From: a virus
Taxonomy: Duplodnaviria; Caudoviricetes
Reading direction: 5' to 3' (one strand)
DNA length: 54,049 nucleotides
IMG/VR virus record: IMGVR_UViG_3300018080_002591
Location: 1-54,049 of that record
In this document: one piece after another, positions 1 to 54,049 of the stretch
How the letters are laid out: each line of letters opens with the position of its first letter
Position numbering within the stretch: position 1 is the stretch's first letter
Translations under genes and position numbers: made by a program
The notes under the pieces: model-generated
What the model was told of the DNA's origin: nothing
Seen by the model: only the letters and a program-made list of their open reading frames with translations
Databases searched by the model: none

Positions 1-231
1 ATACGAGATATTCAGTTTAATATTAAAGGACGCGGCGGGACTACATTAACACCTGGTCTGGAACGAGCGAGAGAACTTTGTTGTGATGTTTGCCTTGCTT
101 TTACAGATGGTTATACAGAGAATATTAATGCTTTAACCCGTAGACAGCTTCCTAAAAAATTAATTTGGGCAATAACTCCAGATGGTACTGCCGATAAAGT
201 TAATAGAACTGGATGGGTAGTAAAGTTGTAA
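1..231 (+). CDS. C-terminal end of a vWA-domain protein (DUF2201/metallopeptidase-associated type), 5'-partial
   Basis: Manual frame-1 translation IRDIQFNIKGRGGTTLTPGL...LAFTDGY...LIWAIT...GWVVKL*, stop at 229-231; GRGGT and FTDGY are typical of this vWA family. Confidence 0.7.
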   Translation: MRDIQFNIKGRGGTTLTPGLERARELCCDVCLAFTDGYTENINALTRRQLPKKLIWAITPDGTADKVNRTGWVVKL

Positions 232-245
232 AGAGGATAAAATAT

Positions 246-279
246 GGGTGTTGTTGAGTTTAGAAGCTCAGCAACACCC
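246..279 (+). promoter_or_regulatory. 15-bp RNA hairpin upstream of the HNH endonuclease start
   Basis: gggtgttgttgagtt-taga-agctcagcaacaccc pairs over 15 bp with two G-U pairs; sits between two AAGAGG...ATG initiation sites (ATG 244 and ATG 298). Confidence 0.6.
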
Positions 280-297
280 TTATATAAGAGGCAATAT

Positions 298-927
298 ATG
301 AAATATAAACCAATAAAAATAAAATGTGAAATATGTGGTAAAAAATGTAGTGGTTTGATTGGTTTATATTCACATATAAGTCAAGCTAAAAATCACATCA
401 CGGTAGAAGAATATAAAAATAAATATTCAATCGATAAATATATAAAAGAGCAAATGAAAATTATATTTTATCAAAACATCAAAATCATTGATAATGGTTG
501 TTGGTTATGGACCGGTGATATTGATAAGGATGGGTATGGTGTAATATATGCATTCTCTTATAGAACAAAAGCACATAGATTTAGTTATGAATTATTCAAT
601 AATATAATAAAAAATAATTTATGTGTTTGTCACTCTTGTGATACACCTGGGTGTGTGAATCCAAAACATCTTTGGTTAGGAACATCACCCGAAAACACAC
701 AAGATTCTATCAATAAAGGTAGACGTAACTTTATGTTTGGTGAAACTAATCCATCAAAAAGAACTGAAGTCAGAGAAAAAATTAGTAAATCATTGAAAGG
801 TAAAGCAAGACCATCTATGATAGGTAATAAAAACAACAAACTAATGTATGGTGATGATAATCCGATGAAAAACCCTGATGTAGTAAAAAAGTGTTTTGAG
901 TCAAGAAGGAGAAACAATGACTCGTAA
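298..927 (+). CDS. Free-standing HNH homing endonuclease with N-terminal C2H2-like Zn finger and C-terminal NUMOD3-like repeats
   Basis: CWLWTG..DKDGYG, AHRFSYE, VCHSCDTPGCVNPKHLWLGTSPEN (HNH); CEIC..H..H at the N-terminus; GETNPSKRTEVREKISKSLKGK and GDDNPMK repeats. Alternative start at 244. Confidence 0.85.
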   Translation: MKYKPIKIKCEICGKKCSGLIGLYSHISQAKNHITVEEYKNKYSIDKYIKEQMKIIFYQNIKIIDNGCWLWTGDIDKDGYGVIYAFSYRTKAHRFSYELFNNIIKNNLCVCHSCDTPGCVNPKHLWLGTSPENTQDSINKGRRNFMFGETNPSKRTEVREKISKSLKGKARPSMIGNKNNKLMYGDDNPMKNPDVVKKCFESRRRNNDS

Positions 928-2704
928 TAATTATACAGCAAAAGACATTCAAGTATTAGAAGAAATAGAACACATACGACTTAATGCTGGAATGTACGTA
1001 GGAACAACTGAAACTCCAACACATTTAATTGAAGAAGCTCTTGATAACGCTCTTGATGAAGCTCTAGCTGGTCATGCAAAAATTATTGCTGTCATGATTG
1101 ACACTAAAGAAAATAGATTTGCAGTTCTTGACGATGGACGAGGGATTCCACTCGAAGACAATACACCAATAACTATTTCATCAAAATTATTTTCAGGTGG
1201 AAAATTTCAAGATCGAAAAACAGCGTATGAAATTTCAAGTGGACTTCATGGTGTGGGGTTAATTGTTGTTAATGCATTAAGCAGCGAATATAAAATTGAA
1301 GTATGTAGAGATAATAAATTTGCTACATATAACTTTCAAAATACAAAGCTACGAAACAAAAAGATAATTAAACATGAAGGTTCAAGACCATTCGCAACCA
1401 AAATAGAATTTGTTCCAGATAAAAAATTCTTTGAAACACTTACGCCTAATCTAAATCGAATTAGGCAACGTCTAACAGCAGCTTCAGCAGAAATGCCAGA
1501 TGATATTAGTTTCGTCTTATATATCGATGGAGAAAAAGAAATATTTAAATTAACCGCATTAGAATACTTTAAACAGAATTGTTTAACAGGTCAAGATGAG
1601 GTTGAAATATATCCAATTGAAGTACAAAGAGGACCAGAAAAGTTCAATGTCCTTTTTACATATGAACAAAATGGAAGAATGACACCGAAACATATTTCTT
1701 CCGTAAATTTATTGCCAGTGACTGATGGCGGAGTTCATTACAATTGTTTTCTTGATCAACTTAAAGATTTTTTTAGGTTAAAGGCCAAGAAAAATGGTTT
1801 CGAATTTCAGTTACAAGATGTTCTTATTGGTTTGAGAGTTTACATGAGTTTGAATTTACGCGAACCAAAATTCTCAGGTCAAACAAAGGATCGATTAATT
1901 AACATCAAATCAGATATCGAAGCGTTTACAAATCAAATGAAACCGCAGATTGAAAAGATATTTGAAACAGGCGATAGATTAGATGTTCTCCTAAACCGAT
2001 TTCAAGATTATCGAAAGAAATTGGATTCACGAAAATTAGTAAAAAATGGAAGTGGTGGGAAACGTGCGTCGACTAAATTCACAAAACTAAGAGATTGTAC
2101 TCGAAGGGATGGCGAATTATATATAGTTGAAGGTGATTCAGCAGGCGGATCAATCATTCAATCAAGGAATGCAAAGATTCATGCAGTATTACCATTGCGA
2201 GGAAAATCAATTCCAAATGCAACAACAAAGAAAAATATATTAGAAAACAAAGAAGTAAAAGAATTGATTATGGCAATTGGTGCAGGTTATGGTCCACATT
2301 TTGATATTGAAAAAGTTCGATATCAGAAAATCATATGTGCAACTGATGCCGATCATGACGGAAGTCATATTGCTTGTTTGGTTTCAATGGCAATGGCAGT
2401 TCTTCTTCCTGAAATTGTGAAAACAGGTTTATATTATATTGCACAAACTCCATTATATGCGATTAATGAAAAGAAAACATTTAAACCATTGTGGAGTGAA
2501 GATGAACTTGATAAAGCAAGAGAAGCAGGAAAGCAAATCACACGATTCAAAGGACTTGGTGAATTGTCACCACATCAATTGAAAATATGTTTGTTGGATG
2601 AAGAAACAAGACATCTGACTCCAGTAACATATAGTGAAAATATTGAACAGCTTGAATGTTTATTTTCAAGTGCAGCAGAGAAAAGAAAGTTAGTAGGAGG
2701 TTAA
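917..2704 (+). CDS. gyrB: Type IIA DNA topoisomerase subunit B (GyrB/ParE-like)
   Basis: EHIRLNAGMYVG, EEALDNALDE, DDGRGIP, SGLHGVG (GHKL ATPase); EGDSA, PLRGK, TDADHDGSHI, RFKGLGE (TOPRIM). ATG 917 follows AGGAG. Confidence 0.93.
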   Translation: MTRNNYTAKDIQVLEEIEHIRLNAGMYVGTTETPTHLIEEALDNALDEALAGHAKIIAVMIDTKENRFAVLDDGRGIPLEDNTPITISSKLFSGGKFQDRKTAYEISSGLHGVGLIVVNALSSEYKIEVCRDNKFATYNFQNTKLRNKKIIKHEGSRPFATKIEFVPDKKFFETLTPNLNRIRQRLTAASAEMPDDISFVLYIDGEKEIFKLTALEYFKQNCLTGQDEVEIYPIEVQRGPEKFNVLFTYEQNGRMTPKHISSVNLLPVTDGGVHYNCFLDQLKDFFRLKAKKNGFEFQLQDVLIGLRVYMSLNLREPKFSGQTKDRLINIKSDIEAFTNQMKPQIEKIFETGDRLDVLLNRFQDYRKKLDSRKLVKNGSGGKRASTKFTKLRDCTRRDGELYIVEGDSAGGSIIQSRNAKIHAVLPLRGKSIPNATTKKNILENKEVKELIMAIGAGYGPHFDIEKVRYQKIICATDADHDGSHIACLVSMAMAVLLPEIVKTGLYYIAQTPLYAINEKKTFKPLWSEDELDKAREAGKQITRFKGLGELSPHQLKICLLDEETRHLTPVTYSENIEQLECLFSSAAEKRKLVGG

Positions 2705-2707
2705 CCT

Positions 2708-3289
2708 ATGTCTGATATTGAAGATATAGAAAAAAGATTTTTAGAAATTTCTGGTTTAAAATGTGATTTAAGTAAATTTCCGCTCAAACCAGATGATATA
2801 AAAAATAACATCAAAATCAATAAAGATAAAAGCAATCAATTTGGTGAAGTATTTACACCATTATGGTTAGTAGATAAAATGATTCTCAAATCAGGGATTG
2901 AAAAATTACAAGAATCTAAATCAACATTAGATTTATGTGCCGGTTGGGGTCAGTTCACAATACGAATGATTCGTGCATTAGCTAATTATGATAAAGACTT
3001 TGATGTATATAAATGGTTAAAAGAAAATCATACTTTTATTGAATTACAACCAGAATCGGCATATAAGCTATTAAAGATTTTTGGAATTGATATAAATCTA
3101 TTCATTGGGGATGCTTTAAAAATTAGAGAAGTTACAAAATGGGATGGCATTTATATCTATAAAGATTATTGGAAAGAAGTCCCATTTGAATGGTTAAGTG
3201 AATATATAAATTATAATGAAAACGAATTCGTTGAAAGGATAACTAAAGACTTCTTAACTGAGAAAGAAAGTGGTGTTTTAGTTATGTGA
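2708..3289 (+). CDS. DNA methyltransferase-like protein carrying SAM-binding motifs only
   Basis: GEVFTP and LDLCAGWGQF motifs; no NPPY-type catalytic motif in the ORF. Confidence 0.75.
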   Translation: MSDIEDIEKRFLEISGLKCDLSKFPLKPDDIKNNIKINKDKSNQFGEVFTPLWLVDKMILKSGIEKLQESKSTLDLCAGWGQFTIRMIRALANYDKDFDVYKWLKENHTFIELQPESAYKLLKIFGIDINLFIGDALKIREVTKWDGIYIYKDYWKEVPFEWLSEYINYNENEFVERITKDFLTEKESGVLVM

Positions 3290-3296
3290 CATAACA

Positions 3297-4535
3297 ATGC
3301 TAAGTAAAGAACATAGAAATTTATTAAGAACTGAAATTGGAAGAAAATTTCTAATTGATAAAACATTAGAAGCAGTTCCGAAAGATAAGAACTGGCAAAA
3401 TTTTCACACCCCATATGATTTATGTGAAAAAATGATTTCAAAGACCGATGTTTCAAATAAAAGTATTCTTGTATTATTTAATATAGAATTTATAGAAACA
3501 TTGATTTATAAATTTGGGGTTAGTAGTAAAAGTATTTTATTTATAGCAGATTGTAGAATAGAATCTGAAATGGCTGCAAAAATATATAAAGTAGATAATA
3601 TCATCGTTAATGATATTGATGAACTACAGGAGGTATTAAAAGGTATGAAGAAATTTGATTTATGTTTCAGTAATCCTCCATATACTGGAAGTTCGGATGT
3701 TGATATTATAAAATCTATACTACCAATATGTACAGAAATAATAGTAGTTCATCCAGCTGCATGGTTACTTGATAATAAATGTCTGAAAAAATCATATTTT
3801 ACAAAATATAGAGAAGAAATTAAAAATTATTGTGAAAGTGCATATATTTTTGATGGTAATGCTGCATTTAATATAACTGGCCCATGTAGTCCTTTTACAA
3901 TTTTTAAAATTAATAAAGGGCATAATAAAAAAATTTCAGTTAATTATTTTGATGAACAACAGTTTGATGTTGATTCTGTATATGATATTACGGTATTTGG
4001 CAATGATTGGATATCAATTGTAAAACCATTTTTTAATGTTATTAATGATTATTTAAATAATAATAATAATATTTGGGATTGGGAACATAGAATAATAAAA
4101 ACGATTCACGAAAATAAATATTATTGTCAATTTAGGTCACAAGAGCCTGGGTCTCCTGATAAAAGTGGTAGGTATATGTATGGAAAAGATTTTTATAGTA
4201 TAATTCAAAAAAATACATTATCTGAAAGATATAAAATAAATTATGACGATATCGATCTAACCGATAAAAGAATTAAATTTTGGTTTAATACAGAAATTGA
4301 AAGAAATAATTTTATAGAATATTTAAAAACGAATTTTGTTAGATTTTGTATTTCAATCTTCAAAACTAATGAAAATCTACATAGACGAGAGTTATGCTTA
4401 ATTCCAGTTATGGACTTTGCCCAAGAATGGACTGATGAAAAACTATATGAATTTTTTAATATACCTCAAGAAACTATAGATTATATCACAAACTTTTTTC
4501 CTGATGATATATATGGTTTAAGGAATAGAACATGA
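3297..4535 (+). CDS. Eco57I-like amino-methyltransferase / target-recognition subunit
   Basis: FDLCFSNPPY catalytic motif, NFHTPYDL at the N-terminus, C-terminal YLKTNFVRF...IPVMDF..WTDEKLYEFF typical of this MTase group. Confidence 0.8.
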   Translation: MLSKEHRNLLRTEIGRKFLIDKTLEAVPKDKNWQNFHTPYDLCEKMISKTDVSNKSILVLFNIEFIETLIYKFGVSSKSILFIADCRIESEMAAKIYKVDNIIVNDIDELQEVLKGMKKFDLCFSNPPYTGSSDVDIIKSILPICTEIIVVHPAAWLLDNKCLKKSYFTKYREEIKNYCESAYIFDGNAAFNITGPCSPFTIFKINKGHNKKISVNYFDEQQFDVDSVYDITVFGNDWISIVKPFFNVINDYLNNNNNIWDWEHRIIKTIHENKYYCQFRSQEPGSPDKSGRYMYGKDFYSIIQKNTLSERYKINYDDIDLTDKRIKFWFNTEIERNNFIEYLKTNFVRFCISIFKTNENLHRRELCLIPVMDFAQEWTDEKLYEFFNIPQETIDYITNFFPDDIYGLRNRT

Positions 4536-6445
4536 CTTATAATTCATTCGATGAATTTATAAACACATTAAGAAATCATCAAAAAACAGCTTTTGATGAA
4601 ATACAAAAATACCCAATTGGACAAGTGTTTATTCCAACTGGCACAGGAAAAACATGGATTCAAAAAGCTGTTCATGTAAATGATATGATTATAAAATCCA
4701 GTGAAAATAAAACTGGTGTATATGTAATTGGTGCACATAGATTATTATTATGTGAACAATTATTAGATGAAATAGTTGAATTAGCAAATAATTTTGATAT
4801 TAAATTTAGAATATTGTTTGTCGGGACGTTGGATTATAATCCAAAAATATCAAATGAAAGTATGGCTTCTACTAACGAAAAAGTTATTAATACATTCATT
4901 CAAAGTAGTATCGAAGATAATTATCATACAATCATATCTGCAACGTATCATAGTTTTGATCTTTTAACCAAAATACCAATTGATATTTGTACTTTTGATG
5001 AAGCTCATAATACAGTTAGTAATGATAGTGATCCAAAGATGTTTAGAAGGAATATTGAATTAGTAAAACCATTTATAAACCGTCAATATTTCTTTACAGC
5101 AACACCCAAAGCTATTGGTAAAACAGGTGGTCAGAGAGATGAACAATTTTATGGACCGATTTTATATAGTTTAAGTCCAAAGGAAGCAGTTGAAAGACTT
5201 GAAATTGTTCAACCAAAAATCCATACAGTTGATATAGATGGTTATTTTGATGAGAATGATGTTGTTCATAATAACAAATTATTTATAAAAACCATAAAAG
5301 AAACATTTACTGAACATGAAAAAGTTTTAAATAATATTGCAGCAAAACTTTTGGTAACTGGAAAAAATTTAGATCAAATACATCCTATATATAATGATTT
5401 AGGTTTTCAAGAATGGTGCAAATTAAATAATATTACATGTTTTCTATTTTCTTCAAGATTAGAAGAAAAATGTATAGTTGATTTTGATCCTTCTATTAAA
5501 TACAAAGAAAAATTAGAACAATTAAAACTTGATTTAAATCAAAGAGCGATCTTTTTTCATTTTGATATTTTATCAGAAGGAATAGATATTCCAAATATGA
5601 CTGGATGTCTTTTCTTTAGAAAACTAGAAACCAATGAAATTAAATTTATTCAAAACATTGGTAGATGTTCTAGGTTAATTATAGAAGATAGACAAAAAAT
5701 ATATAACAACGAAATATCTTCTATCGATGATATAAAAATGATAAAACCAGAATCATGGATTATTATACCATTATATTCAGCAAATGAATCAACAAGAAGA
5801 TATAAAAACATCTTAAGAAAATTAAGAGATACATATAATGTTCCATTCATTGATGTATTGATGAGCAGAAATGTTATTGGCAGTGAAGAAAAAGAAATAC
5901 ATTCAATAAATACATCAAATATAGAAGAATGTGATCAAAAAGATTTTTCTCTTAAACATGATTTCGAAGCAACCATGATTCAATTATTATTGGAAGAACT
6001 ACAAATTCAATTAGATCAATCAGATGATAAAGAAGAATTATTATCTGAATGGATTGATGAATCATATGGTGAAGCTGGTTTTGCATATGATCAACAACTT
6101 CTTCTTGAAGGTGCAAGAAAAGAAATAGAAACAAATATCTATGAAAGAAATAAACATGCTAGACAAAAATGTTTAGATCATCATGGTTATTCATGTAAAA
6201 TGTGTGGCAAAGAACTAGGAAAAATATATGGTCGAACAGCAGAATATGTTATTGAAGTTCATCATATTGTTCCATTATCACAAATTGGTAAACAATATAT
6301 AGTTGATCCAATAAAAGATCTAATTCCAATTTGCCCTGATTGTCATACAATTACCCACATGAAAACACCATGTTATACAATTGAAGAAATAAAAGAATTG
6401 TTAAAAAATAGGAGTCTAAATGAAAAGAAAAACGATAACAGTTGA
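4532..6445 (+). CDS. SF2 (DEAH) helicase fused to a C-terminal McrA-like HNH nuclease; putative restriction subunit
   Basis: PTGTGKT, FDEAH, FTATP, LSEGIDIP, QNIGRCSR; C-terminus YERNKHARQKCLDHHGYSCKMCG...EVHHIVPLS...DLIPICPDCH. Confidence 0.85.
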   Translation: MTYNSFDEFINTLRNHQKTAFDEIQKYPIGQVFIPTGTGKTWIQKAVHVNDMIIKSSENKTGVYVIGAHRLLLCEQLLDEIVELANNFDIKFRILFVGTLDYNPKISNESMASTNEKVINTFIQSSIEDNYHTIISATYHSFDLLTKIPIDICTFDEAHNTVSNDSDPKMFRRNIELVKPFINRQYFFTATPKAIGKTGGQRDEQFYGPILYSLSPKEAVERLEIVQPKIHTVDIDGYFDENDVVHNNKLFIKTIKETFTEHEKVLNNIAAKLLVTGKNLDQIHPIYNDLGFQEWCKLNNITCFLFSSRLEEKCIVDFDPSIKYKEKLEQLKLDLNQRAIFFHFDILSEGIDIPNMTGCLFFRKLETNEIKFIQNIGRCSRLIIEDRQKIYNNEISSIDDIKMIKPESWIIIPLYSANESTRRYKNILRKLRDTYNVPFIDVLMSRNVIGSEEKEIHSINTSNIEECDQKDFSLKHDFEATMIQLLLEELQIQLDQSDDKEELLSEWIDESYGEAGFAYDQQLLLEGARKEIETNIYERNKHARQKCLDHHGYSCKMCGKELGKIYGRTAEYVIEVHHIVPLSQIGKQYIVDPIKDLIPICPDCHTITHMKTPCYTIEEIKELLKNRSLNEKKNDNS

Positions 6446-6575
6446 TTGTCCATCTTGTCAGTATATGAAAGTCGGTGAAGATGGAAATTGCACATGCTCA
6501 TGGGGAGCCGGAAAACCCAAAAGATTATTGGAGCAAAAAGGAAAAAAGAAATTAAACTGTAAACTGAAGAGGTGA
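6420..6575 (+). CDS. Small Cys-rich basic protein, 51 aa (absent from the ORF track)
   Basis: GGAG RBS at 6411; MKRKTITVDCPSCQYMKVGEDGNCTCSWGAGKPKRLLEQKGKKKLNCKLKR*; fills the gap before 6580. Confidence 0.6.
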   Translation: MKRKTITVDCPSCQYMKVGEDGNCTCSWGAGKPKRLLEQKGKKKLNCKLKR

Positions 6576-6579
6576 TGTC

Positions 6580-6879
6580 ATGCCTTATATTAAAAACGAA
6601 GACAAGCATGAAATGTCTGATGCTATCAATGATCTAAAAATGTTTATTGAAAGCAAAGGCGATTTGAATTACGCAATATGTGAACTTGTCGGTCGATTGA
6701 TAGATGATGATACATTATCATATACAAAAATATCTGAATGGATTGATGGAGTTCATGATGCTGAATGTGAATTACGGAGACGAATATTAACTCCATATGA
6801 GGTTAGTAAGATGGTGCAAAACGGAGATGTTCCTAGTTTTGAATCTATACTTAACCGGATTATAGAGCAAAATAAATAA
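6580..6879 (+). CDS. Phage hypothetical protein (MPYIK...GDLNY family)
   Basis: RBS GAGGTG; MPYIK and GDLNYAI motifs recalled from a small phage protein family. Confidence 0.65.
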   Translation: MPYIKNEDKHEMSDAINDLKMFIESKGDLNYAICELVGRLIDDDTLSYTKISEWIDGVHDAECELRRRILTPYEVSKMVQNGDVPSFESILNRIIEQNK

Positions 6880-7286
6880 TGGGATCTAGAGCAGATTTCT
6901 ACATTGGCATGAATAATCCAAAATGGATTGGTAGTATTAGTAGAAATGGACATCCATGGAATATTCCATGCAGATTATTGATACAAAACAATATCGTTAT
7001 GTACGAAGAAATTGTTATTGACTTTTTAGCAAATAATAATGGGTTTATTAAATCAATAGGCAATTCGTGGCCATGGCCATGGGAAAACAGTAAATTAACT
7101 AACTATTCATATTTCTTTAAAAGAAGTCATAATATGGTTTATGCATATTCAATGGTAGATAAAACAGTATTCAATCCATTGAAAATTATGCAGGGCGAAG
7201 ACATGAAAACCGCCCATGTTCACATAGCGATAAATTTTCCATTAATGGGAGTGGGTTATGGACCAAACGTTACCAAGACTGTATAA
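6879..7286 (+). CDS. Hypothetical protein
   Basis: TAATG coupling to the upstream gene; MGSRADFYIG, WIGSI, WPWPW motifs. Confidence 0.65.
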   Translation: MGSRADFYIGMNNPKWIGSISRNGHPWNIPCRLLIQNNIVMYEEIVIDFLANNNGFIKSIGNSWPWPWENSKLTNYSYFFKRSHNMVYAYSMVDKTVFNPLKIMQGEDMKTAHVHIAINFPLMGVGYGPNVTKTV

Positions 7287-8562
7287 GGATTACGGGGAGT
7301 ATTCAAATTATCGGAATTTTCCCTTAGACCTTGACGGTCTTAAACCTGTAGAACGAAGAGTATTATTATCAGCTTACAAAATTGCGAGAGCTAAATATGT
7401 AAAATCACGGCAAGTTGATTCATATACAACTGGACACTATCACCCACATGGAGAATGTTACGGGACGATTGTTCAATTAGTTCGTCAAGGGTTTTTGATT
7501 GGTCAAGGTAATTTCGGATCTAATGTTGGTGTTGAACCAACCGGTCCAGCAGCACCAAGATATACAGAATGCAAAATTGATCCACGAACATTGGAATTAG
7601 CATTTAAGTATATTAAATACTGTCCTGAAGTCCCAACTGAATTAGGTGACAAGGAACCAGTATTTTTACCAACAATGATACCGATATGTTTATTAGGAAA
7701 TGATTATACTCAAGGCATTGGATTTGGTTATAAAACATTCATACCATGTTTTTCATATACTTCATTAAAAAATAGACTTATGTGGTTATTGGGTCATAGA
7801 AAAACTGAACCTGTTCCTGTTCCTAATTCGGATTGTACAGTAACAGCTTCACCTTCTGACCTGAAAAAACTATTAACAACAGGAAAAAATAAAATAGATG
7901 TTGAAGGGATTATCGAAGAAAATCCCAAATTAAATAAAGTTATATTAAAATCATGGCCGCCCGGTAAAAGATTTGAAACGATTCTAAATAAGTTTTCTGC
8001 GGAATTGGATTCGGGTATGATTGGTTTTACAGATCTATCATCATTTGAAACAGAAATTGTTTTTCAGGTGTTGAGAGAAAGAAGTCGCGATAAAATATAT
8101 CAAGATTTTGTAGCAAAGTTGAAAGATGTAATTAAAGGAACGATATCATTTGAAACAACGGTAGTTGATAGTAACAGGAAAGTTGTTGTTAAATCAGTCG
8201 ATGATCTTCTTTTGGACACATACAAAATGTTCGCTGGAATGAATGAGACAATGCTTAATGAAGAAGTCAGAAGAACTGATGATCAAATTGCAGAATATAA
8301 TTTACTCGATATAGTAAGACCTGTACTAGCATCATGTATCAAAGATGGGTTTGATATGGAAATGACATTTACATTTATTAAAGATGCAATAGAAAAAATT
8401 GACCTTGATGCAGTAAAAGAGTTAGTAAATAAATATAAAATCAGCAAACTATTAACTTTAGATACTGATACACAAGAATTAGTTGATAAAAAACAACAGT
8501 TTACCCAAACGCTAGCAGAGTTGGACAAATTTTTAGTAGAACAATATTCAATGTTTAAATAA
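7258..8562 (+). CDS. gyrA: Type IIA topoisomerase subunit A (GyrA/ParC-like), lacking the C-terminal pinwheel domain
   Basis: DGLKPVERRVL, YHPHG, GQGNFGS, AAPRYTE (catalytic Tyr), GIGFG; only 434 aa. Confidence 0.9.
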   Translation: MDQTLPRLYKDYGEYSNYRNFPLDLDGLKPVERRVLLSAYKIARAKYVKSRQVDSYTTGHYHPHGECYGTIVQLVRQGFLIGQGNFGSNVGVEPTGPAAPRYTECKIDPRTLELAFKYIKYCPEVPTELGDKEPVFLPTMIPICLLGNDYTQGIGFGYKTFIPCFSYTSLKNRLMWLLGHRKTEPVPVPNSDCTVTASPSDLKKLLTTGKNKIDVEGIIEENPKLNKVILKSWPPGKRFETILNKFSAELDSGMIGFTDLSSFETEIVFQVLRERSRDKIYQDFVAKLKDVIKGTISFETTVVDSNRKVVVKSVDDLLLDTYKMFAGMNETMLNEEVRRTDDQIAEYNLLDIVRPVLASCIKDGFDMEMTFTFIKDAIEKIDLDAVKELVNKYKISKLLTLDTDTQELVDKKQQFTQTLAELDKFLVEQYSMFK

Positions 8563-8572
8563 GGGAGACTAT

Positions 8573-9001
8573 ATGTATAGAATATCAAAAGAGTTCAGTT
8601 TTTCAATGGGGCATAGACTCAGCTGCCATCAAGGATTATGTAAAAATTTACATGGCCACAACTATTCAGTTGTTATAACATTGAAAAGTGAACATTTAAA
8701 TCCAAATGGAATGGTGATGGATTTCGGAGACTTGAAAGCAATAGCAGAAAATCACTTCAAACAATTTGATCATGCTACAATGATCAATAGAAGCGATGTA
8801 GATAGATTTATGAAATTGCAGCAAGAAATGCCATTCTTAAAAATTGTTGTAGTTGAATATGAACCAACCGCAGAAAACATGGCGAGGGAAATATTCAATT
8901 ATTTCAAAGGAGAAGTAGCAAAATATGAAGGTAACATAGAAGTAGATCAAGTTAGTATATATGAGACGGATTCGTCTCAAGCAACATATTCCGAAGATTA
9001 A
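8573..9001 (+). CDS. queD: 6-carboxy-5,6,7,8-tetrahydropterin synthase
   Basis: FSMGHRL, CKNLHGHNY, GMVMDFGDLK, FDH, PTAENMA, YET motifs. Confidence 0.92.
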   Translation: MYRISKEFSFSMGHRLSCHQGLCKNLHGHNYSVVITLKSEHLNPNGMVMDFGDLKAIAENHFKQFDHATMINRSDVDRFMKLQQEMPFLKIVVVEYEPTAENMAREIFNYFKGEVAKYEGNIEVDQVSIYETDSSQATYSED

Positions 9002-9013
9002 GAGGATGAACAG

Positions 9014-10417
9014 ATGGTCGATGTTATTAAAAGATCTGGGTTACTCATTCCAAGGACAAATGAAAATACACAATGGTATGTTGACATAAAAGAAAAATTA
9101 ACAAGAACTCAACAATCATATCAAACGTCAGCAATTGAAATTCAAAAGTTTTATATTGAATCTGAAAAGTTCATATTGGTGCCGCGGTATTTTCCCTTGG
9201 ATGAATATGCAACAGTTGAAAATGTTAAAAATATTATGCATGATGGTGAAGATATTGATATTGAACATAACATTACACCCAGAAGTGAAACACAAAAGTT
9301 AGCAATTGAATATATGACTAATAACGATAAAGGGACAATACAATTAGCTCCAGGTGTCGGGAAAACAGTCATATCAATTTATGTTATTTGTGAGAGAAAA
9401 AAGAAAACTATAATTCTCGTACATCGTGACGCATTAGCCGAACAATGGCAAGAACGGTTTTTACAATTTACAAACTGTAATAAAGAAGATATTGCACGTT
9501 TATCATCTGCAAAATTTGAAGATGAACTTAAAAAACCGATTATAATCGGCACGGTACAAACTTTCATATCTCTATTAAAGAGAAAACGAGAAGAGTTTTT
9601 AACGGCATTGAACGAGGCGAACGTTGGAGTATTCATTGGCGATGAAGTCCATACAACTGTGGGTGCTCCAACATTCTCGGAATGTTCAATACATATTCCA
9701 TCAAAAGTAACATTTGGTTTAAGTGCAACTCCATATCGGTATGATGGAAATGGTGATATTATTGAATATCATTTAGGACCGATTTTTGAAGACACTGATA
9801 CCGAAGGTACAATGCCTGCAAAAGTAACAGTATTATTATTAGATTATGAAATAAATACACCGCGCAGAGGGCGTTATTTAAGGTGGGAGGGACGTTTTCA
9901 GAGAGCGAGGTATCTCAATCTAATGAAGAAATCAAAACCTTACAGAGACAGTCTGAGGGGGTTGATTGCCAAATTAGGAGTTGAGCGCAATCTAATATGT
10001 ATGGTAGAAAGAGTCAAACTAATTGATGAACATTATGATGAAACTCAATTTAGAAGTAAATCAAAATTTTGTGGAACAGCAAAAGCTGATACATTAGAAA
10101 AACGTATATCATTCACGACACCAGGTAAATGTCGAGATGGTATTGATGTGCCATGGAAAGATTGTATTATAATGACATCTCCAATTAAAAATATAGATCA
10201 ATTATCGGGACGAGTGACTCGAATAGCTCCAGATAAAAAAACACCAATCATTATTGATATGGTTGATTATGGTTGTCCTGAGATAGCAAATACATTTTAT
10301 AGTCGTCGAGAATTTTACAATAAAAAAGAATGGCCAGTACAATATATCTTTTGTACAAATAATGGCATGAAAATAGTCGATAATCAAGTTGCAATGGACA
10401 TAATATCAGGGAGATAA
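9014..10417 (+). CDS. SF2 DNA helicase (UvsW-like)
   Basis: APGVGKT, DEVH, LSATPYRYDG, DGID, QLSGRVTR, IIDMVD. Confidence 0.85.
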   Translation: MVDVIKRSGLLIPRTNENTQWYVDIKEKLTRTQQSYQTSAIEIQKFYIESEKFILVPRYFPLDEYATVENVKNIMHDGEDIDIEHNITPRSETQKLAIEYMTNNDKGTIQLAPGVGKTVISIYVICERKKKTIILVHRDALAEQWQERFLQFTNCNKEDIARLSSAKFEDELKKPIIIGTVQTFISLLKRKREEFLTALNEANVGVFIGDEVHTTVGAPTFSECSIHIPSKVTFGLSATPYRYDGNGDIIEYHLGPIFEDTDTEGTMPAKVTVLLLDYEINTPRRGRYLRWEGRFQRARYLNLMKKSKPYRDSLRGLIAKLGVERNLICMVERVKLIDEHYDETQFRSKSKFCGTAKADTLEKRISFTTPGKCRDGIDVPWKDCIIMTSPIKNIDQLSGRVTRIAPDKKTPIIIDMVDYGCPEIANTFYSRREFYNKKEWPVQYIFCTNNGMKIVDNQVAMDIISGR

Positions 10418-10419
10418 TT

Positions 10420-10728
10420 ATGACAACAGGCAAAGAACTAATACAAATTTTGTTAGAACATGATCATTTATTAAATTGTGATATTATGACTGATGGCGGA
10501 GAACCATGGAGACATATTGATATTGATGTTGGTAACAAAATAGCTGTGATATCTGCTAAAACAAAAGTTAAAATCAAATGTCCATTTATCAACAATTTAG
10601 CAATTAATTCTGAAGTTGAATGTGTATATCTTCTTAATACAGGGAAGTGTGATGACATTGAAATATGTCCTGGTTGTGGAGATGCATGGTGTACAGAAAA
10701 AATTCAAACTTCGATATTAAGTGATTAA
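10420..10728 (+). CDS. Hypothetical protein, Cys-rich C-terminus
   Basis: RBS GGGAG, operon packing, CPF..C..C..CPGCGDAWC. Confidence 0.6.
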   Translation: MTTGKELIQILLEHDHLLNCDIMTDGGEPWRHIDIDVGNKIAVISAKTKVKIKCPFINNLAINSEVECVYLLNTGKCDDIEICPGCGDAWCTEKIQTSILSD

Positions 10729-10729
10729 A

Positions 10730-11071
10730 ATGAAAATAAAATCAGATTTTGTAACAAATAGCAGTTCAACTGCATATATTATTTATAACAAGACGAGTGA
10801 TGTTAAAACACTTGTTGATTTTGTAAAAGAGAATCCCCACATTGTTGAAGAGTATTTAGTAGAATATGATTGGAATATTACTGATAAATTTAATCAACAA
10901 GCAATGATTGAATCTGCCGAAAAAAATAATGCATTATTAAGACCAGGAGAAAATTATATTTCATTTGGGGATGAAGATGGAACAATAATCGGCCAAGTTT
11001 ATGATTACATGTTAAGAGAAGGTGGAGAATCAGATTCATTTACTTGGAAATTTGAAGAATATTTGAGGTAA
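10730..11071 (+). CDS. FVTNSSS-motif protein, paralog 1
   Basis: N-terminal MKIKSDFVTNSSSTAYII identical to ORF 14510. Confidence 0.75.
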   Translation: MKIKSDFVTNSSSTAYIIYNKTSDVKTLVDFVKENPHIVEEYLVEYDWNITDKFNQQAMIESAEKNNALLRPGENYISFGDEDGTIIGQVYDYMLREGGESDSFTWKFEEYLR

Positions 11072-11074
11072 AAA

Positions 11075-11290
11075 ATGAAAAAGAATAAAGGGTTTACATT
11101 AATTGAATTAATGATGGTAATTGTAATAATCGCAATTTTGGCTGGATTGATCGTTCCTCATCTTAGTAAACTGCTTAGAGAAAAAGCTGCTAATAGCACT
11201 CCTCCTGCAATTGAGATACAAGTAGAAGAACACCCCAACCCCATGCAGCAAATTGAAATACAAAAAGATCCTGTATCAAAATCGTTATAA
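11075..11290 (+). CDS. Type IV pilin/pseudopilin-like protein with class III signal peptide
   Basis: MKKNKG|FTLIELMMVIVIIAILAGLIVP prepilin cleavage/methylation motif; RBS GAGG. Confidence 0.85.
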   Translation: MKKNKGFTLIELMMVIVIIAILAGLIVPHLSKLLREKAANSTPPAIEIQVEEHPNPMQQIEIQKDPVSKSL

Positions 11291-11302
11291 CTGGAGTATA
11301 AT

Positions 11303-12322
11303 ATGAAATTTGGATATACAGCAGACATACATTTGTCTAGATATGGACAAGATAAAGTAGAGGACGAAAGTAATCTACCAGAGCGATTGCATAGTATTAA
11401 AATATCATTAGATTCGATGGCACAACATTTAGTTGATAACAATATTCGAGTTATGATTTTTGGTGGAGATTTACTTCATGGTAAATCTATTATATATGCA
11501 ATCGCTCAAGACTTAATGATTGATTTCTTTAATCATTGGTCGGATGATTTAAAATTTTATGTCATTGATGGTAATCATGATTTAAGTGGTAAAGGTCATA
11601 AAGTTGTTTCGGCATTAAAACCATTACGGAATTTGCCTGGAGTGACGTGGGTACCATTCAATGAAACATTACAAATTCGTGATATTTTAATGGTTCCATA
11701 TGGACCAGATATGATTGATGTTATTAAGAAAAATAATGCAAGAACATTGATTTCTCATTTTGGATTGAGTGAAGGTATGTTGAATTCAGGAATAAGTATA
11801 GTTTCTGATATTTCAATGAAAGACTTAGAAGGAAAATATGAACTTGTATTATTGGGGCATTATCATAAACCACAAGAAATAATTAGACCTTCAATAAAAC
11901 TATATTATGTAGGAAGTCCAATTCAATTGGATTGGGGGGAGAAAGATGATGATAAAAGATTTCTTATTGTGGATTCAGAAACACTTGAAGTCGAAAGCGT
12001 CCCCACCACGGGTTATAAAAAACACATCGAACTTGACATCACAAATTCAAATAAGGAAGAAGTTCTTCGACTCGCTTCAGAAGCAAAAGAAGAAGGACAC
12101 TGGGTCAAAGTAGTAAAAAGAGAAACAGTTGATCTTGGTGGCGATAATGAATTTATGATTGTTGATAAATCTGAGCATGACATTACAAATAGAGGCATTA
12201 CCAGTGGGATGAGTCATGCTGATAAGTTTAAAAAGTTTTTAGAAATAAAAGAAATCGCTGAAAATGATCATGAAGCATATTTGAAAAAAGCTCTTGATCT
12301 AGTCGATAGATGCGAGGGTTAA
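11303..12322 (+). CDS. Mre11/SbcD-like nuclease (T4 gp47-like)
   Basis: ADIHL, GGDLLH, GNHD, SH, LGHYHKPQ, YVGSP metallophosphoesterase motifs; adjacent to a Rad50-like gene. Confidence 0.9.
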   Translation: MKFGYTADIHLSRYGQDKVEDESNLPERLHSIKISLDSMAQHLVDNNIRVMIFGGDLLHGKSIIYAIAQDLMIDFFNHWSDDLKFYVIDGNHDLSGKGHKVVSALKPLRNLPGVTWVPFNETLQIRDILMVPYGPDMIDVIKKNNARTLISHFGLSEGMLNSGISIVSDISMKDLEGKYELVLLGHYHKPQEIIRPSIKLYYVGSPIQLDWGEKDDDKRFLIVDSETLEVESVPTTGYKKHIELDITNSNKEEVLRLASEAKEEGHWVKVVKRETVDLGGDNEFMIVDKSEHDITNRGITSGMSHADKFKKFLEIKEIAENDHEAYLKKALDLVDRCEG

Positions 12323-12323
12323 T

Positions 12324-14513
12324 ATGAGAAATATAACATTTCATGAAGTAGGTATGGAGAATTTTGGACCATATATCGAACCCATGGTTTTGCCATTCAC
12401 TAATAATCATTTAACATTGATAACAGGACCAAATGGTATCGGTAAAACAATGTCGCTTGAAGCATTGCCATTTACTCTATTTGGAGAGACATGTAAAAAA
12501 GTAAAAGGCGATGATGTTGTAAATAATAGAACTGGCAAAAATTGTCATACATGGACAAAATTTACAATCAATGATGATACATATCAAATAGATAGATATC
12601 ATAAATATACGAAAATAGGAACCACTGTAACCATTTGTAAGAATGGAGAAGAACCATATAAAAAGGGTCATAGAGAAGTAGTCCCTGAAGTCGAAAAATT
12701 AATTTGCTCAAAGAAATCATTTACAAATACATTGATGTTTGGGCAAAAAGTAAAAGACTTTTTCACCGATCTCATTGACTCTGATAAAAAAGAAATATTC
12801 AGAAAAATATTGGATTTGGACATTTATACAAAATGGTACAAACAAGCTGATCTTGATCTCAAGGCAATTAAAGAAAGCATTCAAGAAGCATTGAAAAAGA
12901 TTGGAGTTGATCAAGGAGTTTTATCGGTTGTAGAAAATCAGATCGATGTAGTGAATCAACAAATCAAACGTTTTGAAGATGATAAAAAAGAAAAAATTGC
13001 AACTGAAAAGAAAGCTCTTGAAGATTCGCAAAGACTTCTTGACGGTTGGCAAAAAGATTTAGATAAACTTGTTGATACTGGTGCCGACATTGAAAAGTTA
13101 AATAAACAAATTCAAGATGTTGAAAAACAGAAAAGTCATCATATAAATGAAAAAGAAACAACAGTTTTGCAATTAATGAACAGTCGTGATGCAAAAGTAT
13201 CAGAAATGCAAACGGCTGCCGATAAAGCAAAGCAAAACATTATTTCAGAACAACGAAGCAAATATGATACATTCTTATCTGGTCATCAAAAAGAAATAGA
13301 AAAAATTGATGATGAAATAAGTACTATTAAACAAGAGAAATCTAATATTGCATCTGAATTATCTTCTATTGAAACTGAAAAAAGAATCATTCAAACTAAC
13401 ATTGATAAATTAAATAATAGTCTTGAATTAGATGAAGGTTCATGCCCAACATGCCTTCGAGAAATTGATGACGCATGTAGAAAGCATTTAGAAGATGAGT
13501 CAATGAAGTTAGTTAATGCATATTATGCATTAGAGAAAAAAGAAAAAACATTACAAGATCAAAACACTAAAACGTTTGAAGCTTTAAAAGAAGCTGAAAC
13601 GAAAAAGACACAACAGCATAATTCATTTCAAACTATAACATCAGATTTAAAAACTGAAGAAAATATAAAAATAGCTGAAATTGATGATAAATTGAATTCA
13701 ACATTTGACACGATTAAAGAGTTGGCTGATAAACAAGCAGAAAAAATTGAAGCAGATTACGTTGAATACATTGATAACTTATCAAAGAAATTAGCTGAAT
13801 TGTATGAAATGAAAGATGTTGTAACAGATACAAATGAAAAAAGAGTTGAAATTGAAAATATGATTAATAGTCTGCAACAAAATATTGCTGGGCATGAAAT
13901 GAAACTCAAAATTGCAGAGGAAGAAGAATATGATAAAAGTCAATTGACTGAATATCAAGTTAAAAAACAAGAGCTTGAAACAGCCATTGCAATTTCAAAT
14001 ACTACTCTTACTGAATTAAAAAATGAAGAACAATTAGCATTATTCTGGAAAACCGCATGGTCACCAACTGGAATTCCTTCGATGTTAATTGATGAAGCAA
14101 TACCATTTATGAATGAAAAGGTCACCGAGTATCTTGACCTATTATCAAATGGAAGATATATTGTTTCTTTCGATACATTAGCTGCAACAAAAGCAGGTGA
14201 GTTCAGAGATAAAATTTCAGTTAATGTTCTTGATACATACACAAGAGCAAATTCAAGAATGCAACTATCAGGTGGTCAAACGAGACTTGTTGATATTGCA
14301 ACTATATTAACACTCGGAGATTTACAATCAAGCGTTCAAGATGTTAAAATAAATATATTATTATTCGATGAAATCTTTGATAGTCTCGATGAAGAAAATA
14401 TCGGGTTTGTTTCAAAAATACTATCACAATTAAAAATCGACAAATCAATTTATTTGATATCACATACACAAGTTGAACAACTAGAAGCGGACGAAACACT
14501 GGAATTCAAATGA
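12324..14513 (+). CDS. Rad50/SbcC-like ATPase (T4 gp46-like)
   Basis: GPNGIGKT Walker A, long coiled coil with central CPTC zinc hook, LSGGQ signature, LLFDEIFDSLD, ISH. Confidence 0.93.
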   Translation: MRNITFHEVGMENFGPYIEPMVLPFTNNHLTLITGPNGIGKTMSLEALPFTLFGETCKKVKGDDVVNNRTGKNCHTWTKFTINDDTYQIDRYHKYTKIGTTVTICKNGEEPYKKGHREVVPEVEKLICSKKSFTNTLMFGQKVKDFFTDLIDSDKKEIFRKILDLDIYTKWYKQADLDLKAIKESIQEALKKIGVDQGVLSVVENQIDVVNQQIKRFEDDKKEKIATEKKALEDSQRLLDGWQKDLDKLVDTGADIEKLNKQIQDVEKQKSHHINEKETTVLQLMNSRDAKVSEMQTAADKAKQNIISEQRSKYDTFLSGHQKEIEKIDDEISTIKQEKSNIASELSSIETEKRIIQTNIDKLNNSLELDEGSCPTCLREIDDACRKHLEDESMKLVNAYYALEKKEKTLQDQNTKTFEALKEAETKKTQQHNSFQTITSDLKTEENIKIAEIDDKLNSTFDTIKELADKQAEKIEADYVEYIDNLSKKLAELYEMKDVVTDTNEKRVEIENMINSLQQNIAGHEMKLKIAEEEEYDKSQLTEYQVKKQELETAIAISNTTLTELKNEEQLALFWKTAWSPTGIPSMLIDEAIPFMNEKVTEYLDLLSNGRYIVSFDTLAATKAGEFRDKISVNVLDTYTRANSRMQLSGGQTRLVDIATILTLGDLQSSVQDVKINILLFDEIFDSLDEENIGFVSKILSQLKIDKSIYLISHTQVEQLEADETLEFK

Positions 14514-14965
14514 AAATAAAAAGCGATTTTGTTACAAATAGTTCATCAACTGCTTATATAATTTGTGTACCTAATGAGTTCATTCCTAGTGAAGAAGATA
14601 TACTACCTGAAATTAAAACTCTAAATGAAGAATATGAAGGGTTTGAACTACAAATGAAAACCAGTGAAGCTATACAACATATACAAAATTTATTTGAAGA
14701 TTTGAAGTTTGGAGAAACTTTAGATTGTTATGAATATGATGATTTTAAACCAGTGCCTTTTGGTGTTGTTTTAAATATATGTGAAAAATATAATTTCGTT
14801 CTAACTGGTTTTGAAATACATTTAGATGGACAACATATTTTACATGGACTCCAGCAAGAATTAATAGATAAATGGGTCATTGATACAAAATTAAAAGACA
14901 TAACAATTGAGGTAATTAATGAACAAAATAAGGATTGTAAATTGGCTATTAACAAGGAGATGTAA
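14510..14965 (+). CDS. FVTNSSS-motif protein, paralog 2
   Basis: ATGA overlap with the Rad50 stop; MKIKSDFVTNSSSTAYII. Confidence 0.75.
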   Translation: MKIKSDFVTNSSSTAYIICVPNEFIPSEEDILPEIKTLNEEYEGFELQMKTSEAIQHIQNLFEDLKFGETLDCYEYDDFKPVPFGVVLNICEKYNFVLTGFEIHLDGQHILHGLQQELIDKWVIDTKLKDITIEVINEQNKDCKLAINKEM

Positions 14966-15968
14966 TTTAAAATGTGATTATTGTGCAATAGTTAAAAATT
15001 ATGATGGCAAACCAGAAGAATATCCTGATATGGATCATTATATAAAAAATGAAATGACAACCGAACAAGTTCTTTCGGGGCTGGCAACAATCAAATTACA
15101 TAACCCAGATGCATTTCACATCTTTTATGGCGGTGAGCCGATGTTGAGGAAAGATTTGTCAACCATTATAAATTATTGTAATGATGAGGATATTCATTAT
15201 ACAATAATCTCAAACAATTCACCTGAAGTTATACCCTTAATTAAAAAATTAGTAAAAGAAACTAATGGAAAAATTAAAGGGTTTACCGCATCAGTTGATC
15301 CTGTAATATTTACAGAATCAAATGAATTAGATGATAAAGAAAAAGACCGAGTTATGAAGAGTCTGGCTGGGTTTGAAAATTTAAAAGAGATGAAAAAATA
15401 TTGCGATGATGTTGTTGCAGAAATAACAGTTATGAAACATAATCAACAATATTTATCCACATTGGTTGAAGTATTAACTACTGTTGGAATCAATAGCGAT
15501 ATAACATTTATTGATATTGCGAAAACGCCTTATTATGATTTTTCAAATATTTCAGATGAGGATTTGCTTGTTGAAAATTCACCCGAGCTAGCTGAACAAT
15601 TTCAATCAATTTCAGATGGCGATTTAGATGTTCATATGAAACGAACATTGCTACCTGAAATATGGAATATTCTTCCATCTAATATGGATTGTGGAATAGA
15701 TAAAAGTCTTCATAATATATCAATTGATGCAGATGGCAGTATTCGTTTGTGTTTAAGAATACGAGGCACATTATCTCCATCATTAGTTCCATCAATAGAT
15801 TCATTGTTCACAAAAGATTATAAAGTACATCCAGTTGCACATTCAATCATAAGCTCAGACAAAAAGAAGCATTGTAAATTATGCAATCATACTTGTCAAT
15901 TAATGAGCAAAATTATAGATGATAATAATTTAAGTCCTGATGATCTAGTACATCTGGACCGGAGGTAA
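14919..15968 (+). CDS. Radical SAM protein with C-terminal Cys-rich (SPASM/twitch-like) region
   Basis: CNLKCDYC, YGGEPMLR, SIDADGSIRLC, CKLCNHTC. Confidence 0.88.
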   Translation: MNKIRIVNWLLTRRCNLKCDYCAIVKNYDGKPEEYPDMDHYIKNEMTTEQVLSGLATIKLHNPDAFHIFYGGEPMLRKDLSTIINYCNDEDIHYTIISNNSPEVIPLIKKLVKETNGKIKGFTASVDPVIFTESNELDDKEKDRVMKSLAGFENLKEMKKYCDDVVAEITVMKHNQQYLSTLVEVLTTVGINSDITFIDIAKTPYYDFSNISDEDLLVENSPELAEQFQSISDGDLDVHMKRTLLPEIWNILPSNMDCGIDKSLHNISIDADGSIRLCLRIRGTLSPSLVPSIDSLFTKDYKVHPVAHSIISSDKKKHCKLCNHTCQLMSKIIDDNNLSPDDLVHLDRR

Positions 15969-15970
15969 TT

Positions 15971-16306
15971 ATGGCAGATTTTGATCCAACTGTTATTCAA
16001 AACGCAATTCAGTTTTGGCACAAAGTCAATACAGAAGATCAAGTAAGAATTAAATTTACAAAGAAAGATGGCACTACACGATTTATGGTATGTACGTTGA
16101 ACTTTAAAAAAATACCAGCGATTGACCATCCGAAAAATGTAAACATGCCAAAGATTTTAAAGTTAATGCAAAATAGTGGCATATTACATGTTTATGATCT
16201 TGAAAAAAAGGGATGGCGATCAGTCCCATTTAACTCAGTTGAATATTTAGAAGCTGGAGATAAAATGTATAAAATTCAACCAATAAAACGGATGGGGGAT
16301 AAATGA
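15971..16306 (+). CDS. WYL-like SH3 beta-barrel phage protein (DUF2693-like)
   Basis: VRIKFTKKDGTTRFMVCTLN...VYDLEKKGWRS. Confidence 0.7.
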   Translation: MADFDPTVIQNAIQFWHKVNTEDQVRIKFTKKDGTTRFMVCTLNFKKIPAIDHPKNVNMPKILKLMQNSGILHVYDLEKKGWRSVPFNSVEYLEAGDKMYKIQPIKRMGDK

Positions 16307-16674
16307 CGAAAGAAACAACCTTAGATAAAATATTGAAAGAGATTCCTTCATCTGATATGACTCAACAGATAAGAGAGTTTTGTGATGTCATAATGAAGGA
16401 AGAAATGTCAAGGATGCCAAATATTGAATATGCTCCGAAGGGGCCAAATAAATTTGCAATCCTTGAAGTAAATGGTTTGTTAAAAAGAGAGATTGGATTT
16501 ATAACTCTTGAACGTGAAAGTGAAGAAGATTATATTGGAGTTTATTGGACGTTTAGATTGGATAAAAAAGATAAACCTCCTAGAAAAAATAAAGTTCATA
16601 AAATCGAAGGCAATAGTGCAAAGAAGATATTATATCAATTTGCGAAACTTGTAAAATTTTATCGCGGAGAATGA
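16303..16674 (+). CDS. Hypothetical protein
   Basis: ATGA overlap, RBS GGGGG, operon context. Confidence 0.65.
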   Translation: MTKETTLDKILKEIPSSDMTQQIREFCDVIMKEEMSRMPNIEYAPKGPNKFAILEVNGLLKREIGFITLERESEEDYIGVYWTFRLDKKDKPPRKNKVHKIEGNSAKKILYQFAKLVKFYRGE

Positions 16675-16675
16675 A

Positions 16676-19342
16676 ATGACTGAATCAAAGGATTTGCAAT
16701 TAGAATTAGAAGAAATAAGGTTAAATAAATATTACTGTACACGGTCTGTTTCAAAATTTCCTGATGGAGAAAATGGAGATTCAACACCAATCCTTAATAG
16801 AAATACAATTAGAACACCCGAATTGATGAACAAGATCCAAAAGTATCATTCAATGTTAAAAACTGATTATCAAGTGGATCATCTATTTCCACCGAATTGT
16901 CGATATTATGAAAAACATCCAGAAGGGTTTTTCGTTGTAATTGAAGAACCCCCGGCATTTAGGACAATTAGTATTGACAAAGATTTATCAAGTGAAATTC
17001 AATCATTAAAAAGTTCAGGTCATTGGGAAGAATATGGTTATGAAAACTGGCAAAAAGAAAATCATGGACCCCCATATCAGTTTACATTAGCATTACCATA
17101 CACTGTATTTTGTTTAGCATTTACAGAATCATATGATCATTTGGGTGGTCAGGTATTTTTTAGAACACAACAGATCACAGGATTTAGTGATATTCTTCTA
17201 AAAGCGCCATTTTTAAATATAAGTGATAGTCATAATATTTGTTTTGGTAATAAGATACATCACGGTCCAAAAAGAAGTATATACGCAGATGTAAACCATG
17301 CAATATCAACATTCTGGTCAACAATATTCAATACAGATTATCTTTATAATTATGTTGCATATCAAAACATACCTCTATTATGTGACTATTTTACATGGCA
17401 ATATCATTCTAATATTGATCCAATGTTTATTTATAGTGCTGATTGGATCAAGGAAAAAGATATAACCATCGGTACACAAATTGATCGGATGAAAGCTTGG
17501 TTAAGCGAAAGATCATGCCATGACCATAAACAGTTCGAATATCGTACATTAAAAGATCTTTTTCAACAATCAAGTGAAAAAGGTCGTGCGAAGGTTCCTG
17601 GCGTTAAAGGTCTTACGGAACCATTGTTGTTTGATATTTCAAATTCAATGAAACTTGGCGAAAATGTATATGTTTCAGTTGGTGATTCATTTAAAAATAA
17701 TTACGATCAGATGATATATGTTGATTCTTATATGGGTTTTAGAAAAAGTCCAAGACCGTTATATATTAGTCTTGAACGTCACGATGGTAGGATATTTAAA
17801 TGGAAATTAACCAAAAAAGTTTGCGAATATATAGCAGAAAAGATTAAAGCCGAGCGTCATCTATCAGAAGCAACATTACCCAACGGTTTGGTAATAAAAA
17901 GTGGTGATATTCTGGAAATGAAAAATGCTTATGGCCAGAATATTTATCGTAAAATATTTTATATAAGATATTCTAGAACTGGTGAGGTTGAAGCACGAGT
18001 TGGTGCCGAATATTATATTGTCAATAATATCGAGAAAGATACACAAATTTTTGATGTATCTAACCCAAAATATTTTGACATGACATTATCTAAAGATGAA
18101 CAATATTATATAATCAAAAGAGATCATTTTGACGCAAATCATATAATTAAAGCAGCGTCATGTAATTTCGATAGCATAGATACTGGGCGCGATAGCGGCG
18201 GTTTAGTAATGAAGTTTAGAGAAAACAGAGGACTTGACCAAGGTCATCGATACAATATACCGATAGGATCAAACGAAAATACTTTCAGAAAAATTTATCC
18301 AATGGATAATTTGAAAACATTACCAGAAATATTTACAGTTGGTCGTCGTTTGATGTATATATATAGAGAGACGGAAACTGGAAGTATTGTCGAGAAAGAA
18401 CCAACCGTTATCCCGAATTTGGGGATTGTAATAGAGTATGCTTGCTCTATCAGAAAGGCAGCTTCCGACCAAATTGTCAAACATAATTTTATTCAGGATG
18501 ATCGTTTTGCTCTTGAAAGTTGGAATCATGTATATGATTTTGAAATTGGCGATAAAGTCGTTGTAGCAAATTGGGAAAACCCAATTGACATGCTAACGGT
18601 TAAACAAATTCAAGGATTTGTTGAAGATAAAAATACCGGCGATATCAGTTTTACTTTAGTTGATAAAAACGAAAACGTTACTAGTTATAAATATATCGAC
18701 GGTGCAAAGAGACTTGCGAGACTTGGTTCTGTTAGAAAAATTACTAATGTGTGGGGAGAATTAACTTCCGGCATGAAAATTGTTGCAAATCAAGCCAGAA
18801 TTAGTATGTTTCCGAAAAAGGATACCAATATAATTATTGGTTTTCTCTATGACACTGGTGGTGAAGAACCTTTAGTATTATGCTCAAATGCTAATACTTT
18901 ATGGTATAGCGATGTTATTAATAATTTCGATATAATAAAAATGGACGACGAAGCATGGAAAACCAAACAGCATGCTTCAATTAACCCATCAAAAATGAGA
19001 TATCAATCTGGAGATATACTTCAAGGTCAGCATTACTATAAAAATGATATAGGCTACTTAGTATACATACCTAGAGATCAACGAACAGTTAGAGCTTCAA
19101 GCTTAGCTTATTATCAGTCGTATGACGATAATTTTGTTTTTGATAAATCATTTACCGAAGATGTTATGTTTGATATCTTCCCTAACCCGAGATTGACAGT
19201 GACACAAGAAAACAAACTTGGTCTTGTAAATGTATTCCCTAATTTTCATGGAATGTTTACAAAAACTGACGAGTCTCACTCACCATACAAAGTTGCGAAT
19301 GACAGAAGGAGTATATTAAATGATGTTTCCAGTGATAATTAA
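16676..19342 (+). CDS. Prokaryotic E2 family D-like (PRTRC protein B-like) domain plus a long beta-rich C-terminal extension
   Basis: VVIEEPPAFRTI, FTLALPYTVF, LLKAPFLNISDSHNICFG (candidate catalytic Cys), FWSTIFN; directly upstream of JAB, E1 and Ubl genes. Confidence 0.7.
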   Translation: MTESKDLQLELEEIRLNKYYCTRSVSKFPDGENGDSTPILNRNTIRTPELMNKIQKYHSMLKTDYQVDHLFPPNCRYYEKHPEGFFVVIEEPPAFRTISIDKDLSSEIQSLKSSGHWEEYGYENWQKENHGPPYQFTLALPYTVFCLAFTESYDHLGGQVFFRTQQITGFSDILLKAPFLNISDSHNICFGNKIHHGPKRSIYADVNHAISTFWSTIFNTDYLYNYVAYQNIPLLCDYFTWQYHSNIDPMFIYSADWIKEKDITIGTQIDRMKAWLSERSCHDHKQFEYRTLKDLFQQSSEKGRAKVPGVKGLTEPLLFDISNSMKLGENVYVSVGDSFKNNYDQMIYVDSYMGFRKSPRPLYISLERHDGRIFKWKLTKKVCEYIAEKIKAERHLSEATLPNGLVIKSGDILEMKNAYGQNIYRKIFYIRYSRTGEVEARVGAEYYIVNNIEKDTQIFDVSNPKYFDMTLSKDEQYYIIKRDHFDANHIIKAASCNFDSIDTGRDSGGLVMKFRENRGLDQGHRYNIPIGSNENTFRKIYPMDNLKTLPEIFTVGRRLMYIYRETETGSIVEKEPTVIPNLGIVIEYACSIRKAASDQIVKHNFIQDDRFALESWNHVYDFEIGDKVVVANWENPIDMLTVKQIQGFVEDKNTGDISFTLVDKNENVTSYKYIDGAKRLARLGSVRKITNVWGELTSGMKIVANQARISMFPKKDTNIIIGFLYDTGGEEPLVLCSNANTLWYSDVINNFDIIKMDDEAWKTKQHASINPSKMRYQSGDILQGQHYYKNDIGYLVYIPRDQRTVRASSLAYYQSYDDNFVFDKSFTEDVMFDIFPNPRLTVTQENKLGLVNVFPNFHGMFTKTDESHSPYKVANDRRSILNDVSSDN

Positions 19343-21074
19343 TGATGGTACAGCAGAAATTCCGGATTCTGATATATATTATATTGTTGGTAAAGAAGGA
19401 GTTTTTCTAAAAAAGAAATTGGGTGTTATGGAAAGCATAGCCCCAGTCAAAAACATTTCAATATTAGAAAGCGTTCAATCAATGGCTAGGATGCATATCC
19501 GAAAAATTCCTGCAAAAAAGGCAAAGCAGATTCTAAACTTTTTCAAAGCCGTTTATGAAGAACATTATTCAGAAGCAATAGTACTTCTGTTTTACAATAT
19601 GGAGAAACAACATTATAAAGTTGTCGTTCCCGTTCAGGAAGTTAGTGGTGGTGCTGCAGATTATAATAAAGCAATCACTATCGATGGATATGATATGATC
19701 GGTACAATTCACAGTCACGCTGGAATGTCAGCATTTCATTCCGGTACAGATGACGATGATGAAAAATCATTTGATGGACTTCATATTACATTTGGTAATA
19801 TGCGAGATAAGGACATTAGCGTATCAGCGTCTATTGTTGCCAATGGTCATCGTATCATAGTAGACCCATCTGAATATATCAACAATATAGAAATGACAGT
19901 TGATATTGATGAAGAAGAAAAAGTCCCAATGGCACAAACATGGCGTTGGGACAAGGACCAGCATAAAATGGTTCAAGTTAAATCTGAGAAATTTTATACT
20001 AGACGTAAATTTGATCAACGATATCAGATTCACCTTGCAAAAGATCCAAAGTTTCCTGCTAATTGGATGGAACGTGTTACAAAGAAAACATATGTCAGTC
20101 AATATGCAGGCACTGGCTGGGCAGGTGGTTGGCAAGGTCATAACGCAGGTTATGATTCGGATTATTGGAAAGATTGGAAAGGTCATGGCGTTCAGGCTAA
20201 TAAACCAGGCACAGTAACTCCAACTAAACAAAACAAAACTACGCCAGCAACAGTTCCGAATAAACCAACCGTTGTATCGAAGGAAACTCCATGCGATGCG
20301 TGTTCATTCAAACATCATAAAATTAATCTTAGCATTGAGAGGATGGATGACGAAACTAAAAAAGCTATATTAGCATGGGCGATTGAAAAACTAGAGGGTA
20401 ATAATTATCAAGTTGTACCCGGAGAAGAAGTAGATGAAACTGGATTAACCCATTATCATTGCGCAGGCTGCCAGGAATACATTTCAGTTGATGAAAACAC
20501 TGAAGGTAGTGCATGTTGTCCAAATTGTCAAACTGATGATTATCTAATTGAGGTTTCTTCTCAAGAAATCATGATGGAGGTTGGTGGTACATATGAAGAA
20601 GATGATTCGACTACCGGCAATATGATTAAATGTGAAGAATGTGGAAGTTCGTTTACCGAAGATTTTTTAAATGATGGTCATTGTCCTACATGTAATACTT
20701 TATTACCTGTAGAAGTTGATACTGAACTTGATGCATCTGATGACATTGTAATTTGTCCTGATTGTTTCAAAGAAAATGATCTGATGGAACTGGCGGTTGA
20801 TAATAAATGCTTCTATTGTTCATGTGAGATTTCTCCATATGAAATCGCCGAATTATTGAGGCAACGAAACCGTGGTAGAGATCCATTGGAAAATCAAATG
20901 GATAATGATTCTGGCGCCTTTTTAGATCCAGAAAAAGAGGCAATCGAACGAATCGCACAAGATGATATAGAACGTATCCCAGTTCCTGATAGCGATTCAA
21001 CGCCAATCACTAAAACTAAAACAGGAGTTTTTGCTTCAATATTTGAAAAAGCAAAAGCTTTAAGAAAAGGTTAA
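19320..21074 (+). CDS. JAB/MPN+ metalloisopeptidase with C-terminal zinc-ribbon array
   Basis: SEAIVLL...GTIHSHAGMSAFHSGTDDDDE (E-x-HxH-x7-S-x2-D JAMM motif), GLHITFG; CxxC pairs CDAC, CAGC/CPNC, CEEC/CPTC, CPDC/CFYC. Confidence 0.88.
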   Translation: MMFPVIINDGTAEIPDSDIYYIVGKEGVFLKKKLGVMESIAPVKNISILESVQSMARMHIRKIPAKKAKQILNFFKAVYEEHYSEAIVLLFYNMEKQHYKVVVPVQEVSGGAADYNKAITIDGYDMIGTIHSHAGMSAFHSGTDDDDEKSFDGLHITFGNMRDKDISVSASIVANGHRIIVDPSEYINNIEMTVDIDEEEKVPMAQTWRWDKDQHKMVQVKSEKFYTRRKFDQRYQIHLAKDPKFPANWMERVTKKTYVSQYAGTGWAGGWQGHNAGYDSDYWKDWKGHGVQANKPGTVTPTKQNKTTPATVPNKPTVVSKETPCDACSFKHHKINLSIERMDDETKKAILAWAIEKLEGNNYQVVPGEEVDETGLTHYHCAGCQEYISVDENTEGSACCPNCQTDDYLIEVSSQEIMMEVGGTYEEDDSTTGNMIKCEECGSSFTEDFLNDGHCPTCNTLLPVEVDTELDASDDIVICPDCFKENDLMELAVDNKCFYCSCEISPYEIAELLRQRNRGRDPLENQMDNDSGAFLDPEKEAIERIAQDDIERIPVPDSDSTPITKTKTGVFASIFEKAKALRKG

Positions 21075-21076
21075 TT

Positions 21077-21754
21077 ATGGAAATAGTTGTTATTGGATTA
21101 GGTGGTGTTGGTTCTCTGTTATGTGAAAGAATGGCAAGATACTTAGCTTATTCATCAGGGACCAAAGCAAGCATGTTGTTAGTTGATGGTGACTCTTATG
21201 AAGCCAAAAACTTCGAAAGACAAGACTTCACCCAAATGGGCAACAAAGCTGAAGTAAAAGCTGCTGATTTAAAAATGCAGTTTTCAATGTTAAATGTAAG
21301 TTCATTCCCTGCCTTCGTGAATGAAACCAATCTTGCTCAAGTTATTAAAGAAGGTACTATTGTTTTTAGTTGTGTAGATAATCATAAAACCAGAATGATA
21401 CTTTCAAACTATTGCAAAGAATTACAAAATGTTACATTGATTTCTGGTGGGAATGATCTCATTGATGGGAACGTACAGATTTATATAAGGCAAAATGGAA
21501 AAGATATTACTCCAGACCTTTGTGCGTATCATCCAGAGATTGCAAATCCCGATGATAAGTTACCCGAAGAGATGTCATGCGAAGAATTAGCAGCTTCAGA
21601 ACCACAATTATACTTCGCTAATCTCGGTGTTGCAACCATTATGTGTTGGGCGTTTTATAACGCCATTGTCAAGGGCCAGCATGAAAAGTCAGAGATTTAT
21701 TTTGATCTTACTCAAATGACTTCTATTGCTAAACAAAGAATCGTGAAAAACTAA
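21077..21754 (+). CDS. E1-like ThiF/MoeB adenylyltransferase
   Basis: VIGLGGVGS, LVDGDSYEAKNFERQ, NKAE, CVDNHKTR, SGGN, MSCEE (candidate thioester Cys). Confidence 0.92.
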   Translation: MEIVVIGLGGVGSLLCERMARYLAYSSGTKASMLLVDGDSYEAKNFERQDFTQMGNKAEVKAADLKMQFSMLNVSSFPAFVNETNLAQVIKEGTIVFSCVDNHKTRMILSNYCKELQNVTLISGGNDLIDGNVQIYIRQNGKDITPDLCAYHPEIANPDDKLPEEMSCEELAASEPQLYFANLGVATIMCWAFYNAIVKGQHEKSEIYFDLTQMTSIAKQRIVKN

Positions 21755-21756
21755 CC

Positions 21757-21771
21757 TGACTTTCAAAGTCA
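21757..21771. promoter_or_regulatory. Perfect 7-bp inverted repeat upstream of the Ubl gene
   Basis: TGACTTT-C-AAAGTCA. Confidence 0.4.
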
Positions 21772-21804
21772 AAAACAAAAAAATGTGAAAAGGAATTAAA
21801 AATT

Positions 21805-22278
21805 ATGGCACAGTACAAAAGAGAAACTTTAGAAGACAAAACCGTTCGTGATCTCCGTCAACTCGTAGTAAAATTGGGTATCCCTGGATTCACCAAGAAA
21901 CCTAAAAGCGTTATCATTGACGCTATTATGGCCAAACATGGTGTTACCGGCGCGGCCGCATCAATTGCCGCAGATGGCCCAGCCGCTGCTAAACCTCTTG
22001 ACGGAGTAGAAGCAACCTTCCAATCTTCAGTAACCAAACCTTCCCTGAAAAAAGGTGAACGTCTCAGCACAACACTTCAGGTATCCTGTGGTGCTTCTTC
22101 TGGTCGTTTTCCTGTTGCTGGAAGAACCGTTGCCGAAGTTGGGGATTTCCTTCGGGAAGTTCTTAATGTAGACAAACTTTCAACCGGTCTTGTAAACGGT
22201 AAAGAAGTTGATGGAAGCTATGTGCTTAAATCAGGCGATACTCTTGAATTCCTGAAACCAGCTGGGAAGAAAGGTTAA
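21805..22278 (+). CDS. Ubiquitin-like (beta-grasp) protein with an N-terminal Rho-N/HeH-like domain
   Basis: N-terminal LEDKTVRDLRQLVVKLGIPGFTKKPKSVIIDAI; Ala-rich linker; C-terminal GRTVAEV...LVNGKEVDGSYVLKSGDTLEFLKPAGKKG ending in Gly. Confidence 0.85.
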   Translation: MAQYKRETLEDKTVRDLRQLVVKLGIPGFTKKPKSVIIDAIMAKHGVTGAAASIAADGPAAAKPLDGVEATFQSSVTKPSLKKGERLSTTLQVSCGASSGRFPVAGRTVAEVGDFLREVLNVDKLSTGLVNGKEVDGSYVLKSGDTLEFLKPAGKKG

Positions 22279-22290
22279 TATCCTTTTAAA

Positions 22291-22316
22291 TGAGGGGCTC
22301 CTTTGGGAGTCCCTCA
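22291..22316 (+). terminator. GC-rich stem-loop after the Ubl gene (terminator or mRNA stabiliser)
   Basis: tgaggggctcc-tttg-ggagtccctca, 11 bp with one G-U; no U-tract on the + strand. Confidence 0.55.
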
Positions 22317-22359
22317 CCCACTGTTATAAATATGAAATGGAAAGGAGCATATCGTGTAA

Positions 22360-23265
22360 ATGAATCGAATAGCTGTAATTGGACTAGGCACACTCGGCGG
22401 AGCCGTATGTAAAAATTTATCAACAATGGAATGTATAGAAGAACTGGTTCTTGTTGATTTTGATATTTTAGAAAGTCGTAATATTCATAATTCGGTATAT
22501 CGCGCATCACAAATTGGAGATCGAAAAGTTGACGCTCTCACAGAAATTATCGAAGACGATATTGACATAATACCGATTCATGAAAAATATAAAGAAGGAA
22601 AAACAAATCTTCCTGAATGTGATTTAATTGTAGATTGTAGAGATGTTGTATGTAACAGAGGAAAAGAAATCGATGTTCGATTATACATAACAGGTAAAAT
22701 TCTTATCATTGATTGTAGAAAAAACATTCGCACTCAACATATTTATAAAGGTTCATATAGAAGTCAATTGTCAAAAAGTGAGTTGAACAGTGCAGGTTTC
22801 TTTGCTTCGCAAATATTATGTAGCGATCAAATAACAAAAATGAAAGAACAAAATTTGGTTCAAAAAATTGATTTGAATTTATTACCAACACTAATAAATA
22901 ACGAAATGACAGAAAAAAATAAAAATCGAATTGATATTGTTTATGATTCAGCAGTTGGTGATAGACTTCAATGTCTTGAAGAAAACATAGAACCAATACT
23001 TTGTTTAAGCAGGACAAAGGATATTGATGTTTTTATAGGCGAAAAACATTTTGATCCATTTAAAAAATTAAATAAGTTACCACAAGTTGCAAAAACAAAA
23101 TACGCTGTAATCCCTCATAATTCTCTAAACAATTCAAATGATTTGATCAAAGCTTTAACAAATATAGTAAAAGAACAATGTAACATAGTTAATTTTATTG
23201 TTACATTACGAAAAGTGAATGGAGAAACGTTTATTGAATTACTCGAAGAAACCGGAGCAGCCTAA
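22360..23265 (+). CDS. Second, divergent ThiF/E1-like protein
   Basis: VIGLGTLGG, LVDFDILESRNIHNS, IGDRKVDAL, LIVDCRD; unrelated C-terminal half. Confidence 0.8.
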   Translation: MNRIAVIGLGTLGGAVCKNLSTMECIEELVLVDFDILESRNIHNSVYRASQIGDRKVDALTEIIEDDIDIIPIHEKYKEGKTNLPECDLIVDCRDVVCNRGKEIDVRLYITGKILIIDCRKNIRTQHIYKGSYRSQLSKSELNSAGFFASQILCSDQITKMKEQNLVQKIDLNLLPTLINNEMTEKNKNRIDIVYDSAVGDRLQCLEENIEPILCLSRTKDIDVFIGEKHFDPFKKLNKLPQVAKTKYAVIPHNSLNNSNDLIKALTNIVKEQCNIVNFIVTLRKVNGETFIELLEETGAA

Positions 23266-23668
23266 TGATATTCAATTTATTGTTGGAAGCTCTAATGGAA
23301 AGGATTTATATAAAAAGACACATATATTCATAACGAAATTAATTCCAAATAGAGTCATTCTTAATAAAAATGTTTATAGAATAACTCATATAGATGAACG
23401 TTATCACATGGATGGTTTTTCATTAACAACAGAAAATGACAAAGTACTCTATGTTAGAGTCTTTGGATATCATCCAAATTGTGACCCAGATACAGATATT
23501 TTTTGTTTACCGGATTTTAAAAAAGATATATACTTAACAAAAGAATATTTAGATCTAATCATAAGTAATATTCAAACATATTATTTAGATAACTGTTATT
23601 TTAATCCAACTGGACGAAAACTTCGTTATGAAAAAATGCAGTCGATGTATGTGCAATTAAATAAGTAA
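23219..23668 (+). CDS. Candidate UBC-type E2-like protein
   Basis: VFGYHPNCDPDTDIFCLP resembles the UBC signature HPN-x7/8-C-L; follows the second E1. Confidence 0.5.
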   Translation: MEKRLLNYSKKPEQPNDIQFIVGSSNGKDLYKKTHIFITKLIPNRVILNKNVYRITHIDERYHMDGFSLTTENDKVLYVRVFGYHPNCDPDTDIFCLPDFKKDIYLTKEYLDLIISNIQTYYLDNCYFNPTGRKLRYEKMQSMYVQLNK

Positions 23669-23677
23669 GGAGAAAAA

Positions 23678-23899
23678 ATGCCAAAGAAAAAATCGAATCC
23701 TATTGAAACATATGTTGAAGATGTAGTTAAAAAAATACTGGATGAAAGAGAATCACAACTAAAGGAAGAAGATGCTAGAGAAATTATAAAAGCAATGCTT
23801 CCTGAAATTGAATCGATTGTATCCAAAGTTATTCTATCACATTTTCATGCATTAGCATCGTATGTAAAAACAAATTTAAAGGATCCAAAGGAGAAATAA
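23678..23899 (+). CDS. Small helical hypothetical protein
   Basis: RBS AAGGAG; immediately precedes the RNAP beta' gene. Confidence 0.7.
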   Translation: MPKKKSNPIETYVEDVVKKILDERESQLKEEDAREIIKAMLPEIESIVSKVILSHFHALASYVKTNLKDPKEK

Positions 23900-23902
23900 C
23901 AT

Positions 23903-26557
23903 ATGCCAAAAATTCTCAACTATCAACAATTCTGCGAAGATCTACCAGAAGTTACTTCTTTAAAAACAATAGGAAAAAAGAAGTTTCACGAAAACGGATT
24001 GTTTTCAGAACAGATTTTTGGACCGGTAAAAAATTATACCTGCCAATGTGGTACTTATTATGGTATTTCTAAATCTGGTGGTAAGTGTGATCTGTGTGGA
24101 GTTGATATTGCTAATAGTGATGAACGTAGACAAAGATTTGCGAAAATTGTTTTGCCTATGGCAGTAGTGAACCCGTTGATGTATGATTTGATAGTTGACC
24201 TCGGTGGTAAATCTATTAAATCAGCAATCGATGATTTGATGAAACATGAAAAAAGTGTTCTATACATGGATGGTGAAGAATGTGTTGTTACAACAAATTC
24301 GGACAACTTGCCAGATGGTACTGAAGTGTGGGAAAAGACAGATGCAATATATAAATTAGTTGAGATTATAGCAAAACCTTTAGCAGATGAAGGCATTGAA
24401 GAATGGCAACTAATAATGGATAATATTGATAATCTATTAATTAATAAAATTATTGTACTACCACCTGATTTAAGACCTGTATCAAAAGGCGGTGCCGGAA
24501 AACAATTGATGGACAAAATCAACAGATATTATGTTCAGATATTGACCAAAAAAGAAATAATGAGAGATACTGTAATGGATATTCATTCAGATAAGAATGT
24601 TTATTATACTTATTTCACACAGTTGCAAAGTGTAGTAAATGAACTATACACAAGAATCTTAGAAAAGATGGCAAAGAAAGAAGGTCTCATTCGTGGTAAT
24701 ATATTGGGAAAACGAATTGACTTTTCTGGTCGTGCTGTAATTGCACCCGAACCAACATTAAATCTAAATGAATGCGTCTTGCCATATTTAATGATTCTTG
24801 AGATGTTCAAACTCCCAATAGCAAAACGTATTATAGAACTAGGACATTTTAAACTATTAAATAAAGCAATAAATTTTGTAGATCAATGTATAGAAACAGA
24901 TGATCCAGTTTTGTTTAAAATTGTTGAAAAACTTATTGAAGGAGAAGTCTGTATTCTTAATAGACAACCCTCCTTGCACAAATTAGGAATGCTTGGATTT
25001 TACATCAAAGCATCACTTGACAAAGTTATTAAAATACACCCATTAGTTTGCCCTCCATTTAATGCAGATTTTGATGGAGATCAAATGGCTGTTTACATCC
25101 CCGTAACACAAGAAGCAAAAGAAGAAATTATTGAAAAAATATTTGTTACGAAAAACCTCAACAGCCCGGCGAATGAAAACTTAACAACAACTCCAAGTCA
25201 GGATATTGTTTTGGGTATTTATTTTCTGACATCAAAACCAGAAGGTGAAGAAATATTCAATGACTGTTTGCCTGACGATTATAAACGTGTTACTGGTATT
25301 GTTGATAAAAATGTTTTAATGGATGTATTAAACGATATAAAAGATATTTACCCCAATCATGTAACAGCAACAGTGTTAGATGAAATCAAAAAGATAGGTT
25401 TTAAATATGCAACATTAGTTGGTTGTACAATGTCATTAGAAGATTGCTATTTCGAAGGTTCTGGTGCTATGCGAGATGAGTTGTATAAAAGCAATGAACC
25501 AAGAACTCAATTGATGGCATTAAATAATGATGCTGTAGTTGATGAGCTAAGACAAAAGTTCATGTATTCATATTTAATTGATTCTGGTGCCAGAGGTAGT
25601 TGGGATCAGGTTAAACAGTTAATATTAACAAGAGGATTCATTTCAAATTTTGATGGAGAAATTCTTCCACAACCAATTAAGCATAGTTTGATAGAAGGGT
25701 TGACAGAAGAAGAGTTTTTCTTTTCAACATACGGATGTAGAAAAGGATTACTTGATGTTGCATTGAATACCGGAACAAGTGGATACTTATCACGAAAGTT
25801 GATTTTCACATGTGCAAATTTACAAATTGATAATGAAGAAGATTGTGGCACTGATGATTATCTAACTGTTGCAGTTACGTCTCCAAGAAAAGCAAGAATG
25901 TTAGTAAATAGATATATGAAAGGACCTCATGGTTTAGTTAAAATAACAAAAGATAATTGTATGAGTCTTTTAAATGAAACGATTGAAATCAGAAGTCCAA
26001 TCTTATGTAAGAATCCAAAAATATGTCGAACATGTTATGGAGATTTATATAAGAAATTGAACAGTCGCTTTATCGGAATTATTGCAGCACAAACTCTTGG
26101 AGAGAGATCAACACAATTAGTATTAAGAACATTTCATACATCCGGAGCAGCTATAATCAAAGGCGATCAAAGTCAAACAGAAGGTGCCATCGAACAAAAA
26201 GATATTATCGGTGACCTATCTGCTGTTGCATCATTGCTTCATAGATTCAAAGGCAAAACTTACGAGGATATTGTCTCATCGCTTTTTGATGTATACGATA
26301 AGAATATTTATCATATACACTATGAATGTGTAGTCGCACAATTAATGTGGGTTGATTATAGAAAATGGAGATTGATTGAAAATAGAGATGAATATAAACC
26401 TCAATATTATTCAATTCAAAGCGTACCAAATCAAGAGAGCTGGATCTTAGCAATGGCATTCTCAAATCCAAAGAGATCTATTCTTCAAGGTATTTTATAT
26501 GAAGGTAGATATTCTGGTATCATGGATAAAATATTAACTGGAGAACGAATTTCATGA
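23903..26557 (+). CDS. rpoC: DNA-directed RNA polymerase beta' subunit, compact
   Basis: GLFSEQIFGP, CQCG/CDLC Zn site, PPDLRP, GKRIDFSGRAVI, LNRQPSLH, NADFDGD, RKGLLDVALNTGTSGYLSRKL (bridge helix), QTLGERSTQLVLRTFH (trigger loop). Confidence 0.96.
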   Translation: MPKILNYQQFCEDLPEVTSLKTIGKKKFHENGLFSEQIFGPVKNYTCQCGTYYGISKSGGKCDLCGVDIANSDERRQRFAKIVLPMAVVNPLMYDLIVDLGGKSIKSAIDDLMKHEKSVLYMDGEECVVTTNSDNLPDGTEVWEKTDAIYKLVEIIAKPLADEGIEEWQLIMDNIDNLLINKIIVLPPDLRPVSKGGAGKQLMDKINRYYVQILTKKEIMRDTVMDIHSDKNVYYTYFTQLQSVVNELYTRILEKMAKKEGLIRGNILGKRIDFSGRAVIAPEPTLNLNECVLPYLMILEMFKLPIAKRIIELGHFKLLNKAINFVDQCIETDDPVLFKIVEKLIEGEVCILNRQPSLHKLGMLGFYIKASLDKVIKIHPLVCPPFNADFDGDQMAVYIPVTQEAKEEIIEKIFVTKNLNSPANENLTTTPSQDIVLGIYFLTSKPEGEEIFNDCLPDDYKRVTGIVDKNVLMDVLNDIKDIYPNHVTATVLDEIKKIGFKYATLVGCTMSLEDCYFEGSGAMRDELYKSNEPRTQLMALNNDAVVDELRQKFMYSYLIDSGARGSWDQVKQLILTRGFISNFDGEILPQPIKHSLIEGLTEEEFFFSTYGCRKGLLDVALNTGTSGYLSRKLIFTCANLQIDNEEDCGTDDYLTVAVTSPRKARMLVNRYMKGPHGLVKITKDNCMSLLNETIEIRSPILCKNPKICRTCYGDLYKKLNSRFIGIIAAQTLGERSTQLVLRTFHTSGAAIIKGDQSQTEGAIEQKDIIGDLSAVASLLHRFKGKTYEDIVSSLFDVYDKNIYHIHYECVVAQLMWVDYRKWRLIENRDEYKPQYYSIQSVPNQESWILAMAFSNPKRSILQGILYEGRYSGIMDKILTGERIS

Positions 26558-26739
26558 GAGATCCAAATAGAATAGAACCAATGTTGACGTTAATTCGAAA
26601 GATCTGGTATCGTTCTCCAGATCTTCGATTAACCCAATTAATTATGAATGCATTAAAGATGGCTGAAGATCCATATTATGTAGAAGACGAAACTCTAATA
26701 AAAGCATTAAAAGAATATATAGAAATGGTGGAGGATTAA
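26554..26739 (+). CDS. Small hypothetical protein (MRDPNRI family)
   Basis: ATGA overlap; MRDPNRI...W...PDLRLTQL...DPYYVED. Confidence 0.7.
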   Translation: MRDPNRIEPMLTLIRKIWYRSPDLRLTQLIMNALKMAEDPYYVEDETLIKALKEYIEMVED

Positions 26740-26743
26740 CAAA

Positions 26744-29743
26744 TTGATAATAAACCCAGTGTTTAAAATTCAAAACGAAGATAACAATATCTTCACAATA
26801 AGAGAGCAAGAATACGAAAAGATTTTACCCATTGTTTCACAAATAGTTAAGCCAGTAGAAGAAATAGGGTTTCAAATATCTGAATTAGGATTGAAAGATT
26901 CACGTTTTTCATCCGGGGAATTATCTAGAACAATCAAACAAACCTTAGCAATCAAATTGCAAAAAGGTAATGCAAATATTGATTTGAGTATATTTCTGCC
27001 GAAGATAGTTGATAAGAATTATATTGTTATTAACGGCAGAAGAAAAATCCCTTTACTTCAACTATTTGATATCCCTGTAGTTACTCGGGGAGAAACAATT
27101 AAGTTAAGAACAAATGTAGCAACGCTAATGGTGTTTAAAGATAAAGAAGCGCCAAATGTAAAAGTTAGCTTTCTAGGTAAGAAGGTTTCACTTGCATTAT
27201 TGTTGTTTGCATTCTATGGTCCAGAAGCATTGGATGATAGATTTGATTTTGCTCATATAAAATTTGAAAGTAGTAGTGATGTATTATATGAGAATTTAAT
27301 TGAAGATCTATTTATGACATGGGATGAATCAAAAGGTTATACACAAGATGATTTTATTCAAGAATTAGGTCGCAATTATTCAAGATATAATTCTAAATCA
27401 AAGGGCGAAGATATTGTATATGCTCTTGAAGCGATTCCAAAGATAGATGTAATGACATCACAGTATTTACAAACAGGATCATTACTCGAAGAATTAATTC
27501 AAATTATTCAAGAGCAATATGTTGATGATACATTATTCACAAATAAACGAGTTAGATGTTTTGAATATATGATATTTGCAAAGATATCAAAAATTATATT
27601 TGATTTATGTTTTTCAAATAGAACTGCACGACAACCAAAATTCAATATAAACTCAAATCAAATATTAAGTGAAAGCAATGTATCGGATATTATTCAATTT
27701 GATTTTTCAATTAATCCAATTGAAGAATTAACAAAGCTATCAAGGATAAGTTTATTAGGTCCTGGTGGTTTTAAAAGAGAAAATATTCCAAAGCATTTAA
27801 GGGATATATGCCCATCAATGTTTGGTCGAATTTGCCCAGTAGATACACCAGATCGTGACAACTGTGGTGTATTACAAAACATGATTCCAAATGTTTTACT
27901 TGATGATAAAATGTCATTCACTAAGGAATTATGTGATAAACAGCCAATATCCATTCCAGTATCAATGGTTCCTTTTTGTGAGCACGATGATCAAACACGA
28001 CTTCAAATGGCATCATCACAAATGCGTCAATCAATTATGTTAAAAAAGTTTGATAGGGCAATGGTACAATCAGGTTGTGAATGGTTATATACAGATCAAA
28101 CTCAATTTGTAAAACGAGCTAAAAAAGATGGTGAAGTTATTCATATGGATGATAAATTTATTATGGTTGCATATGATGATGGTGATGTTGAATTATTCAA
28201 CATTGAATATAGAAAAATATATGTTGAACATTTAGATTTCATGAATGTATATGTAAAACCAGGTGATAAATTTAAAGCTGGAGAAATACTTGCAGAAAGT
28301 AATTATTGCAAAAATGGAGAAATTACATTTGGTAAAAATCTATTAACAGGTGTAATGATCTATTATGGTAATAATTATGAAGATGGTATTGCAATTTCTG
28401 ATAGACTTGTAAACGAGAATGCTTTAACCTCTATTCATTATAAAGATTTATCATTTACATTACCACCACATAAGGTTTTGTTATCATTAGAAGAAGGTAA
28501 ATACAAACCTCTACCAGAACAATATGAGACACTTGGAAAAGGGTCTCCTTATGCCAGAATCCAAAGTTTATCATCTGAAGATTTATATTCCCAGTTTGGG
28601 GAAGAAACATATTTACAAACTGAGAAGAAGTTCATTATTCCAGAAGTTAGATTATTTGCAAATTCATGGAATCAAGATATACCTGAATTTAAAGAGTGGG
28701 TTGAAAAAACATTGGATACTCAACGAGATAAAGAGAATGATCTTAACAAAATAATCCATAGCAAATTTTCTAAAGAGCAAGCAACTCAGCTTATAAAAGA
28801 AAATGGTCTTGATTTAAACTCATTTGTAGGAAAATATAAAAACAAACGAGAGAAGATTAATGGAATTCATATTAGGATTATTGGAGTACACCAACGACCA
28901 ATTCAAGTTGGAGATAAAGTTGCAAATCGGCATGGAAATAAAGGGATTATTTCAAGAATTGTTCCTGAAAAGAAAATGCCAACATTAGAAGATGGACGAA
29001 CTCTTGATATTTGTATTAATCCATTGGGTATTATTTCACGAATGAATGTTGGTCAGTTGTTTGAACTTCATCTGACTATGGCATTTTATGATTTAAAAGA
29101 AAATCTTTATAAAATGCTTGAGAATAATACACAAGAAGAAATTAAAAGTTATTTATTGGGTTTTATAAAAATCATTGATAAAACAAAAGACAATTGGTAT
29201 TTGAACCAATTTATTGATGATATGCCAAAAGTTATTACCCATGAATTTATTGAACAATTAACAATGATTCAACCTCCATTTGAGTCAGTTAAAATGGAGG
29301 ATTTAAAAGAAGCATTAAATTACTCAGGAACTAAATTCAAACAAAAGTTATATGATCCCGTTTCTAAACAATATATAGAAAATGAAATATCTGTTGGTTA
29401 TGTTTATTTTCTACGAATGGTTCATATCGCAGAAGAAAAATTAGCTGCCAGAGGCATTGGTAGTTATGCAAAAAGAACACTTCAGCCATTAGGTGGCAGG
29501 AAAAATAAAGGTGGTCAGAGATGTGGTGAGATGGAGACAGCTTGTATCATCGGTCATGACGCACCCATAAATTTGTTTGAATTCCTAACAACAAAATCAG
29601 ACTGTATTGATTTAAAAAATAAATATATTAGAAGTTTCATTGATTCCCATTTGGATGATGAAGATAAAAAATTCAATACAGTTCCAGAATCAGTCAAGCT
29701 GTTAAATTCATATCTGACTGTATTAGGAATAAATCACAAATGA
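26744..29743 (+). CDS. rpoB: DNA-directed RNA polymerase beta subunit, compact
   Basis: TTG start after GGAGG; LGPGG, GRICPVDTPD, PFCEHDD..R..M.S..MRQ, NYEDG, GDKVANRHGNKG, NPLGIISRMNVGQ, GGQRCGEME. Confidence 0.96.
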   Translation: MIINPVFKIQNEDNNIFTIREQEYEKILPIVSQIVKPVEEIGFQISELGLKDSRFSSGELSRTIKQTLAIKLQKGNANIDLSIFLPKIVDKNYIVINGRRKIPLLQLFDIPVVTRGETIKLRTNVATLMVFKDKEAPNVKVSFLGKKVSLALLLFAFYGPEALDDRFDFAHIKFESSSDVLYENLIEDLFMTWDESKGYTQDDFIQELGRNYSRYNSKSKGEDIVYALEAIPKIDVMTSQYLQTGSLLEELIQIIQEQYVDDTLFTNKRVRCFEYMIFAKISKIIFDLCFSNRTARQPKFNINSNQILSESNVSDIIQFDFSINPIEELTKLSRISLLGPGGFKRENIPKHLRDICPSMFGRICPVDTPDRDNCGVLQNMIPNVLLDDKMSFTKELCDKQPISIPVSMVPFCEHDDQTRLQMASSQMRQSIMLKKFDRAMVQSGCEWLYTDQTQFVKRAKKDGEVIHMDDKFIMVAYDDGDVELFNIEYRKIYVEHLDFMNVYVKPGDKFKAGEILAESNYCKNGEITFGKNLLTGVMIYYGNNYEDGIAISDRLVNENALTSIHYKDLSFTLPPHKVLLSLEEGKYKPLPEQYETLGKGSPYARIQSLSSEDLYSQFGEETYLQTEKKFIIPEVRLFANSWNQDIPEFKEWVEKTLDTQRDKENDLNKIIHSKFSKEQATQLIKENGLDLNSFVGKYKNKREKINGIHIRIIGVHQRPIQVGDKVANRHGNKGIISRIVPEKKMPTLEDGRTLDICINPLGIISRMNVGQLFELHLTMAFYDLKENLYKMLENNTQEEIKSYLLGFIKIIDKTKDNWYLNQFIDDMPKVITHEFIEQLTMIQPPFESVKMEDLKEALNYSGTKFKQKLYDPVSKQYIENEISVGYVYFLRMVHIAEEKLAARGIGSYAKRTLQPLGGRKNKGGQRCGEMETACIIGHDAPINLFEFLTTKSDCIDLKNKYIRSFIDSHLDDEDKKFNTVPESVKLLNSYLTVLGINHK

Positions 29744-30102
29744 CAAATATAAAATATCCAGAAGATAGTAGTGAATACAAATGGTTTAAAATGGATGCAA
29801 GTACAAGTTCAAACGTTAATTATGCTGCTCATTTAGAAAGGTTAACTGATTCTATACATAAGATGATGGGTTCTAGTGTAGAAAAAGAATTTTTCGAAGC
29901 ACTGCATATGCAAAAACCTGAACCATTATCTAATCCTTTTATGGATGATATTGAAAAGATCCATGATGATATAATAGAAAAAAAGCAAAAACTGAGGGGA
30001 ATAATGGGCGACCTTGCTGAGTTTGATGAACCCAAAGAACCCAAAGTAAGCGATAAAGAAGAAAAAGAATTTATTTTTGATCCGGAGGCGCTTGATATAT
30101 GA
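29740..30102 (+). CDS. Hypothetical acidic protein
   Basis: ATGA overlaps at both ends. Confidence 0.6.
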   Translation: MTNIKYPEDSSEYKWFKMDASTSSNVNYAAHLERLTDSIHKMMGSSVEKEFFEALHMQKPEPLSNPFMDDIEKIHDDIIEKKQKLRGIMGDLAEFDEPKEPKVSDKEEKEFIFDPEALDI

Positions 30103-30350
30103 AATGTAAAGTATGTGGTGAAGAAATTGTATTTGATTATATAGTACCAACAAAATCGTTTAAAATTGTAGACGATAAAATATCTAGAGATGATGCATGG
30201 AAGGGTCCAGAACACGATTCTCCCTATTTAGAATTCTATTGTCCAAACGACAGAGATCACGATATAGATACAACTGAAACAAATAAATGGGCAGAAGAAG
30301 TCGAATCAAAATTTTATGAAGACTTCTCAAATTTAATAGGAGGATGCTAA
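30099..30350 (+). CDS. Small Zn-ribbon-like protein
   Basis: MKCKVCG...FYCPNDRDH; RBS GGAGG. Confidence 0.65.
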   Translation: MKCKVCGEEIVFDYIVPTKSFKIVDDKISRDDAWKGPEHDSPYLEFYCPNDRDHDIDTTETNKWAEEVESKFYEDFSNLIGGC

Positions 30351-30353
30351 TTT

Positions 30354-31199
30354 ATGGAATCATTGCCCGATGTACAATGTACAGCACCAGAAATAAACAT
30401 TCCGATAATGCAAGTTGGAGTCGAGAATGTTGAAGTACCTTTTAGACTAGAATCTAAATATGGAGGGTTTCATCAACTAACAGCTAACGTTCAAATGACA
30501 GCAAATCTTGATGAAAATACTAAAGGGATTTCAATGTCTCGACTTCTATTAACATTAAAACCATATTTAGATTTGCCGTTAAAAAGAACTTTAATAAATC
30601 AGATTCTTGAGGATCTTATCAAAAATCTAGAAACAGAAATAGTTACAATGAAATTTGAATTCCGGATGCCAGTAATGAGAAAGTCAATCAAAACAGATAA
30701 TGAATTTCCTATTTACTATAATTGTAAATTTGAAATGAAAAGACATATGAGCGAGAGTATTGATATGACTTGGTTTTATCAGGGAGTGCAGGTTCAATAT
30801 GCATCATATTGTCCATGCTCTGCTGAACTTTGTGGGGCGTTAGAAGAAAATGGTTATCCACATAACCAAAGATCATTTGCTGACGTCCTTGTTGAAGTTG
30901 TTGAACCTAATTATGTATGGCTGGAAGATATTATAGAAACAGTTGAATCAGAAATTTATACATTACCATATCCAATTATTAAAAGAGTTGATGAACAGGA
31001 AATTGCTCGAATTGCTGCACAGAATCCAATGTTTGTTGAAGATGCAATTCGCAAGATATCTCTAGCACTCAATTCAAGAGAAGACATTTACGATTGGATT
31101 GTAAAATGCTCACATGAAGAGTCAATACATACATCTGAAGCTATTGCAATTAATTGGAAAGGTATAGCAAACGGATTCGACGGAAGGCGTTATATATGA
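30354..31199 (+). CDS. folE2: GTP cyclohydrolase FolE2 (type IB)
   Basis: LPDVQ, QVGV, KGISMSR, YCPCS, PHNQRS, KRVDEQ, NPMFVEDAIR, HEESIH. Confidence 0.92.
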   Translation: MESLPDVQCTAPEINIPIMQVGVENVEVPFRLESKYGGFHQLTANVQMTANLDENTKGISMSRLLLTLKPYLDLPLKRTLINQILEDLIKNLETEIVTMKFEFRMPVMRKSIKTDNEFPIYYNCKFEMKRHMSESIDMTWFYQGVQVQYASYCPCSAELCGALEENGYPHNQRSFADVLVEVVEPNYVWLEDIIETVESEIYTLPYPIIKRVDEQEIARIAAQNPMFVEDAIRKISLALNSREDIYDWIVKCSHEESIHTSEAIAINWKGIANGFDGRRYI

Positions 31200-31960
31200 A
31201 TAATATCGATGTATCCATATCTTACGGGTTTGGTCCTGATAATAGATATAAATTATCAAACACACCCGAAAGTATTCAATTAGCAATTTATAAGTATTCT
31301 ATTTACGAATCAATGAGAGACGAAATGATTTCGGAAATACATACAGGTAATATAAATGTAAATGCAGTTCATTTACCTTTGGATACATTAAAAACCGAAC
31401 CATCAAAAATTATGGTCATGATAGAAGACCTAATGGCAGAAACAAACTGTAAAAAATATGTTATCCATCCAAATAAAAACATCGAACGATTTGTAGATCA
31501 TTTCATACCATTCAGTCCAAAAGATACAATATTATGTATAGAAAATTTTCAATGGAAAAGAAAAAAGGTATTTAGAAGTCCATTACAAACTATTGAATTT
31601 ATTCATTATCTAAGACATAGTTATGGTTATGAAAATGTTTATAATAAATTGAGATTGTGTTTTGATACAAGTCATGCCGAAGATATATGGTTTGATTATA
31701 AAATAATGTCTCACTTGTTGAACTATATTGATGTTATTCATCTATCAAACCGAAAAGGCAAATCACAACATATGCCTTTCAATTCAGATGGGTGTGATTT
31801 AAACTTGGTTGGTTTTATAAAAGAACTGATTTCTAGATACAAATGGTATGGCGATATTGTATTAGAATATATGCCTGAATATCATCATAGATTAGTTCCA
31901 AACGCTCAATATATAAAAAAGTTAATTAATGAAAGATCAATTAAAAAAGATAGGAAGTGA
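31196..31960 (+). CDS. TIM-barrel protein, xylose isomerase/AP endonuclease 2-like
   Basis: AVHLP, VIHP, LCIEN, LCFDTSHA, IHLSN, HMP, IVLEY metal-ligand pattern; ATGA overlap with folE2. Confidence 0.75.
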   Translation: MNNIDVSISYGFGPDNRYKLSNTPESIQLAIYKYSIYESMRDEMISEIHTGNINVNAVHLPLDTLKTEPSKIMVMIEDLMAETNCKKYVIHPNKNIERFVDHFIPFSPKDTILCIENFQWKRKKVFRSPLQTIEFIHYLRHSYGYENVYNKLRLCFDTSHAEDIWFDYKIMSHLLNYIDVIHLSNRKGKSQHMPFNSDGCDLNLVGFIKELISRYKWYGDIVLEYMPEYHHRLVPNAQYIKKLINERSIKKDRK

Positions 31961-31963
31961 CAA

Positions 31964-32320
31964 ATGAATTCAATTGATTTAATAGAATTATATCGCAAAG
32001 AGCGAGATTATGAAAAACATGTTTTTGGTGAGTACAGTAAAGTTCCATCTCTATCATTACCAAGTTTCTTAATATTTTTAAAAGAATATTGTGATAGAGC
32101 ATTAACTGCATATGCAGGAAAATGGGAAACCGACTTACCAGATTGGCTTATTACATGTAAGGAATTTGAGCAAAACGGTTCGGCTCCAGTAAAGGTATAT
32201 GAAGAAATTATAAAAATTATGGCACTAGCTGGAGCAGCATTAGAAACATATGCCAAGATTGATCCAGATAAATGGAGACAAGATTTAGAAGCAGATATAA
32301 GTAAATGGAAAAAACAATAA
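31964..32320 (+). CDS. Hypothetical helical protein, possibly MazG-like
   Basis: ERDYE..FG and EEIIKIMALAGAALE resemble all-alpha NTP-pyrophosphatase helices (weak). Confidence 0.5.
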   Translation: MNSIDLIELYRKERDYEKHVFGEYSKVPSLSLPSFLIFLKEYCDRALTAYAGKWETDLPDWLITCKEFEQNGSAPVKVYEEIIKIMALAGAALETYAKIDPDKWRQDLEADISKWKKQ

Positions 32321-32335
32321 AGGAGAATATAACAC

Positions 32336-33076
32336 ATGAACGACAACACCAGCTTATCAGATATGATAAAAGATGAAACACCCCCAGTATTTCAAGAAGG
32401 TAATTTGGATTTACCAACACAAGCTGCACCAGTTGAAACGCCAGAGGAAGTTCCGGAACAAGGACCTCCATCGATTTCGATTGCTCCACTGAATACATGG
32501 TTTGAATCGAATTCAGATTCGTTTGATAACATTAGTCAAGTTAAGGTTGCTATTCGAGGTGTTGACCCAACCAAAACATTGATTATGGCAGTATTAGATG
32601 GTCAAGGTGAAGTGGATGGAAATCCCAGCAGAGATCTTCAATTATTTAAAAACGCTGATACCCAACCGGTATTAGAATTGCCTGCAACCGATATGCAAAT
32701 ATATAATAATGGTTTTAAAATTGTTTATACATACGATGATTTAATCGTCAAATGTTATGGAGTTAGAACCGGATTAATTTGTGTATTCTGTAATATTATT
32801 AATGACTTTCCTGTACCATATCAGGTCGTTAAAGTCAAAAAGAAAGATAATAACGTAGAAGTTGCAAGACGCCCTGTTGAAGAAATGACCGCAAAAATGC
32901 CTCTCCCCGCGGATCTAGAAACACTTCAATTACTTTACAAACAAAGCAGCAAAGCAATTGAAGATCTCTCAACAATCGAATCAGTCGTTGGATGGCTATC
33001 AGAAAAACAATCTGAAATATCAGATATCAATCATTTGCTACAGATTGATAATGTTATTATCAGCATCTTGAGTTAA
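32336..33076 (+). CDS. Hypothetical protein
   Basis: RBS AAGGAG, 246 aa, acidic Pro-rich N-terminus. Confidence 0.7.
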   Translation: MNDNTSLSDMIKDETPPVFQEGNLDLPTQAAPVETPEEVPEQGPPSISIAPLNTWFESNSDSFDNISQVKVAIRGVDPTKTLIMAVLDGQGEVDGNPSRDLQLFKNADTQPVLELPATDMQIYNNGFKIVYTYDDLIVKCYGVRTGLICVFCNIINDFPVPYQVVKVKKKDNNVEVARRPVEEMTAKMPLPADLETLQLLYKQSSKAIEDLSTIESVVGWLSEKQSEISDINHLLQIDNVIISILS

Positions 33077-33082
33077 ATATCT

Positions 33083-33156
33083 TGGATGGGCGAAGTATCT
33101 TAAGTTTTATCGGTAAACGAGAAACTGAAGAACACAGGCCCTGCTTCGCCCATCCA
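33083..33156 (+). ncRNA. Candidate structured intergenic RNA element
   Basis: 15-bp outer stem tggatgggcgaagta/tgcttcgcccatcca enclosing an inner hairpin (tctt..agtttt.tcg-gtaaa-cga.gaaact..aaga) and a 10-nt bulge; ends just before the AGGAG RBS. Confidence 0.45.
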
Positions 33157-33170
33157 TTTTCAGGAGCAAC

Positions 33171-33902
33171 ATGAAAATAAATCCAGATTTAAGTTTAATA
33201 ATGAAAGATTTATATCTTTATGATATAGAAGCATGTCATTATACCATTATGAAAAAGTTGGGTCTTGATACATCAGAATTAAATAAAAATGATAAACTAG
33301 GTAGAAATATAGCGATTGGCAAAATGATGAGACGAAATCCACGTCTAACATCTACATTACGAAACACAACCGCATCAATACTTGATGAATATATTAGAAG
33401 AAATTCTGTAAAAGATGATGAAATTGTTATACGACAATATGATGGTATGATTTTGACAAGAGGATTAAGAGAAACACAGATTGGAGAAATACCTTTAAAT
33501 AAGAGAAATTTCTTTCAAGTATTCATATGTTCGATTGATCGCTCAAAATATATATCACTTGATCAAACATTTCACACTTCTGTAAAGGGTGTTCCGTTTC
33601 GTTATCCACATATGGATGAAATATATTCACAAATATGTAAATTAAATTTCGGAAAAAAAGGAGCGATCTTTAGAGGACTCCAAAATATAAAAGATAGATT
33701 TTTAAATTCAAACGATACAAAATTATTCGGAATCCCATTAAAAAATGGAAAATTTAATATTTTCATAACTCGATATGGGGAAATGCAGGTATCGGAACAA
33801 ACATTAAAAATAATGGATCCGGATGATATTGATAAACAACGATATTTTGATTTTTATATAATCCCATTCACGAAAAGTATCGTGTATGAATTTGTAAGGT
33901 AA
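33171..33902 (+). CDS. Miniature family-B DNA polymerase palm/thumb-like protein
   Basis: LYLYDIEACHY (motif A-like), IRQYDGMI (motif C-like), SVKGV, DIDKQRYFDFYIIP (PolB C-terminal-like); no exonuclease domain. Confidence 0.45.
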   Translation: MKINPDLSLIMKDLYLYDIEACHYTIMKKLGLDTSELNKNDKLGRNIAIGKMMRRNPRLTSTLRNTTASILDEYIRRNSVKDDEIVIRQYDGMILTRGLRETQIGEIPLNKRNFFQVFICSIDRSKYISLDQTFHTSVKGVPFRYPHMDEIYSQICKLNFGKKGAIFRGLQNIKDRFLNSNDTKLFGIPLKNGKFNIFITRYGEMQVSEQTLKIMDPDDIDKQRYFDFYIIPFTKSIVYEFVR

Positions 33903-33911
33903 GGAGTGAGT

Positions 33912-34496
33912 ATGAGATTAAAACAAAAAATTGCATTAAACATTGCAGCAGGAAAAATGCTTCCATTGGAGTGTGAGTATCATCATTTAATTAATTTAGA
34001 TACAATGTATTTCGATGCGCAAGAACCAGGCGTTATTGAAAATGAAATCAAACTCAGACCGGAAAGATCAGGACGATATTATTGTAAAACAGATGCATTT
34101 GAATTCATGGAAAGGACCAAGTTGTATTTTAATCAAATATGTATATATCGTTTCCTTGAACATGTCTCGTTTACACAAGTAGATTATTTTATATATTTGT
34201 TATCAACGATTACACAACCAGGAGCATTTGTTGATATAATTGTTCCTAATTATACAATCCTTTCCGAAATGATATTAAATGATAATGTAAGAGATCCAGA
34301 TTTTGCGGCAAAGAATATTCTATTAACAACTGAACTTTTAAATGAACCATCATGTCCCCATGCATCAATATGGACACCAGAGCGAGCGGTATATTTCTTT
34401 GAATTAGAAGGTCGTTTTATGGTACAAGATATTCAAGCAGCTTTTAAATATGATGGTAGAGACATTTATCTTAGATTTAAGGCAGTAAGAATATGA
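33912..34496 (+). CDS. Class I SAM-dependent methyltransferase-like protein
   Basis: LNIAAGK, INLD, DAF, FLEHV, QPGAFVDIIVPN pattern; RBS AAGGAG. Confidence 0.7.
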   Translation: MRLKQKIALNIAAGKMLPLECEYHHLINLDTMYFDAQEPGVIENEIKLRPERSGRYYCKTDAFEFMERTKLYFNQICIYRFLEHVSFTQVDYFIYLLSTITQPGAFVDIIVPNYTILSEMILNDNVRDPDFAAKNILLTTELLNEPSCPHASIWTPERAVYFFELEGRFMVQDIQAAFKYDGRDIYLRFKAVRI

Positions 34497-34864
34497 TATT
34501 ACAATCAAAAGTTTCAGAAGATGGGTGTGGAGGTGGAGGTGTATATCATATAACTCACCCAACCCGCACAGAAAAATTGTATAATGCCGACTTAGCCATT
34601 TATGTATATTATGATGGTTCAGTTGAAATTGGAAAAAATAGAAATGGAAAACTTGGAGATGCTAATGTAGAGACAGCTGCACATTATTTCTCTAAAATTC
34701 TTTCTCATTTAAAATTGAAAGACACAAACCTCGATATGTTTAAAGAAGGTTTGACTGAGTTATTATATGAAGCAATAACAAAAACATTGAAAGGAAATTA
34801 TCATGAGGGAACCATTTGCGCAGAGGGCGCAAGAGATGGGTCTAACCACAATAGAGGCACATAA
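34493..34864 (+). CDS. Hypothetical protein
   Basis: ATGA overlap; operon context. Confidence 0.55.
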   Translation: MILQSKVSEDGCGGGGVYHITHPTRTEKLYNADLAIYVYYDGSVEIGKNRNGKLGDANVETAAHYFSKILSHLKLKDTNLDMFKEGLTELLYEAITKTLKGNYHEGTICAEGARDGSNHNRGT

Positions 34865-35708
34865 AGGTCTATTCACATATGCTGATATGTATTCAGAAAT
34901 CGCATATAGACAATTATATACTGGCTTCGTTAATATCGATGAGGCACAACATCCAACAGATGGACTTCCAAGTCCACTAATTGCAATTTATACACGACCA
35001 ACACATGATGTAGATTTTAAATATTCAGGATATGTTTCGGATTTCTATCAGTTTATTGGCAATGAAGTTCTGTGTAATGGAGTTCGGGAATCAATACAAC
35101 AGGTTGGGCTTCCAATCGTTAGAGAAAATCCAATCTTAAGCTGGGATCACACAAGGTTACGAAATGAAATCATTATTCAAAGCAGTCAAACACATCCCCA
35201 AGCTGGAGATGTTTTGCCGGTTATGGTCGTCAATAATAGTTATAATGGTACTCGTGCCGCTTCTATTTCTTTTGGGATTTCTATGGAGTACAATAATGAT
35301 CGCACTATTTTCGCTTTCTCTCTTGGTGAGCTTAGACAAGTTCATATTCAAAATTCCAATACAGAAGTCCGTTCCGCGATAACAACATATATGAATGTAT
35401 TTTCAGATGGTATTGCGGATATGATTACCCAAAGTTTTAATAACCAAGTTACAGAAGATGAGATGTTAGCTGTGCTTGATTTAATTGAGAAATACGGGGC
35501 CAAACGTCGAGATGCGATATCCACATTACTTGAAGAACTACAACCATCGTCTGCCGGCATGCCTTCGTCCTGGCAGATATTTTTAGCCATAGTTAGATAT
35601 AGTAGTTTTGAAACAAATCTAAATATGAAACGTCTACTCGAGAATGCAGCAGAGAGTGTTTTAATAATACCTCCACGCATGTATGATGTACTCGAACAAA
35701 TACAATAG
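34803..35708 (+). CDS. DUF932-like protein
   Basis: YVSDFYQFIGN and VVNNSYNGTRAASISFG resemble the DUF932 VS..Y..v.N and NSxDG motifs. Confidence 0.55.
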   Translation: MREPFAQRAQEMGLTTIEAHKGLFTYADMYSEIAYRQLYTGFVNIDEAQHPTDGLPSPLIAIYTRPTHDVDFKYSGYVSDFYQFIGNEVLCNGVRESIQQVGLPIVRENPILSWDHTRLRNEIIIQSSQTHPQAGDVLPVMVVNNSYNGTRAASISFGISMEYNNDRTIFAFSLGELRQVHIQNSNTEVRSAITTYMNVFSDGIADMITQSFNNQVTEDEMLAVLDLIEKYGAKRRDAISTLLEELQPSSAGMPSSWQIFLAIVRYSSFETNLNMKRLLENAAESVLIIPPRMYDVLEQIQ

Positions 35709-35711
35709 TCT

Positions 35712-35746
35712 AATTAGATATAAAATATCCAATTAGATATAAAATA
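35712..35746 (+). repeat. 16-bp direct repeat, two copies
   Basis: AATTAGATATAAAATA at 35712-35727 and 35731-35746. Confidence 0.75.
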
Positions 35747-35780
35747 AATGAGAGGAATAATACCCCCTCTCATTTTTTTT
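35747..35780 (+). terminator. Intrinsic terminator ending the non-structural gene block
   Basis: aatgagagg...cctctcatt stem followed by a T8 run. Confidence 0.8.
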
Positions 35781-35781
35781 G

Positions 35782-35795
35782 GAACAAAATATAAA
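35782..35795 (+). promoter_or_regulatory. Candidate late promoter motif GAACAAAATATAAA
   Basis: Exact copy on the - strand at 52555-52568, near copy at 37064-37077; all intergenic and upstream of morphogenesis operons. Confidence 0.6.
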
Positions 35796-35809
35796 AAAAG
35801 GAGTATAAT

Positions 35810-37060
35810 ATGGCAGCATCTACCACACCTTTATTAACCGAATGGCATCCTGATGTCACATATGATTTTGTATTGCGAATAGGTGAAGATGATTATTCAA
35901 CTGACCTTATTAATGTTGAAATTAAAACATCAATAACACAACCATATCAACATATAATTCTTGATGTACGAATGAATGTAGATGATATTTTAGAAAATAC
36001 ATTGTTTGGTCAAAATGAAATAAAATTAATTATAAAGTTGATAGGTACTGACAAAAATAGATTTGCCGATGATATTGTATTTGAATTAATGTATATTGAT
36101 ACACTTACAGAATATTCTCCAGTACAACAAGCATCGGAAACAGATCAAGTAGAAAGAAAAGTTACAAGGTTTAAAACTGTATGTATAAATGCATATCAAT
36201 CAATGTCCACTATGGTAAATAAAATATATTTTAACAAAAAACCAGATGAAATTATAACAGACTTAGTTAAAGCTACTTCAGCAGAACTTGAGTATGATAC
36301 AGTGGGAAAAAGTAGTCTAAATATTGATCAACTATTAATTCCACCAACTACTTTTTATAATGTTATAAATTATCTTGATAAAACATATGGTCTTTTTAAG
36401 GGTCCTATGGCTGTACATGCTACACATGACAATAAAATTAAAGTTCAAAATTTAAATAAGAAACCAAATATGGCACAAATGATAACTCTTTATCTTATAG
36501 CAACCGATAAGAACGAAAAAGAAATATTTGAATCAGAGGATGCAAGTGTATTTTACACAAGAGACGCAGTTGCTAGTTCATATAAAGGCAATGCTGTATT
36601 TTCTGTTCAAGCTCCAACTATAAAATATATCGTTAAACCGAGAGATGCATTATCAAAAACACATGATATTTCTTTAGTTGGAGAAATACAAAAATATGGA
36701 GTAATTGAAAAAAATAATCCAACAGTTTATTATAATGGTGCGGCAATATCTCCATTTAAAAGAATTGGTTTTGAAAAAGATCATACTGGGTATGATGATG
36801 ATCAAACATTTATCCATTCAAATTTAAGTCAGAATATTTTAGATATGGCAACAATTATAGCAGATGTAGCAGGAAGTTTGCCAGTTTTAAATTTAATGGC
36901 AGTTGGAGAACATGTTAAGATTGTAAGTCATACTGATTCAAGGTTAAAACTTTCTGGGTCATATATTTTAAAAGGTAGTTCTGTTATATTTTTAAAAGCA
37001 ACAACATGGGAAGCAAATGGTAGATTATTTTTGAGTAGATCAAATATCGCTCAACAATAA
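35810..37060 (+). CDS. Putative virion structural protein (baseplate hub-like)
   Basis: First gene of the structural block; beta-rich; C-terminal VGEHVKI...LSGSYILK resembles hub/gpD-type proteins (weak). Confidence 0.5.
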   Translation: MAASTTPLLTEWHPDVTYDFVLRIGEDDYSTDLINVEIKTSITQPYQHIILDVRMNVDDILENTLFGQNEIKLIIKLIGTDKNRFADDIVFELMYIDTLTEYSPVQQASETDQVERKVTRFKTVCINAYQSMSTMVNKIYFNKKPDEIITDLVKATSAELEYDTVGKSSLNIDQLLIPPTTFYNVINYLDKTYGLFKGPMAVHATHDNKIKVQNLNKKPNMAQMITLYLIATDKNEKEIFESEDASVFYTRDAVASSYKGNAVFSVQAPTIKYIVKPRDALSKTHDISLVGEIQKYGVIEKNNPTVYYNGAAISPFKRIGFEKDHTGYDDDQTFIHSNLSQNILDMATIIADVAGSLPVLNLMAVGEHVKIVSHTDSRLKLSGSYILKGSSVIFLKATTWEANGRLFLSRSNIAQQ

Positions 37061-37063
37061 TTA

Positions 37064-37077
37064 GAACAAATAATAAA
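37064..37077 (+). promoter_or_regulatory. Candidate late promoter motif GAACAAATAATAAA
   Basis: 12/14 match to the 35782 motif, just upstream of the terminase RBS. Confidence 0.5.
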
Positions 37078-37087
37078 GGAGATCAGA

Positions 37088-38737
37088 ATGGCGGTACAAG
37101 TGAAACGAACTCCGGACGAATATGTTGCGGAGTATTTACGATGTAAAGGTGATTTTCATTATTTTTGTGGGCATTATATTAAAATTGAAATACCAGGCGA
37201 AGATGTATTATTAAAACCATATAACAAACAATCTGAATTGATTGATACAATTGAGAGAATGAAATATGTTTTGGTTTTGAAGAGTAGGCAAATTGGAATC
37301 TCAACTATTGTTCAGGCATATGCCGCATGGCTAACAGTCTTTTTTAACAACGTTGTTATAGGGGTTATATCAAAAGATGGAGCTGAAGCTACAGATTTTG
37401 CAAGAATTATTCGTGGTATGGTTGAAAAACTTCCTGATTGGATGAAACCATTGGGTGGTTCACAAGGACGTGGTCTTGCAAAAAGAACTGAACGTTCATT
37501 TATTTTAACAAATGGTAGTAAGGTTTATGCATCTCCTGTTAATCCAAATGCGCCCGATAAAACGCTTCGTGGTAAAGCATTAACATTTTTAGTTATCGAT
37601 GAGGCAGCATTTGTCGGTCATGTTGAGGCAGCATGGACTTCAATGGTTCCAGCTTTATCAACAAACCAAATGCAAGCACGAAAGAATGGAATCCCATTCG
37701 GAACAATTGTTCTTTCAACACCAAATAAAACTATTGGTATTGGTCAGTGGTATTTCGAACAATACATGAGGGCAGTTTCAAACGATGATATTTTTAAACC
37801 ATTTGTAATTCACTGGAAAATGATTCCAGAGTTAGCAGATGATCCACATTGGTATAAAACACAATGTAAATTATTCAATAATGATCCAAAGAAAATCGCA
37901 CAGGAATTGGAATTAAAATTCTTGCCTGCTGAAGGTTCATTCTTTGAAGCGGATACTGTTGAGAGAGTACAGGATGCATGTGTTGAACCACTTGAAAAAT
38001 TAAAAGTATTCAATGGAGAGATTTGGAAATTTTCAGAAGCATTGCCTAATAAGAATTATATGATAGGAGTTGATACTGCACCTGAACATGGGGAAGATAA
38101 ATCGGCAGTAACTGTTTGGGATTATCAAACGCTTGAACAAGTTTGGGAATATCAAGGTAAATGTAAAGTATTAGATTTCTTAAAAGTTGTTCAAATAGCT
38201 GCAACACAATATAGAAATGGTCCAATAGTAGTTGAATCAAACTCATACGGTAACCAGGTTATAGAAGAACTGATGCAAACAAATTTTTCAAGTAGAGTTT
38301 ATAAAGAAAAACGCGGAGCAAATACTATCGTTCCTGGTCTTTCAAATAATGCAAAAACAAGACCATTGATGATTGATGCTTTATATTCATATATGACAGA
38401 ATATCCTGAAGTTGTTAGATCTCAAAGACTTGCACTTGAATTAACAGGATTGGTTTCAAAAACGAGTGGTAGAGTTGAAGCAGATACTGGATGTCACGAC
38501 GACTTAGCATTAGCATCTGCATGTTGTTTTTATGTAAGAAAATATGATCCACCATTACTTCTTGAAACAGAAGGTGGTGAATATTCAGGAACAGTTGAAG
38601 TAATGAAAGATATTGTAAGTTTTAATACCGATAGACCAACAGAAATAAGCAATGCCGCAATTATGAAATCTGTTAAAAATAATTTGGATAAAAATCTAGG
38701 TTTTGTTGATATAATGGATTTATATAATAAGGAATAA
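37088..38737 (+). CDS. terL: Terminase large subunit (T4 gp17-like)
   Basis: LKSRQIGIST, LVIDEAAF, LSTP, IGVDTA, VVESN, HDDLALA. Confidence 0.93.
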   Translation: MAVQVKRTPDEYVAEYLRCKGDFHYFCGHYIKIEIPGEDVLLKPYNKQSELIDTIERMKYVLVLKSRQIGISTIVQAYAAWLTVFFNNVVIGVISKDGAEATDFARIIRGMVEKLPDWMKPLGGSQGRGLAKRTERSFILTNGSKVYASPVNPNAPDKTLRGKALTFLVIDEAAFVGHVEAAWTSMVPALSTNQMQARKNGIPFGTIVLSTPNKTIGIGQWYFEQYMRAVSNDDIFKPFVIHWKMIPELADDPHWYKTQCKLFNNDPKKIAQELELKFLPAEGSFFEADTVERVQDACVEPLEKLKVFNGEIWKFSEALPNKNYMIGVDTAPEHGEDKSAVTVWDYQTLEQVWEYQGKCKVLDFLKVVQIAATQYRNGPIVVESNSYGNQVIEELMQTNFSSRVYKEKRGANTIVPGLSNNAKTRPLMIDALYSYMTEYPEVVRSQRLALELTGLVSKTSGRVEADTGCHDDLALASACCFYVRKYDPPLLLETEGGEYSGTVEVMKDIVSFNTDRPTEISNAAIMKSVKNNLDKNLGFVDIMDLYNKE

Positions 38738-38740
38738 ATT

Positions 38741-39631
38741 ATGGATGATAAATATATAGAGGAACTATTTGCAGTCCCAATCGGACTTGAAGTTGAAGCA
38801 ACAGTTGACGGTCAAAAGTTTTATTCGTCAGATGGTTTGCGAAAATCATTTATGAAAGCTATGGGTGCTTCAAGTATAACGAGTGGTATATACAATCAAA
38901 TAGATACATTAGTTACAAAGAAGAAACTTTTAGTTCCATGTTATTTATCTAAAAATATGTTTCGCTTTTTTACACATAAAATATGGGGAAGACCAGAAGA
39001 TAAAGATATTTTGGGATTTTATCATATGAAACAAAAAAGAGTTTTTATATTAATTGATAATAATGTTAATTATATAGGTACTGCAAAAAACGATGAAATG
39101 GCAAGTACTGTAATGCATGAATGTGTACATTTATACGCAGATAGATTGAAAGGAAAATTCTTAAGTACCTTCAAACAAGAATTAGATAGATTTTATATTT
39201 CATACTTTACAAGAGTATTCAAATTAAAAAAGAAACCAAATGTTACAAACATTATAAAGTTTCTTTCTAAGTTTGAATATTCCAGAGATGAAAATCTAAA
39301 TAAACAATTAACAACTTATTATTATTTAATGGAAAAAGAATTAAAACCTTATACAGAGATGAGCGATGAAGATTTTACCAAACTACTAACAAGGATTATT
39401 GTATCGATTAAACTTTCGTTAGTTAAGTTTCCAACATTTCTAAGGATGTATAGAACAAATATAGATATTTATGGACCTCTTGATAGAGCATACCAAGAAG
39501 CATTCGGAAAGAAAAATACATATACAGGAGTATTCCAAGAATTATCATCTATATCAGAAGTCATATGCGTTCTATCTGAAATGAGATCATCATACCCAAA
39601 GATTAAGAAAATGTTTAAAGATATGGCATAG
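38741..39631 (+). CDS. Hypothetical protein with HExxH (zincin-like) motif
   Basis: ILGFY...VFILID...STVMHECVHL. Confidence 0.6.
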   Translation: MDDKYIEELFAVPIGLEVEATVDGQKFYSSDGLRKSFMKAMGASSITSGIYNQIDTLVTKKKLLVPCYLSKNMFRFFTHKIWGRPEDKDILGFYHMKQKRVFILIDNNVNYIGTAKNDEMASTVMHECVHLYADRLKGKFLSTFKQELDRFYISYFTRVFKLKKKPNVTNIIKFLSKFEYSRDENLNKQLTTYYYLMEKELKPYTEMSDEDFTKLLTRIIVSIKLSLVKFPTFLRMYRTNIDIYGPLDRAYQEAFGKKNTYTGVFQELSSISEVICVLSEMRSSYPKIKKMFKDMA

Positions 39632-39642
39632 GAGTTTAACGT

Positions 39643-42600
39643 ATGGCTATTCGAGATGATAATACTCCCCCTTCAAGAACTCCGGGAAGTATTACCCAAA
39701 CCGCTGATGCACAACAGGATAGAATTGGTAATATCAGCAATGTATCTAAAACCGTAGCTAACATGCAAAAAGATGTAAAGCAACGGATTACTGAAACCAA
39801 AGAAGCTGTTGATAATTCTAAAGAGATCAGTGCGATTCAGGGTTCAATGGTTAATGTACTAGACAAATTAAGTGATACAGTCAATGCTCTAAAAAATGGA
39901 GTGAGAACTGTAACCACTGATACTGCTAAAGCTACAAAAGATGCAATTAACGATTACGGTAAAGCTGTTAGTCAGGATATTAGTTTTAACAAACAAAGTA
40001 TTGTTGCAATGGCACTTGCTAGATCAACTCCTATATATGGTTACTTTGTTGCAAAGTTTATGGAAACAGATGTTTTCAAACGTGCAGCAGAAAGAATGAA
40101 ACAATCCATTGGTAAAGCATTTGGTAGTTTAGCAGGTATTTTCAGACGTGATGGAAAAAAGAATAAACCAACACAAGAACAATTTGCAAAACATGTAAAA
40201 GGCAAAATACCACACATGGCTAAGGGTGGTGTTGTTGGTAAAGAAGGTGTTGCTAAGCTCCATGCGGCAGAAGTAGTAATGCCGATTGAAAAGCTTTTAA
40301 CTCGAATGGATGAGAGTAATGATGCAACAAAAAATATTGGTAAATTTATATCAAGGTTAACACTACAACATGCTGCATCTACTAAAGCAGTATCATCTAT
40401 GATTCTTCATAAAGATGAATTAGAAGGTAAAAGAAAAACTGGATTATTTAAAGATTTCTTCAGAATAGCAAGAGAAGAAAAAGAAAGAGATAGAAATTCA
40501 ATTGATGTTAGACAGCTTCGAGAATTAATTGCTATTAGAGAATCATTCGGCGCTGAAATGAAAATGTGGCCAGAAGTATGGAGTAGGTTATTATCAAACC
40601 ATCCAATGTTTAGAAATGTTATTGCATTGACCAAATCATATGCATCGTTGATGAAATTAATTACATGGAAACCTGTTTATGCAATATTTAAGAGTCGTGG
40701 TGGTCATGCAAGATATTTATCAAGAAAACAAGAACCACTTGAAGCATTAAATCAAAACATTGGGTTGTTGTATGTTGAATCTATGTGGCGATTTGACAAT
40801 ATGCTAAATTTATTGAGAGCAATTGCAATTGCTACAAGAGCTACAGCATCTAAAGTAACTGGTAAGAAATTTGATAGATTAAAAGGTATAGGTACTGGTG
40901 AGTGGTCTATTGCTGGCGTCACTGCTAGAGCAGTTGGACTTCTAACTGGCGGAGCAATGCAATTAGCTGGTAAAATACCTGGTCTTAGTTTATTAGGAAA
41001 AGGTGGAAAGGCATTAACTCGTAAATCTTTAACCGGAAGATACGGAAATGTACATTCAATTGAAGGAAGTGATCTTGGTCCAAAAGAAGTAAAGAAAATA
41101 AAAAGAAATCCTATCTATGTAGATTTACATGCAATTTCAGAAAATTTCAAGAAAAAACAAAAGAAAGAAGATAAGATAGCTCCAAAGAAGAAAAAACAAG
41201 AACAAAAGATGTTTGAATGGGCATCTCAAAGAACAGAAACTTCAAATGCTATTCAAAAAGGATTAAAAAATAAATCCTGGATTCAATGGCTTTTAATTGG
41301 TTTTGGTTTTGTTAAAACAATGTTATCTAGTTGGTGGAATAGAACACTTGGAAAAATTTTAAACAAACAAGCCCTTACAGGTTTAGGTAATGTACTAAGA
41401 GGTAGAGGGTTTGATGGTAAAGGTTCTTTCACTAGTAAAAAACGCAGAGCCAAAAGAAGTCTTTCTCGTAAGGCTGGAAAATTTAGTAAATGGATGAAAG
41501 GCGGTGTCGGTGTCGGTGCTAAACTTGGAGGTGCAGCAGGCATGCTAGCGGGTGGTGGCATGATGGGGTATGATGCTTATCAAGCTGTACAGTTGGCTGA
41601 ACAATGGAAAACGAGTAAAATTGGCGCAGGTATCGGCGGAGCACTTGGTGGAACAGGTCAAGGTATAGAAGGTGCGATCTCAGGAGTTGGAAAAGGTGCT
41701 TCTATGGGCATGGGAATCGGTATGTTTTTCGGTCCACTTGGAGCAGCTATCGGCGGTGGAATTGGAGCTATAGTTGGTGGTGTATTAGGTTTTGTTGGTG
41801 GCAAAAGAATTGCTGGTGCATTAGATTGGATTGGAAAAAAATTAAAACCTTTTGTAAAAGTAGTCACTGATGTTATCATGTTACCGGTGAACTTCATCAA
41901 AGACTCAATAGATATATTTAAAGATGGTTTATCATGGGATGCAATAAAAAAGTTTAGTCTTAGAAGCTTAAAATATAGTTGGGATACAATAACTGCAATA
42001 CCCCGAAGTATATGGAAATTTGCTAAACTAGTTTCTCCTAAATTAACTGGGGCAATTGAAAATATGTTTACCAAAATCAAAAACATAGCTCATGAATTTT
42101 TTGTTGCCAAACCTCTTGCAATGTGGGAAAGTGCAAAACGATGGGTAGATGAATTATTTAGTCTTGATACATTAAAAACAATTATATCTGGATTGTTATG
42201 GGATTATCCGAAATGGTTACTGAAAAAAATTGGGGGAGCTTTCTATTGGCTTGCTGATCTAGTTTTTGATATGGATGCTTTAAAAAAGGATCTTACTTGG
42301 TTATTAAATTGGCCAAAAAATAAAATCATGGGTATTTGGGATTCGGTAACAAAATGGGCAACAGAAAAATTTAATATTAAATCAATCAAAGATACACTAA
42401 TGAAACCAATTGATAGTTTTTTAGGTATGTTCTCATGGATTGGTGATATATTCACAGATATAAAAAATTATATTGTAGATAAAATAAGTTCAGTTGCTGG
42501 TATATCTTCCTTCTTTAAAAATATTTTTAAAGGCAATAAGGGTCCGCCAGATAAAGCAGAACAATCTAAAATAAAAGATAAAACAGCAAATGCCACAACC

Positions 42601-43185
42601 AATATAGCAGAATTGGCTGAAACAGCAAAAGCTAAAGCAACAAAATCTTTAAGAACATCAGGCAAATTTTTGTCTGGGTTGCCACCTAAAGCTAAAAAAG
42701 CTTTTGAAACAGCTAAAAAATATTATATGTCCGAATTTGGTTGGACTGAAAACCAAGCAAATGCAATATTAGAAACTATCGCTACAACTGCTGGGGATAA
42801 AATCAATAAGTTTTCTGATCCAGAAAAACTAAAAAATATGGCCTCTGGTTTGATGAATGCAGGAGATAATGTAGCAGGTGCTGTCAAAGATAGATTTGCT
42901 GCTATGATTGATAGTGGTCATATAGTCGTAAATGAAGCAAAATTAATGCTAGCAAATGGTGAGATGATTGCTGACGACATCGGCAAAAAAATCATGGATT
43001 CATCAAAAGAATTAGGTGAGAAATCTATTCAAGGAACAAAAGCGGTAGTAAACTCAGTAAATACAGTCACTACAAATATAGCACAGACTTCTAATGCAAA
43101 TGTGAGTGGTGGAGGTCGAGGATCTAAATTATATGATCCATCTGGTTATTTTGATCAAATGGTATTTACAGGAAATTATCGTTAA
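39643..43185 (+). CDS. Tape-measure-like protein
   Basis: 1180 aa helical; IPHMAKGGVV...LHAAEVVMP motif, Gly/Ala-rich membrane-like segment, periodic Trp/Phe amphipathic region. Confidence 0.75.
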   Translation: MAIRDDNTPPSRTPGSITQTADAQQDRIGNISNVSKTVANMQKDVKQRITETKEAVDNSKEISAIQGSMVNVLDKLSDTVNALKNGVRTVTTDTAKATKDAINDYGKAVSQDISFNKQSIVAMALARSTPIYGYFVAKFMETDVFKRAAERMKQSIGKAFGSLAGIFRRDGKKNKPTQEQFAKHVKGKIPHMAKGGVVGKEGVAKLHAAEVVMPIEKLLTRMDESNDATKNIGKFISRLTLQHAASTKAVSSMILHKDELEGKRKTGLFKDFFRIAREEKERDRNSIDVRQLRELIAIRESFGAEMKMWPEVWSRLLSNHPMFRNVIALTKSYASLMKLITWKPVYAIFKSRGGHARYLSRKQEPLEALNQNIGLLYVESMWRFDNMLNLLRAIAIATRATASKVTGKKFDRLKGIGTGEWSIAGVTARAVGLLTGGAMQLAGKIPGLSLLGKGGKALTRKSLTGRYGNVHSIEGSDLGPKEVKKIKRNPIYVDLHAISENFKKKQKKEDKIAPKKKKQEQKMFEWASQRTETSNAIQKGLKNKSWIQWLLIGFGFVKTMLSSWWNRTLGKILNKQALTGLGNVLRGRGFDGKGSFTSKKRRAKRSLSRKAGKFSKWMKGGVGVGAKLGGAAGMLAGGGMMGYDAYQAVQLAEQWKTSKIGAGIGGALGGTGQGIEGAISGVGKGASMGMGIGMFFGPLGAAIGGGIGAIVGGVLGFVGGKRIAGALDWIGKKLKPFVKVVTDVIMLPVNFIKDSIDIFKDGLSWDAIKKFSLRSLKYSWDTITAIPRSIWKFAKLVSPKLTGAIENMFTKIKNIAHEFFVAKPLAMWESAKRWVDELFSLDTLKTIISGLLWDYPKWLLKKIGGAFYWLADLVFDMDALKKDLTWLLNWPKNKIMGIWDSVTKWATEKFNIKSIKDTLMKPIDSFLGMFSWIGDIFTDIKNYIVDKISSVAGISSFFKNIFKGNKGPPDKAEQSKIKDKTANATTNIAELAETAKAKATKSLRTSGKFLSGLPPKAKKAFETAKKYYMSEFGWTENQANAILETIATTAGDKINKFSDPEKLKNMASGLMNAGDNVAGAVKDRFAAMIDSGHIVVNEAKLMLANGEMIADDIGKKIMDSSKELGEKSIQGTKAVVNSVNTVTTNIAQTSNANVSGGGRGSKLYDPSGYFDQMVFTGNYR

Positions 43186-43200
43186 AGGGAGAGTATTGAT

Positions 43201-44478
43201 ATGCCAACAAATGTAGGAAATCCACAAAACAAACAAATTGGATTATTAGATGTATTTGGTTATCCTCCGGATAATATACATCCTCGAACAACATTAGAAA
43301 TGAAAAAAAGTCTACCTGTAGTTAAATTTTTTCCATCTCTTCCCAGTTTTCAAAAGGGATCTAGTTTGTTTACCTTAGCTCCAGCTTGGATTGAATATTC
43401 ACAATTATTAAAAGATAATGGTTATACTATAAATGGTGGTAAAGATAATGGAATACAATTAGCTTTTCTAGCTGATAATTTTCCAACCGATACATTTACA
43501 AATGAATATGGAGAAAACTTCTTACAAAAATTTACTGATATTGCATCTGAAGGTGCTGCTTCGATATCACAAATGTTTGGTGCAGAAAAAGCTACTGATG
43601 TAATTAAAAATGCTTCCACTAATTTGAAAGCTTCTGAAAATGTTGGTGCTAAAGCTGTAGGTCAAACTTTGGGGTTTGCTCATGATATGGGTTCATCTGT
43701 TGCACAGCAATTAAGTAAAATCAGTACAGGTTTAGCTGGAGGTGGAGATTTAGTAAATACTCTTATGGCAGGTGGGCGTTTAGATTTTCCAATGGTATGG
43801 AAAACAAGTTCATATCAACCATCATATTCAATGACTGTTAGATTATATAATCCATATCCACAAAGTGATAAAGCTACACAAAAATATATTATCGGTCCAA
43901 TTGTTGCAATTATGTTATTGGGTGTACCAAGAGCAAGAAATGCATCTTCATATACATGGCCATTTTTTCATAGAATTGAATGTCCTGGTTTGTTTGATTT
44001 GAATCCAGGTTTTATAAGCAATATTACCGTAGTTAAAGGAGGAGATCAACAACAAATATCTTTCCAACAACGATTAGGTATTGTAGATATAAGAATAGAT
44101 GTGGGTAGTTTATACAGTAGTATGATAGCAGGAAAAAGCATTAATTCTGAAAGACCAACTGTTTCAAAATATGCAAAAACAATGGCAGGTGAAAGAAAAG
44201 TAACTAACAGACAACAGGATAATTCTTCAATTAGTGAATCTGTAGGAGACAATGCTATTGGCTCAACAACATCACGAACAGATATAGAAAAATTATATGA
44301 ATTAAGATCAAAAGGGTATAATTCTCCAATACCATCTTTTCTTGATATTGATGGTTATAGAATACCTAAACCAGCAAGTCCAAAAATTCAAGCAGAAGCT
44401 GAAGACTTATCACTTGGTGGTAGAGTTACATCAGAAGAAAGTACTACATATTTTGAATTGAAAAAATTAGGTGGTTAA
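43201..44478 (+). CDS. Putative baseplate/tail-tube initiator protein
   Basis: Follows the tape measure; FPMVWKTSSYQPSYSMTVRL, FISNITVVKG resemble tube-fold baseplate proteins. Confidence 0.5.
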   Translation: MPTNVGNPQNKQIGLLDVFGYPPDNIHPRTTLEMKKSLPVVKFFPSLPSFQKGSSLFTLAPAWIEYSQLLKDNGYTINGGKDNGIQLAFLADNFPTDTFTNEYGENFLQKFTDIASEGAASISQMFGAEKATDVIKNASTNLKASENVGAKAVGQTLGFAHDMGSSVAQQLSKISTGLAGGGDLVNTLMAGGRLDFPMVWKTSSYQPSYSMTVRLYNPYPQSDKATQKYIIGPIVAIMLLGVPRARNASSYTWPFFHRIECPGLFDLNPGFISNITVVKGGDQQQISFQQRLGIVDIRIDVGSLYSSMIAGKSINSERPTVSKYAKTMAGERKVTNRQQDNSSISESVGDNAIGSTTSRTDIEKLYELRSKGYNSPIPSFLDIDGYRIPKPASPKIQAEAEDLSLGGRVTSEESTTYFELKKLGG

Positions 44479-45590
44479 CATACCATATTACGCATTGTCA
44501 TTGTTAGATAAAATGCAAGGAAGGAAAGAATCATATACTGATGTTGTGTTGTATATGAATTGAATGTTTTTGTATAACCAATATTTTTCATAACTTTCAT
44601 TAGCAAAATATTGATTTGTTGTTTGAAATAAATCTTAGCCCTTGTACGTTTTACGGCCATCAATTTTTTAACATATGGTTGAAAGTTTCTTCCGCAAAAC
44701 ATAGACTTATTAGTAATTTCTTTTATAAACAATTGTAATATCAAACGAATCTCATCCGCATATTTTGTGCCAATCAACTCTTTAGATATCAAATCAGCAA
44801 TCACAGGTTTTGTTTTTGTAATTTTAATTGCATCAACTAATGCATTTCTATCAACAGTCCTATAAATAGTCATTTTTTTTACAGTTGAATCAATAACTCT
44901 CTTACCTCTTTCCTGTGATTGTTGCTGATAAATATTACCTTCATCATCTGAAATATCAGTTTGAATTCTCATCGCATTACCTTCTTCCCATGCTCTATAA
45001 TAATGCTCAGCAAAACTCTTCAAACTCTGATCTATTCTATGTCTAGATCCAGCTATAAATTGAATGATTTCAGAAACATTAAATGTTTTAATATCATTTG
45101 TATATCTTTTCTCCATTTCCTTTGCTAAATGAAAAAGACTATTGCCTATTGTTTTTTCTCTTGAAAATAAATGTGTTTTAGTCAATGTTTCTAACGCATA
45201 TGAAAAAGTTTCTGAATTACAAAATTGAGGGAAATACTTTTTAAATTTATGACCATATTGTCTAATTAAACTATAAATCATAGTTGAATGATATAATGTT
45301 TTATTATTATTTTTAAGAGCATACCACATAATAAATAATAATAAATTAGAATCTGGTTGTATTACAGGGAGAAAATTTTGAGCTATTGTCCCTTTATAAG
45401 TTCGTTTGATAAATTCTTTTACATCTTTATCTTTTAAACCAGTAACGTTTAATAGCTGATTATATGTTTTTTTGTGTGGTGGAAGATAACAAGGTTGAGA
45501 CAAATTATTCACATCTGAGGAAGTCAACCGCAACATAGTACGTTGTAGTTGTGTAGGATTTATTTTTGAATTTTCTAATAATGTTTTCAT
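44475..45590 (-). CDS. Hypothetical basic helical protein
   Basis: 371 aa ORF, last gene of the minus-strand operon. Confidence 0.7.
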   Translation of the reverse strand: MKTLLENSKINPTQLQRTMLRLTSSDVNNLSQPCYLPPHKKTYNQLLNVTGLKDKDVKEFIKRTYKGTIAQNFLPVIQPDSNLLLFIMWYALKNNNKTLYHSTMIYSLIRQYGHKFKKYFPQFCNSETFSYALETLTKTHLFSREKTIGNSLFHLAKEMEKRYTNDIKTFNVSEIIQFIAGSRHRIDQSLKSFAEHYYRAWEEGNAMRIQTDISDDEGNIYQQQSQERGKRVIDSTVKKMTIYRTVDRNALVDAIKITKTKPVIADLISKELIGTKYADEIRLILQLFIKEITNKSMFCGRNFQPYVKKLMAVKRTRAKIYFKQQINILLMKVMKNIGYTKTFNSYTTQHQYMILSFLAFYLTMTMRNMVC

Positions 45591-45592
45591 AG

Positions 45593-48106
45593 TTATGTAA
45601 ATATCTTCACTTCAATAGAGTCAGCATCAAAATAAACATATTCAGGACCATACTCTAATAATTGTTCTTGTGTTAGATTAATTAAATCAAAATTAAAGAA
45701 TATATTAGTACCAGGGGCAAGTAATCTACAATGATCAACGCCATCTACGCCCTGAACGACATCGATAATTTCAGAACGATATATTTCCGATTCAATACCG
45801 AACCGATCTTCAAACGCAGAGACAAGGGTTTCCCTCACATCGGTTGCAAGACTCGATATAGACCCAGTATACTCTTTAGTTTGAAACACATCTAGAGATA
45901 TTTCTAATGGAATCATATAGTTAGGTAGAACCCAACCACCAGCTCCATAAACATATTTATAACCTTTATTTTGAACATATACAATATCGTCAGTGTTTGG
46001 TGTTGTAAAATACCAAGTTACTGCGGTTGCATCAATAACTGATGTAGAATCTGGGTTAGCATATGTACATTCGGCAATATCACCATCATGACCCTCAAAT
46101 ACACCTGTACCATTTAATACTATATATCTATCGTTTACCGTACACTGTATACTTGTTGAACTACATGGATTTCCAGGATCAGATCTAAAATCAATAACTG
46201 GTTGTGTATTAACTTCATTTAATTGCATATTATGTAAACGCCCAGTTGTATTTCCGAATTTTATGTTTACAAAATCAGTCATCATTTTATAGTCTTCGAA
46301 TGTCAATGATGATAGAAATACCTGCAACACACTTGATTCAAATTCTTTTTGGTCTATATTATCATAGTAATCTTTTTCAATACATGGAATATCATATACA
46401 GTATATGTTGTAGAATCCTCAATGACCACATTCGAACGTGTATAATTTTCTAATGATTGTCTTAAAGTTAATGTATTTTGATATCTACCAATAAGACCTT
46501 CAGTTGGATGTTGTAATGTAAAATAATATGTTAGCTCACCTTCTGCAATAATTGAATAGTCTGGAAATGTTAATACAAATTGATTTGAGGATGAATCATT
46601 AGTCATAACATAATCATTACCTGTTTCTAAAATATGCATAGTTGCGGTAACAGTTTCAGGATCGCTTGCTGTAGAATTATATTTTAATTCATATGTTGCA
46701 TTTGTTGTACCTGATGTATAAACAATTAAATTATCCGCATACAAACTATAATCAGAATTAAAACTTGTAATTAAAGTAGGTGTTTGCTCAATTTGAAACA
46801 TTACATAATTATAATCTGCGACCGTATTTAAAGGTTCAATTATCATATCGAAAAGAGTATAAAAATCAACTCCATTGACATCAATAATTGTTTTTCTTGG
46901 AACTATATCGCTTGTAAATTCTGCAAAAACATTTCTGGTTGGTACAACTGAATTTTGATATAATAAAGTAACGAATAATGATATCTCATTTGTTTTTATA
47001 TCTGAGCGTTTTAATACTGGCAATGAATTGGGACCAATAGGAGAATCATCTATAATGATATTAGAATCAATATAATCTTGTTCCGTAACGGTTCTTTCTA
47101 ATGCAGAAATATTAGCAATAGAGTTACGCCTTACCTCTTCAACTCCTTCTTCATCTGTTCCATTTAATGCACCAATAGTATTAACTACTGTATAACTTAC
47201 TAACTCTGTAACACCAGCATCAGTTTCATTATAAATTCTATCACCTGTTCGAATCGAACCTGATATTACATTACCATCCTCGCCTTCTGTTAGTGTTAAT
47301 GTTGCTCTAATCGTACTTCCAGCGGGTGGTTGATATCCAATTATGCCATTACCAAACGATGCGTTAACGCCTGCATCAGTTCGTCTAAGCACATATCCTT
47401 TTGTATTCTCGTCCATTAAATACAAACTGCTATATTCAGTATATAAATCAAAACCAGTTTGATTAGGTTCTCTAACCTCAATTACAACCCCTGCAAGTTT
47501 ATCATCAAAGTTTATATCTACATTATAAAATTGATATACTTGTAAATCACTTGCGACTTGAAATTCTTGAATCTCACTAGTTAACTGTCTAACATTTAGA
47601 GCAAATGAAAATTTTTCTGTATCTACAATGACAGGTATATCAAATACTTTCGTATCTTCTTGTGCAGTTATTTTTACAGATGAATTGTTAGTAACTGTTA
47701 TTGTTGTTTCATAATATGTAGCAAATGTAATATCATTAGCTCTAACCTGAAACCCTTCTGGTATAGTAAATGTTGCAACAGCATCTTCAAACCCTAGTGG
47801 CATTTCAAATAAAACATCAACGGTTGCATAATTTGCCAACGATGCTTCATAACCCAAAAACGCCGCTAAATTGTAAATTGAATCAGGCAATTGTGCTTTA
47901 GTAAGAAAGAATTCACGATATACTGAAGTTTGATAAAACATTAAATTGCTTGTAAGAGTTGCTAATGCTTCAACAATAAAAGATAGGAATGACGATTTCG
48001 TAAGATCGACATTTTCTAATTCTAGATATTTTTTCAATTCTTGTATAATTAAATTTCTGTTTTCTTCTCTAGAAGTATATACTGTTTGTGATACTGTATC
48101 AGTCAT
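45593..48106 (-). CDS. Baseplate wedge protein (T4 gp6 / baseplate J-like)
   Basis: EFFLTKAQLPDSIYNLAAFLGY, FGNGIIGYQPPAGS, NGTDEEGVEEVRRN, RTVTEQDY, VDGVDH. Confidence 0.85.
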   Translation of the reverse strand: MTDTVSQTVYTSREENRNLIIQELKKYLELENVDLTKSSFLSFIVEALATLTSNLMFYQTSVYREFFLTKAQLPDSIYNLAAFLGYEASLANYATVDVLFEMPLGFEDAVATFTIPEGFQVRANDITFATYYETTITVTNNSSVKITAQEDTKVFDIPVIVDTEKFSFALNVRQLTSEIQEFQVASDLQVYQFYNVDINFDDKLAGVVIEVREPNQTGFDLYTEYSSLYLMDENTKGYVLRRTDAGVNASFGNGIIGYQPPAGSTIRATLTLTEGEDGNVISGSIRTGDRIYNETDAGVTELVSYTVVNTIGALNGTDEEGVEEVRRNSIANISALERTVTEQDYIDSNIIIDDSPIGPNSLPVLKRSDIKTNEISLFVTLLYQNSVVPTRNVFAEFTSDIVPRKTIIDVNGVDFYTLFDMIIEPLNTVADYNYVMFQIEQTPTLITSFNSDYSLYADNLIVYTSGTTNATYELKYNSTASDPETVTATMHILETGNDYVMTNDSSSNQFVLTFPDYSIIAEGELTYYFTLQHPTEGLIGRYQNTLTLRQSLENYTRSNVVIEDSTTYTVYDIPCIEKDYYDNIDQKEFESSVLQVFLSSLTFEDYKMMTDFVNIKFGNTTGRLHNMQLNEVNTQPVIDFRSDPGNPCSSTSIQCTVNDRYIVLNGTGVFEGHDGDIAECTYANPDSTSVIDATAVTWYFTTPNTDDIVYVQNKGYKYVYGAGGWVLPNYMIPLEISLDVFQTKEYTGSISSLATDVRETLVSAFEDRFGIESEIYRSEIIDVVQGVDGVDHCRLLAPGTNIFFNFDLINLTQEQLLEYGPEYVYFDADSIEVKIFT

Positions 48107-48116
48107 ATCTATACCT

Positions 48117-48770
48117 TTATACTAAATAGAAACCGCTGTTAGCATCAAATAAAGTTTGCTTACATCTGTTTCTAAGAGTTTCATTTTTTGTTAGAAGTTT
48201 TGTTAAATACTCTGCGTCCTCAAGTTCATGAATAGTTTTATCATATTCATAAAAAGCATATGTATCTAATACCTGTGCATTCAAATCTGTTTCAGTAACA
48301 CTCTGTTCAACTTCAACTTTTAATTTCCAAAATGTTCTATCAGTGTTAACAGATTTTTCAACTCCGGATACATTGAATATTGGATATGTGTCATTTACAG
48401 GTCTTAAATAAGATTGTTCTAATTTGATTTTATCATTTGGTAATGGAGTGAAATTATATGTACTTGGAATAACAAATCTTGTTTCGCCTTCTTTAATATA
48501 ACCAATATCTTGACCATCAAACACAGTAGAAATATCTTCAATATAATATACAGGCAATAAAAGAATTTGATTCCATCGTATTCCTGAAAACTCACCAACT
48601 CTATCATATGAACCAGCAAATACATGTTCATCTTCCCATATGGTTTCTTCGGCATCAATATGATAATATGTTGTTAGAAATGCGACTACATCTTTGCTAT
48701 AAAAATCATATATCAGTCTTTGATATTCATGAATATAATCATATAGTCTAGTAAATTTTTGTGTTGACAT
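48117..48770 (-). CDS. Putative virion structural protein (neck/head-closure-like)
   Basis: Between gp25-like and gp6-like genes; beta-rich TPLPNDKI...FNVSGVE..WKL (weak). Confidence 0.45.
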   Translation of the reverse strand: MSTQKFTRLYDYIHEYQRLIYDFYSKDVVAFLTTYYHIDAEETIWEDEHVFAGSYDRVGEFSGIRWNQILLLPVYYIEDISTVFDGQDIGYIKEGETRFVIPSTYNFTPLPNDKIKLEQSYLRPVNDTYPIFNVSGVEKSVNTDRTFWKLKVEVEQSVTETDLNAQVLDTYAFYEYDKTIHELEDAEYLTKLLTKNETLRNRCKQTLFDANSGFYLV

Positions 48771-49210
48771 TAGTCCGCAGTCCTCGTTAAGAAATCAGCA
48801 AATGTTACATCATCAAATTTTACATCTAATGTGCCTTTTTCTCCCTCATAGTCTACATATAATATAACATTAAATCTTTTACCATTTGATTGAACAATTA
48901 CATCTATGCCATCAATTGTGGCTCTATCATCATATATAGCTATACGAGTAGCTACTTCGTTTTTAATGCCTTCAACCGATATGTTATCTGATGGTTCAAA
49001 TACATATTTATATAAATCACTTCCAAATTCAGGATCATGTAAATATGTACCTCTTGGGGTTAATAAAATATTATTCCATGAATTTAATATAACATTTAGT
49101 TTGTCAATTCTTTTAAAATCCCCCTGTGGCGCAATGACGGAAAGATAGTCATAAAGGGTATCCTCAGAACCAATTACTTCTGTTTTGAAACGATCTAGTA
49201 AATTAGCCAT
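48770..49210 (-). CDS. Baseplate wedge subunit, gp25/GPW family
   Basis: SWNNILLTPRGTYLHDPEFGSDLYKYVFEP...IAIYDDR. Confidence 0.88.
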   Translation of the reverse strand: MANLLDRFKTEVIGSEDTLYDYLSVIAPQGDFKRIDKLNVILNSWNNILLTPRGTYLHDPEFGSDLYKYVFEPSDNISVEGIKNEVATRIAIYDDRATIDGIDVIVQSNGKRFNVILYVDYEGEKGTLDVKFDDVTFADFLTRTAD

Positions 49211-49212
49211 TT

Positions 49213-49350
49213 TTATCCTCTTTTAGATATCTCTTCAGCCACCATTTTCTTTTTATCTTCTTCAAGATCAGTTTTCCATTTTAGATAATTATAAAATCTT
49301 TTGATTGGCATATCTGTCACAGACTGATATGGAGTTTTACTCATTTCCAT
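49213..49350 (-). CDS. Small tail/baseplate chaperone extension (gp51/GT-like), possibly reached by frameshift (absent from the ORF track)
   Basis: MEMSKTPYQSVTDMPIKRFYNYLKWKTDLEEDKKKMVAEEISKRG*; frame stays open back to about 49435; no RBS before the ATG. Confidence 0.65.
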   Translation of the reverse strand: MEMSKTPYQSVTDMPIKRFYNYLKWKTDLEEDKKKMVAEEISKRG

Positions 49351-49399
49351 ACACGCAAATATATTGGATTCGAGTGTTTCTCTATACTTATTTACATAA

Positions 49400-50185
49400 T
49401 CAGAATGTGAACACCATGCGAAAAAAGTTTGAAACTAAATCAAGATCAATTTCTTCTTCTGCACCACAATGAGCACAACTACTTCTCATCTTTAAAGCAA
49501 TGCCATATTGACCCAATTCGTCCCGATATTTTTTATGAATAATTCGTTTGTCTCTAGCAGGCAAAGACATATATGCATCAATGATATCACCCGTATCTTT
49601 ATAAACAACAGTATCTCCTTCTTCAGGATTATAATGAAATTTTTCAATGATCAATGTCTCAGTAATAACATCCATATTAGCATCGACAGCAGGCGATTGT
49701 GTTTTAATAGCCATCATTTCATCAAATAATGTAGGTTGTTTTAATGTACAAACCACACCTGAAGTTGCAGGAAGATCGACAGGGATCCTTATTTTTAATA
49801 TTTCGTCGCCTGGATATGGCATATAATTGAATGTGGATGAGGCTTGAACAGTAACTGGATATTCTTTTTGACATGATCCACAAGTAACATCATAATTTCT
49901 TATTTCTTCATAAGATATATGATATAAACCATAAAGCAAGGCGTCTCTATCTTTCAATGTCACTGCTTTTAAAAATGAATCATAATCAGTTATCTGTTCA
50001 GGTTTTTCTACGAGGGAATCATAAATGCATTTGTTAAGATGCTCGTGAATTTTAGTAGGAGTCATTAAACTCCCTTTTAATCTTTCTTCTTCCTTCACGT
50101 TCAATGACCTAACAGTAAATGAAAGTTTTGTTTGTGGTGTGATAACTTCATACTCCGGAAACTTCACATCGAATCCTTTAAACAT
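49400..50185 (-). CDS. Baseplate hub/tail assembly chaperone (T4 gp26-like)
   Basis: PEYEVITP, VRSLNVKEEE, DRDALL, VTCGSC and CAHCG Zn pairs, ends NFFRMVFTF. Confidence 0.75.
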   Translation of the reverse strand: MFKGFDVKFPEYEVITPQTKLSFTVRSLNVKEEERLKGSLMTPTKIHEHLNKCIYDSLVEKPEQITDYDSFLKAVTLKDRDALLYGLYHISYEEIRNYDVTCGSCQKEYPVTVQASSTFNYMPYPGDEILKIRIPVDLPATSGVVCTLKQPTLFDEMMAIKTQSPAVDANMDVITETLIIEKFHYNPEEGDTVVYKDTGDIIDAYMSLPARDKRIIHKKYRDELGQYGIALKMRSSCAHCGAEEEIDLDLVSNFFRMVFTF

Positions 50186-50224
50186 GTTAATACTCCTTTC
50201 GGTTCGTGTCTAATTTATTTTTCG

Positions 50225-50251
50225 AAATAAAGGGGCGTGATTAGCGCCCCT
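50225..50251 (-). terminator. Intrinsic terminator-like hairpin
   Basis: Minus strand aggggcg-ctaatca-cgcccct then ttattt, downstream of ORF 50277..51221. Confidence 0.65.
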
Positions 50252-50276
50252 ATATAGGTTTATTATCCTTTCTACC

Positions 50277-51221
50277 TTATGCAGCAATCTTTGCAGCTTT
50301 AGCTTTAATAGAAGCAACTTTCTTAGAAAGAGCAGCTTTACATTTTGCAGGATCTTTAGATTTTGCACATTTACTTACACCAGATTGTATTGCAGAAGCT
50401 TGTTTCATAAGAGCAGTTTTCTTGTATTTATTCATACATGCTGTTTTTTCTTTTCCTGATTTACCAGCACATGCTTTAGCAGCTTGACTGAAAAATCTCT
50501 TATAGATTTTATAACCAGCATAGATTGCGAGAGCAGCAGCAGCTGCACCACCAGTAGCTAAACCAGCTTTAGTTCCAGAAAATTTAGTAATCGCTGTACC
50601 AGCTTTAGTAGCGGCACCCTGAACTGATTTAGCAGCAGCAGCACCTTTTTTCAATGCTGCTTGATATGCTGGACTAGCTTTTAATGCAGAAATTTTATTC
50701 ATTATTGCAGTTTTTGCATCGCCAGATAATTTACCCGCTTGAGTTTTTAATAGATTCAATTTAGCTAACATTGGGTGTTTGAATTGACTTCCTGTTGGAT
50801 CAGGCATAGAAACTTCTTGAATCATACATGCAAGAGCTACATCCATATTTGTTTGAGCTGTAAACTCAAGTACTGGTCTTTGGGTTGAAGTAGTCATGTA
50901 AAGACTATCAACTTCATTTAGAACATTATCAAAAATATCTTCGCCAACCATTTCGGTAACAAAGTCTTTATTAATTAACATACTTTCTTTCAGATCACTA
51001 AATAAAATAGCTTCTGCGGTAACATTATATTTTTCTTCTGGAAGTGTACCATGTAAAAGAAGGTTCATGATTTGATAATCAGATGCTTCATTTTGAATAA
51101 ATGAAATAAGTTCTTTGCTGTTATCTTCTTTTTTTGCTTCAATAATATTACTTAAAGAAGTACGTGCAGCCATTAAAAATAATACTGAATCTCCTACGTT
51201 TTGATTTTCTGTGATAAACAT
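50277..51221 (-). CDS. Putative virion protein with acidic N-terminal half and Ala/Lys-rich C-terminal half
   Basis: Composition switch near MIQEVSMP; GGAAAAALAIYAGYKIYKRFF segment; paired Cys in KACAGK..KTAC and KCAKSKDPAKC. Confidence 0.65.
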   Translation of the reverse strand: MFITENQNVGDSVLFLMAARTSLSNIIEAKKEDNSKELISFIQNEASDYQIMNLLLHGTLPEEKYNVTAEAILFSDLKESMLINKDFVTEMVGEDIFDNVLNEVDSLYMTTSTQRPVLEFTAQTNMDVALACMIQEVSMPDPTGSQFKHPMLAKLNLLKTQAGKLSGDAKTAIMNKISALKASPAYQAALKKGAAAAKSVQGAATKAGTAITKFSGTKAGLATGGAAAAALAIYAGYKIYKRFFSQAAKACAGKSGKEKTACMNKYKKTALMKQASAIQSGVSKCAKSKDPAKCKAALSKKVASIKAKAAKIAA

Positions 51222-51246
51222 TTTATTTTGTCTCCTTTTTTAATTA

Positions 51247-51969
51247 TTAACTAGATGATTGAATTGCATCGCCATATTGTTCAATAACTTCTGCTTTAAC
51301 TTTAAATACTTGATCGGCATATTGTTGACATTTTTCTTTTACCCAATCTTCATGCCATATATAGTCGACATTAAATTCAATCTCTGTATCTAATCTACCA
51401 ACTGTTTCCACATCACTTGCAAATAAGTCTTGTGGATCTTTTGTTGGAAATACTCCATCATAAACTGCATAGTATTCAACAGTTTTTGCATCTGGAGCAG
51501 TTGTCCAATAATACATAAGACCAGCATATGTATTTTTTGTATACCCATCTAAAGTATCTTTATCTTCAAGATTAGATACTCCAGAACGATAATCTCTAAT
51601 CATTTTTACCCAACCATGCATGATATTCAAAAGTGGTGTTCCATTAAATTCTAAGAACTTAACTGAAACTGAATTTCCATAATCAACATTAGCTGGTACT
51701 GCCCATTTAATTCCACCCAATCCAGTGAACTCAACTTTATTCAAAGTACCTCCTGGTGGTGTAACTGAAAGACATGCCCCTGAAAGCAAATTAGCAATTA
51801 CTGCATTACTATCTAAATCTACAAATTCTTGTAGTCTTGGTGGCAATTTTGCAAACCAGATAAAATGATAACCTGTTACATATGGGTCAGCCACTCCAGC
51901 AACGGTACCACCGAAATTACGGCTAAGAACATTGTTGGGTACATTGGCAAATGAATTTTTTACTGCCAT
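51247..51969 (-). CDS. Tail tube protein (T4 gp19-like)
   Basis: SVTPPGGTLNKVEF.GLGG, SVKFLE, HGWVKMIRD..SG, YDGVFPT, IEFNVD. Confidence 0.75.
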   Translation of the reverse strand: MAVKNSFANVPNNVLSRNFGGTVAGVADPYVTGYHFIWFAKLPPRLQEFVDLDSNAVIANLLSGACLSVTPPGGTLNKVEFTGLGGIKWAVPANVDYGNSVSVKFLEFNGTPLLNIMHGWVKMIRDYRSGVSNLEDKDTLDGYTKNTYAGLMYYWTTAPDAKTVEYYAVYDGVFPTKDPQDLFASDVETVGRLDTEIEFNVDYIWHEDWVKEKCQQYADQVFKVKAEVIEQYGDAIQSSS

Positions 51970-51981
51970 TAGTGTATCCTC

Positions 51982-52533
51982 CTAAGATGTGAACTTCATT
52001 CTTTTTTTAATAACTTTTAATACAGCGTCCCAATTTCCATTATGGATAGGTATAGCTTTATCATCGATGTAAAAATCAGCACTTATTTTGTCTGCTGTAA
52101 TTTTATCGAAATAAATATCATGATGTTTTAACCATGCTTGAACTTGTGCGATTTGTCGTTTTTCATCGCCACCCATTTCCGCTGCATTGCCGGGCGAAGC
52201 TCTTGTAGTAAATATAACAATTTCATACCCATTATCCTTAAGCCAATTAATTGCATCTCTTGCACCATCAAACGGATCATCATAAACATCACCATTTTGC
52301 CAACCCTTTGAATATTTATGAATTGTTTGATCGAGATCTATCATTGCTCTTCTTTCATCCAAGAGCATTAACATTTCTGGGTATACTGTTCGTAAAATAT
52401 TTTTCTTTTTTTTCTTTTTGGTATTTGGAAATGAATCCATTCCGAATGCATTACCTGAAGATGTTGTAGTTATACCACCTGCAGCCATAGATTCATCTTG
52501 CTGAAAATTGTCTAATATATCTTCTAGATTCAT
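51982..52533 (-). CDS. HAD-superfamily phosphatase-like protein
   Basis: IDLDQTIH, IVIFTTR, K, ADFYIDDKA. Confidence 0.8.
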   Translation of the reverse strand: MNLEDILDNFQQDESMAAGGITTTSSGNAFGMDSFPNTKKKKKKNILRTVYPEMLMLLDERRAMIDLDQTIHKYSKGWQNGDVYDDPFDGARDAINWLKDNGYEIVIFTTRASPGNAAEMGGDEKRQIAQVQAWLKHHDIYFDKITADKISADFYIDDKAIPIHNGNWDAVLKVIKKRMKFTS

Positions 52534-52554
52534 ATTAATACCGATAGTATGAGA

Positions 52555-52568
52555 TTTATATTTTGTTC
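52555..52568 (-). promoter_or_regulatory. Candidate late promoter motif GAACAAAATATAAA
   Basis: Reverse complement of tttatattttgttc, 21 nt upstream of the first minus-strand gene. Confidence 0.6.
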
Positions 52569-52654
52569 TAATTATTATGGTGTATTAGTTAAAAAACTCT
52601 ATATATATAAATTACTAATAACAACTATTATTAATTTTTCGAAAGGAGATGTGA

Positions 52655-53110
52655 ATGTCAGATAGCAACAAATCAAGTTTTATTTTTAGTTGGCCATTTA
52701 TTATTATGTGTATTATTGGTTATAACCTTTTTTTCGACGATGACGATGAAACAAAAACAATGGAGTCAGTCGATCAAGAAACTCCAGCAGTCGTTGAAAC
52801 AATCAAAGAAGATAAACCAAATTCAATCGATTCTGCGGTGAAAAGAATTAAAAAAGAAATTGCTACATCGGAGTCACTTAAAAGTGTAAAGGAGGAGCTT
52901 TCAAAAGCTAAAGATGAAATTATTAATGAGTTCAAAGAAATATCTGAATCTCAAAAAGAAGCAAATACCAACGTTGCCAATGAATCAGATAAAAAATCAA
53001 ATGAAGATGAAGAAGCGCCAACTGAAGTTATGAGAGCAGAAACACAGGTTATTGAAAATGAGACAATTGATGTTGATAAAGAACCTGAGGATGTTATGAA
53101 ACCTCTTTGA
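52655..53110 (+). CDS. Membrane-anchored acidic hypothetical protein
   Basis: RBS AAGGAG; N-terminal hydrophobic FIFSWPFIIMCIIGYNLFF then acidic coiled region. Confidence 0.7.
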   Translation: MSDSNKSSFIFSWPFIIMCIIGYNLFFDDDDETKTMESVDQETPAVVETIKEDKPNSIDSAVKRIKKEIATSESLKSVKEELSKAKDEIINEFKEISESQKEANTNVANESDKKSNEDEEAPTEVMRAETQVIENETIDVDKEPEDVMKPL

Positions 53111-53120
53111 AAGGAAAGCT

Positions 53121-54049
53121 ATGTTTAAAAGATTTTTTAAGGAAGATAATAAAATCGTTGGAGGTATGTTCGATAAAGAATTTGAAAATGATGAATACGT
53201 TGTATGCTTCAACACCAAAACCGGTCTTGAAGTCCTTCAAGGCAAAAACGGCACAGACCCATTTCAAACCGAACTACCTCTATTGATTGACGTGGGGATT
53301 ATGGGTAGTTGTTTGAACTCATGCTCTTTTTGTTATCAGGGACCAACAAAAGAGCCACACATGACGTTTGAAAATTTTAAGACTATCATAGACCAAGTAA
53401 AAGATCACACCAATCAAGTAGCATTGGGGGGTCGTGGGGATCCTAATTTACACCCACAATTTAAGGAGATTGTTGAATATTCAAGATCAAATGGCGTAGT
53501 CCCAAATTATACAACAAGTGGTCGTAATCTAACAGATGAACAAATCGAAATATCAAAGATTTGTGGCGCTGTGGCTGTAAGTGCCTATGATCGGGATTTT
53601 ACATATGATGCCTTAGAACGATTAATGAATGCAAACATTAAAACAAATATTCATATGATCTTTACCAGAGAAAGTTTTGCTATGGCAATGGATATGGTAA
53701 GTGGTTATGATATTTGGAAAGGCAAAGTAAATCTCAAAAAACTCAATGCTGTAATTTTTCTTTTATTCAAACCACAGGGATCTGGAAAAGATAAACTTAA
53801 CTTGATACCAACAATGAGTCAACTTGAAACTTTTTCTAAAGTTATATTTAATCCAAACACTATATATAAAATAGGAATGGATAGTTGTATGCTTAATCAT
53901 GTATTACAATATGCCGAACCAACAGAAATTCAAAAAATGGCAGTTGATACATGCGAATCATCCAGGATGTCTGTTTATATCAGTCCTTCAATGCAATTGA
54001 TCCCTTGTAGTTTTGCAGATCATGACACATGGGGTGTTAATATAACAGA
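53121..54049 (+). CDS. Radical SAM/SPASM-type protein, 3'-partial (absent from the ORF track)
   Basis: Manual translation MFKRFFKEDNK...LIDVGIMGSCLNSCSFCYQG...QVALGGRGDPNLHP...PNYTTSG...CESSRMSVYISPSMQLIPCSF; open to the window end. Confidence 0.88.
   Translation, partial: MFKRFFKEDNKIVGGMFDKEFENDEYVVCFNTKTGLEVLQGKNGTDPFQTELPLLIDVGIMGSCLNSCSFCYQGPTKEPHMTFENFKTIIDQVKDHTNQVALGGRGDPNLHPQFKEIVEYSRSNGVVPNYTTSGRNLTDEQIEISKICGAVAVSAYDRDFTYDALERLMNANIKTNIHMIFTRESFAMAMDMVSGYDIWKGKVNLKKLNAVIFLLFKPQGSGKDKLNLIPTMSQLETFSKVIFNPNTIYKIGMDSCMLNHVLQYAEPTEIQKMAVDTCESSRMSVYISPSMQLIPCSFADHDTWGVNIT

What the first reader, a model, noticed from the sequence alone, without database searches (positions are those of the whole stretch)
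16676..23668. Complete ubiquitin-like conjugation locus encoded by a phage (E2D, JAB, E1, Ubl, E1', E2')
Seen: six consecutive same-strand genes with an E2-family-D-like domain (KAPFLNIS..NICFG), an intact JAMM motif, a ThiF with a candidate thioester Cys (SCEE), a beta-grasp protein ending AGKKG, a second ThiF and an HPN..C protein, in a genome with terminase and tail genes. Known: E1/E2/JAB/Ubl operons occur in bacteria (PRTRC loci, Bil antiphage system; CBASS Cap2/Cap3 use related chemistry). Inference: here the virus carries both writer and eraser, and may tag host or phage proteins or counter host conjugation-based defence. No sulfur-transfer genes (ThiG, MoaE, rhodanese) are nearby, which favours protein conjugation.
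Basis: partly seen in the sequence, partly recalled or inferred. Interest (0 to 1): 0.93.

Follow-up and report, generated by a model that had tools for sequence, protein, structure and literature searches.

The report
Phage-encoded ubiquitin-like conjugation cassette
A group of uncultured giant phages always carries six neighbouring genes that look like a full kit for attaching and removing a small ubiquitin-like tag on proteins, a chemistry so far tested in bacteria only as a defence against phages.

Summary
Six same-strand ORFs at 16676-23668 encode six proteins:
- an 888-aa protein whose residues ~64-270 form a UBC-like, Prok-E2_D-related domain (Asn181, Cys189), followed by Tudor/KOW-like barrels
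- a JAMM/JAB peptidase with zinc-ribbon-like CxxC pairs
- a ThiF E1 with every adenylation motif intact
- a Ubl with an HeH (Rho_N-like) N-terminus and a ThiS/TGS-like beta-grasp ending in Gly
- a second ThiF-like protein that lacks the Arg of the RQ motif
- a 149-aa protein with invariant HPN...C and a weakly UBC-like predicted fold

The window is a 54-kb fragment of a jumbo phage. The same six genes, in the same order, occur in all 42 IMG/VR loci found with the E2D protein. They also occur in all 37 loci found with the E2' protein that have enough upstream DNA. That makes 65 distinct contigs, always next to the phage RNA polymerase genes.

Related Ubls end at the Gly or carry 1-9 extra residues, as expected for a processed modifier.

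The cassette is a distant relative of the uncharacterised PRTRC cassette, not a member. Simpler relatives sit unremarked in cultured Bacillus and Vibrio jumbo phages.

Conjugation, its targets and its biological role are inferred, not shown.

The parts
16676..19342 (+). E2D-barrel protein (888 aa). Residues ~64-270 form a UBC-like, Prok-E2_D-related domain with invariant Asn181 and Cys189. Residues ~395-770 form tandem Tudor/KOW/BAH/SH3-like beta-barrels, a presumed target-recognition module.
   Evidence: Pfam Prok-E2_D E=2.2e-4 at residues 174-222, matched by 33 of 37 homologues. AF2 model pLDDT 86. VIA-align: residues 64-270 match only UBC E2s (1yf9_C Z 5.2, 124 aa; 1zdn_A Z 5.2, 126 aa), and residues 395-770 match Tudor/KOW/BAH barrels at Z 5-6.6. 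Top Foldseek hits are SPT5 KOW arrays. hhalign to the Edson Prok-E2_D protein gives 89%, E=2e-6. N181 and C189 are kept in 36 of 36.
19320..21074 (+). JAB/JAMM metallopeptidase (584 aa): an N-terminal PRTRC_A-like JAB domain with a complete E...HxH...S..D motif, then a C-terminal half with seven conserved CxxC pairs (zinc-ribbon-like). Presumed Ubl-processing and deconjugating enzyme.
   Evidence: Prok-JAB 26.1 bits, above the cut-off of 25. NCBIfam PRTRC_A E=4.1e-11 over residues 3-177, below its cut-off. E85, H131, H133, S141 and D144 are kept in 38 of 38. The Cys pairs are invariant in the 3-sequence alignment.
21077..21754 (+). ThiF1 (225 aa): a compact E1-like adenylating enzyme with all ATP/Mg-binding motifs intact. 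Invariant Cys168 and Cys190 lie in the C-terminal part.
   Evidence: Pfam ThiF 5.4e-20. PRTRC_ThiF 9.4e-11 covers residues 2-215, nearly the whole protein. Nearest solved structures are UBA5 at 4e-7 and MoeB at 7e-7. Motif conservation is 38 of 38.
21805..22278 (+). HeH-Ubl (157 aa): an N-terminal Rho_N/SAP-like helix-extended-helix domain, a low-complexity linker, and a C-terminal ThiS/TGS-like beta-grasp ending ...FLKPAGKKG.
   Evidence: For the window protein: TGS E=6e-4, Rho_N 7.9e-4, ThiS 0.014. Across 36 family members: TGS in 27, Rho_N in 26, ThiS in 18, Ub-Mut7C in 4. C-termini of 38 homologues: 19 end at the Gly, 13 have Gly+Cys, 4 have extensions of 1-9 residues, and 2 are truncated ORFs. 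The fold itself was not predicted here.
22360..23265 (+). ThiF2 (301 aa): an E1-like Rossmann/adenylation domain that keeps the G-loop, Asp and Lys motifs but has no Arg in the RQ motif. It is followed by a ~150-aa C-terminal region of unknown fold that ends in the near-invariant tail ...E(L/I)(I/L)(P/E)ETGAA.
   Evidence: Pfam ThiF 6.8e-13 over residues 3-96 only. PADLOC Cap2 'E1-E2' profiles reach 6.7e-11 over residues 2-90. Nearest solved structures: MoeB 4.7e-12, ThiF, Cap2 3.6e-9, MccB, UBA3. Position 44 is N27/K4/T3/S1/V1 among the five commonest residues, never Arg. The C-terminal tail is listed.
23219..23668 (+). E2' (149 aa): a small protein with invariant HPN(x8)C. The predicted fold is a beta-meander, then the HPN loop and Cys, then a helix. 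It overlaps the end of ThiF2 by 47 nt.
   Evidence: H85, N87, C96 and C126 are kept in 36 of 36. HPN and C are kept in >=90% of an 81-sequence alignment of distant members. AF2 pLDDT 79. Most of the top Foldseek PDB rows are UBC E2s, but at E 0.2-0.9. VIA-align best hit is 1yrv_A (UBC) at Z 4.9, 105 aa, and BubB (9eav_D) gives Z 4.6. One member (P0126) hits UQ_con at E=0.003. There is no Pfam or PDB sequence match otherwise.
14919..16674 (+). Conserved upstream neighbours: a radical SAM/SPASM-like protein (14919-15968), a WYL_2 Sm-like protein (15971-16306) and a 123-aa ORF (16303-16674). Whether they belong to the system is not shown.
   Evidence: Radical_SAM 1.8e-10 and WYL_2 6.5e-10. They sit directly upstream of the cassette in 36 of the 36 non-redundant loci (window included) that have upstream DNA. 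The whole region is syntenic in this clade, so adjacency alone is weak evidence.
23678..23899 (+). A 73-aa ORF between the cassette and the RNA polymerase beta' gene. It is a conserved neighbour of unknown role.
   Evidence: Detected by BLASTP in 20 of 38 non-redundant loci. No family match was found.

Best explanation
This is a phage-borne ubiquitin-like protein conjugation and deconjugation system. It is distantly related to the bacterial PRTRC cassette (Prok-E2_D, JAB, ThiF, Ubl) and is extended by a second E1-like/E2-like gene pair. Proposed mechanism, with every step inferred from sequence and models. (1) The HeH-Ubl either ends at Gly157 or, in relatives, is trimmed to that Gly by the JAB peptidase. 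(2) ThiF1, the only E1-like protein with a complete active site, adenylates the terminal Gly and probably forms a thioester on Cys168. ThiF2, which lacks the RQ arginine, more likely serves as an inactive-adenylation-domain-like partner or E2-docking subunit than as an independent E1. (3) The Ubl passes to the catalytic Cys of one or both UBC-like proteins (E2' Cys96, E2D Cys189). (4) The Tudor/KOW-like barrel array fused to the E2D domain selects targets, acting as an E2/E3 hybrid, so a tag carrying a nucleic-acid-binding HeH domain becomes attached to target lysines. (5) JAB reverses the modification. The cassette is a fixed, deeply conserved module next to the phage RNA polymerase genes. 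I therefore favour a role in the phage's own programme, such as transcription, genome handling or host take-over, over an accessory role. The targets are unknown.
For: All six components are supported by tools: Prok-E2_D, a UBC-like fold of residues 64-270, JAB with a full JAMM motif, ThiF1 with all motifs, beta-grasp family hits in the Ubl, and E2' with invariant HPN..C and mostly UBC-type fold neighbours. The Ubl C-termini behave like those of processed modifiers: 19 of 38 stop at the Gly, 13 add one Cys, and 4 add 1-9 residues. Catalytic Asn/Cys, JAMM and adenylation residues stay invariant while overall identity falls to 28%. All six genes are present in the same order in 42 of 42 loci found with E2D. 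The same holds for 37 of 45 loci found with E2'; the other 8 are cut by contig ends. The E2D-JAB-ThiF order is shared with cassettes in Bacillus phages KLEB27-3 and Edson, which also carry a four-repeat Prok_Ub protein. The best NCBIfam relatives of JAB and ThiF1 are PRTRC_A and PRTRC_ThiF, the latter covering the full length. No sulfur-transfer partner genes were found in the window.
Against: No biochemical evidence exists for this cassette. In the papers I read, I saw none for PRTRC either: one search lists CBASS, Bil and Bub as the tested pathways. The window's own E2D, Ubl and PRTRC matches all fall below the curated cut-offs. E2' has no sequence-level link to any E2 family, and its fold matches are in the range the tool calls common (Z<5). 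The Ubl fold was not modelled. ThiF-family enzymes also perform sulfur transfer and peptide or tRNA modification: MoeB, ThiF, TcdA and MccB appear among the PDB hits. A radical SAM gene is always upstream. The roles assigned to ThiF2 and to the barrel array are analogy only. The E2D and E2' profiles are not detectably related to each other.
Confidence: 0.65

Rival explanations
1. Counter-defence module. The cassette mainly neutralises host ubiquitin-like immunity (Bil tagging of phage tail proteins, CBASS Cap2 priming of cGAS-like enzymes). JAB would strip host conjugates, and the phage E1, E2 and Ubl would compete with or mis-direct the host machinery.
For: Bil and type II CBASS use E1/E2/JAB chemistry against phages (abstracts and passages). 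ThiF2 resembles the Cap2 E1 domain (PADLOC 6.7e-11, PDB Cap2 3.6e-9). Borg elements are proposed to carry many JAMM peptidases with Cys pairs against host SAMPylation (passage).
Against: The six genes are fixed in every related contig examined, with invariant catalytic residues across 28-60% identity. They lie among core replication and transcription genes. This pattern is unlike sporadic anti-defence genes (that contrast is my own knowledge, not a call). An eraser alone would suffice to strip host tags, whereas here a dedicated Ubl with its own DNA-binding-type domain is conserved. This rival is compatible with the same chemistry as the best explanation and differs only in purpose.
Confidence: 0.15
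2. Sulfur-carrier or small-molecule pathway. ThiF1 adenylates the ThiS-like domain, which becomes a thiocarboxylate and donates sulfur (or activates a carboxylate) for a nucleic-acid or cofactor modification made with the upstream radical SAM enzyme. JAB only matures the carrier.
For: The Ubl matches ThiS/TGS. ThiF1 and ThiF2 hit MoeB, ThiF, Uba4, TcdA and MccB. A radical SAM gene is upstream in 36 of 36 loci. QueD-like and second radical SAM genes lie elsewhere in the window. JAB-ThiS-ThiF operons for sulfur assimilation are described in Iyer et al. 2006 (passages).
Against: Two different UBC-like proteins with invariant Asn/Cys are integral to the cassette, and sulfur-carrier pathways do not need them. 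No rhodanese, cysteine desulfurase, ThiG or MoaE was found in the window. The carrier bears an N-terminal HeH domain, and its closest relatives are PRTRC components.
Confidence: 0.1
3. Assembly or maturation aid. Like lambda tail assembly protein I (a Ubl) with protein K (JAB), the Ubl and JAB serve virion morphogenesis by proteolytic processing. The E1- and E2-like proteins would be non-catalytic scaffolds.
For: Ubl+JAB pairs in phage tail-assembly clusters are described in Iyer et al. 2006 (passages).
Against: The cassette lies among replication and transcription genes, not in the structural block at 35-52 kb. All catalytic residues of E1, both E2-like proteins and JAB are invariant, which argues for enzymes rather than scaffolds.
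Confidence: 0.05

Closest known systems
PRTRC cassette (ParB-Related, ThiF-Related Cassette; NCBIfam PRTRC_A, PRTRC_B, PRTRC_ThiF; Pfam Prok-E2_D, Prok-JAB, Prok_Ub) of plasmids, ICEs and some prophages
   Same: It has the same trio of Prok-E2_D-type E2, JAB and compact ThiF plus a Ubl. PRTRC_A and PRTRC_ThiF are the best specific NCBIfam relatives of the window's JAB and ThiF1. It is mobile-element borne. A 2026 preprint notes a PRTRC protein B on a Phocaeicola prophage (passages).
   Different: All scores are far below the family cut-offs: 42.8 vs 101.8, 41.5 vs 144.75 and 12 vs 131 bits. The Ubl is not of the Prok_Ub family. No ParB gene was found in the flanks. E2D is fused to ~600 aa of barrels, JAB to zinc-ribbon-like repeats and the Ubl to an HeH domain. 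There is an extra ThiF2-E2' pair. The cassette resides in the core of a lytic-type jumbo phage genome. In the papers I read, I saw no biochemical test of PRTRC.
E2_D-JAB-ThiF cassettes of cultured jumbo phages (Bacillus phages vB_BauM_KLEB27-3, Edson and vB_BceM_WH1; Vibrio phages D69, D181 and D148)
   Same: These are phage-encoded with the same gene order, E2_D then JAB then ThiF. The Edson E2_D protein aligns to the window family with Asn and Cys in register.
   Different: In the Bacillus phages the Ubl is a four-repeat Prok_Ub protein encoded upstream, E2_D is a stand-alone ~240-255-aa protein, and no ThiF2 or E2' was detected in the stretch scanned. In the Vibrio phages only E2_D-like and JAB were recognised. 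ThiF1 identity is only 27-29%. The records annotate most of these genes as hypothetical.
Bil (BilABCD) antiphage ubiquitination system
   Same: It has separate Ubl, E2, JAB and E1 genes. Its E1 works as an inactive plus an active adenylation domain pair with an Arg supplied by the inactive one (passages). The ThiF2+ThiF1 pair could copy this arrangement on two polypeptides.
   Different: Bil is a host defence, and its E1 is a single chain with a mobile CYS domain. No Bil family was returned for any window protein in PADLOC 2.0.0; I did not check whether that library holds Bil models. Bil has no E2_D-type E2.
Type II CBASS Cap2 (E2-E1 fusion) and Cap3 (JAB)
   Same: The ThiF2 N-terminal domain matches the Cap2 E1 domain. 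ThiF2 and E2' are translationally coupled like a split Cap2. JAB is comparable to Cap3.
   Different: There is no CD-NTase or effector gene. The gene order is E1 then E2 rather than an E2-E1 fusion. The substrate here is a dedicated Ubl, or possibly ThiF2's own conserved ...ETGAA tail, which is untested.
Bub (6E/DUF6527) operons
   Same: They are diverged E1, E2 and Ubl proteins. BubB is the second-best structural neighbour of E2' (9eav_D, Z 4.6), and BubCD is among the ThiF2 hits.
   Different: Bub works through Ser/oxyester intermediates and has a DUF6527 serine protease (abstract). Here the Cys residues are invariant and no DUF6527 was found.
Eukaryotic E2/E3 hybrid UBE2O and heterodimeric E1s such as NAE1-UBA3 (analogies only)
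   Same: UBE2O also joins a UBC domain to SH3-like barrels, and 7un6_A appears among the Foldseek hits at E=1.5e-3. An active plus a degenerate adenylation subunit is the eukaryotic E1 plan.
   Different: There is no detectable sequence relationship, and the domain order differs (the UBE2O architecture is recalled, not tested). The heterodimer idea was not tested here.

Membership tests
PRTRC system (NCBIfam TIGR03735/03736/03737) | JAB protein scores above the PRTRC_A cut-off (101.8 bits) | tested here: not met
   42.8 bits, E=4.1e-11, residues 3-177. It is a relative, not a member.
PRTRC system (NCBIfam TIGR03735/03736/03737) | ThiF protein scores above the PRTRC_ThiF cut-off (144.75 bits) | tested here: not met
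   41.5 bits, E=9.4e-11, but the match covers nearly the full length, residues 2-215.
PRTRC system (NCBIfam TIGR03735/03736/03737) | Protein B (E2_D) scores above the cut-off (131.45 bits) | tested here: not met
   12 bits, E=0.097.
PRTRC system (NCBIfam TIGR03735/03736/03737) | Adjacent ParB-related gene and a Prok_Ub-type Ubl | tested here: not met
   No ParB or Prok_Ub hit in the cassette or its flanking ORFs. The Ubl matches TGS/ThiS/Rho_N instead.
Pfam Prok-E2_D (PF14460) | Score above the gathering cut-off (25 bits) | tested here: inconclusive
   The window protein scores 21.4 bits, below the cut-off. 33 of 37 homologues match at E<=0.01, best 3.3e-8, and several carry PF14460 in precomputed annotation. 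hhalign to the Edson PF14460 protein gives 89%.
UBC/E2 superfamily (E2D domain) | UBC-like fold with Asn and catalytic Cys ~8 residues apart after the beta-sheet | tested here: met
   Model residues 64-270 match only UBC E2s in the top 50 (Z 5.0-5.2, 115-126 aa). N181 and C189 are invariant. The Z values are modest.
UBC/E2 superfamily (149-aa E2') | HPN motif followed by the catalytic Cys | tested here: met
   H85-P86-N87...C96 is kept in 36 of 36 close members and in >=90% of 81 distant members. That HPN defines UBC enzymes is recalled knowledge.
UBC/E2 superfamily (149-aa E2') | Sequence or fold match to a known E2 family | tested here: inconclusive
   No Pfam E2 family matched in 36 members. 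One of 40 distant members hit UQ_con at E=0.003. There were no PDB sequence hits. Foldseek E is 0.2-0.9, with most of the top rows being E2s. The best VIA Z is 4.9. The BFVD top hit is a giant-virus E2 at E=0.1.
JAMM/MPN+ peptidases (Pfam Prok-JAB) | Score above the cut-off and an intact E...HxH...S..D metal site | tested here: met
   26.1 bits vs 25. All five residues are kept in 38 of 38.
E1-like adenylating enzymes (Pfam ThiF) | ThiF domain with G-loop, DxD, N..RQ, K and DN...R motifs | tested here: met
   ThiF1 scores 72 bits, and all motifs are invariant. ThiF2 passes the Pfam cut-off at 48.8 bits but has no Arg at the RQ position in any of the 38 aligned sequences, so it meets the domain test and not the catalytic-motif test.
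Ubiquitin-like beta-grasp modifiers | Beta-grasp domain | tested here: inconclusive
   The window protein scores TGS 20.2 bits (cut-off 22.2) and ThiS 16.3 (cut-off 22.5). 27, 18 and 4 of 36 members hit TGS, ThiS and Ub-Mut7C. There were no PDB sequence hits.
Ubiquitin-like beta-grasp modifiers | Exposed or exposable C-terminal Gly | tested here: met
   19 of 38 end at the Gly, and 17 carry 1-9 extra residues after it.
Type II CBASS | CD-NTase and effector genes next to Cap2 and Cap3 | tested here: not met
   No such families were found in the flanks. Only the E1 part of the Cap2 profiles matches.

The most novel reading that the evidence does not exclude
A clade of jumbo phages runs its own multi-tier, eukaryote-style ubiquitination cascade as an essential core function. 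A split heterodimeric E1 (active ThiF1 plus degenerate ThiF2) charges a canonical HPN-type E2. A second E2_D domain fused to a Tudor/KOW reader array acts as an E2/E3 hybrid. That hybrid attaches an HeH (nucleic-acid-binding) Ubl to transcription or genome-handling proteins of host or phage, and a zinc-ribbon JAB edits the marks. That would be the first virus of prokaryotes shown to write and erase its own ubiquitin-like code.
Probability: 0.2. Interest if true: 0.92.

Novelty: new variant of a known kind. Interest (0 to 1): 0.76.

Why it matters
In the papers I read, bacterial ubiquitin-like conjugation has been demonstrated only for host defence systems: CBASS Cap2/Cap3, Bil and Bub. In those papers I saw no biochemical test of the PRTRC branch. 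Here the same chemistry appears on the virus side, and not as a stray gene. It is a six-gene module fixed across a deep clade of giant phages, with a Ubl that carries a DNA/RNA-binding-type domain and an E2 fused to reader-like barrels. If it conjugates proteins, it would show that phages, like eukaryotic viruses, use their own ubiquitin-like tagging to run infection or fight defence. It would also give a function to the PRTRC-type E2_D/JAB/ThiF family. The simpler cassettes found in cultured Bacillus and Vibrio jumbo phages make this testable at the bench.

Tried and rejected
- Complex prediction of ThiF2 with E2' gave no verdict (score 0.00 in two runs, controls not run). It says nothing for or against binding.
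- tblastn of the 888-aa protein against 50,697 phage records found nothing.
- PDB sequence searches found no relevant hit for E2' with the 3-sequence and 81-sequence profiles, for the Ubl or for JAB.
- Pfam scans of 36 E2' members found no E2 family. Of 40 distant members, one gave a weak UQ_con hit.
- hhalign of ThiF2 against the Ubl family tested whether the ThiF2 C-terminal region is a fused Ubl. No similarity was found (0.1%).
- hhalign of the E2' profile against the E2D profile found no similarity.
- hhalign of the E2D family against the 559-aa KLEB27-3 gp197 tested for a split barrel array. No similarity was found.
- The genome-contig scan with the E2D alignment gave 21 pattern matches, none confirmed. 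This is pattern-limited, so it is not proof of absence from cellular genomes.
- The same collection could not be scanned with the broad E2' alignment, which has no conserved stretch.
- The ESM Atlas returned only viral Rho_N clusters for the Ubl, with no structure. For ThiF2 it returned only ThiF clusters, and its own model was poor (pLDDT 0.49).
- The BFVD fold search for E2' found nothing at E<=0.001.
- The promoter and terminator scan of 14000-24500 was about 2 sd (promoter-like) and about 1 sd (terminator-like) above the shuffled mean and was not informative for operon boundaries. No tRNAs were found.
- Sequencing-run search: no RNA holder was listed. The six DNA holders are sediment, seawater and ballast-water metagenomes, one of which may be the source. 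No reads were laid.
- The earlier-findings look-up returned nothing.
- Pfam scans of the ORFs inserted between Ubl and ThiF2 in related loci found nothing useful.

Full report
**Where the window comes from.** The window is a complete IMG/VR virus record of 54,049 bp. Its CheckV completeness is 17%, so it is a fragment of a genome of roughly 300 kb. It has about 31% G+C. It encodes a T4-type large terminase, baseplate proteins, topoisomerase II, SbcCD, helicases and RNA polymerase beta' and beta-like genes. The terminase and beta' are at most about 29% identical to anything in 50,697 phage records. Related contigs reach 223-312 kb. It is therefore an uncultured jumbo phage.

1. *The 888-aa protein.*
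   - It matches Pfam Prok-E2_D at residues 174-222 (E=2.2e-4, 21.4 bits, just under the 25-bit cut-off). Of 37 homologues, 33 match the family, best at 3.3e-8.
   - Its AlphaFold2 model has pLDDT 86 from a 37-sequence alignment. In a search of 48,161 PDB representatives, the only matches to residues 64-270 were UBC E2 enzymes: 1yf9_C Z 5.2 (124 aa), 1zdn_A Z 5.2 (126 aa), and 8uqe_B, 6jb6_A, 8jwu_A and 8pmq_E at Z 5.0-5.1.
   - The family profile aligns to the stand-alone Prok-E2_D protein of Bacillus phage Edson at 89% probability, E=2e-6. PFLN...ICFG pairs with PFSN...ICWG.
   - Asn181 and Cys189 are invariant.
   - Residues ~395-770 are a string of Tudor/KOW/BAH/SH3-like barrels (Z 5-6.6). 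The top Foldseek hits are SPT5 KOW arrays, and UBE2O also appears.
2. *The 584-aa protein.* It passes the Prok-JAB cut-off, and its best specific relative is PRTRC_A. E85, H131, H133, S141 and D144 are invariant. Its C-terminal half has seven conserved CxxC pairs.
3. *ThiF1.* It has every adenylation motif and invariant Cys168 and Cys190. PRTRC_ThiF is the only model that covers it end to end. UBA5 and MoeB are the nearest solved structures.
4. *The 157-aa protein.* It has a Rho_N-like HeH domain, a low-complexity linker and a ThiS/TGS-like C-terminal half.
5. *ThiF2.* It keeps the G-loop, Asp and Lys motifs but has no Arg in the RQ motif in any of 38 sequences. It ends in a near-invariant ...ETGAA.
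6. *The 149-aa protein.* It has invariant HPN(x8)C. Its model has pLDDT 79. Its structural neighbours are mostly UBC/RWD-type proteins, but weakly so: Foldseek E 0.2-0.9, best VIA Z 4.9, and BubB at Z 4.6.

**Conservation.**
- A scan of IMG/VR with the E2D alignment gave 42 loci. All carry E2D-JAB-ThiF1-Ubl-ThiF2-E2' in that order. Forty were detected with the narrow E2' model, and the last two with a broader one.
- A scan started from distant E2' members gave 45 loci. In 44 of them ThiF2 lies directly upstream of E2'; the 45th has only about 110 bp upstream.
- All 37 of these loci with full upstream DNA have the whole cassette.
- The two sets cover 65 distinct contigs by my count of the contig names.
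- E2D identity to the window ranges from 28 to 60%, yet the catalytic residues do not vary.
- The cassette always sits between radical SAM-WYL_2-orf123 (36 of 36 non-redundant loci, window included, with upstream DNA) and the RNA polymerase beta' gene (38 of 38). Because the whole region is syntenic, this adjacency is weak evidence of functional linkage.
- In 16 of 42 loci a 167-215-aa ORF, and in 5 an ORF of about 80-95 aa, is inserted between Ubl and ThiF2. This suggests two sub-modules: E2D-JAB-ThiF1-Ubl and ThiF2-E2'.

**The most telling detail is the Ubl C-terminus.** Of 38 homologues:
- 19 stop exactly at ...AG(K/R)KG
- 13 add a single Cys
- 4 add 1-9 residues
- 2 are truncated ORFs

This is the pattern of modifiers that need an exposed terminal Gly and are trimmed by a dedicated peptidase.

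**Mechanism (inferred).**
- JAB matures the Ubl.
- ThiF1 adenylates Gly157 and probably forms a thioester at Cys168.
- The Ubl passes to Cys96 of E2' and/or Cys189 of E2D.
- The barrel array chooses targets.
- JAB reverses the mark.
- ThiF2 may be the inactive-adenylation-domain-like partner. This arrangement is known from the Bil E1 and from eukaryotic E1s (passages). The idea is untested: the one complex job (ThiF2 with E2') gave no verdict.

The fixed, core-like status and the neighbourhood argue for a role in the phage's own programme. Counter-defence and sulfur-carrier readings remain possible and are scored as rivals.

**Comparison with known systems.**
- The nearest family is PRTRC, but every NCBIfam score is far below its cut-off. 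There is no ParB and no Prok_Ub. The cassette is thus a distant relative, not a member.
- Cultured jumbo phages carry simpler versions.
  - Bacillus phages KLEB27-3 and Edson have a four-repeat Prok_Ub protein, two unknown proteins, then E2_D, JAB and ThiF.
  - Vibrio phage D69 has E2_D-like and JAB genes.
  - GenBank labels most of these genes hypothetical.

**Literature.** Seven full-text searches found no paper describing a complete Ubl/E1/E2/JAB cassette in a tailed phage. What I saw:

| Paper | What I read | Relevant content |
|---|---|---|
| Iyer et al. 2006, PMC1779556 | passages, | Lambda-type Ubl+JAB tail genes and mobile E1/E2/JAB operons |
| Iyer et al. 2021 jumbo-phage survey, PMC7824862 | term search, | 'Ubiquitin' occurs twice; JAB, ThiF and Ubl do not occur |
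| Gong et al., PMC11601603 | first part, | Lists the tested bacterial pathways |
| Ye et al., PMC11601596 | abstract, | Bub pathway |
| Chambers et al., PMC10557695 | passages, | Bil E1 architecture |
| Asgard-virus preprint, 10.1101/2021.07.29.454249 | passages, | Three E1-like genes in an Asgard virus |
| Borg paper, PMC12660748 | passages, | JAMM peptidases with Cys pairs |
| 2026 preprint, 10.64898/2026.10.01.756045 | passages, | A PRTRC protein B on a prophage |
| Hor et al. and Jenson et al. | search listings only | Not read further |

I did not open any supplement. Supplementary tables of the Bil and Bub surveys could list phage-borne operons that I could not see.

**Verdict.** The finding is real, and its domain reading is largely correct. 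It is a new, elaborated, phage-core variant of a known but untested kind of system. Conjugation is likely (about 0.65). The targets and the purpose are open.

Noticed in passing
window 22360-23265 (C-terminus, residues ~290-301): ThiF2 ends in a near-invariant tail, ...E(L/I)(I/L)(P/E)ETGAA, in 38 of 38 homologues (variants TGGA, SGSA, TGGS). So strict an extreme C-terminus suggests it is itself a substrate, a docking element or an autoinhibitory tail. hhalign found no similarity of this region to the Ubl.
   Followed up: partly
window 14919-16674: A radical SAM/SPASM-like gene (weak viperin and peptide-maturase family hits), a WYL_2 Sm-like gene and a 123-aa ORF directly precede the cassette in 36 of the 36 non-redundant loci (window included) that have upstream DNA. 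They might belong to the same module.
   Followed up: partly
L009:7189-7788, L011:11191-11763, L043:3375-3929 and others: In 16 of 42 related loci a 167-215-aa ORF, and in 5 an ORF of about 80-95 aa, is inserted between Ubl and ThiF2. There is no Pfam family except one weak Phage_gp49_66 hit. The window has no such insert (82-nt gap).
   Followed up: partly
window 19320-21074, residues ~325-500: The JAB protein carries seven conserved CxxC pairs (about three to four zinc-ribbon-like units) after the peptidase domain. Borg JAMM peptidases are also reported to have three or four Cys pairs.
   Followed up: no
L004 (OM634661.1 161788-174378), L049 (PV796108.1 175959-188519), L048 (OZ195729.1 170038-180394): Cultured jumbo phages carry PRTRC-like cassettes that are mostly annotated as hypothetical. 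Bacillus phages KLEB27-3 and Edson have a four-repeat Prok_Ub protein, E2_D, JAB and ThiF. Vibrio phage D69 has E2_D-like and JAB genes.
   Followed up: partly
window 23903-26557 and 26744-29743: Unsplit but short RNA polymerase beta' (884 aa) and beta (999 aa) genes lie directly downstream. A 61-aa ORF sits between them and is detected in 17 of 38 loci.
   Followed up: no
window 8573-9001, 53121-54047, 51982-52533: There is a QueD-like 6-pyruvoyl-tetrahydropterin synthase, a second radical SAM-like gene at the window's end and a phosphoheptose isomerase-like gene. These hint at nucleotide or DNA modification and sugar metabolism.
   Followed up: no
window 896-2704 and 7258-8562: Two topoisomerase II genes are separated by about 4.5 kb that holds a helicase-HNH fusion (4532-6445) and unknown ORFs. 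A separate HNH endonuclease lies at 244-927.
   Followed up: no
proteins P0181, P0185, P0201, P0213, P0218, P0222: Some distant E2' family members are 220-305 aa long and match the profile in two stretches, so they are tandem E2' domains. Their context was not examined.
   Followed up: no
window 39643-43185: A 1180-aa ORF in the structural block has no PHROG match at E<=1e-5.
   Followed up: no

Follow-up and report, generated by a model that had tools for sequence, protein, structure and literature searches.

A ubiquitin-like protein with an N-terminal Rho_N/HeH-type domain as the putative modifier of a conjugation cassette in a giant phage lineage

Our analyses point toward a Ub-like conjugation cassette that belongs to the core genome of a giant phage lineage and that includes a small protein in which a helix-extended-helix (HeH) domain is joined to a ubiquitin-like (Ubl) beta-grasp domain. 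From its sequence and setting, the HeH-Ubl protein is probably the conjugated modifier of this cassette. The best explanation overall, to which we assign a probability of about 0.5, would be that it serves as the modifier and that HeH is retained on the conjugates. The gene lies in a stretch of 54,049 nucleotides (the window; IMG/VR record IMGVR_UViG_3300018080_002591), and its ATG is the earliest start codon following an in-frame stop. The gene and its parts are as follows.

21790..21794, plus strand: Shine-Dalgarno core AAGGA, 10 nt 5' of the ATG (read from the sequence)
21805..22278, plus strand: HeH-Ubl gene, 157 aa plus stop (ORF, ATG to TAA)
21817..21942, plus strand: Rho_N-type helix-extended-helix (HeH) domain, residues ~5-46 (Pfam, family profile, AF2)
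21943..22002, plus strand: Ala/Gly/Pro-rich flexible linker, residues 47-66 (low pLDDT, low identity, variable length)
22003..22074, plus strand: conserved pre-Ubl segment (FQSS.TKP...), residues 67-90 (pairwise identity 54%)
22075..22275, plus strand: beta-grasp Ubl domain, residues 91-157, with the C-terminal PAGKKG (structure search, 78% pairwise identity)

Domains of the HeH-Ubl protein

The architecture of the 157-aa protein, HeH followed by a linker and a beta-grasp domain, is as good as certain. Structure prediction, named as a check in the initial annotation, gave a helix-extended-helix N-terminus and a beta-grasp C-terminus in the AF2 model, as that annotation had read them from the sequence. 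Homologues are numerous (398 word-indexed; 479 cluster representatives at E<=0.001), and their conservation is uneven along the protein, with pairwise identities of 59% in HeH, 22% in the linker, 54% in segment 67-90 and 78% in the beta-grasp. Because HeH holds 59% identity against 22% in the adjoining linker, it must be regarded as a domain under constraint.

The assignment of the N-terminus to a Rho-N/HeH-like domain stays below the Pfam threshold in the single protein and becomes clear at the level of the family. Rho_N (PF07498) covers residues 9-45 of the window protein with an E of 7.9e-4 and 19.8 bits, the gathering score being 24.9, and all other Pfam matches of this protein likewise score under their gathering thresholds. 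Among 110 aligned relatives, 59 match Rho_N at E<=0.01 (best E, 9.1e-12), 9 match SAP and 2 the HeH model. The family profile, compared with the PDB, found residues 7-53 at the N-terminal end of Rho from Thermotoga (3l0o; E 3.4e-5), and Rho makes up 13 of the 19 PDB rows matched. In the AF2 model, built with 110 sequences, helices occupy residues 6-11, 14-24 and 34-45 in a block with a pLDDT of 85-97, and the second and third, linked by an extended stretch (residues 25-33), reach a pLDDT of 96-97. A Foldseek search with an earlier model returned E. coli Rho (1a63) with 42 aligned columns and an rmsd of 1.3 A, at a weak E of 0.49 and at rank 25; with the better model, Foldseek against the PDB gave nothing at E<=0.001, and the best 50 rows were all beta-grasp, the N-domain being absent from them. 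The domain has in common with the N-terminal helical subdomain of Rho and with the SAP/LEM/HeH class the profile match to Rho residues 7-53, the three-helix layout and an extended connector bearing conserved Lys, whereas the phage HeH adjoins a Ubl instead of an OB-fold. In Rho itself, RNA is contacted mainly by the OB-fold rather than by the N-terminal helical subdomain, and homology to Rho_N therefore lends little weight to a role in nucleic-acid binding; we consider it possible, at a little below even odds, that the HeH domain binds nucleic acid.

The charge and number of the HeH domains bear on a different role, which we consider unlikely, namely, that HeH is a protein-docking module that recruits the Ubl to a cassette enzyme, a target or a reader, the tag then marking proteins for recognition. 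HeH has a net charge of +5 in the window protein; among 119 close relatives, the charge averages +4.85 and is positive in 114, and Lys or Arg is found at three HeH positions in 93%, 93% and 98% of 243 HeH copies; this strongly basic character of close relatives and the retention of the three positions argue against docking. In distant representatives, however, the mean falls to +1.2, with 62 of 94 domains positive, 23 negative and a range of -6 to +8, as might be expected of a docking module; a net positive charge is kept among close relatives only. Two HeH copies are present in 14 of the 151 cluster representatives and two to four in some loci, and a copy number of 1 to 4 fits avidity for a polymer rather than docking. 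Free HeH proteins are encoded within the cassette at two loci, one of them a protein with three HeH domains (Rho_N, 58.7 bits) that accompanies two HeH-Ubl genes (locus L114) and the other a protein with an acidic tail (locus L059), and such proteins could compete with the HeH-Ubl for a common docking partner. No partner was indicated by our analyses of the cassette. The N-terminal domains reported for bacterial Ubls in passages of PMC11601603, i.e., N/G-rich tails, coiled coils and DUF1508, are read there as self-association modules, in line with docking, and the words Rho, HeH and DNA-binding are absent from that text. Within the phage cassette, fusion of HeH to the Ubl is the rule and nearly universal: it is present in 67 of the 68 IMG/VR loci that have the 5' part, with L115 as the sole exception.

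The linker is Ala-rich, as had been noted from the sequence (8 Ala in the 20 residues 47-66), and its pLDDT drops below 50 at residues 50-53 and 55-59. The pre-Ubl segment that follows has a pLDDT of 54-79 and two short strands, and stand-alone Ubl relatives of 68-77 aa are without it. This segment, well conserved despite its position beyond the minimal beta-grasp, could be where processing or recognition takes place, and it is the starting point for the least probable of the alternatives, in which HeH and linker together act as a pro-region and are cut off prior to or in the course of activation, e.g., at residues 67-90, so that plain Ubl is conjugated and HeH serves only for storage or localisation of the precursor. 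The existence of the stand-alone relatives and of tandem poly-Ubl forms with two to four beta-grasp repeats, as well as a protease encoded in the cassette, would be consistent with such processing. A Gly-type cleavage motif N-terminal to the beta-grasp was not found, however, and the site cleaved by JAB/JAMM proteases in Ubl systems follows the C-terminal Gly rather than preceding the fold, which counts against a pro-region. At its other end, the window protein stops directly after ...PAGKKG, so the claim of a Gly-terminated Ubl that needs no processing was borne out for this protein. The 120 closest relatives end in G (65), G-C (54) or G-L (1), and G154, K156 and G157 are invariant in the alignment of the Ubl.

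The conjugation cassette and its relatives

The HeH-Ubl gene is embedded in a set of genes for conjugation enzymes on the same strand:

16676..19342, plus strand: E2-like protein, 888 aa, with the E2 core in the N-terminal third (Prok-E2_D, conserved residues)
19320..21074, plus strand: JAB/JAMM metalloprotease, 584 aa, with a Cys-rich C-terminal half (Prok-JAB, JAMM motif)
21077..21754, plus strand: E1, a ThiF-type adenylating enzyme, 225 aa (ThiF, E 5.4e-20)
22360..23265, plus strand: second ThiF-like protein (E1'), 301 aa, partly degenerate (ThiF, E 6.8e-13)

In E1, the GLGGxG motif and D37, N45, R48, Q49, K57, D101, N102, R106, C168 and C190 are invariant; as judged by this conservation, the adenylation site is complete, with every adenylation residue invariant. 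Prok-E2_D matches 30 of 34 relatives of the E2-like protein (best E, 9.8e-7), and N181 and C189 are invariant. The JAB scores 26.1 bits with Prok-JAB, above the gathering score of 25, and residues E85, H131, H133, S141 and D144 of its JAMM motif are invariant in 40 sequences. The second ThiF-like protein is without the invariant RQ pair and has a conserved C-terminal tail, ...ETGAA. The probable role of HeH-Ubl as a conjugated modifier is well supported by these features, because the E1 residues, the Asn and Cys of the E2-like protein and the JAMM motif are invariant and because Prok-E2_D is recognized in 30 of 34 relatives.

The gene order p349-p123-E2L-JAB-E1-Ubl-E1' was the same in all 55 IMG/VR loci, within the extent of each locus, and a second scan found the exact string E2L-JAB-E1a-HeH-Ubl-E1b in 54 of 73 loci, most of the others being truncated or duplicated. 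Ubl and E1 are about as conserved as the beta' subunit of RNA polymerase, and the cassette is a fixed core-genome module of a giant uncultured phage lineage that adjoins the RNA polymerase genes. With T4-like and huge-phage terminases, the terminase shares 29% identity at most. In PHROGs, none of the Ubl, E2-like and JAB proteins had a match, and among GenBank phages, the cassette had no DNA match, the Ubl no tblastn match at E<=0.01 and the E1 only four distant ThiF genes with 27-29% identity. A comparison of the E2-like profile with PDB sequences gave 0 matches at E<=1, NCBIfam had no match for the Ubl, and the rows from a BFVD fold search were weak (E>=1.2e-3) and all beta-grasp. When 185,579 species genomes were scanned for cellular copies, with patterns that fit close relatives only, there were 2 matches of 21-24 residues without adjoining cassette genes, which we take as chance. 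No tRNA genes were found in the window.

The structure of the beta-grasp raises the possibility, improbable in our assessment, that the Ubl is a sulfur carrier of the ThiS/MoaD/TtuB type, carrying a thiocarboxylate for thio-modification of nucleic acid, with HeH keeping the carrier on its substrate and the JAB maturing or recycling the carrier. All 50 matches listed in a VIA structure search were beta-grasp proteins, and the best of those listed was MoaD (2q5w_D; Z 8.6, rmsd 3.2, 66 aligned), with TtuB and ThiS-like proteins also among them (Z 7.0-8.6 for carriers and SAMPs); carriers such as MoaD are the best structural matches as much as modifiers are, Z differing by less than 1. Pfam ThiS matches 24 of the 110 relatives, the E1 is a minimal ThiF/MoeB-type enzyme, and the tail of one Cys seen in 54 of 120 relatives recalls JAMM-processed carriers, of which CysO and QbsE are examples. 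On the other hand, the E2-like protein, in which an Asn and a Cys are invariant, belongs to the fixed set of cassette genes, and we know of no sulfur-carrier pathway that uses an E2. The tail is K-G and not G-G, and no sulfurtransferase was found among the ORFs scanned. In short, the phage Ubl resembles ThiS, MoaD, TtuB and the archaeal SAMPs in the size of its beta-grasp and in its ThiF-type E1 partner, and with the SAMPs it also has a JAMM partner in common, whereas its tail, a dedicated E2-like enzyme and the N-terminal HeH set it apart. A radical SAM gene was also considered as a link to a sulfur pathway and dismissed; it adjoins QueD-like (PTPS) and FolE2 genes, and a 7-deazaguanine pathway fits better.

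By sequence comparison, the phage cassette is a diverged relative of the PRTRC operons (NCBIfam TIGR03735/TIGR03736), which we equate here with operon type 6d as described in passages of Iyer, Burroughs, and Aravind (2006; PMC1779556). Both have genes for a Ub-like protein, a JAB, an E1-like and a stand-alone E2-like protein in one operon, as those passages describe it. The best NCBIfam match of the phage JAB was PRTRC_A (E 4e-11; 42.8 bits, with a curated cut-off of 101.8), and E1 matched PRTRC_ThiF along almost its entire length (E 9e-11; 41.5 bits, with a cut-off of 144.75). The same passages report for type 6d that the E2-like protein has an absolutely conserved His on the C-terminal side of its catalytic Cys and that the JAB has an N-terminal alpha+beta domain marked by a conserved Arg and Trp (PMC1779556). 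In the alignment of 34 phage E2-like proteins, no invariant or nearly invariant His follows C189, and in the alignment of 40 phage JABs, no invariant or nearly invariant Arg or Trp precedes the JAMM Glu. Further traits that set the phage cassette apart are the second ThiF-like gene, the HeH carried by the Ubl, the 888-aa E2-like protein and the 584-aa JAB. A ParB-related gene is a feature of PRTRC, from which the system takes part of its name; among the window ORFs scanned against Pfam, no ParB family was found, and several of the neighbours were without any match. The published 6d type is located on plasmids and ICEs according to the passages on it in PMC1779556, which make no mention of an HeH on the Ubl, whereas the phage cassette is fixed in a giant-phage core genome beside RNA polymerase genes.

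A Ubl, an E1, an E2 and a JAB or peptidase are encoded in one operon in the Bil/Bub defence systems as well (passages of PMC11601603 and PMC11601596). Those systems, however, are bacterial and act against phages, whereas the HeH-Ubl cassette is encoded by a phage. In PADLOC (library of 2023, which may lack Bub models), the Ubl, E2-like protein and JAB had no match at E<=0.01, and the matches of both ThiF proteins were confined to CBASS "E1-E2" models, within their E1 part. No description of an HeH/Rho_N-Ubl fusion or of a phage-core E1/E2/JAB/Ubl cassette was found in searches of the openly accessible literature.

Codon use and flanking elements

The gene had been described in the initial annotation as GC-richer than its neighbours and flanked by a palindrome and a strong hairpin, suggestive of high expression. 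The two flanking elements are as follows.

21757..21771, no strand assigned: 15-nt palindrome TGACTTTCAAAGTCA between the E1 and Ubl genes, the sole exact copy in the window
22291..22316, plus strand: GC-rich hairpin with an 11-bp stem (arms 22291-22301 and 22306-22316) and a 4-nt loop, 13 nt 3' of the stop

The GC content of the gene is 0.46 compared to 0.32 for the window, indeed the highest of 45 ORFs, and about half of the excess stems from the amino-acid composition. Beyond this, GC3 is 0.31, while 0.17 is expected from composition and background codon use (z 4.6); the observed value was reached in 0 of 5000 simulations and is the top value among the 45 ORFs. The reported preference for CGT, ACC and GCC is seen in the counts (4 of the 7 Arg codons are CGT, 7 of the 11 Thr codons ACC and 5 of the 16 Ala codons GCC), and in all 47 related loci that have all six genes, the Ubl gene has a higher GC3 than four neighbours taken together, the mean difference from their average being 0.17. 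The comparison with structural genes, proposed together with these features, came out the other way. Putative virion genes skew in the opposite direction (GC3 0.11-0.12; z -3.5 and -4.6), and therefore, the codon bias of the Ubl gene is no shared late-gene signature and need not mean high expression.

Downstream, the strong hairpin is real in the window (-21.4 kcal/mol, z -3.7) and conserved: in 44 of 44 distinct relatives, a hairpin of at most -13.8 kcal/mol is found, with differing stem sequences, and 40 of them reach -18 or below, compared to 1.4% of 660 random windows that reach -13.8 kcal/mol. The whole window has six such hairpins, including the one 3' of the Ubl gene. The latter is not followed by a T-run in the window and was not called by the terminator scan; Rfam had no family in 21500-22600 at E<=1. 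The upstream palindrome is present at 21757-21771, but as an RNA hairpin it is negligible (z 0.25) and it is confined to a subclade. Perfect inverted repeats with arms of at least 6 nt were found in 4 of 37 distinct intergenic regions (0.72 expected from shuffles), and a family-wide regulatory site was ruled out by this low number. Sites of the AAGGAG type lie at the same spacing to the start in the relatives whose 5' regions were inspected. Codon bias, ribosome-binding site and hairpin together suggest a message that may be abundant and stabilised and that would end at the Ubl gene.

Proposed function of the HeH-Ubl modifier

In our model, E1 would adenylate Gly157, and the Ubl would be transferred to Cys189 of the E2-like protein and from there to lysines of targets. 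The JAB would trim the one-residue Cys tail that about half of the relatives have and would reverse conjugation. HeH would stay on the Ubl, and each conjugation would add a small basic module of a DNA/RNA-binding class to the target. Viewed in an equivalent way, the pool of free modifier would be concentrated on nucleic acid, and DNA-bound proteins would be the ones to get modified. That the whole chain amounts to a DNA/RNA-tethering tag is a tentative proposal, and the notion of a tag for relocalisation and not degradation, as put forward in the initial annotation, would follow solely from homology to the HeH/SAP/Rho_N class.

It is conceivable, though rather doubtful, that HeH-Ubl is a covalently attachable nucleic-acid handle that holds phage or host proteins on the phage genome or lets them travel with it. 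If so, proteins such as the neighbouring RNA polymerase might be co-packaged and injected with the DNA or, alternatively, proteins might be concentrated on replicating DNA; avidity would be adjusted through the number of HeH copies (1-4), with the free HeH proteins as competitors.

To our knowledge, no ubiquitin-type modifier acts by carrying its own binding domain, and bacterial Ub-like tagging has so far been tied to anti-phage defence. With a codon bias of its own and a conserved hairpin at its 3' end, the gene would also offer a clean case of gene-level expression tuning in a phage operon. With 479 cluster representatives, the family is large, and its members are small and easily expressed, so the set of E1, E2, JAB and Ubl should be directly reconstitutable. 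If HeH binds nucleic acid, tagging would alter the location of a protein and not its survival, and HeH-Ubl would be the first ubiquitin-type modifier with a DNA/RNA-binding payload, run by the core genome of a bacterial virus.

Architecture and fold of the HeH-Ubl protein

The phage encodes a ubiquitin-like protein (Ubl) that is fused to an N-terminal helix-extended-helix (HeH) domain of the Rho_N type and lies in a cassette with the following genes:

16676..19342: E2-like protein, 888 amino acids
19320..21074: JAB/JAMM metalloprotease (JAB), 584 amino acids
21077..21754: ThiF-type adenylating enzyme (E1)
21805..22278 (+): HeH-Ubl, 157 amino acids (HeH, linker, segment 67-90, beta-grasp Ubl)
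22360..23265: second ThiF protein

The HeH-Ubl gene is the only sizeable reading frame at its position; it starts at the first ATG past an in-frame stop, with AAGGA 10 nt before the ATG, and ends in ...PAGKKG followed by TAA. Taken alone, the protein gave sub-threshold Pfam matches to Rho_N (residues 9 to 45; E = 7.9e-4, 19.8 bits versus a gathering score of 24.9), TGS (residues 123 to 151; E = 6e-4), and ThiS (E = 0.014). A word-indexed search returned 398 homologues, the best 120 of which are 136 to 175 amino acids long and 58 to 100% identical, and a full HMMER scan returned 479 cluster representatives at E ≤ 0.001. Among 110 aligned relatives, 59 matched Rho_N at E ≤ 0.01 (best, 9.1e-12), and ThiS and TGS (24 each), SAP (9), and HeH (2) were also found. 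The profile of these 110 sequences matched Thermotoga Rho (3l0o) over its N-terminal 50 residues (E = 3.4e-5), and Rho proteins made up 13 of the 19 PDB rows. As judged from sequence profiles, these family-level matches settle the domain assignment, including the Rho-N/HeH-like N terminus proposed in the initial annotation.

The predicted structure is in line with this assignment. Mean pLDDT of the AF2 model was 68 with a shallow alignment and 81.9 with the 110 sequences; the latter model has three N-terminal helices (residues 6-11, 14-24, and 34-45; block pLDDT 85 to 97), a disordered stretch (residues 50-59; pLDDT <50), and a beta-grasp fold (strands 91-95, 98-102, 128-130, and 146-149; helix 109-120). 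For the HeH of the first AF2 model, E. coli Rho (1a63) was the only structural match (42 columns, rmsd 1.3 Å, weak E-value). In a VIA fold search, which is independent of Foldseek, all 50 matches listed were beta-grasp proteins. The Z scores of MoaD (8.6), Fubi (8.5), ISG15 (8.1), SAMP1, and TtuB (both ~7) are effectively tied, and therefore, modifiers and sulfur carriers are inseparable by fold alone. It is imaginable that the HeH-Ubl is a sulfur carrier for thio-modification of nucleic acids. We consider this improbable, because the cassette has an E2-like enzyme among its fixed members, the Ubl tail is K-G, and the nearby radical SAM gene accompanies genes that point elsewhere:

8573-9001: PTPS/QueD-like gene (E = 1.7e-34)
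14919-15968: radical SAM gene
30354-31199: GTP cyclohydrolase FolE2 gene (E = 1.2e-63)

Together, these three genes suggest a 7-deazaguanine (queuosine-type) pathway, perhaps serving DNA modification.

Conservation of the cassette and of the HeH fusion

The gene order (radical SAM, the neighbor ORF p123, E2-like, JAB, E1, Ubl, second ThiF, the neighbor ORFs o149 and, in some cases, o73, and RNA polymerase beta') was identical, within each locus's reach, in every one of the 55 IMG/VR loci that the close family retrieved. A second IMG/VR scan, seeded with stand-alone Ubls, yielded 73 loci, many of which share contigs with the first set; 54 have the exact order E2-like, JAB, E1, HeH-Ubl, second ThiF, and the remainder are mostly truncated or duplicated versions. 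Across loci, conservation of Ubl (44 to 92% identity to the window's copy) and E1 (49 to 90%) is close to that of RNA polymerase beta' (55 to 89%), and the E2-like protein, JAB, and second ThiF are mostly 26 to 50% identical.

Judging by their conserved residues, the enzymes look active. In all 34 sequences compared, E1 retains GLGGxG, D37, N45, R48, Q49, K57, D101, N102, R106, C168, and C190. Prok-E2_D was the sole match of the E2-like protein (30 of 34 relatives), whose invariant N181 and C189 lie in a stretch, LNIS......ICFG, that in our reading resembles the HPN...C site of E2 enzymes. In JAB, E85, H131, H133, S141, and D144 are invariant in 40 sequences; the translated C-terminal half (gene 19320-21074) continues far past the JAMM domain and contains several CxxC pairs, which could be Ubl-binding or E3-like modules. 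These pairs have the appearance of zinc ribbons. The second ThiF is less conserved than E1 (29 to 79% versus 49 to 90%); it retains the glycine loop and several Asp residues and lacks the invariant RQ pair of E1. Its C terminus is conserved as ...ETGAA (...AVGGA in locus L114). This protein may serve as the inactive partner in a heterodimeric E1, or it may carry an activatable tail itself.

The HeH fusion is near-universal in the cassette: 67 of the 68 IMG/VR loci with upstream DNA present have an HeH on the Ubl. Scoring of 151 cluster representatives with purpose-built HMMs gave HeH-Ubl in 87, HeH-HeH-Ubl in 14, Ubl only in 35, two to four tandem Ubls in 10, HeH only in 4 (mostly fragments), and six HeH repeats in 1. 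A divergent HeH is visible by eye in several "Ubl only" proteins with long N termini, and the HeH-fused share is therefore a lower bound. Look-alike clusters in the Atlas are 98 to 100% viral, and Rho_N is present in 51% and 15% of their members. Among the variants, two tandem HeH-Ubl genes occur in L067 and in L114 (983-2356), and L114 additionally codes for a free protein of three HeH domains (Rho_N, 58.7 bits, over the gathering score). In L059 (1365-1691), a free HeH followed by an acidic repeat tail is encoded immediately upstream of the gene for the E2-like protein. A minimal cassette at L115 (~3500-6200), on a 572-kb contig, comprises a short E2-like gene, JAB, E1, and a Ubl that lacks the HeH; this locus yielded no second ThiF.

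Codon usage and flanking hairpins

The HeH-Ubl gene is not only GC-richer than its neighbors, as had been noted, but the GC-richest of the 45 ORFs in the window (0.46 versus a mean of 0.32). Amino acid composition predicts 0.39 and thus accounts for about half of the excess; the rest is synonymous, with CGT, ACC, GCC, and CTN in place of AGA, ACA, GCA, and TTA (GC3 0.31 versus 0.17 expected; z = 4.6; 0 of 5,000 simulations as high). All 47 loci with all six genes, some of them near-duplicates, have a GC3 excess in the Ubl gene (mean +0.17, range +0.03 to +0.39). The comparison with structural genes speaks against the simple reading that the Ubl is highly expressed like virion genes: the putative virion genes at 43201-44478 (z = −4.6) and 35810-37060 (z = −3.5) have a GC3 of 0.11 to 0.12, and the same low range (z −3.5 to −4.6) extends to some other genes, including 4532-6445. 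Since this skew is opposite to that of the Ubl and E1 genes, one phage contains two codon usage classes. Possibly, the Ubl gene is an abundantly expressed non-late gene adapted to the host tRNA pool; no tRNA genes were found within the 54,049 bases. These represent the entire IMG/VR record, which is rated ~17% complete and is therefore part of a genome of ~300 kb. It has T4-like baseplate and terminase genes, the terminase being ≤29% identical to any GenBank phage, and also encodes a multisubunit RNA polymerase, topoisomerase II, SbcCD, and helicases.

The strong hairpin reported downstream of the gene (13 nt past the stop; −21.4 kcal/mol, z = −3.7) is one of only six of ≤ −15 kcal/mol on the scanned strand. 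All 44 distinct relatives have a counterpart of ≤ −13.8 kcal/mol (≤ −18 in 40); when 660 windows were drawn at random from these loci, only 1.4% reached −13.8. The shape of the hairpin is conserved and its stem sequences vary. A T-run is missing at most copies, and the one in the window was not picked up by a terminator scan. The hairpin may terminate transcription by the phage-encoded polymerase or stabilize the 3' end. Gene boundaries elsewhere in the window bear other rare, strong hairpins (−15 to −25 kcal/mol), including one directly after the RNA polymerase beta' gene; these may be phage transcript-end signals:

245-280: hairpin
26594-26629: hairpin
50221-50256: hairpin

In some relatives, the Ubl hairpin precedes an extra ORF of 188 to 202 amino acids, located before the second ThiF gene and without a Pfam match (L007, 8516-9082; L020, 8530-9138). 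The palindrome described upstream of the Ubl gene is real and restricted to one subclade.

Relation to known systems and possible mechanism

The nearest named system is PRTRC, which we equate with operon type 6d (Ub-like, JAB, E1-like, and E2-like proteins in Table 1 of Iyer et al. 2006, PMC1779556). PRTRC_A is the best NCBIfam match of the phage JAB, and PRTRC_ThiF aligns with almost the whole of E1; both scores fall well short of the curated cut-offs. Two type 6d hallmarks were looked for and not found: a conserved His that follows the catalytic Cys of the E2-like protein, and an Arg/Trp-marked N-terminal domain in JAB. Hence, we class the cassette as a diverged relative rather than a member. 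PADLOC defense models did not match the Ubl, E2-like protein, or JAB. Bil and Bub Ubls are reported to have N-terminal domains that are N/G-rich, coiled-coil, or DUF1508 (PMC11601603); the text of that article has no mention of Rho, HeH, or DNA-binding. A comparative review of jumbo phages (PMC7824862) has ubiquitin twice, in text on eukaryotic viruses and in the reference list, and the words HeH, ThiF, and JAB are absent. Full-text literature searches turned up no account of either an HeH-Ubl or a phage-core Ubl cassette.

In our model, Gly157 of the Ubl would be adenylated by E1 and handed via Cys189 of the E2-like protein to target lysines. JAB would undo conjugation and remove the one-residue Cys cap with which 54 of the 120 closest relatives (P0001-P0120) end in Gly-Cys instead of Gly. 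With the HeH retained, conjugation would add a nucleic-acid-type binding module to the target or concentrate the modifier on DNA; removal of the HeH before conjugation is very improbable in our estimation. This binding step is the weakest of the model and is suggested by class homology and conserved basic residues. Among 44 close relatives, mean pairwise identity is 59% in the HeH, 22% in the linker, 54% in segment 67-90, and 78% in the beta-grasp. Three HeH positions hold K or R in 93%, 93%, and 98% of 243 HeH copies; the first long helix contains one of them and the G.xK..K connector the other two. HeH net charge is +5 in the window protein and +4.85 on average in 119 close relatives (positive in 114); in 94 copies of distant representatives, the mean is +1.2 (62 positive, 23 negative). 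That the HeH instead docks proteins is rather unlikely.

In sum, the architecture, GC bias, and hairpin described in the initial annotation were confirmed, and its interpretation is partly supported. The HeH-Ubl, whose key property we infer, would be an unusual modifier design, and one that is directly testable.
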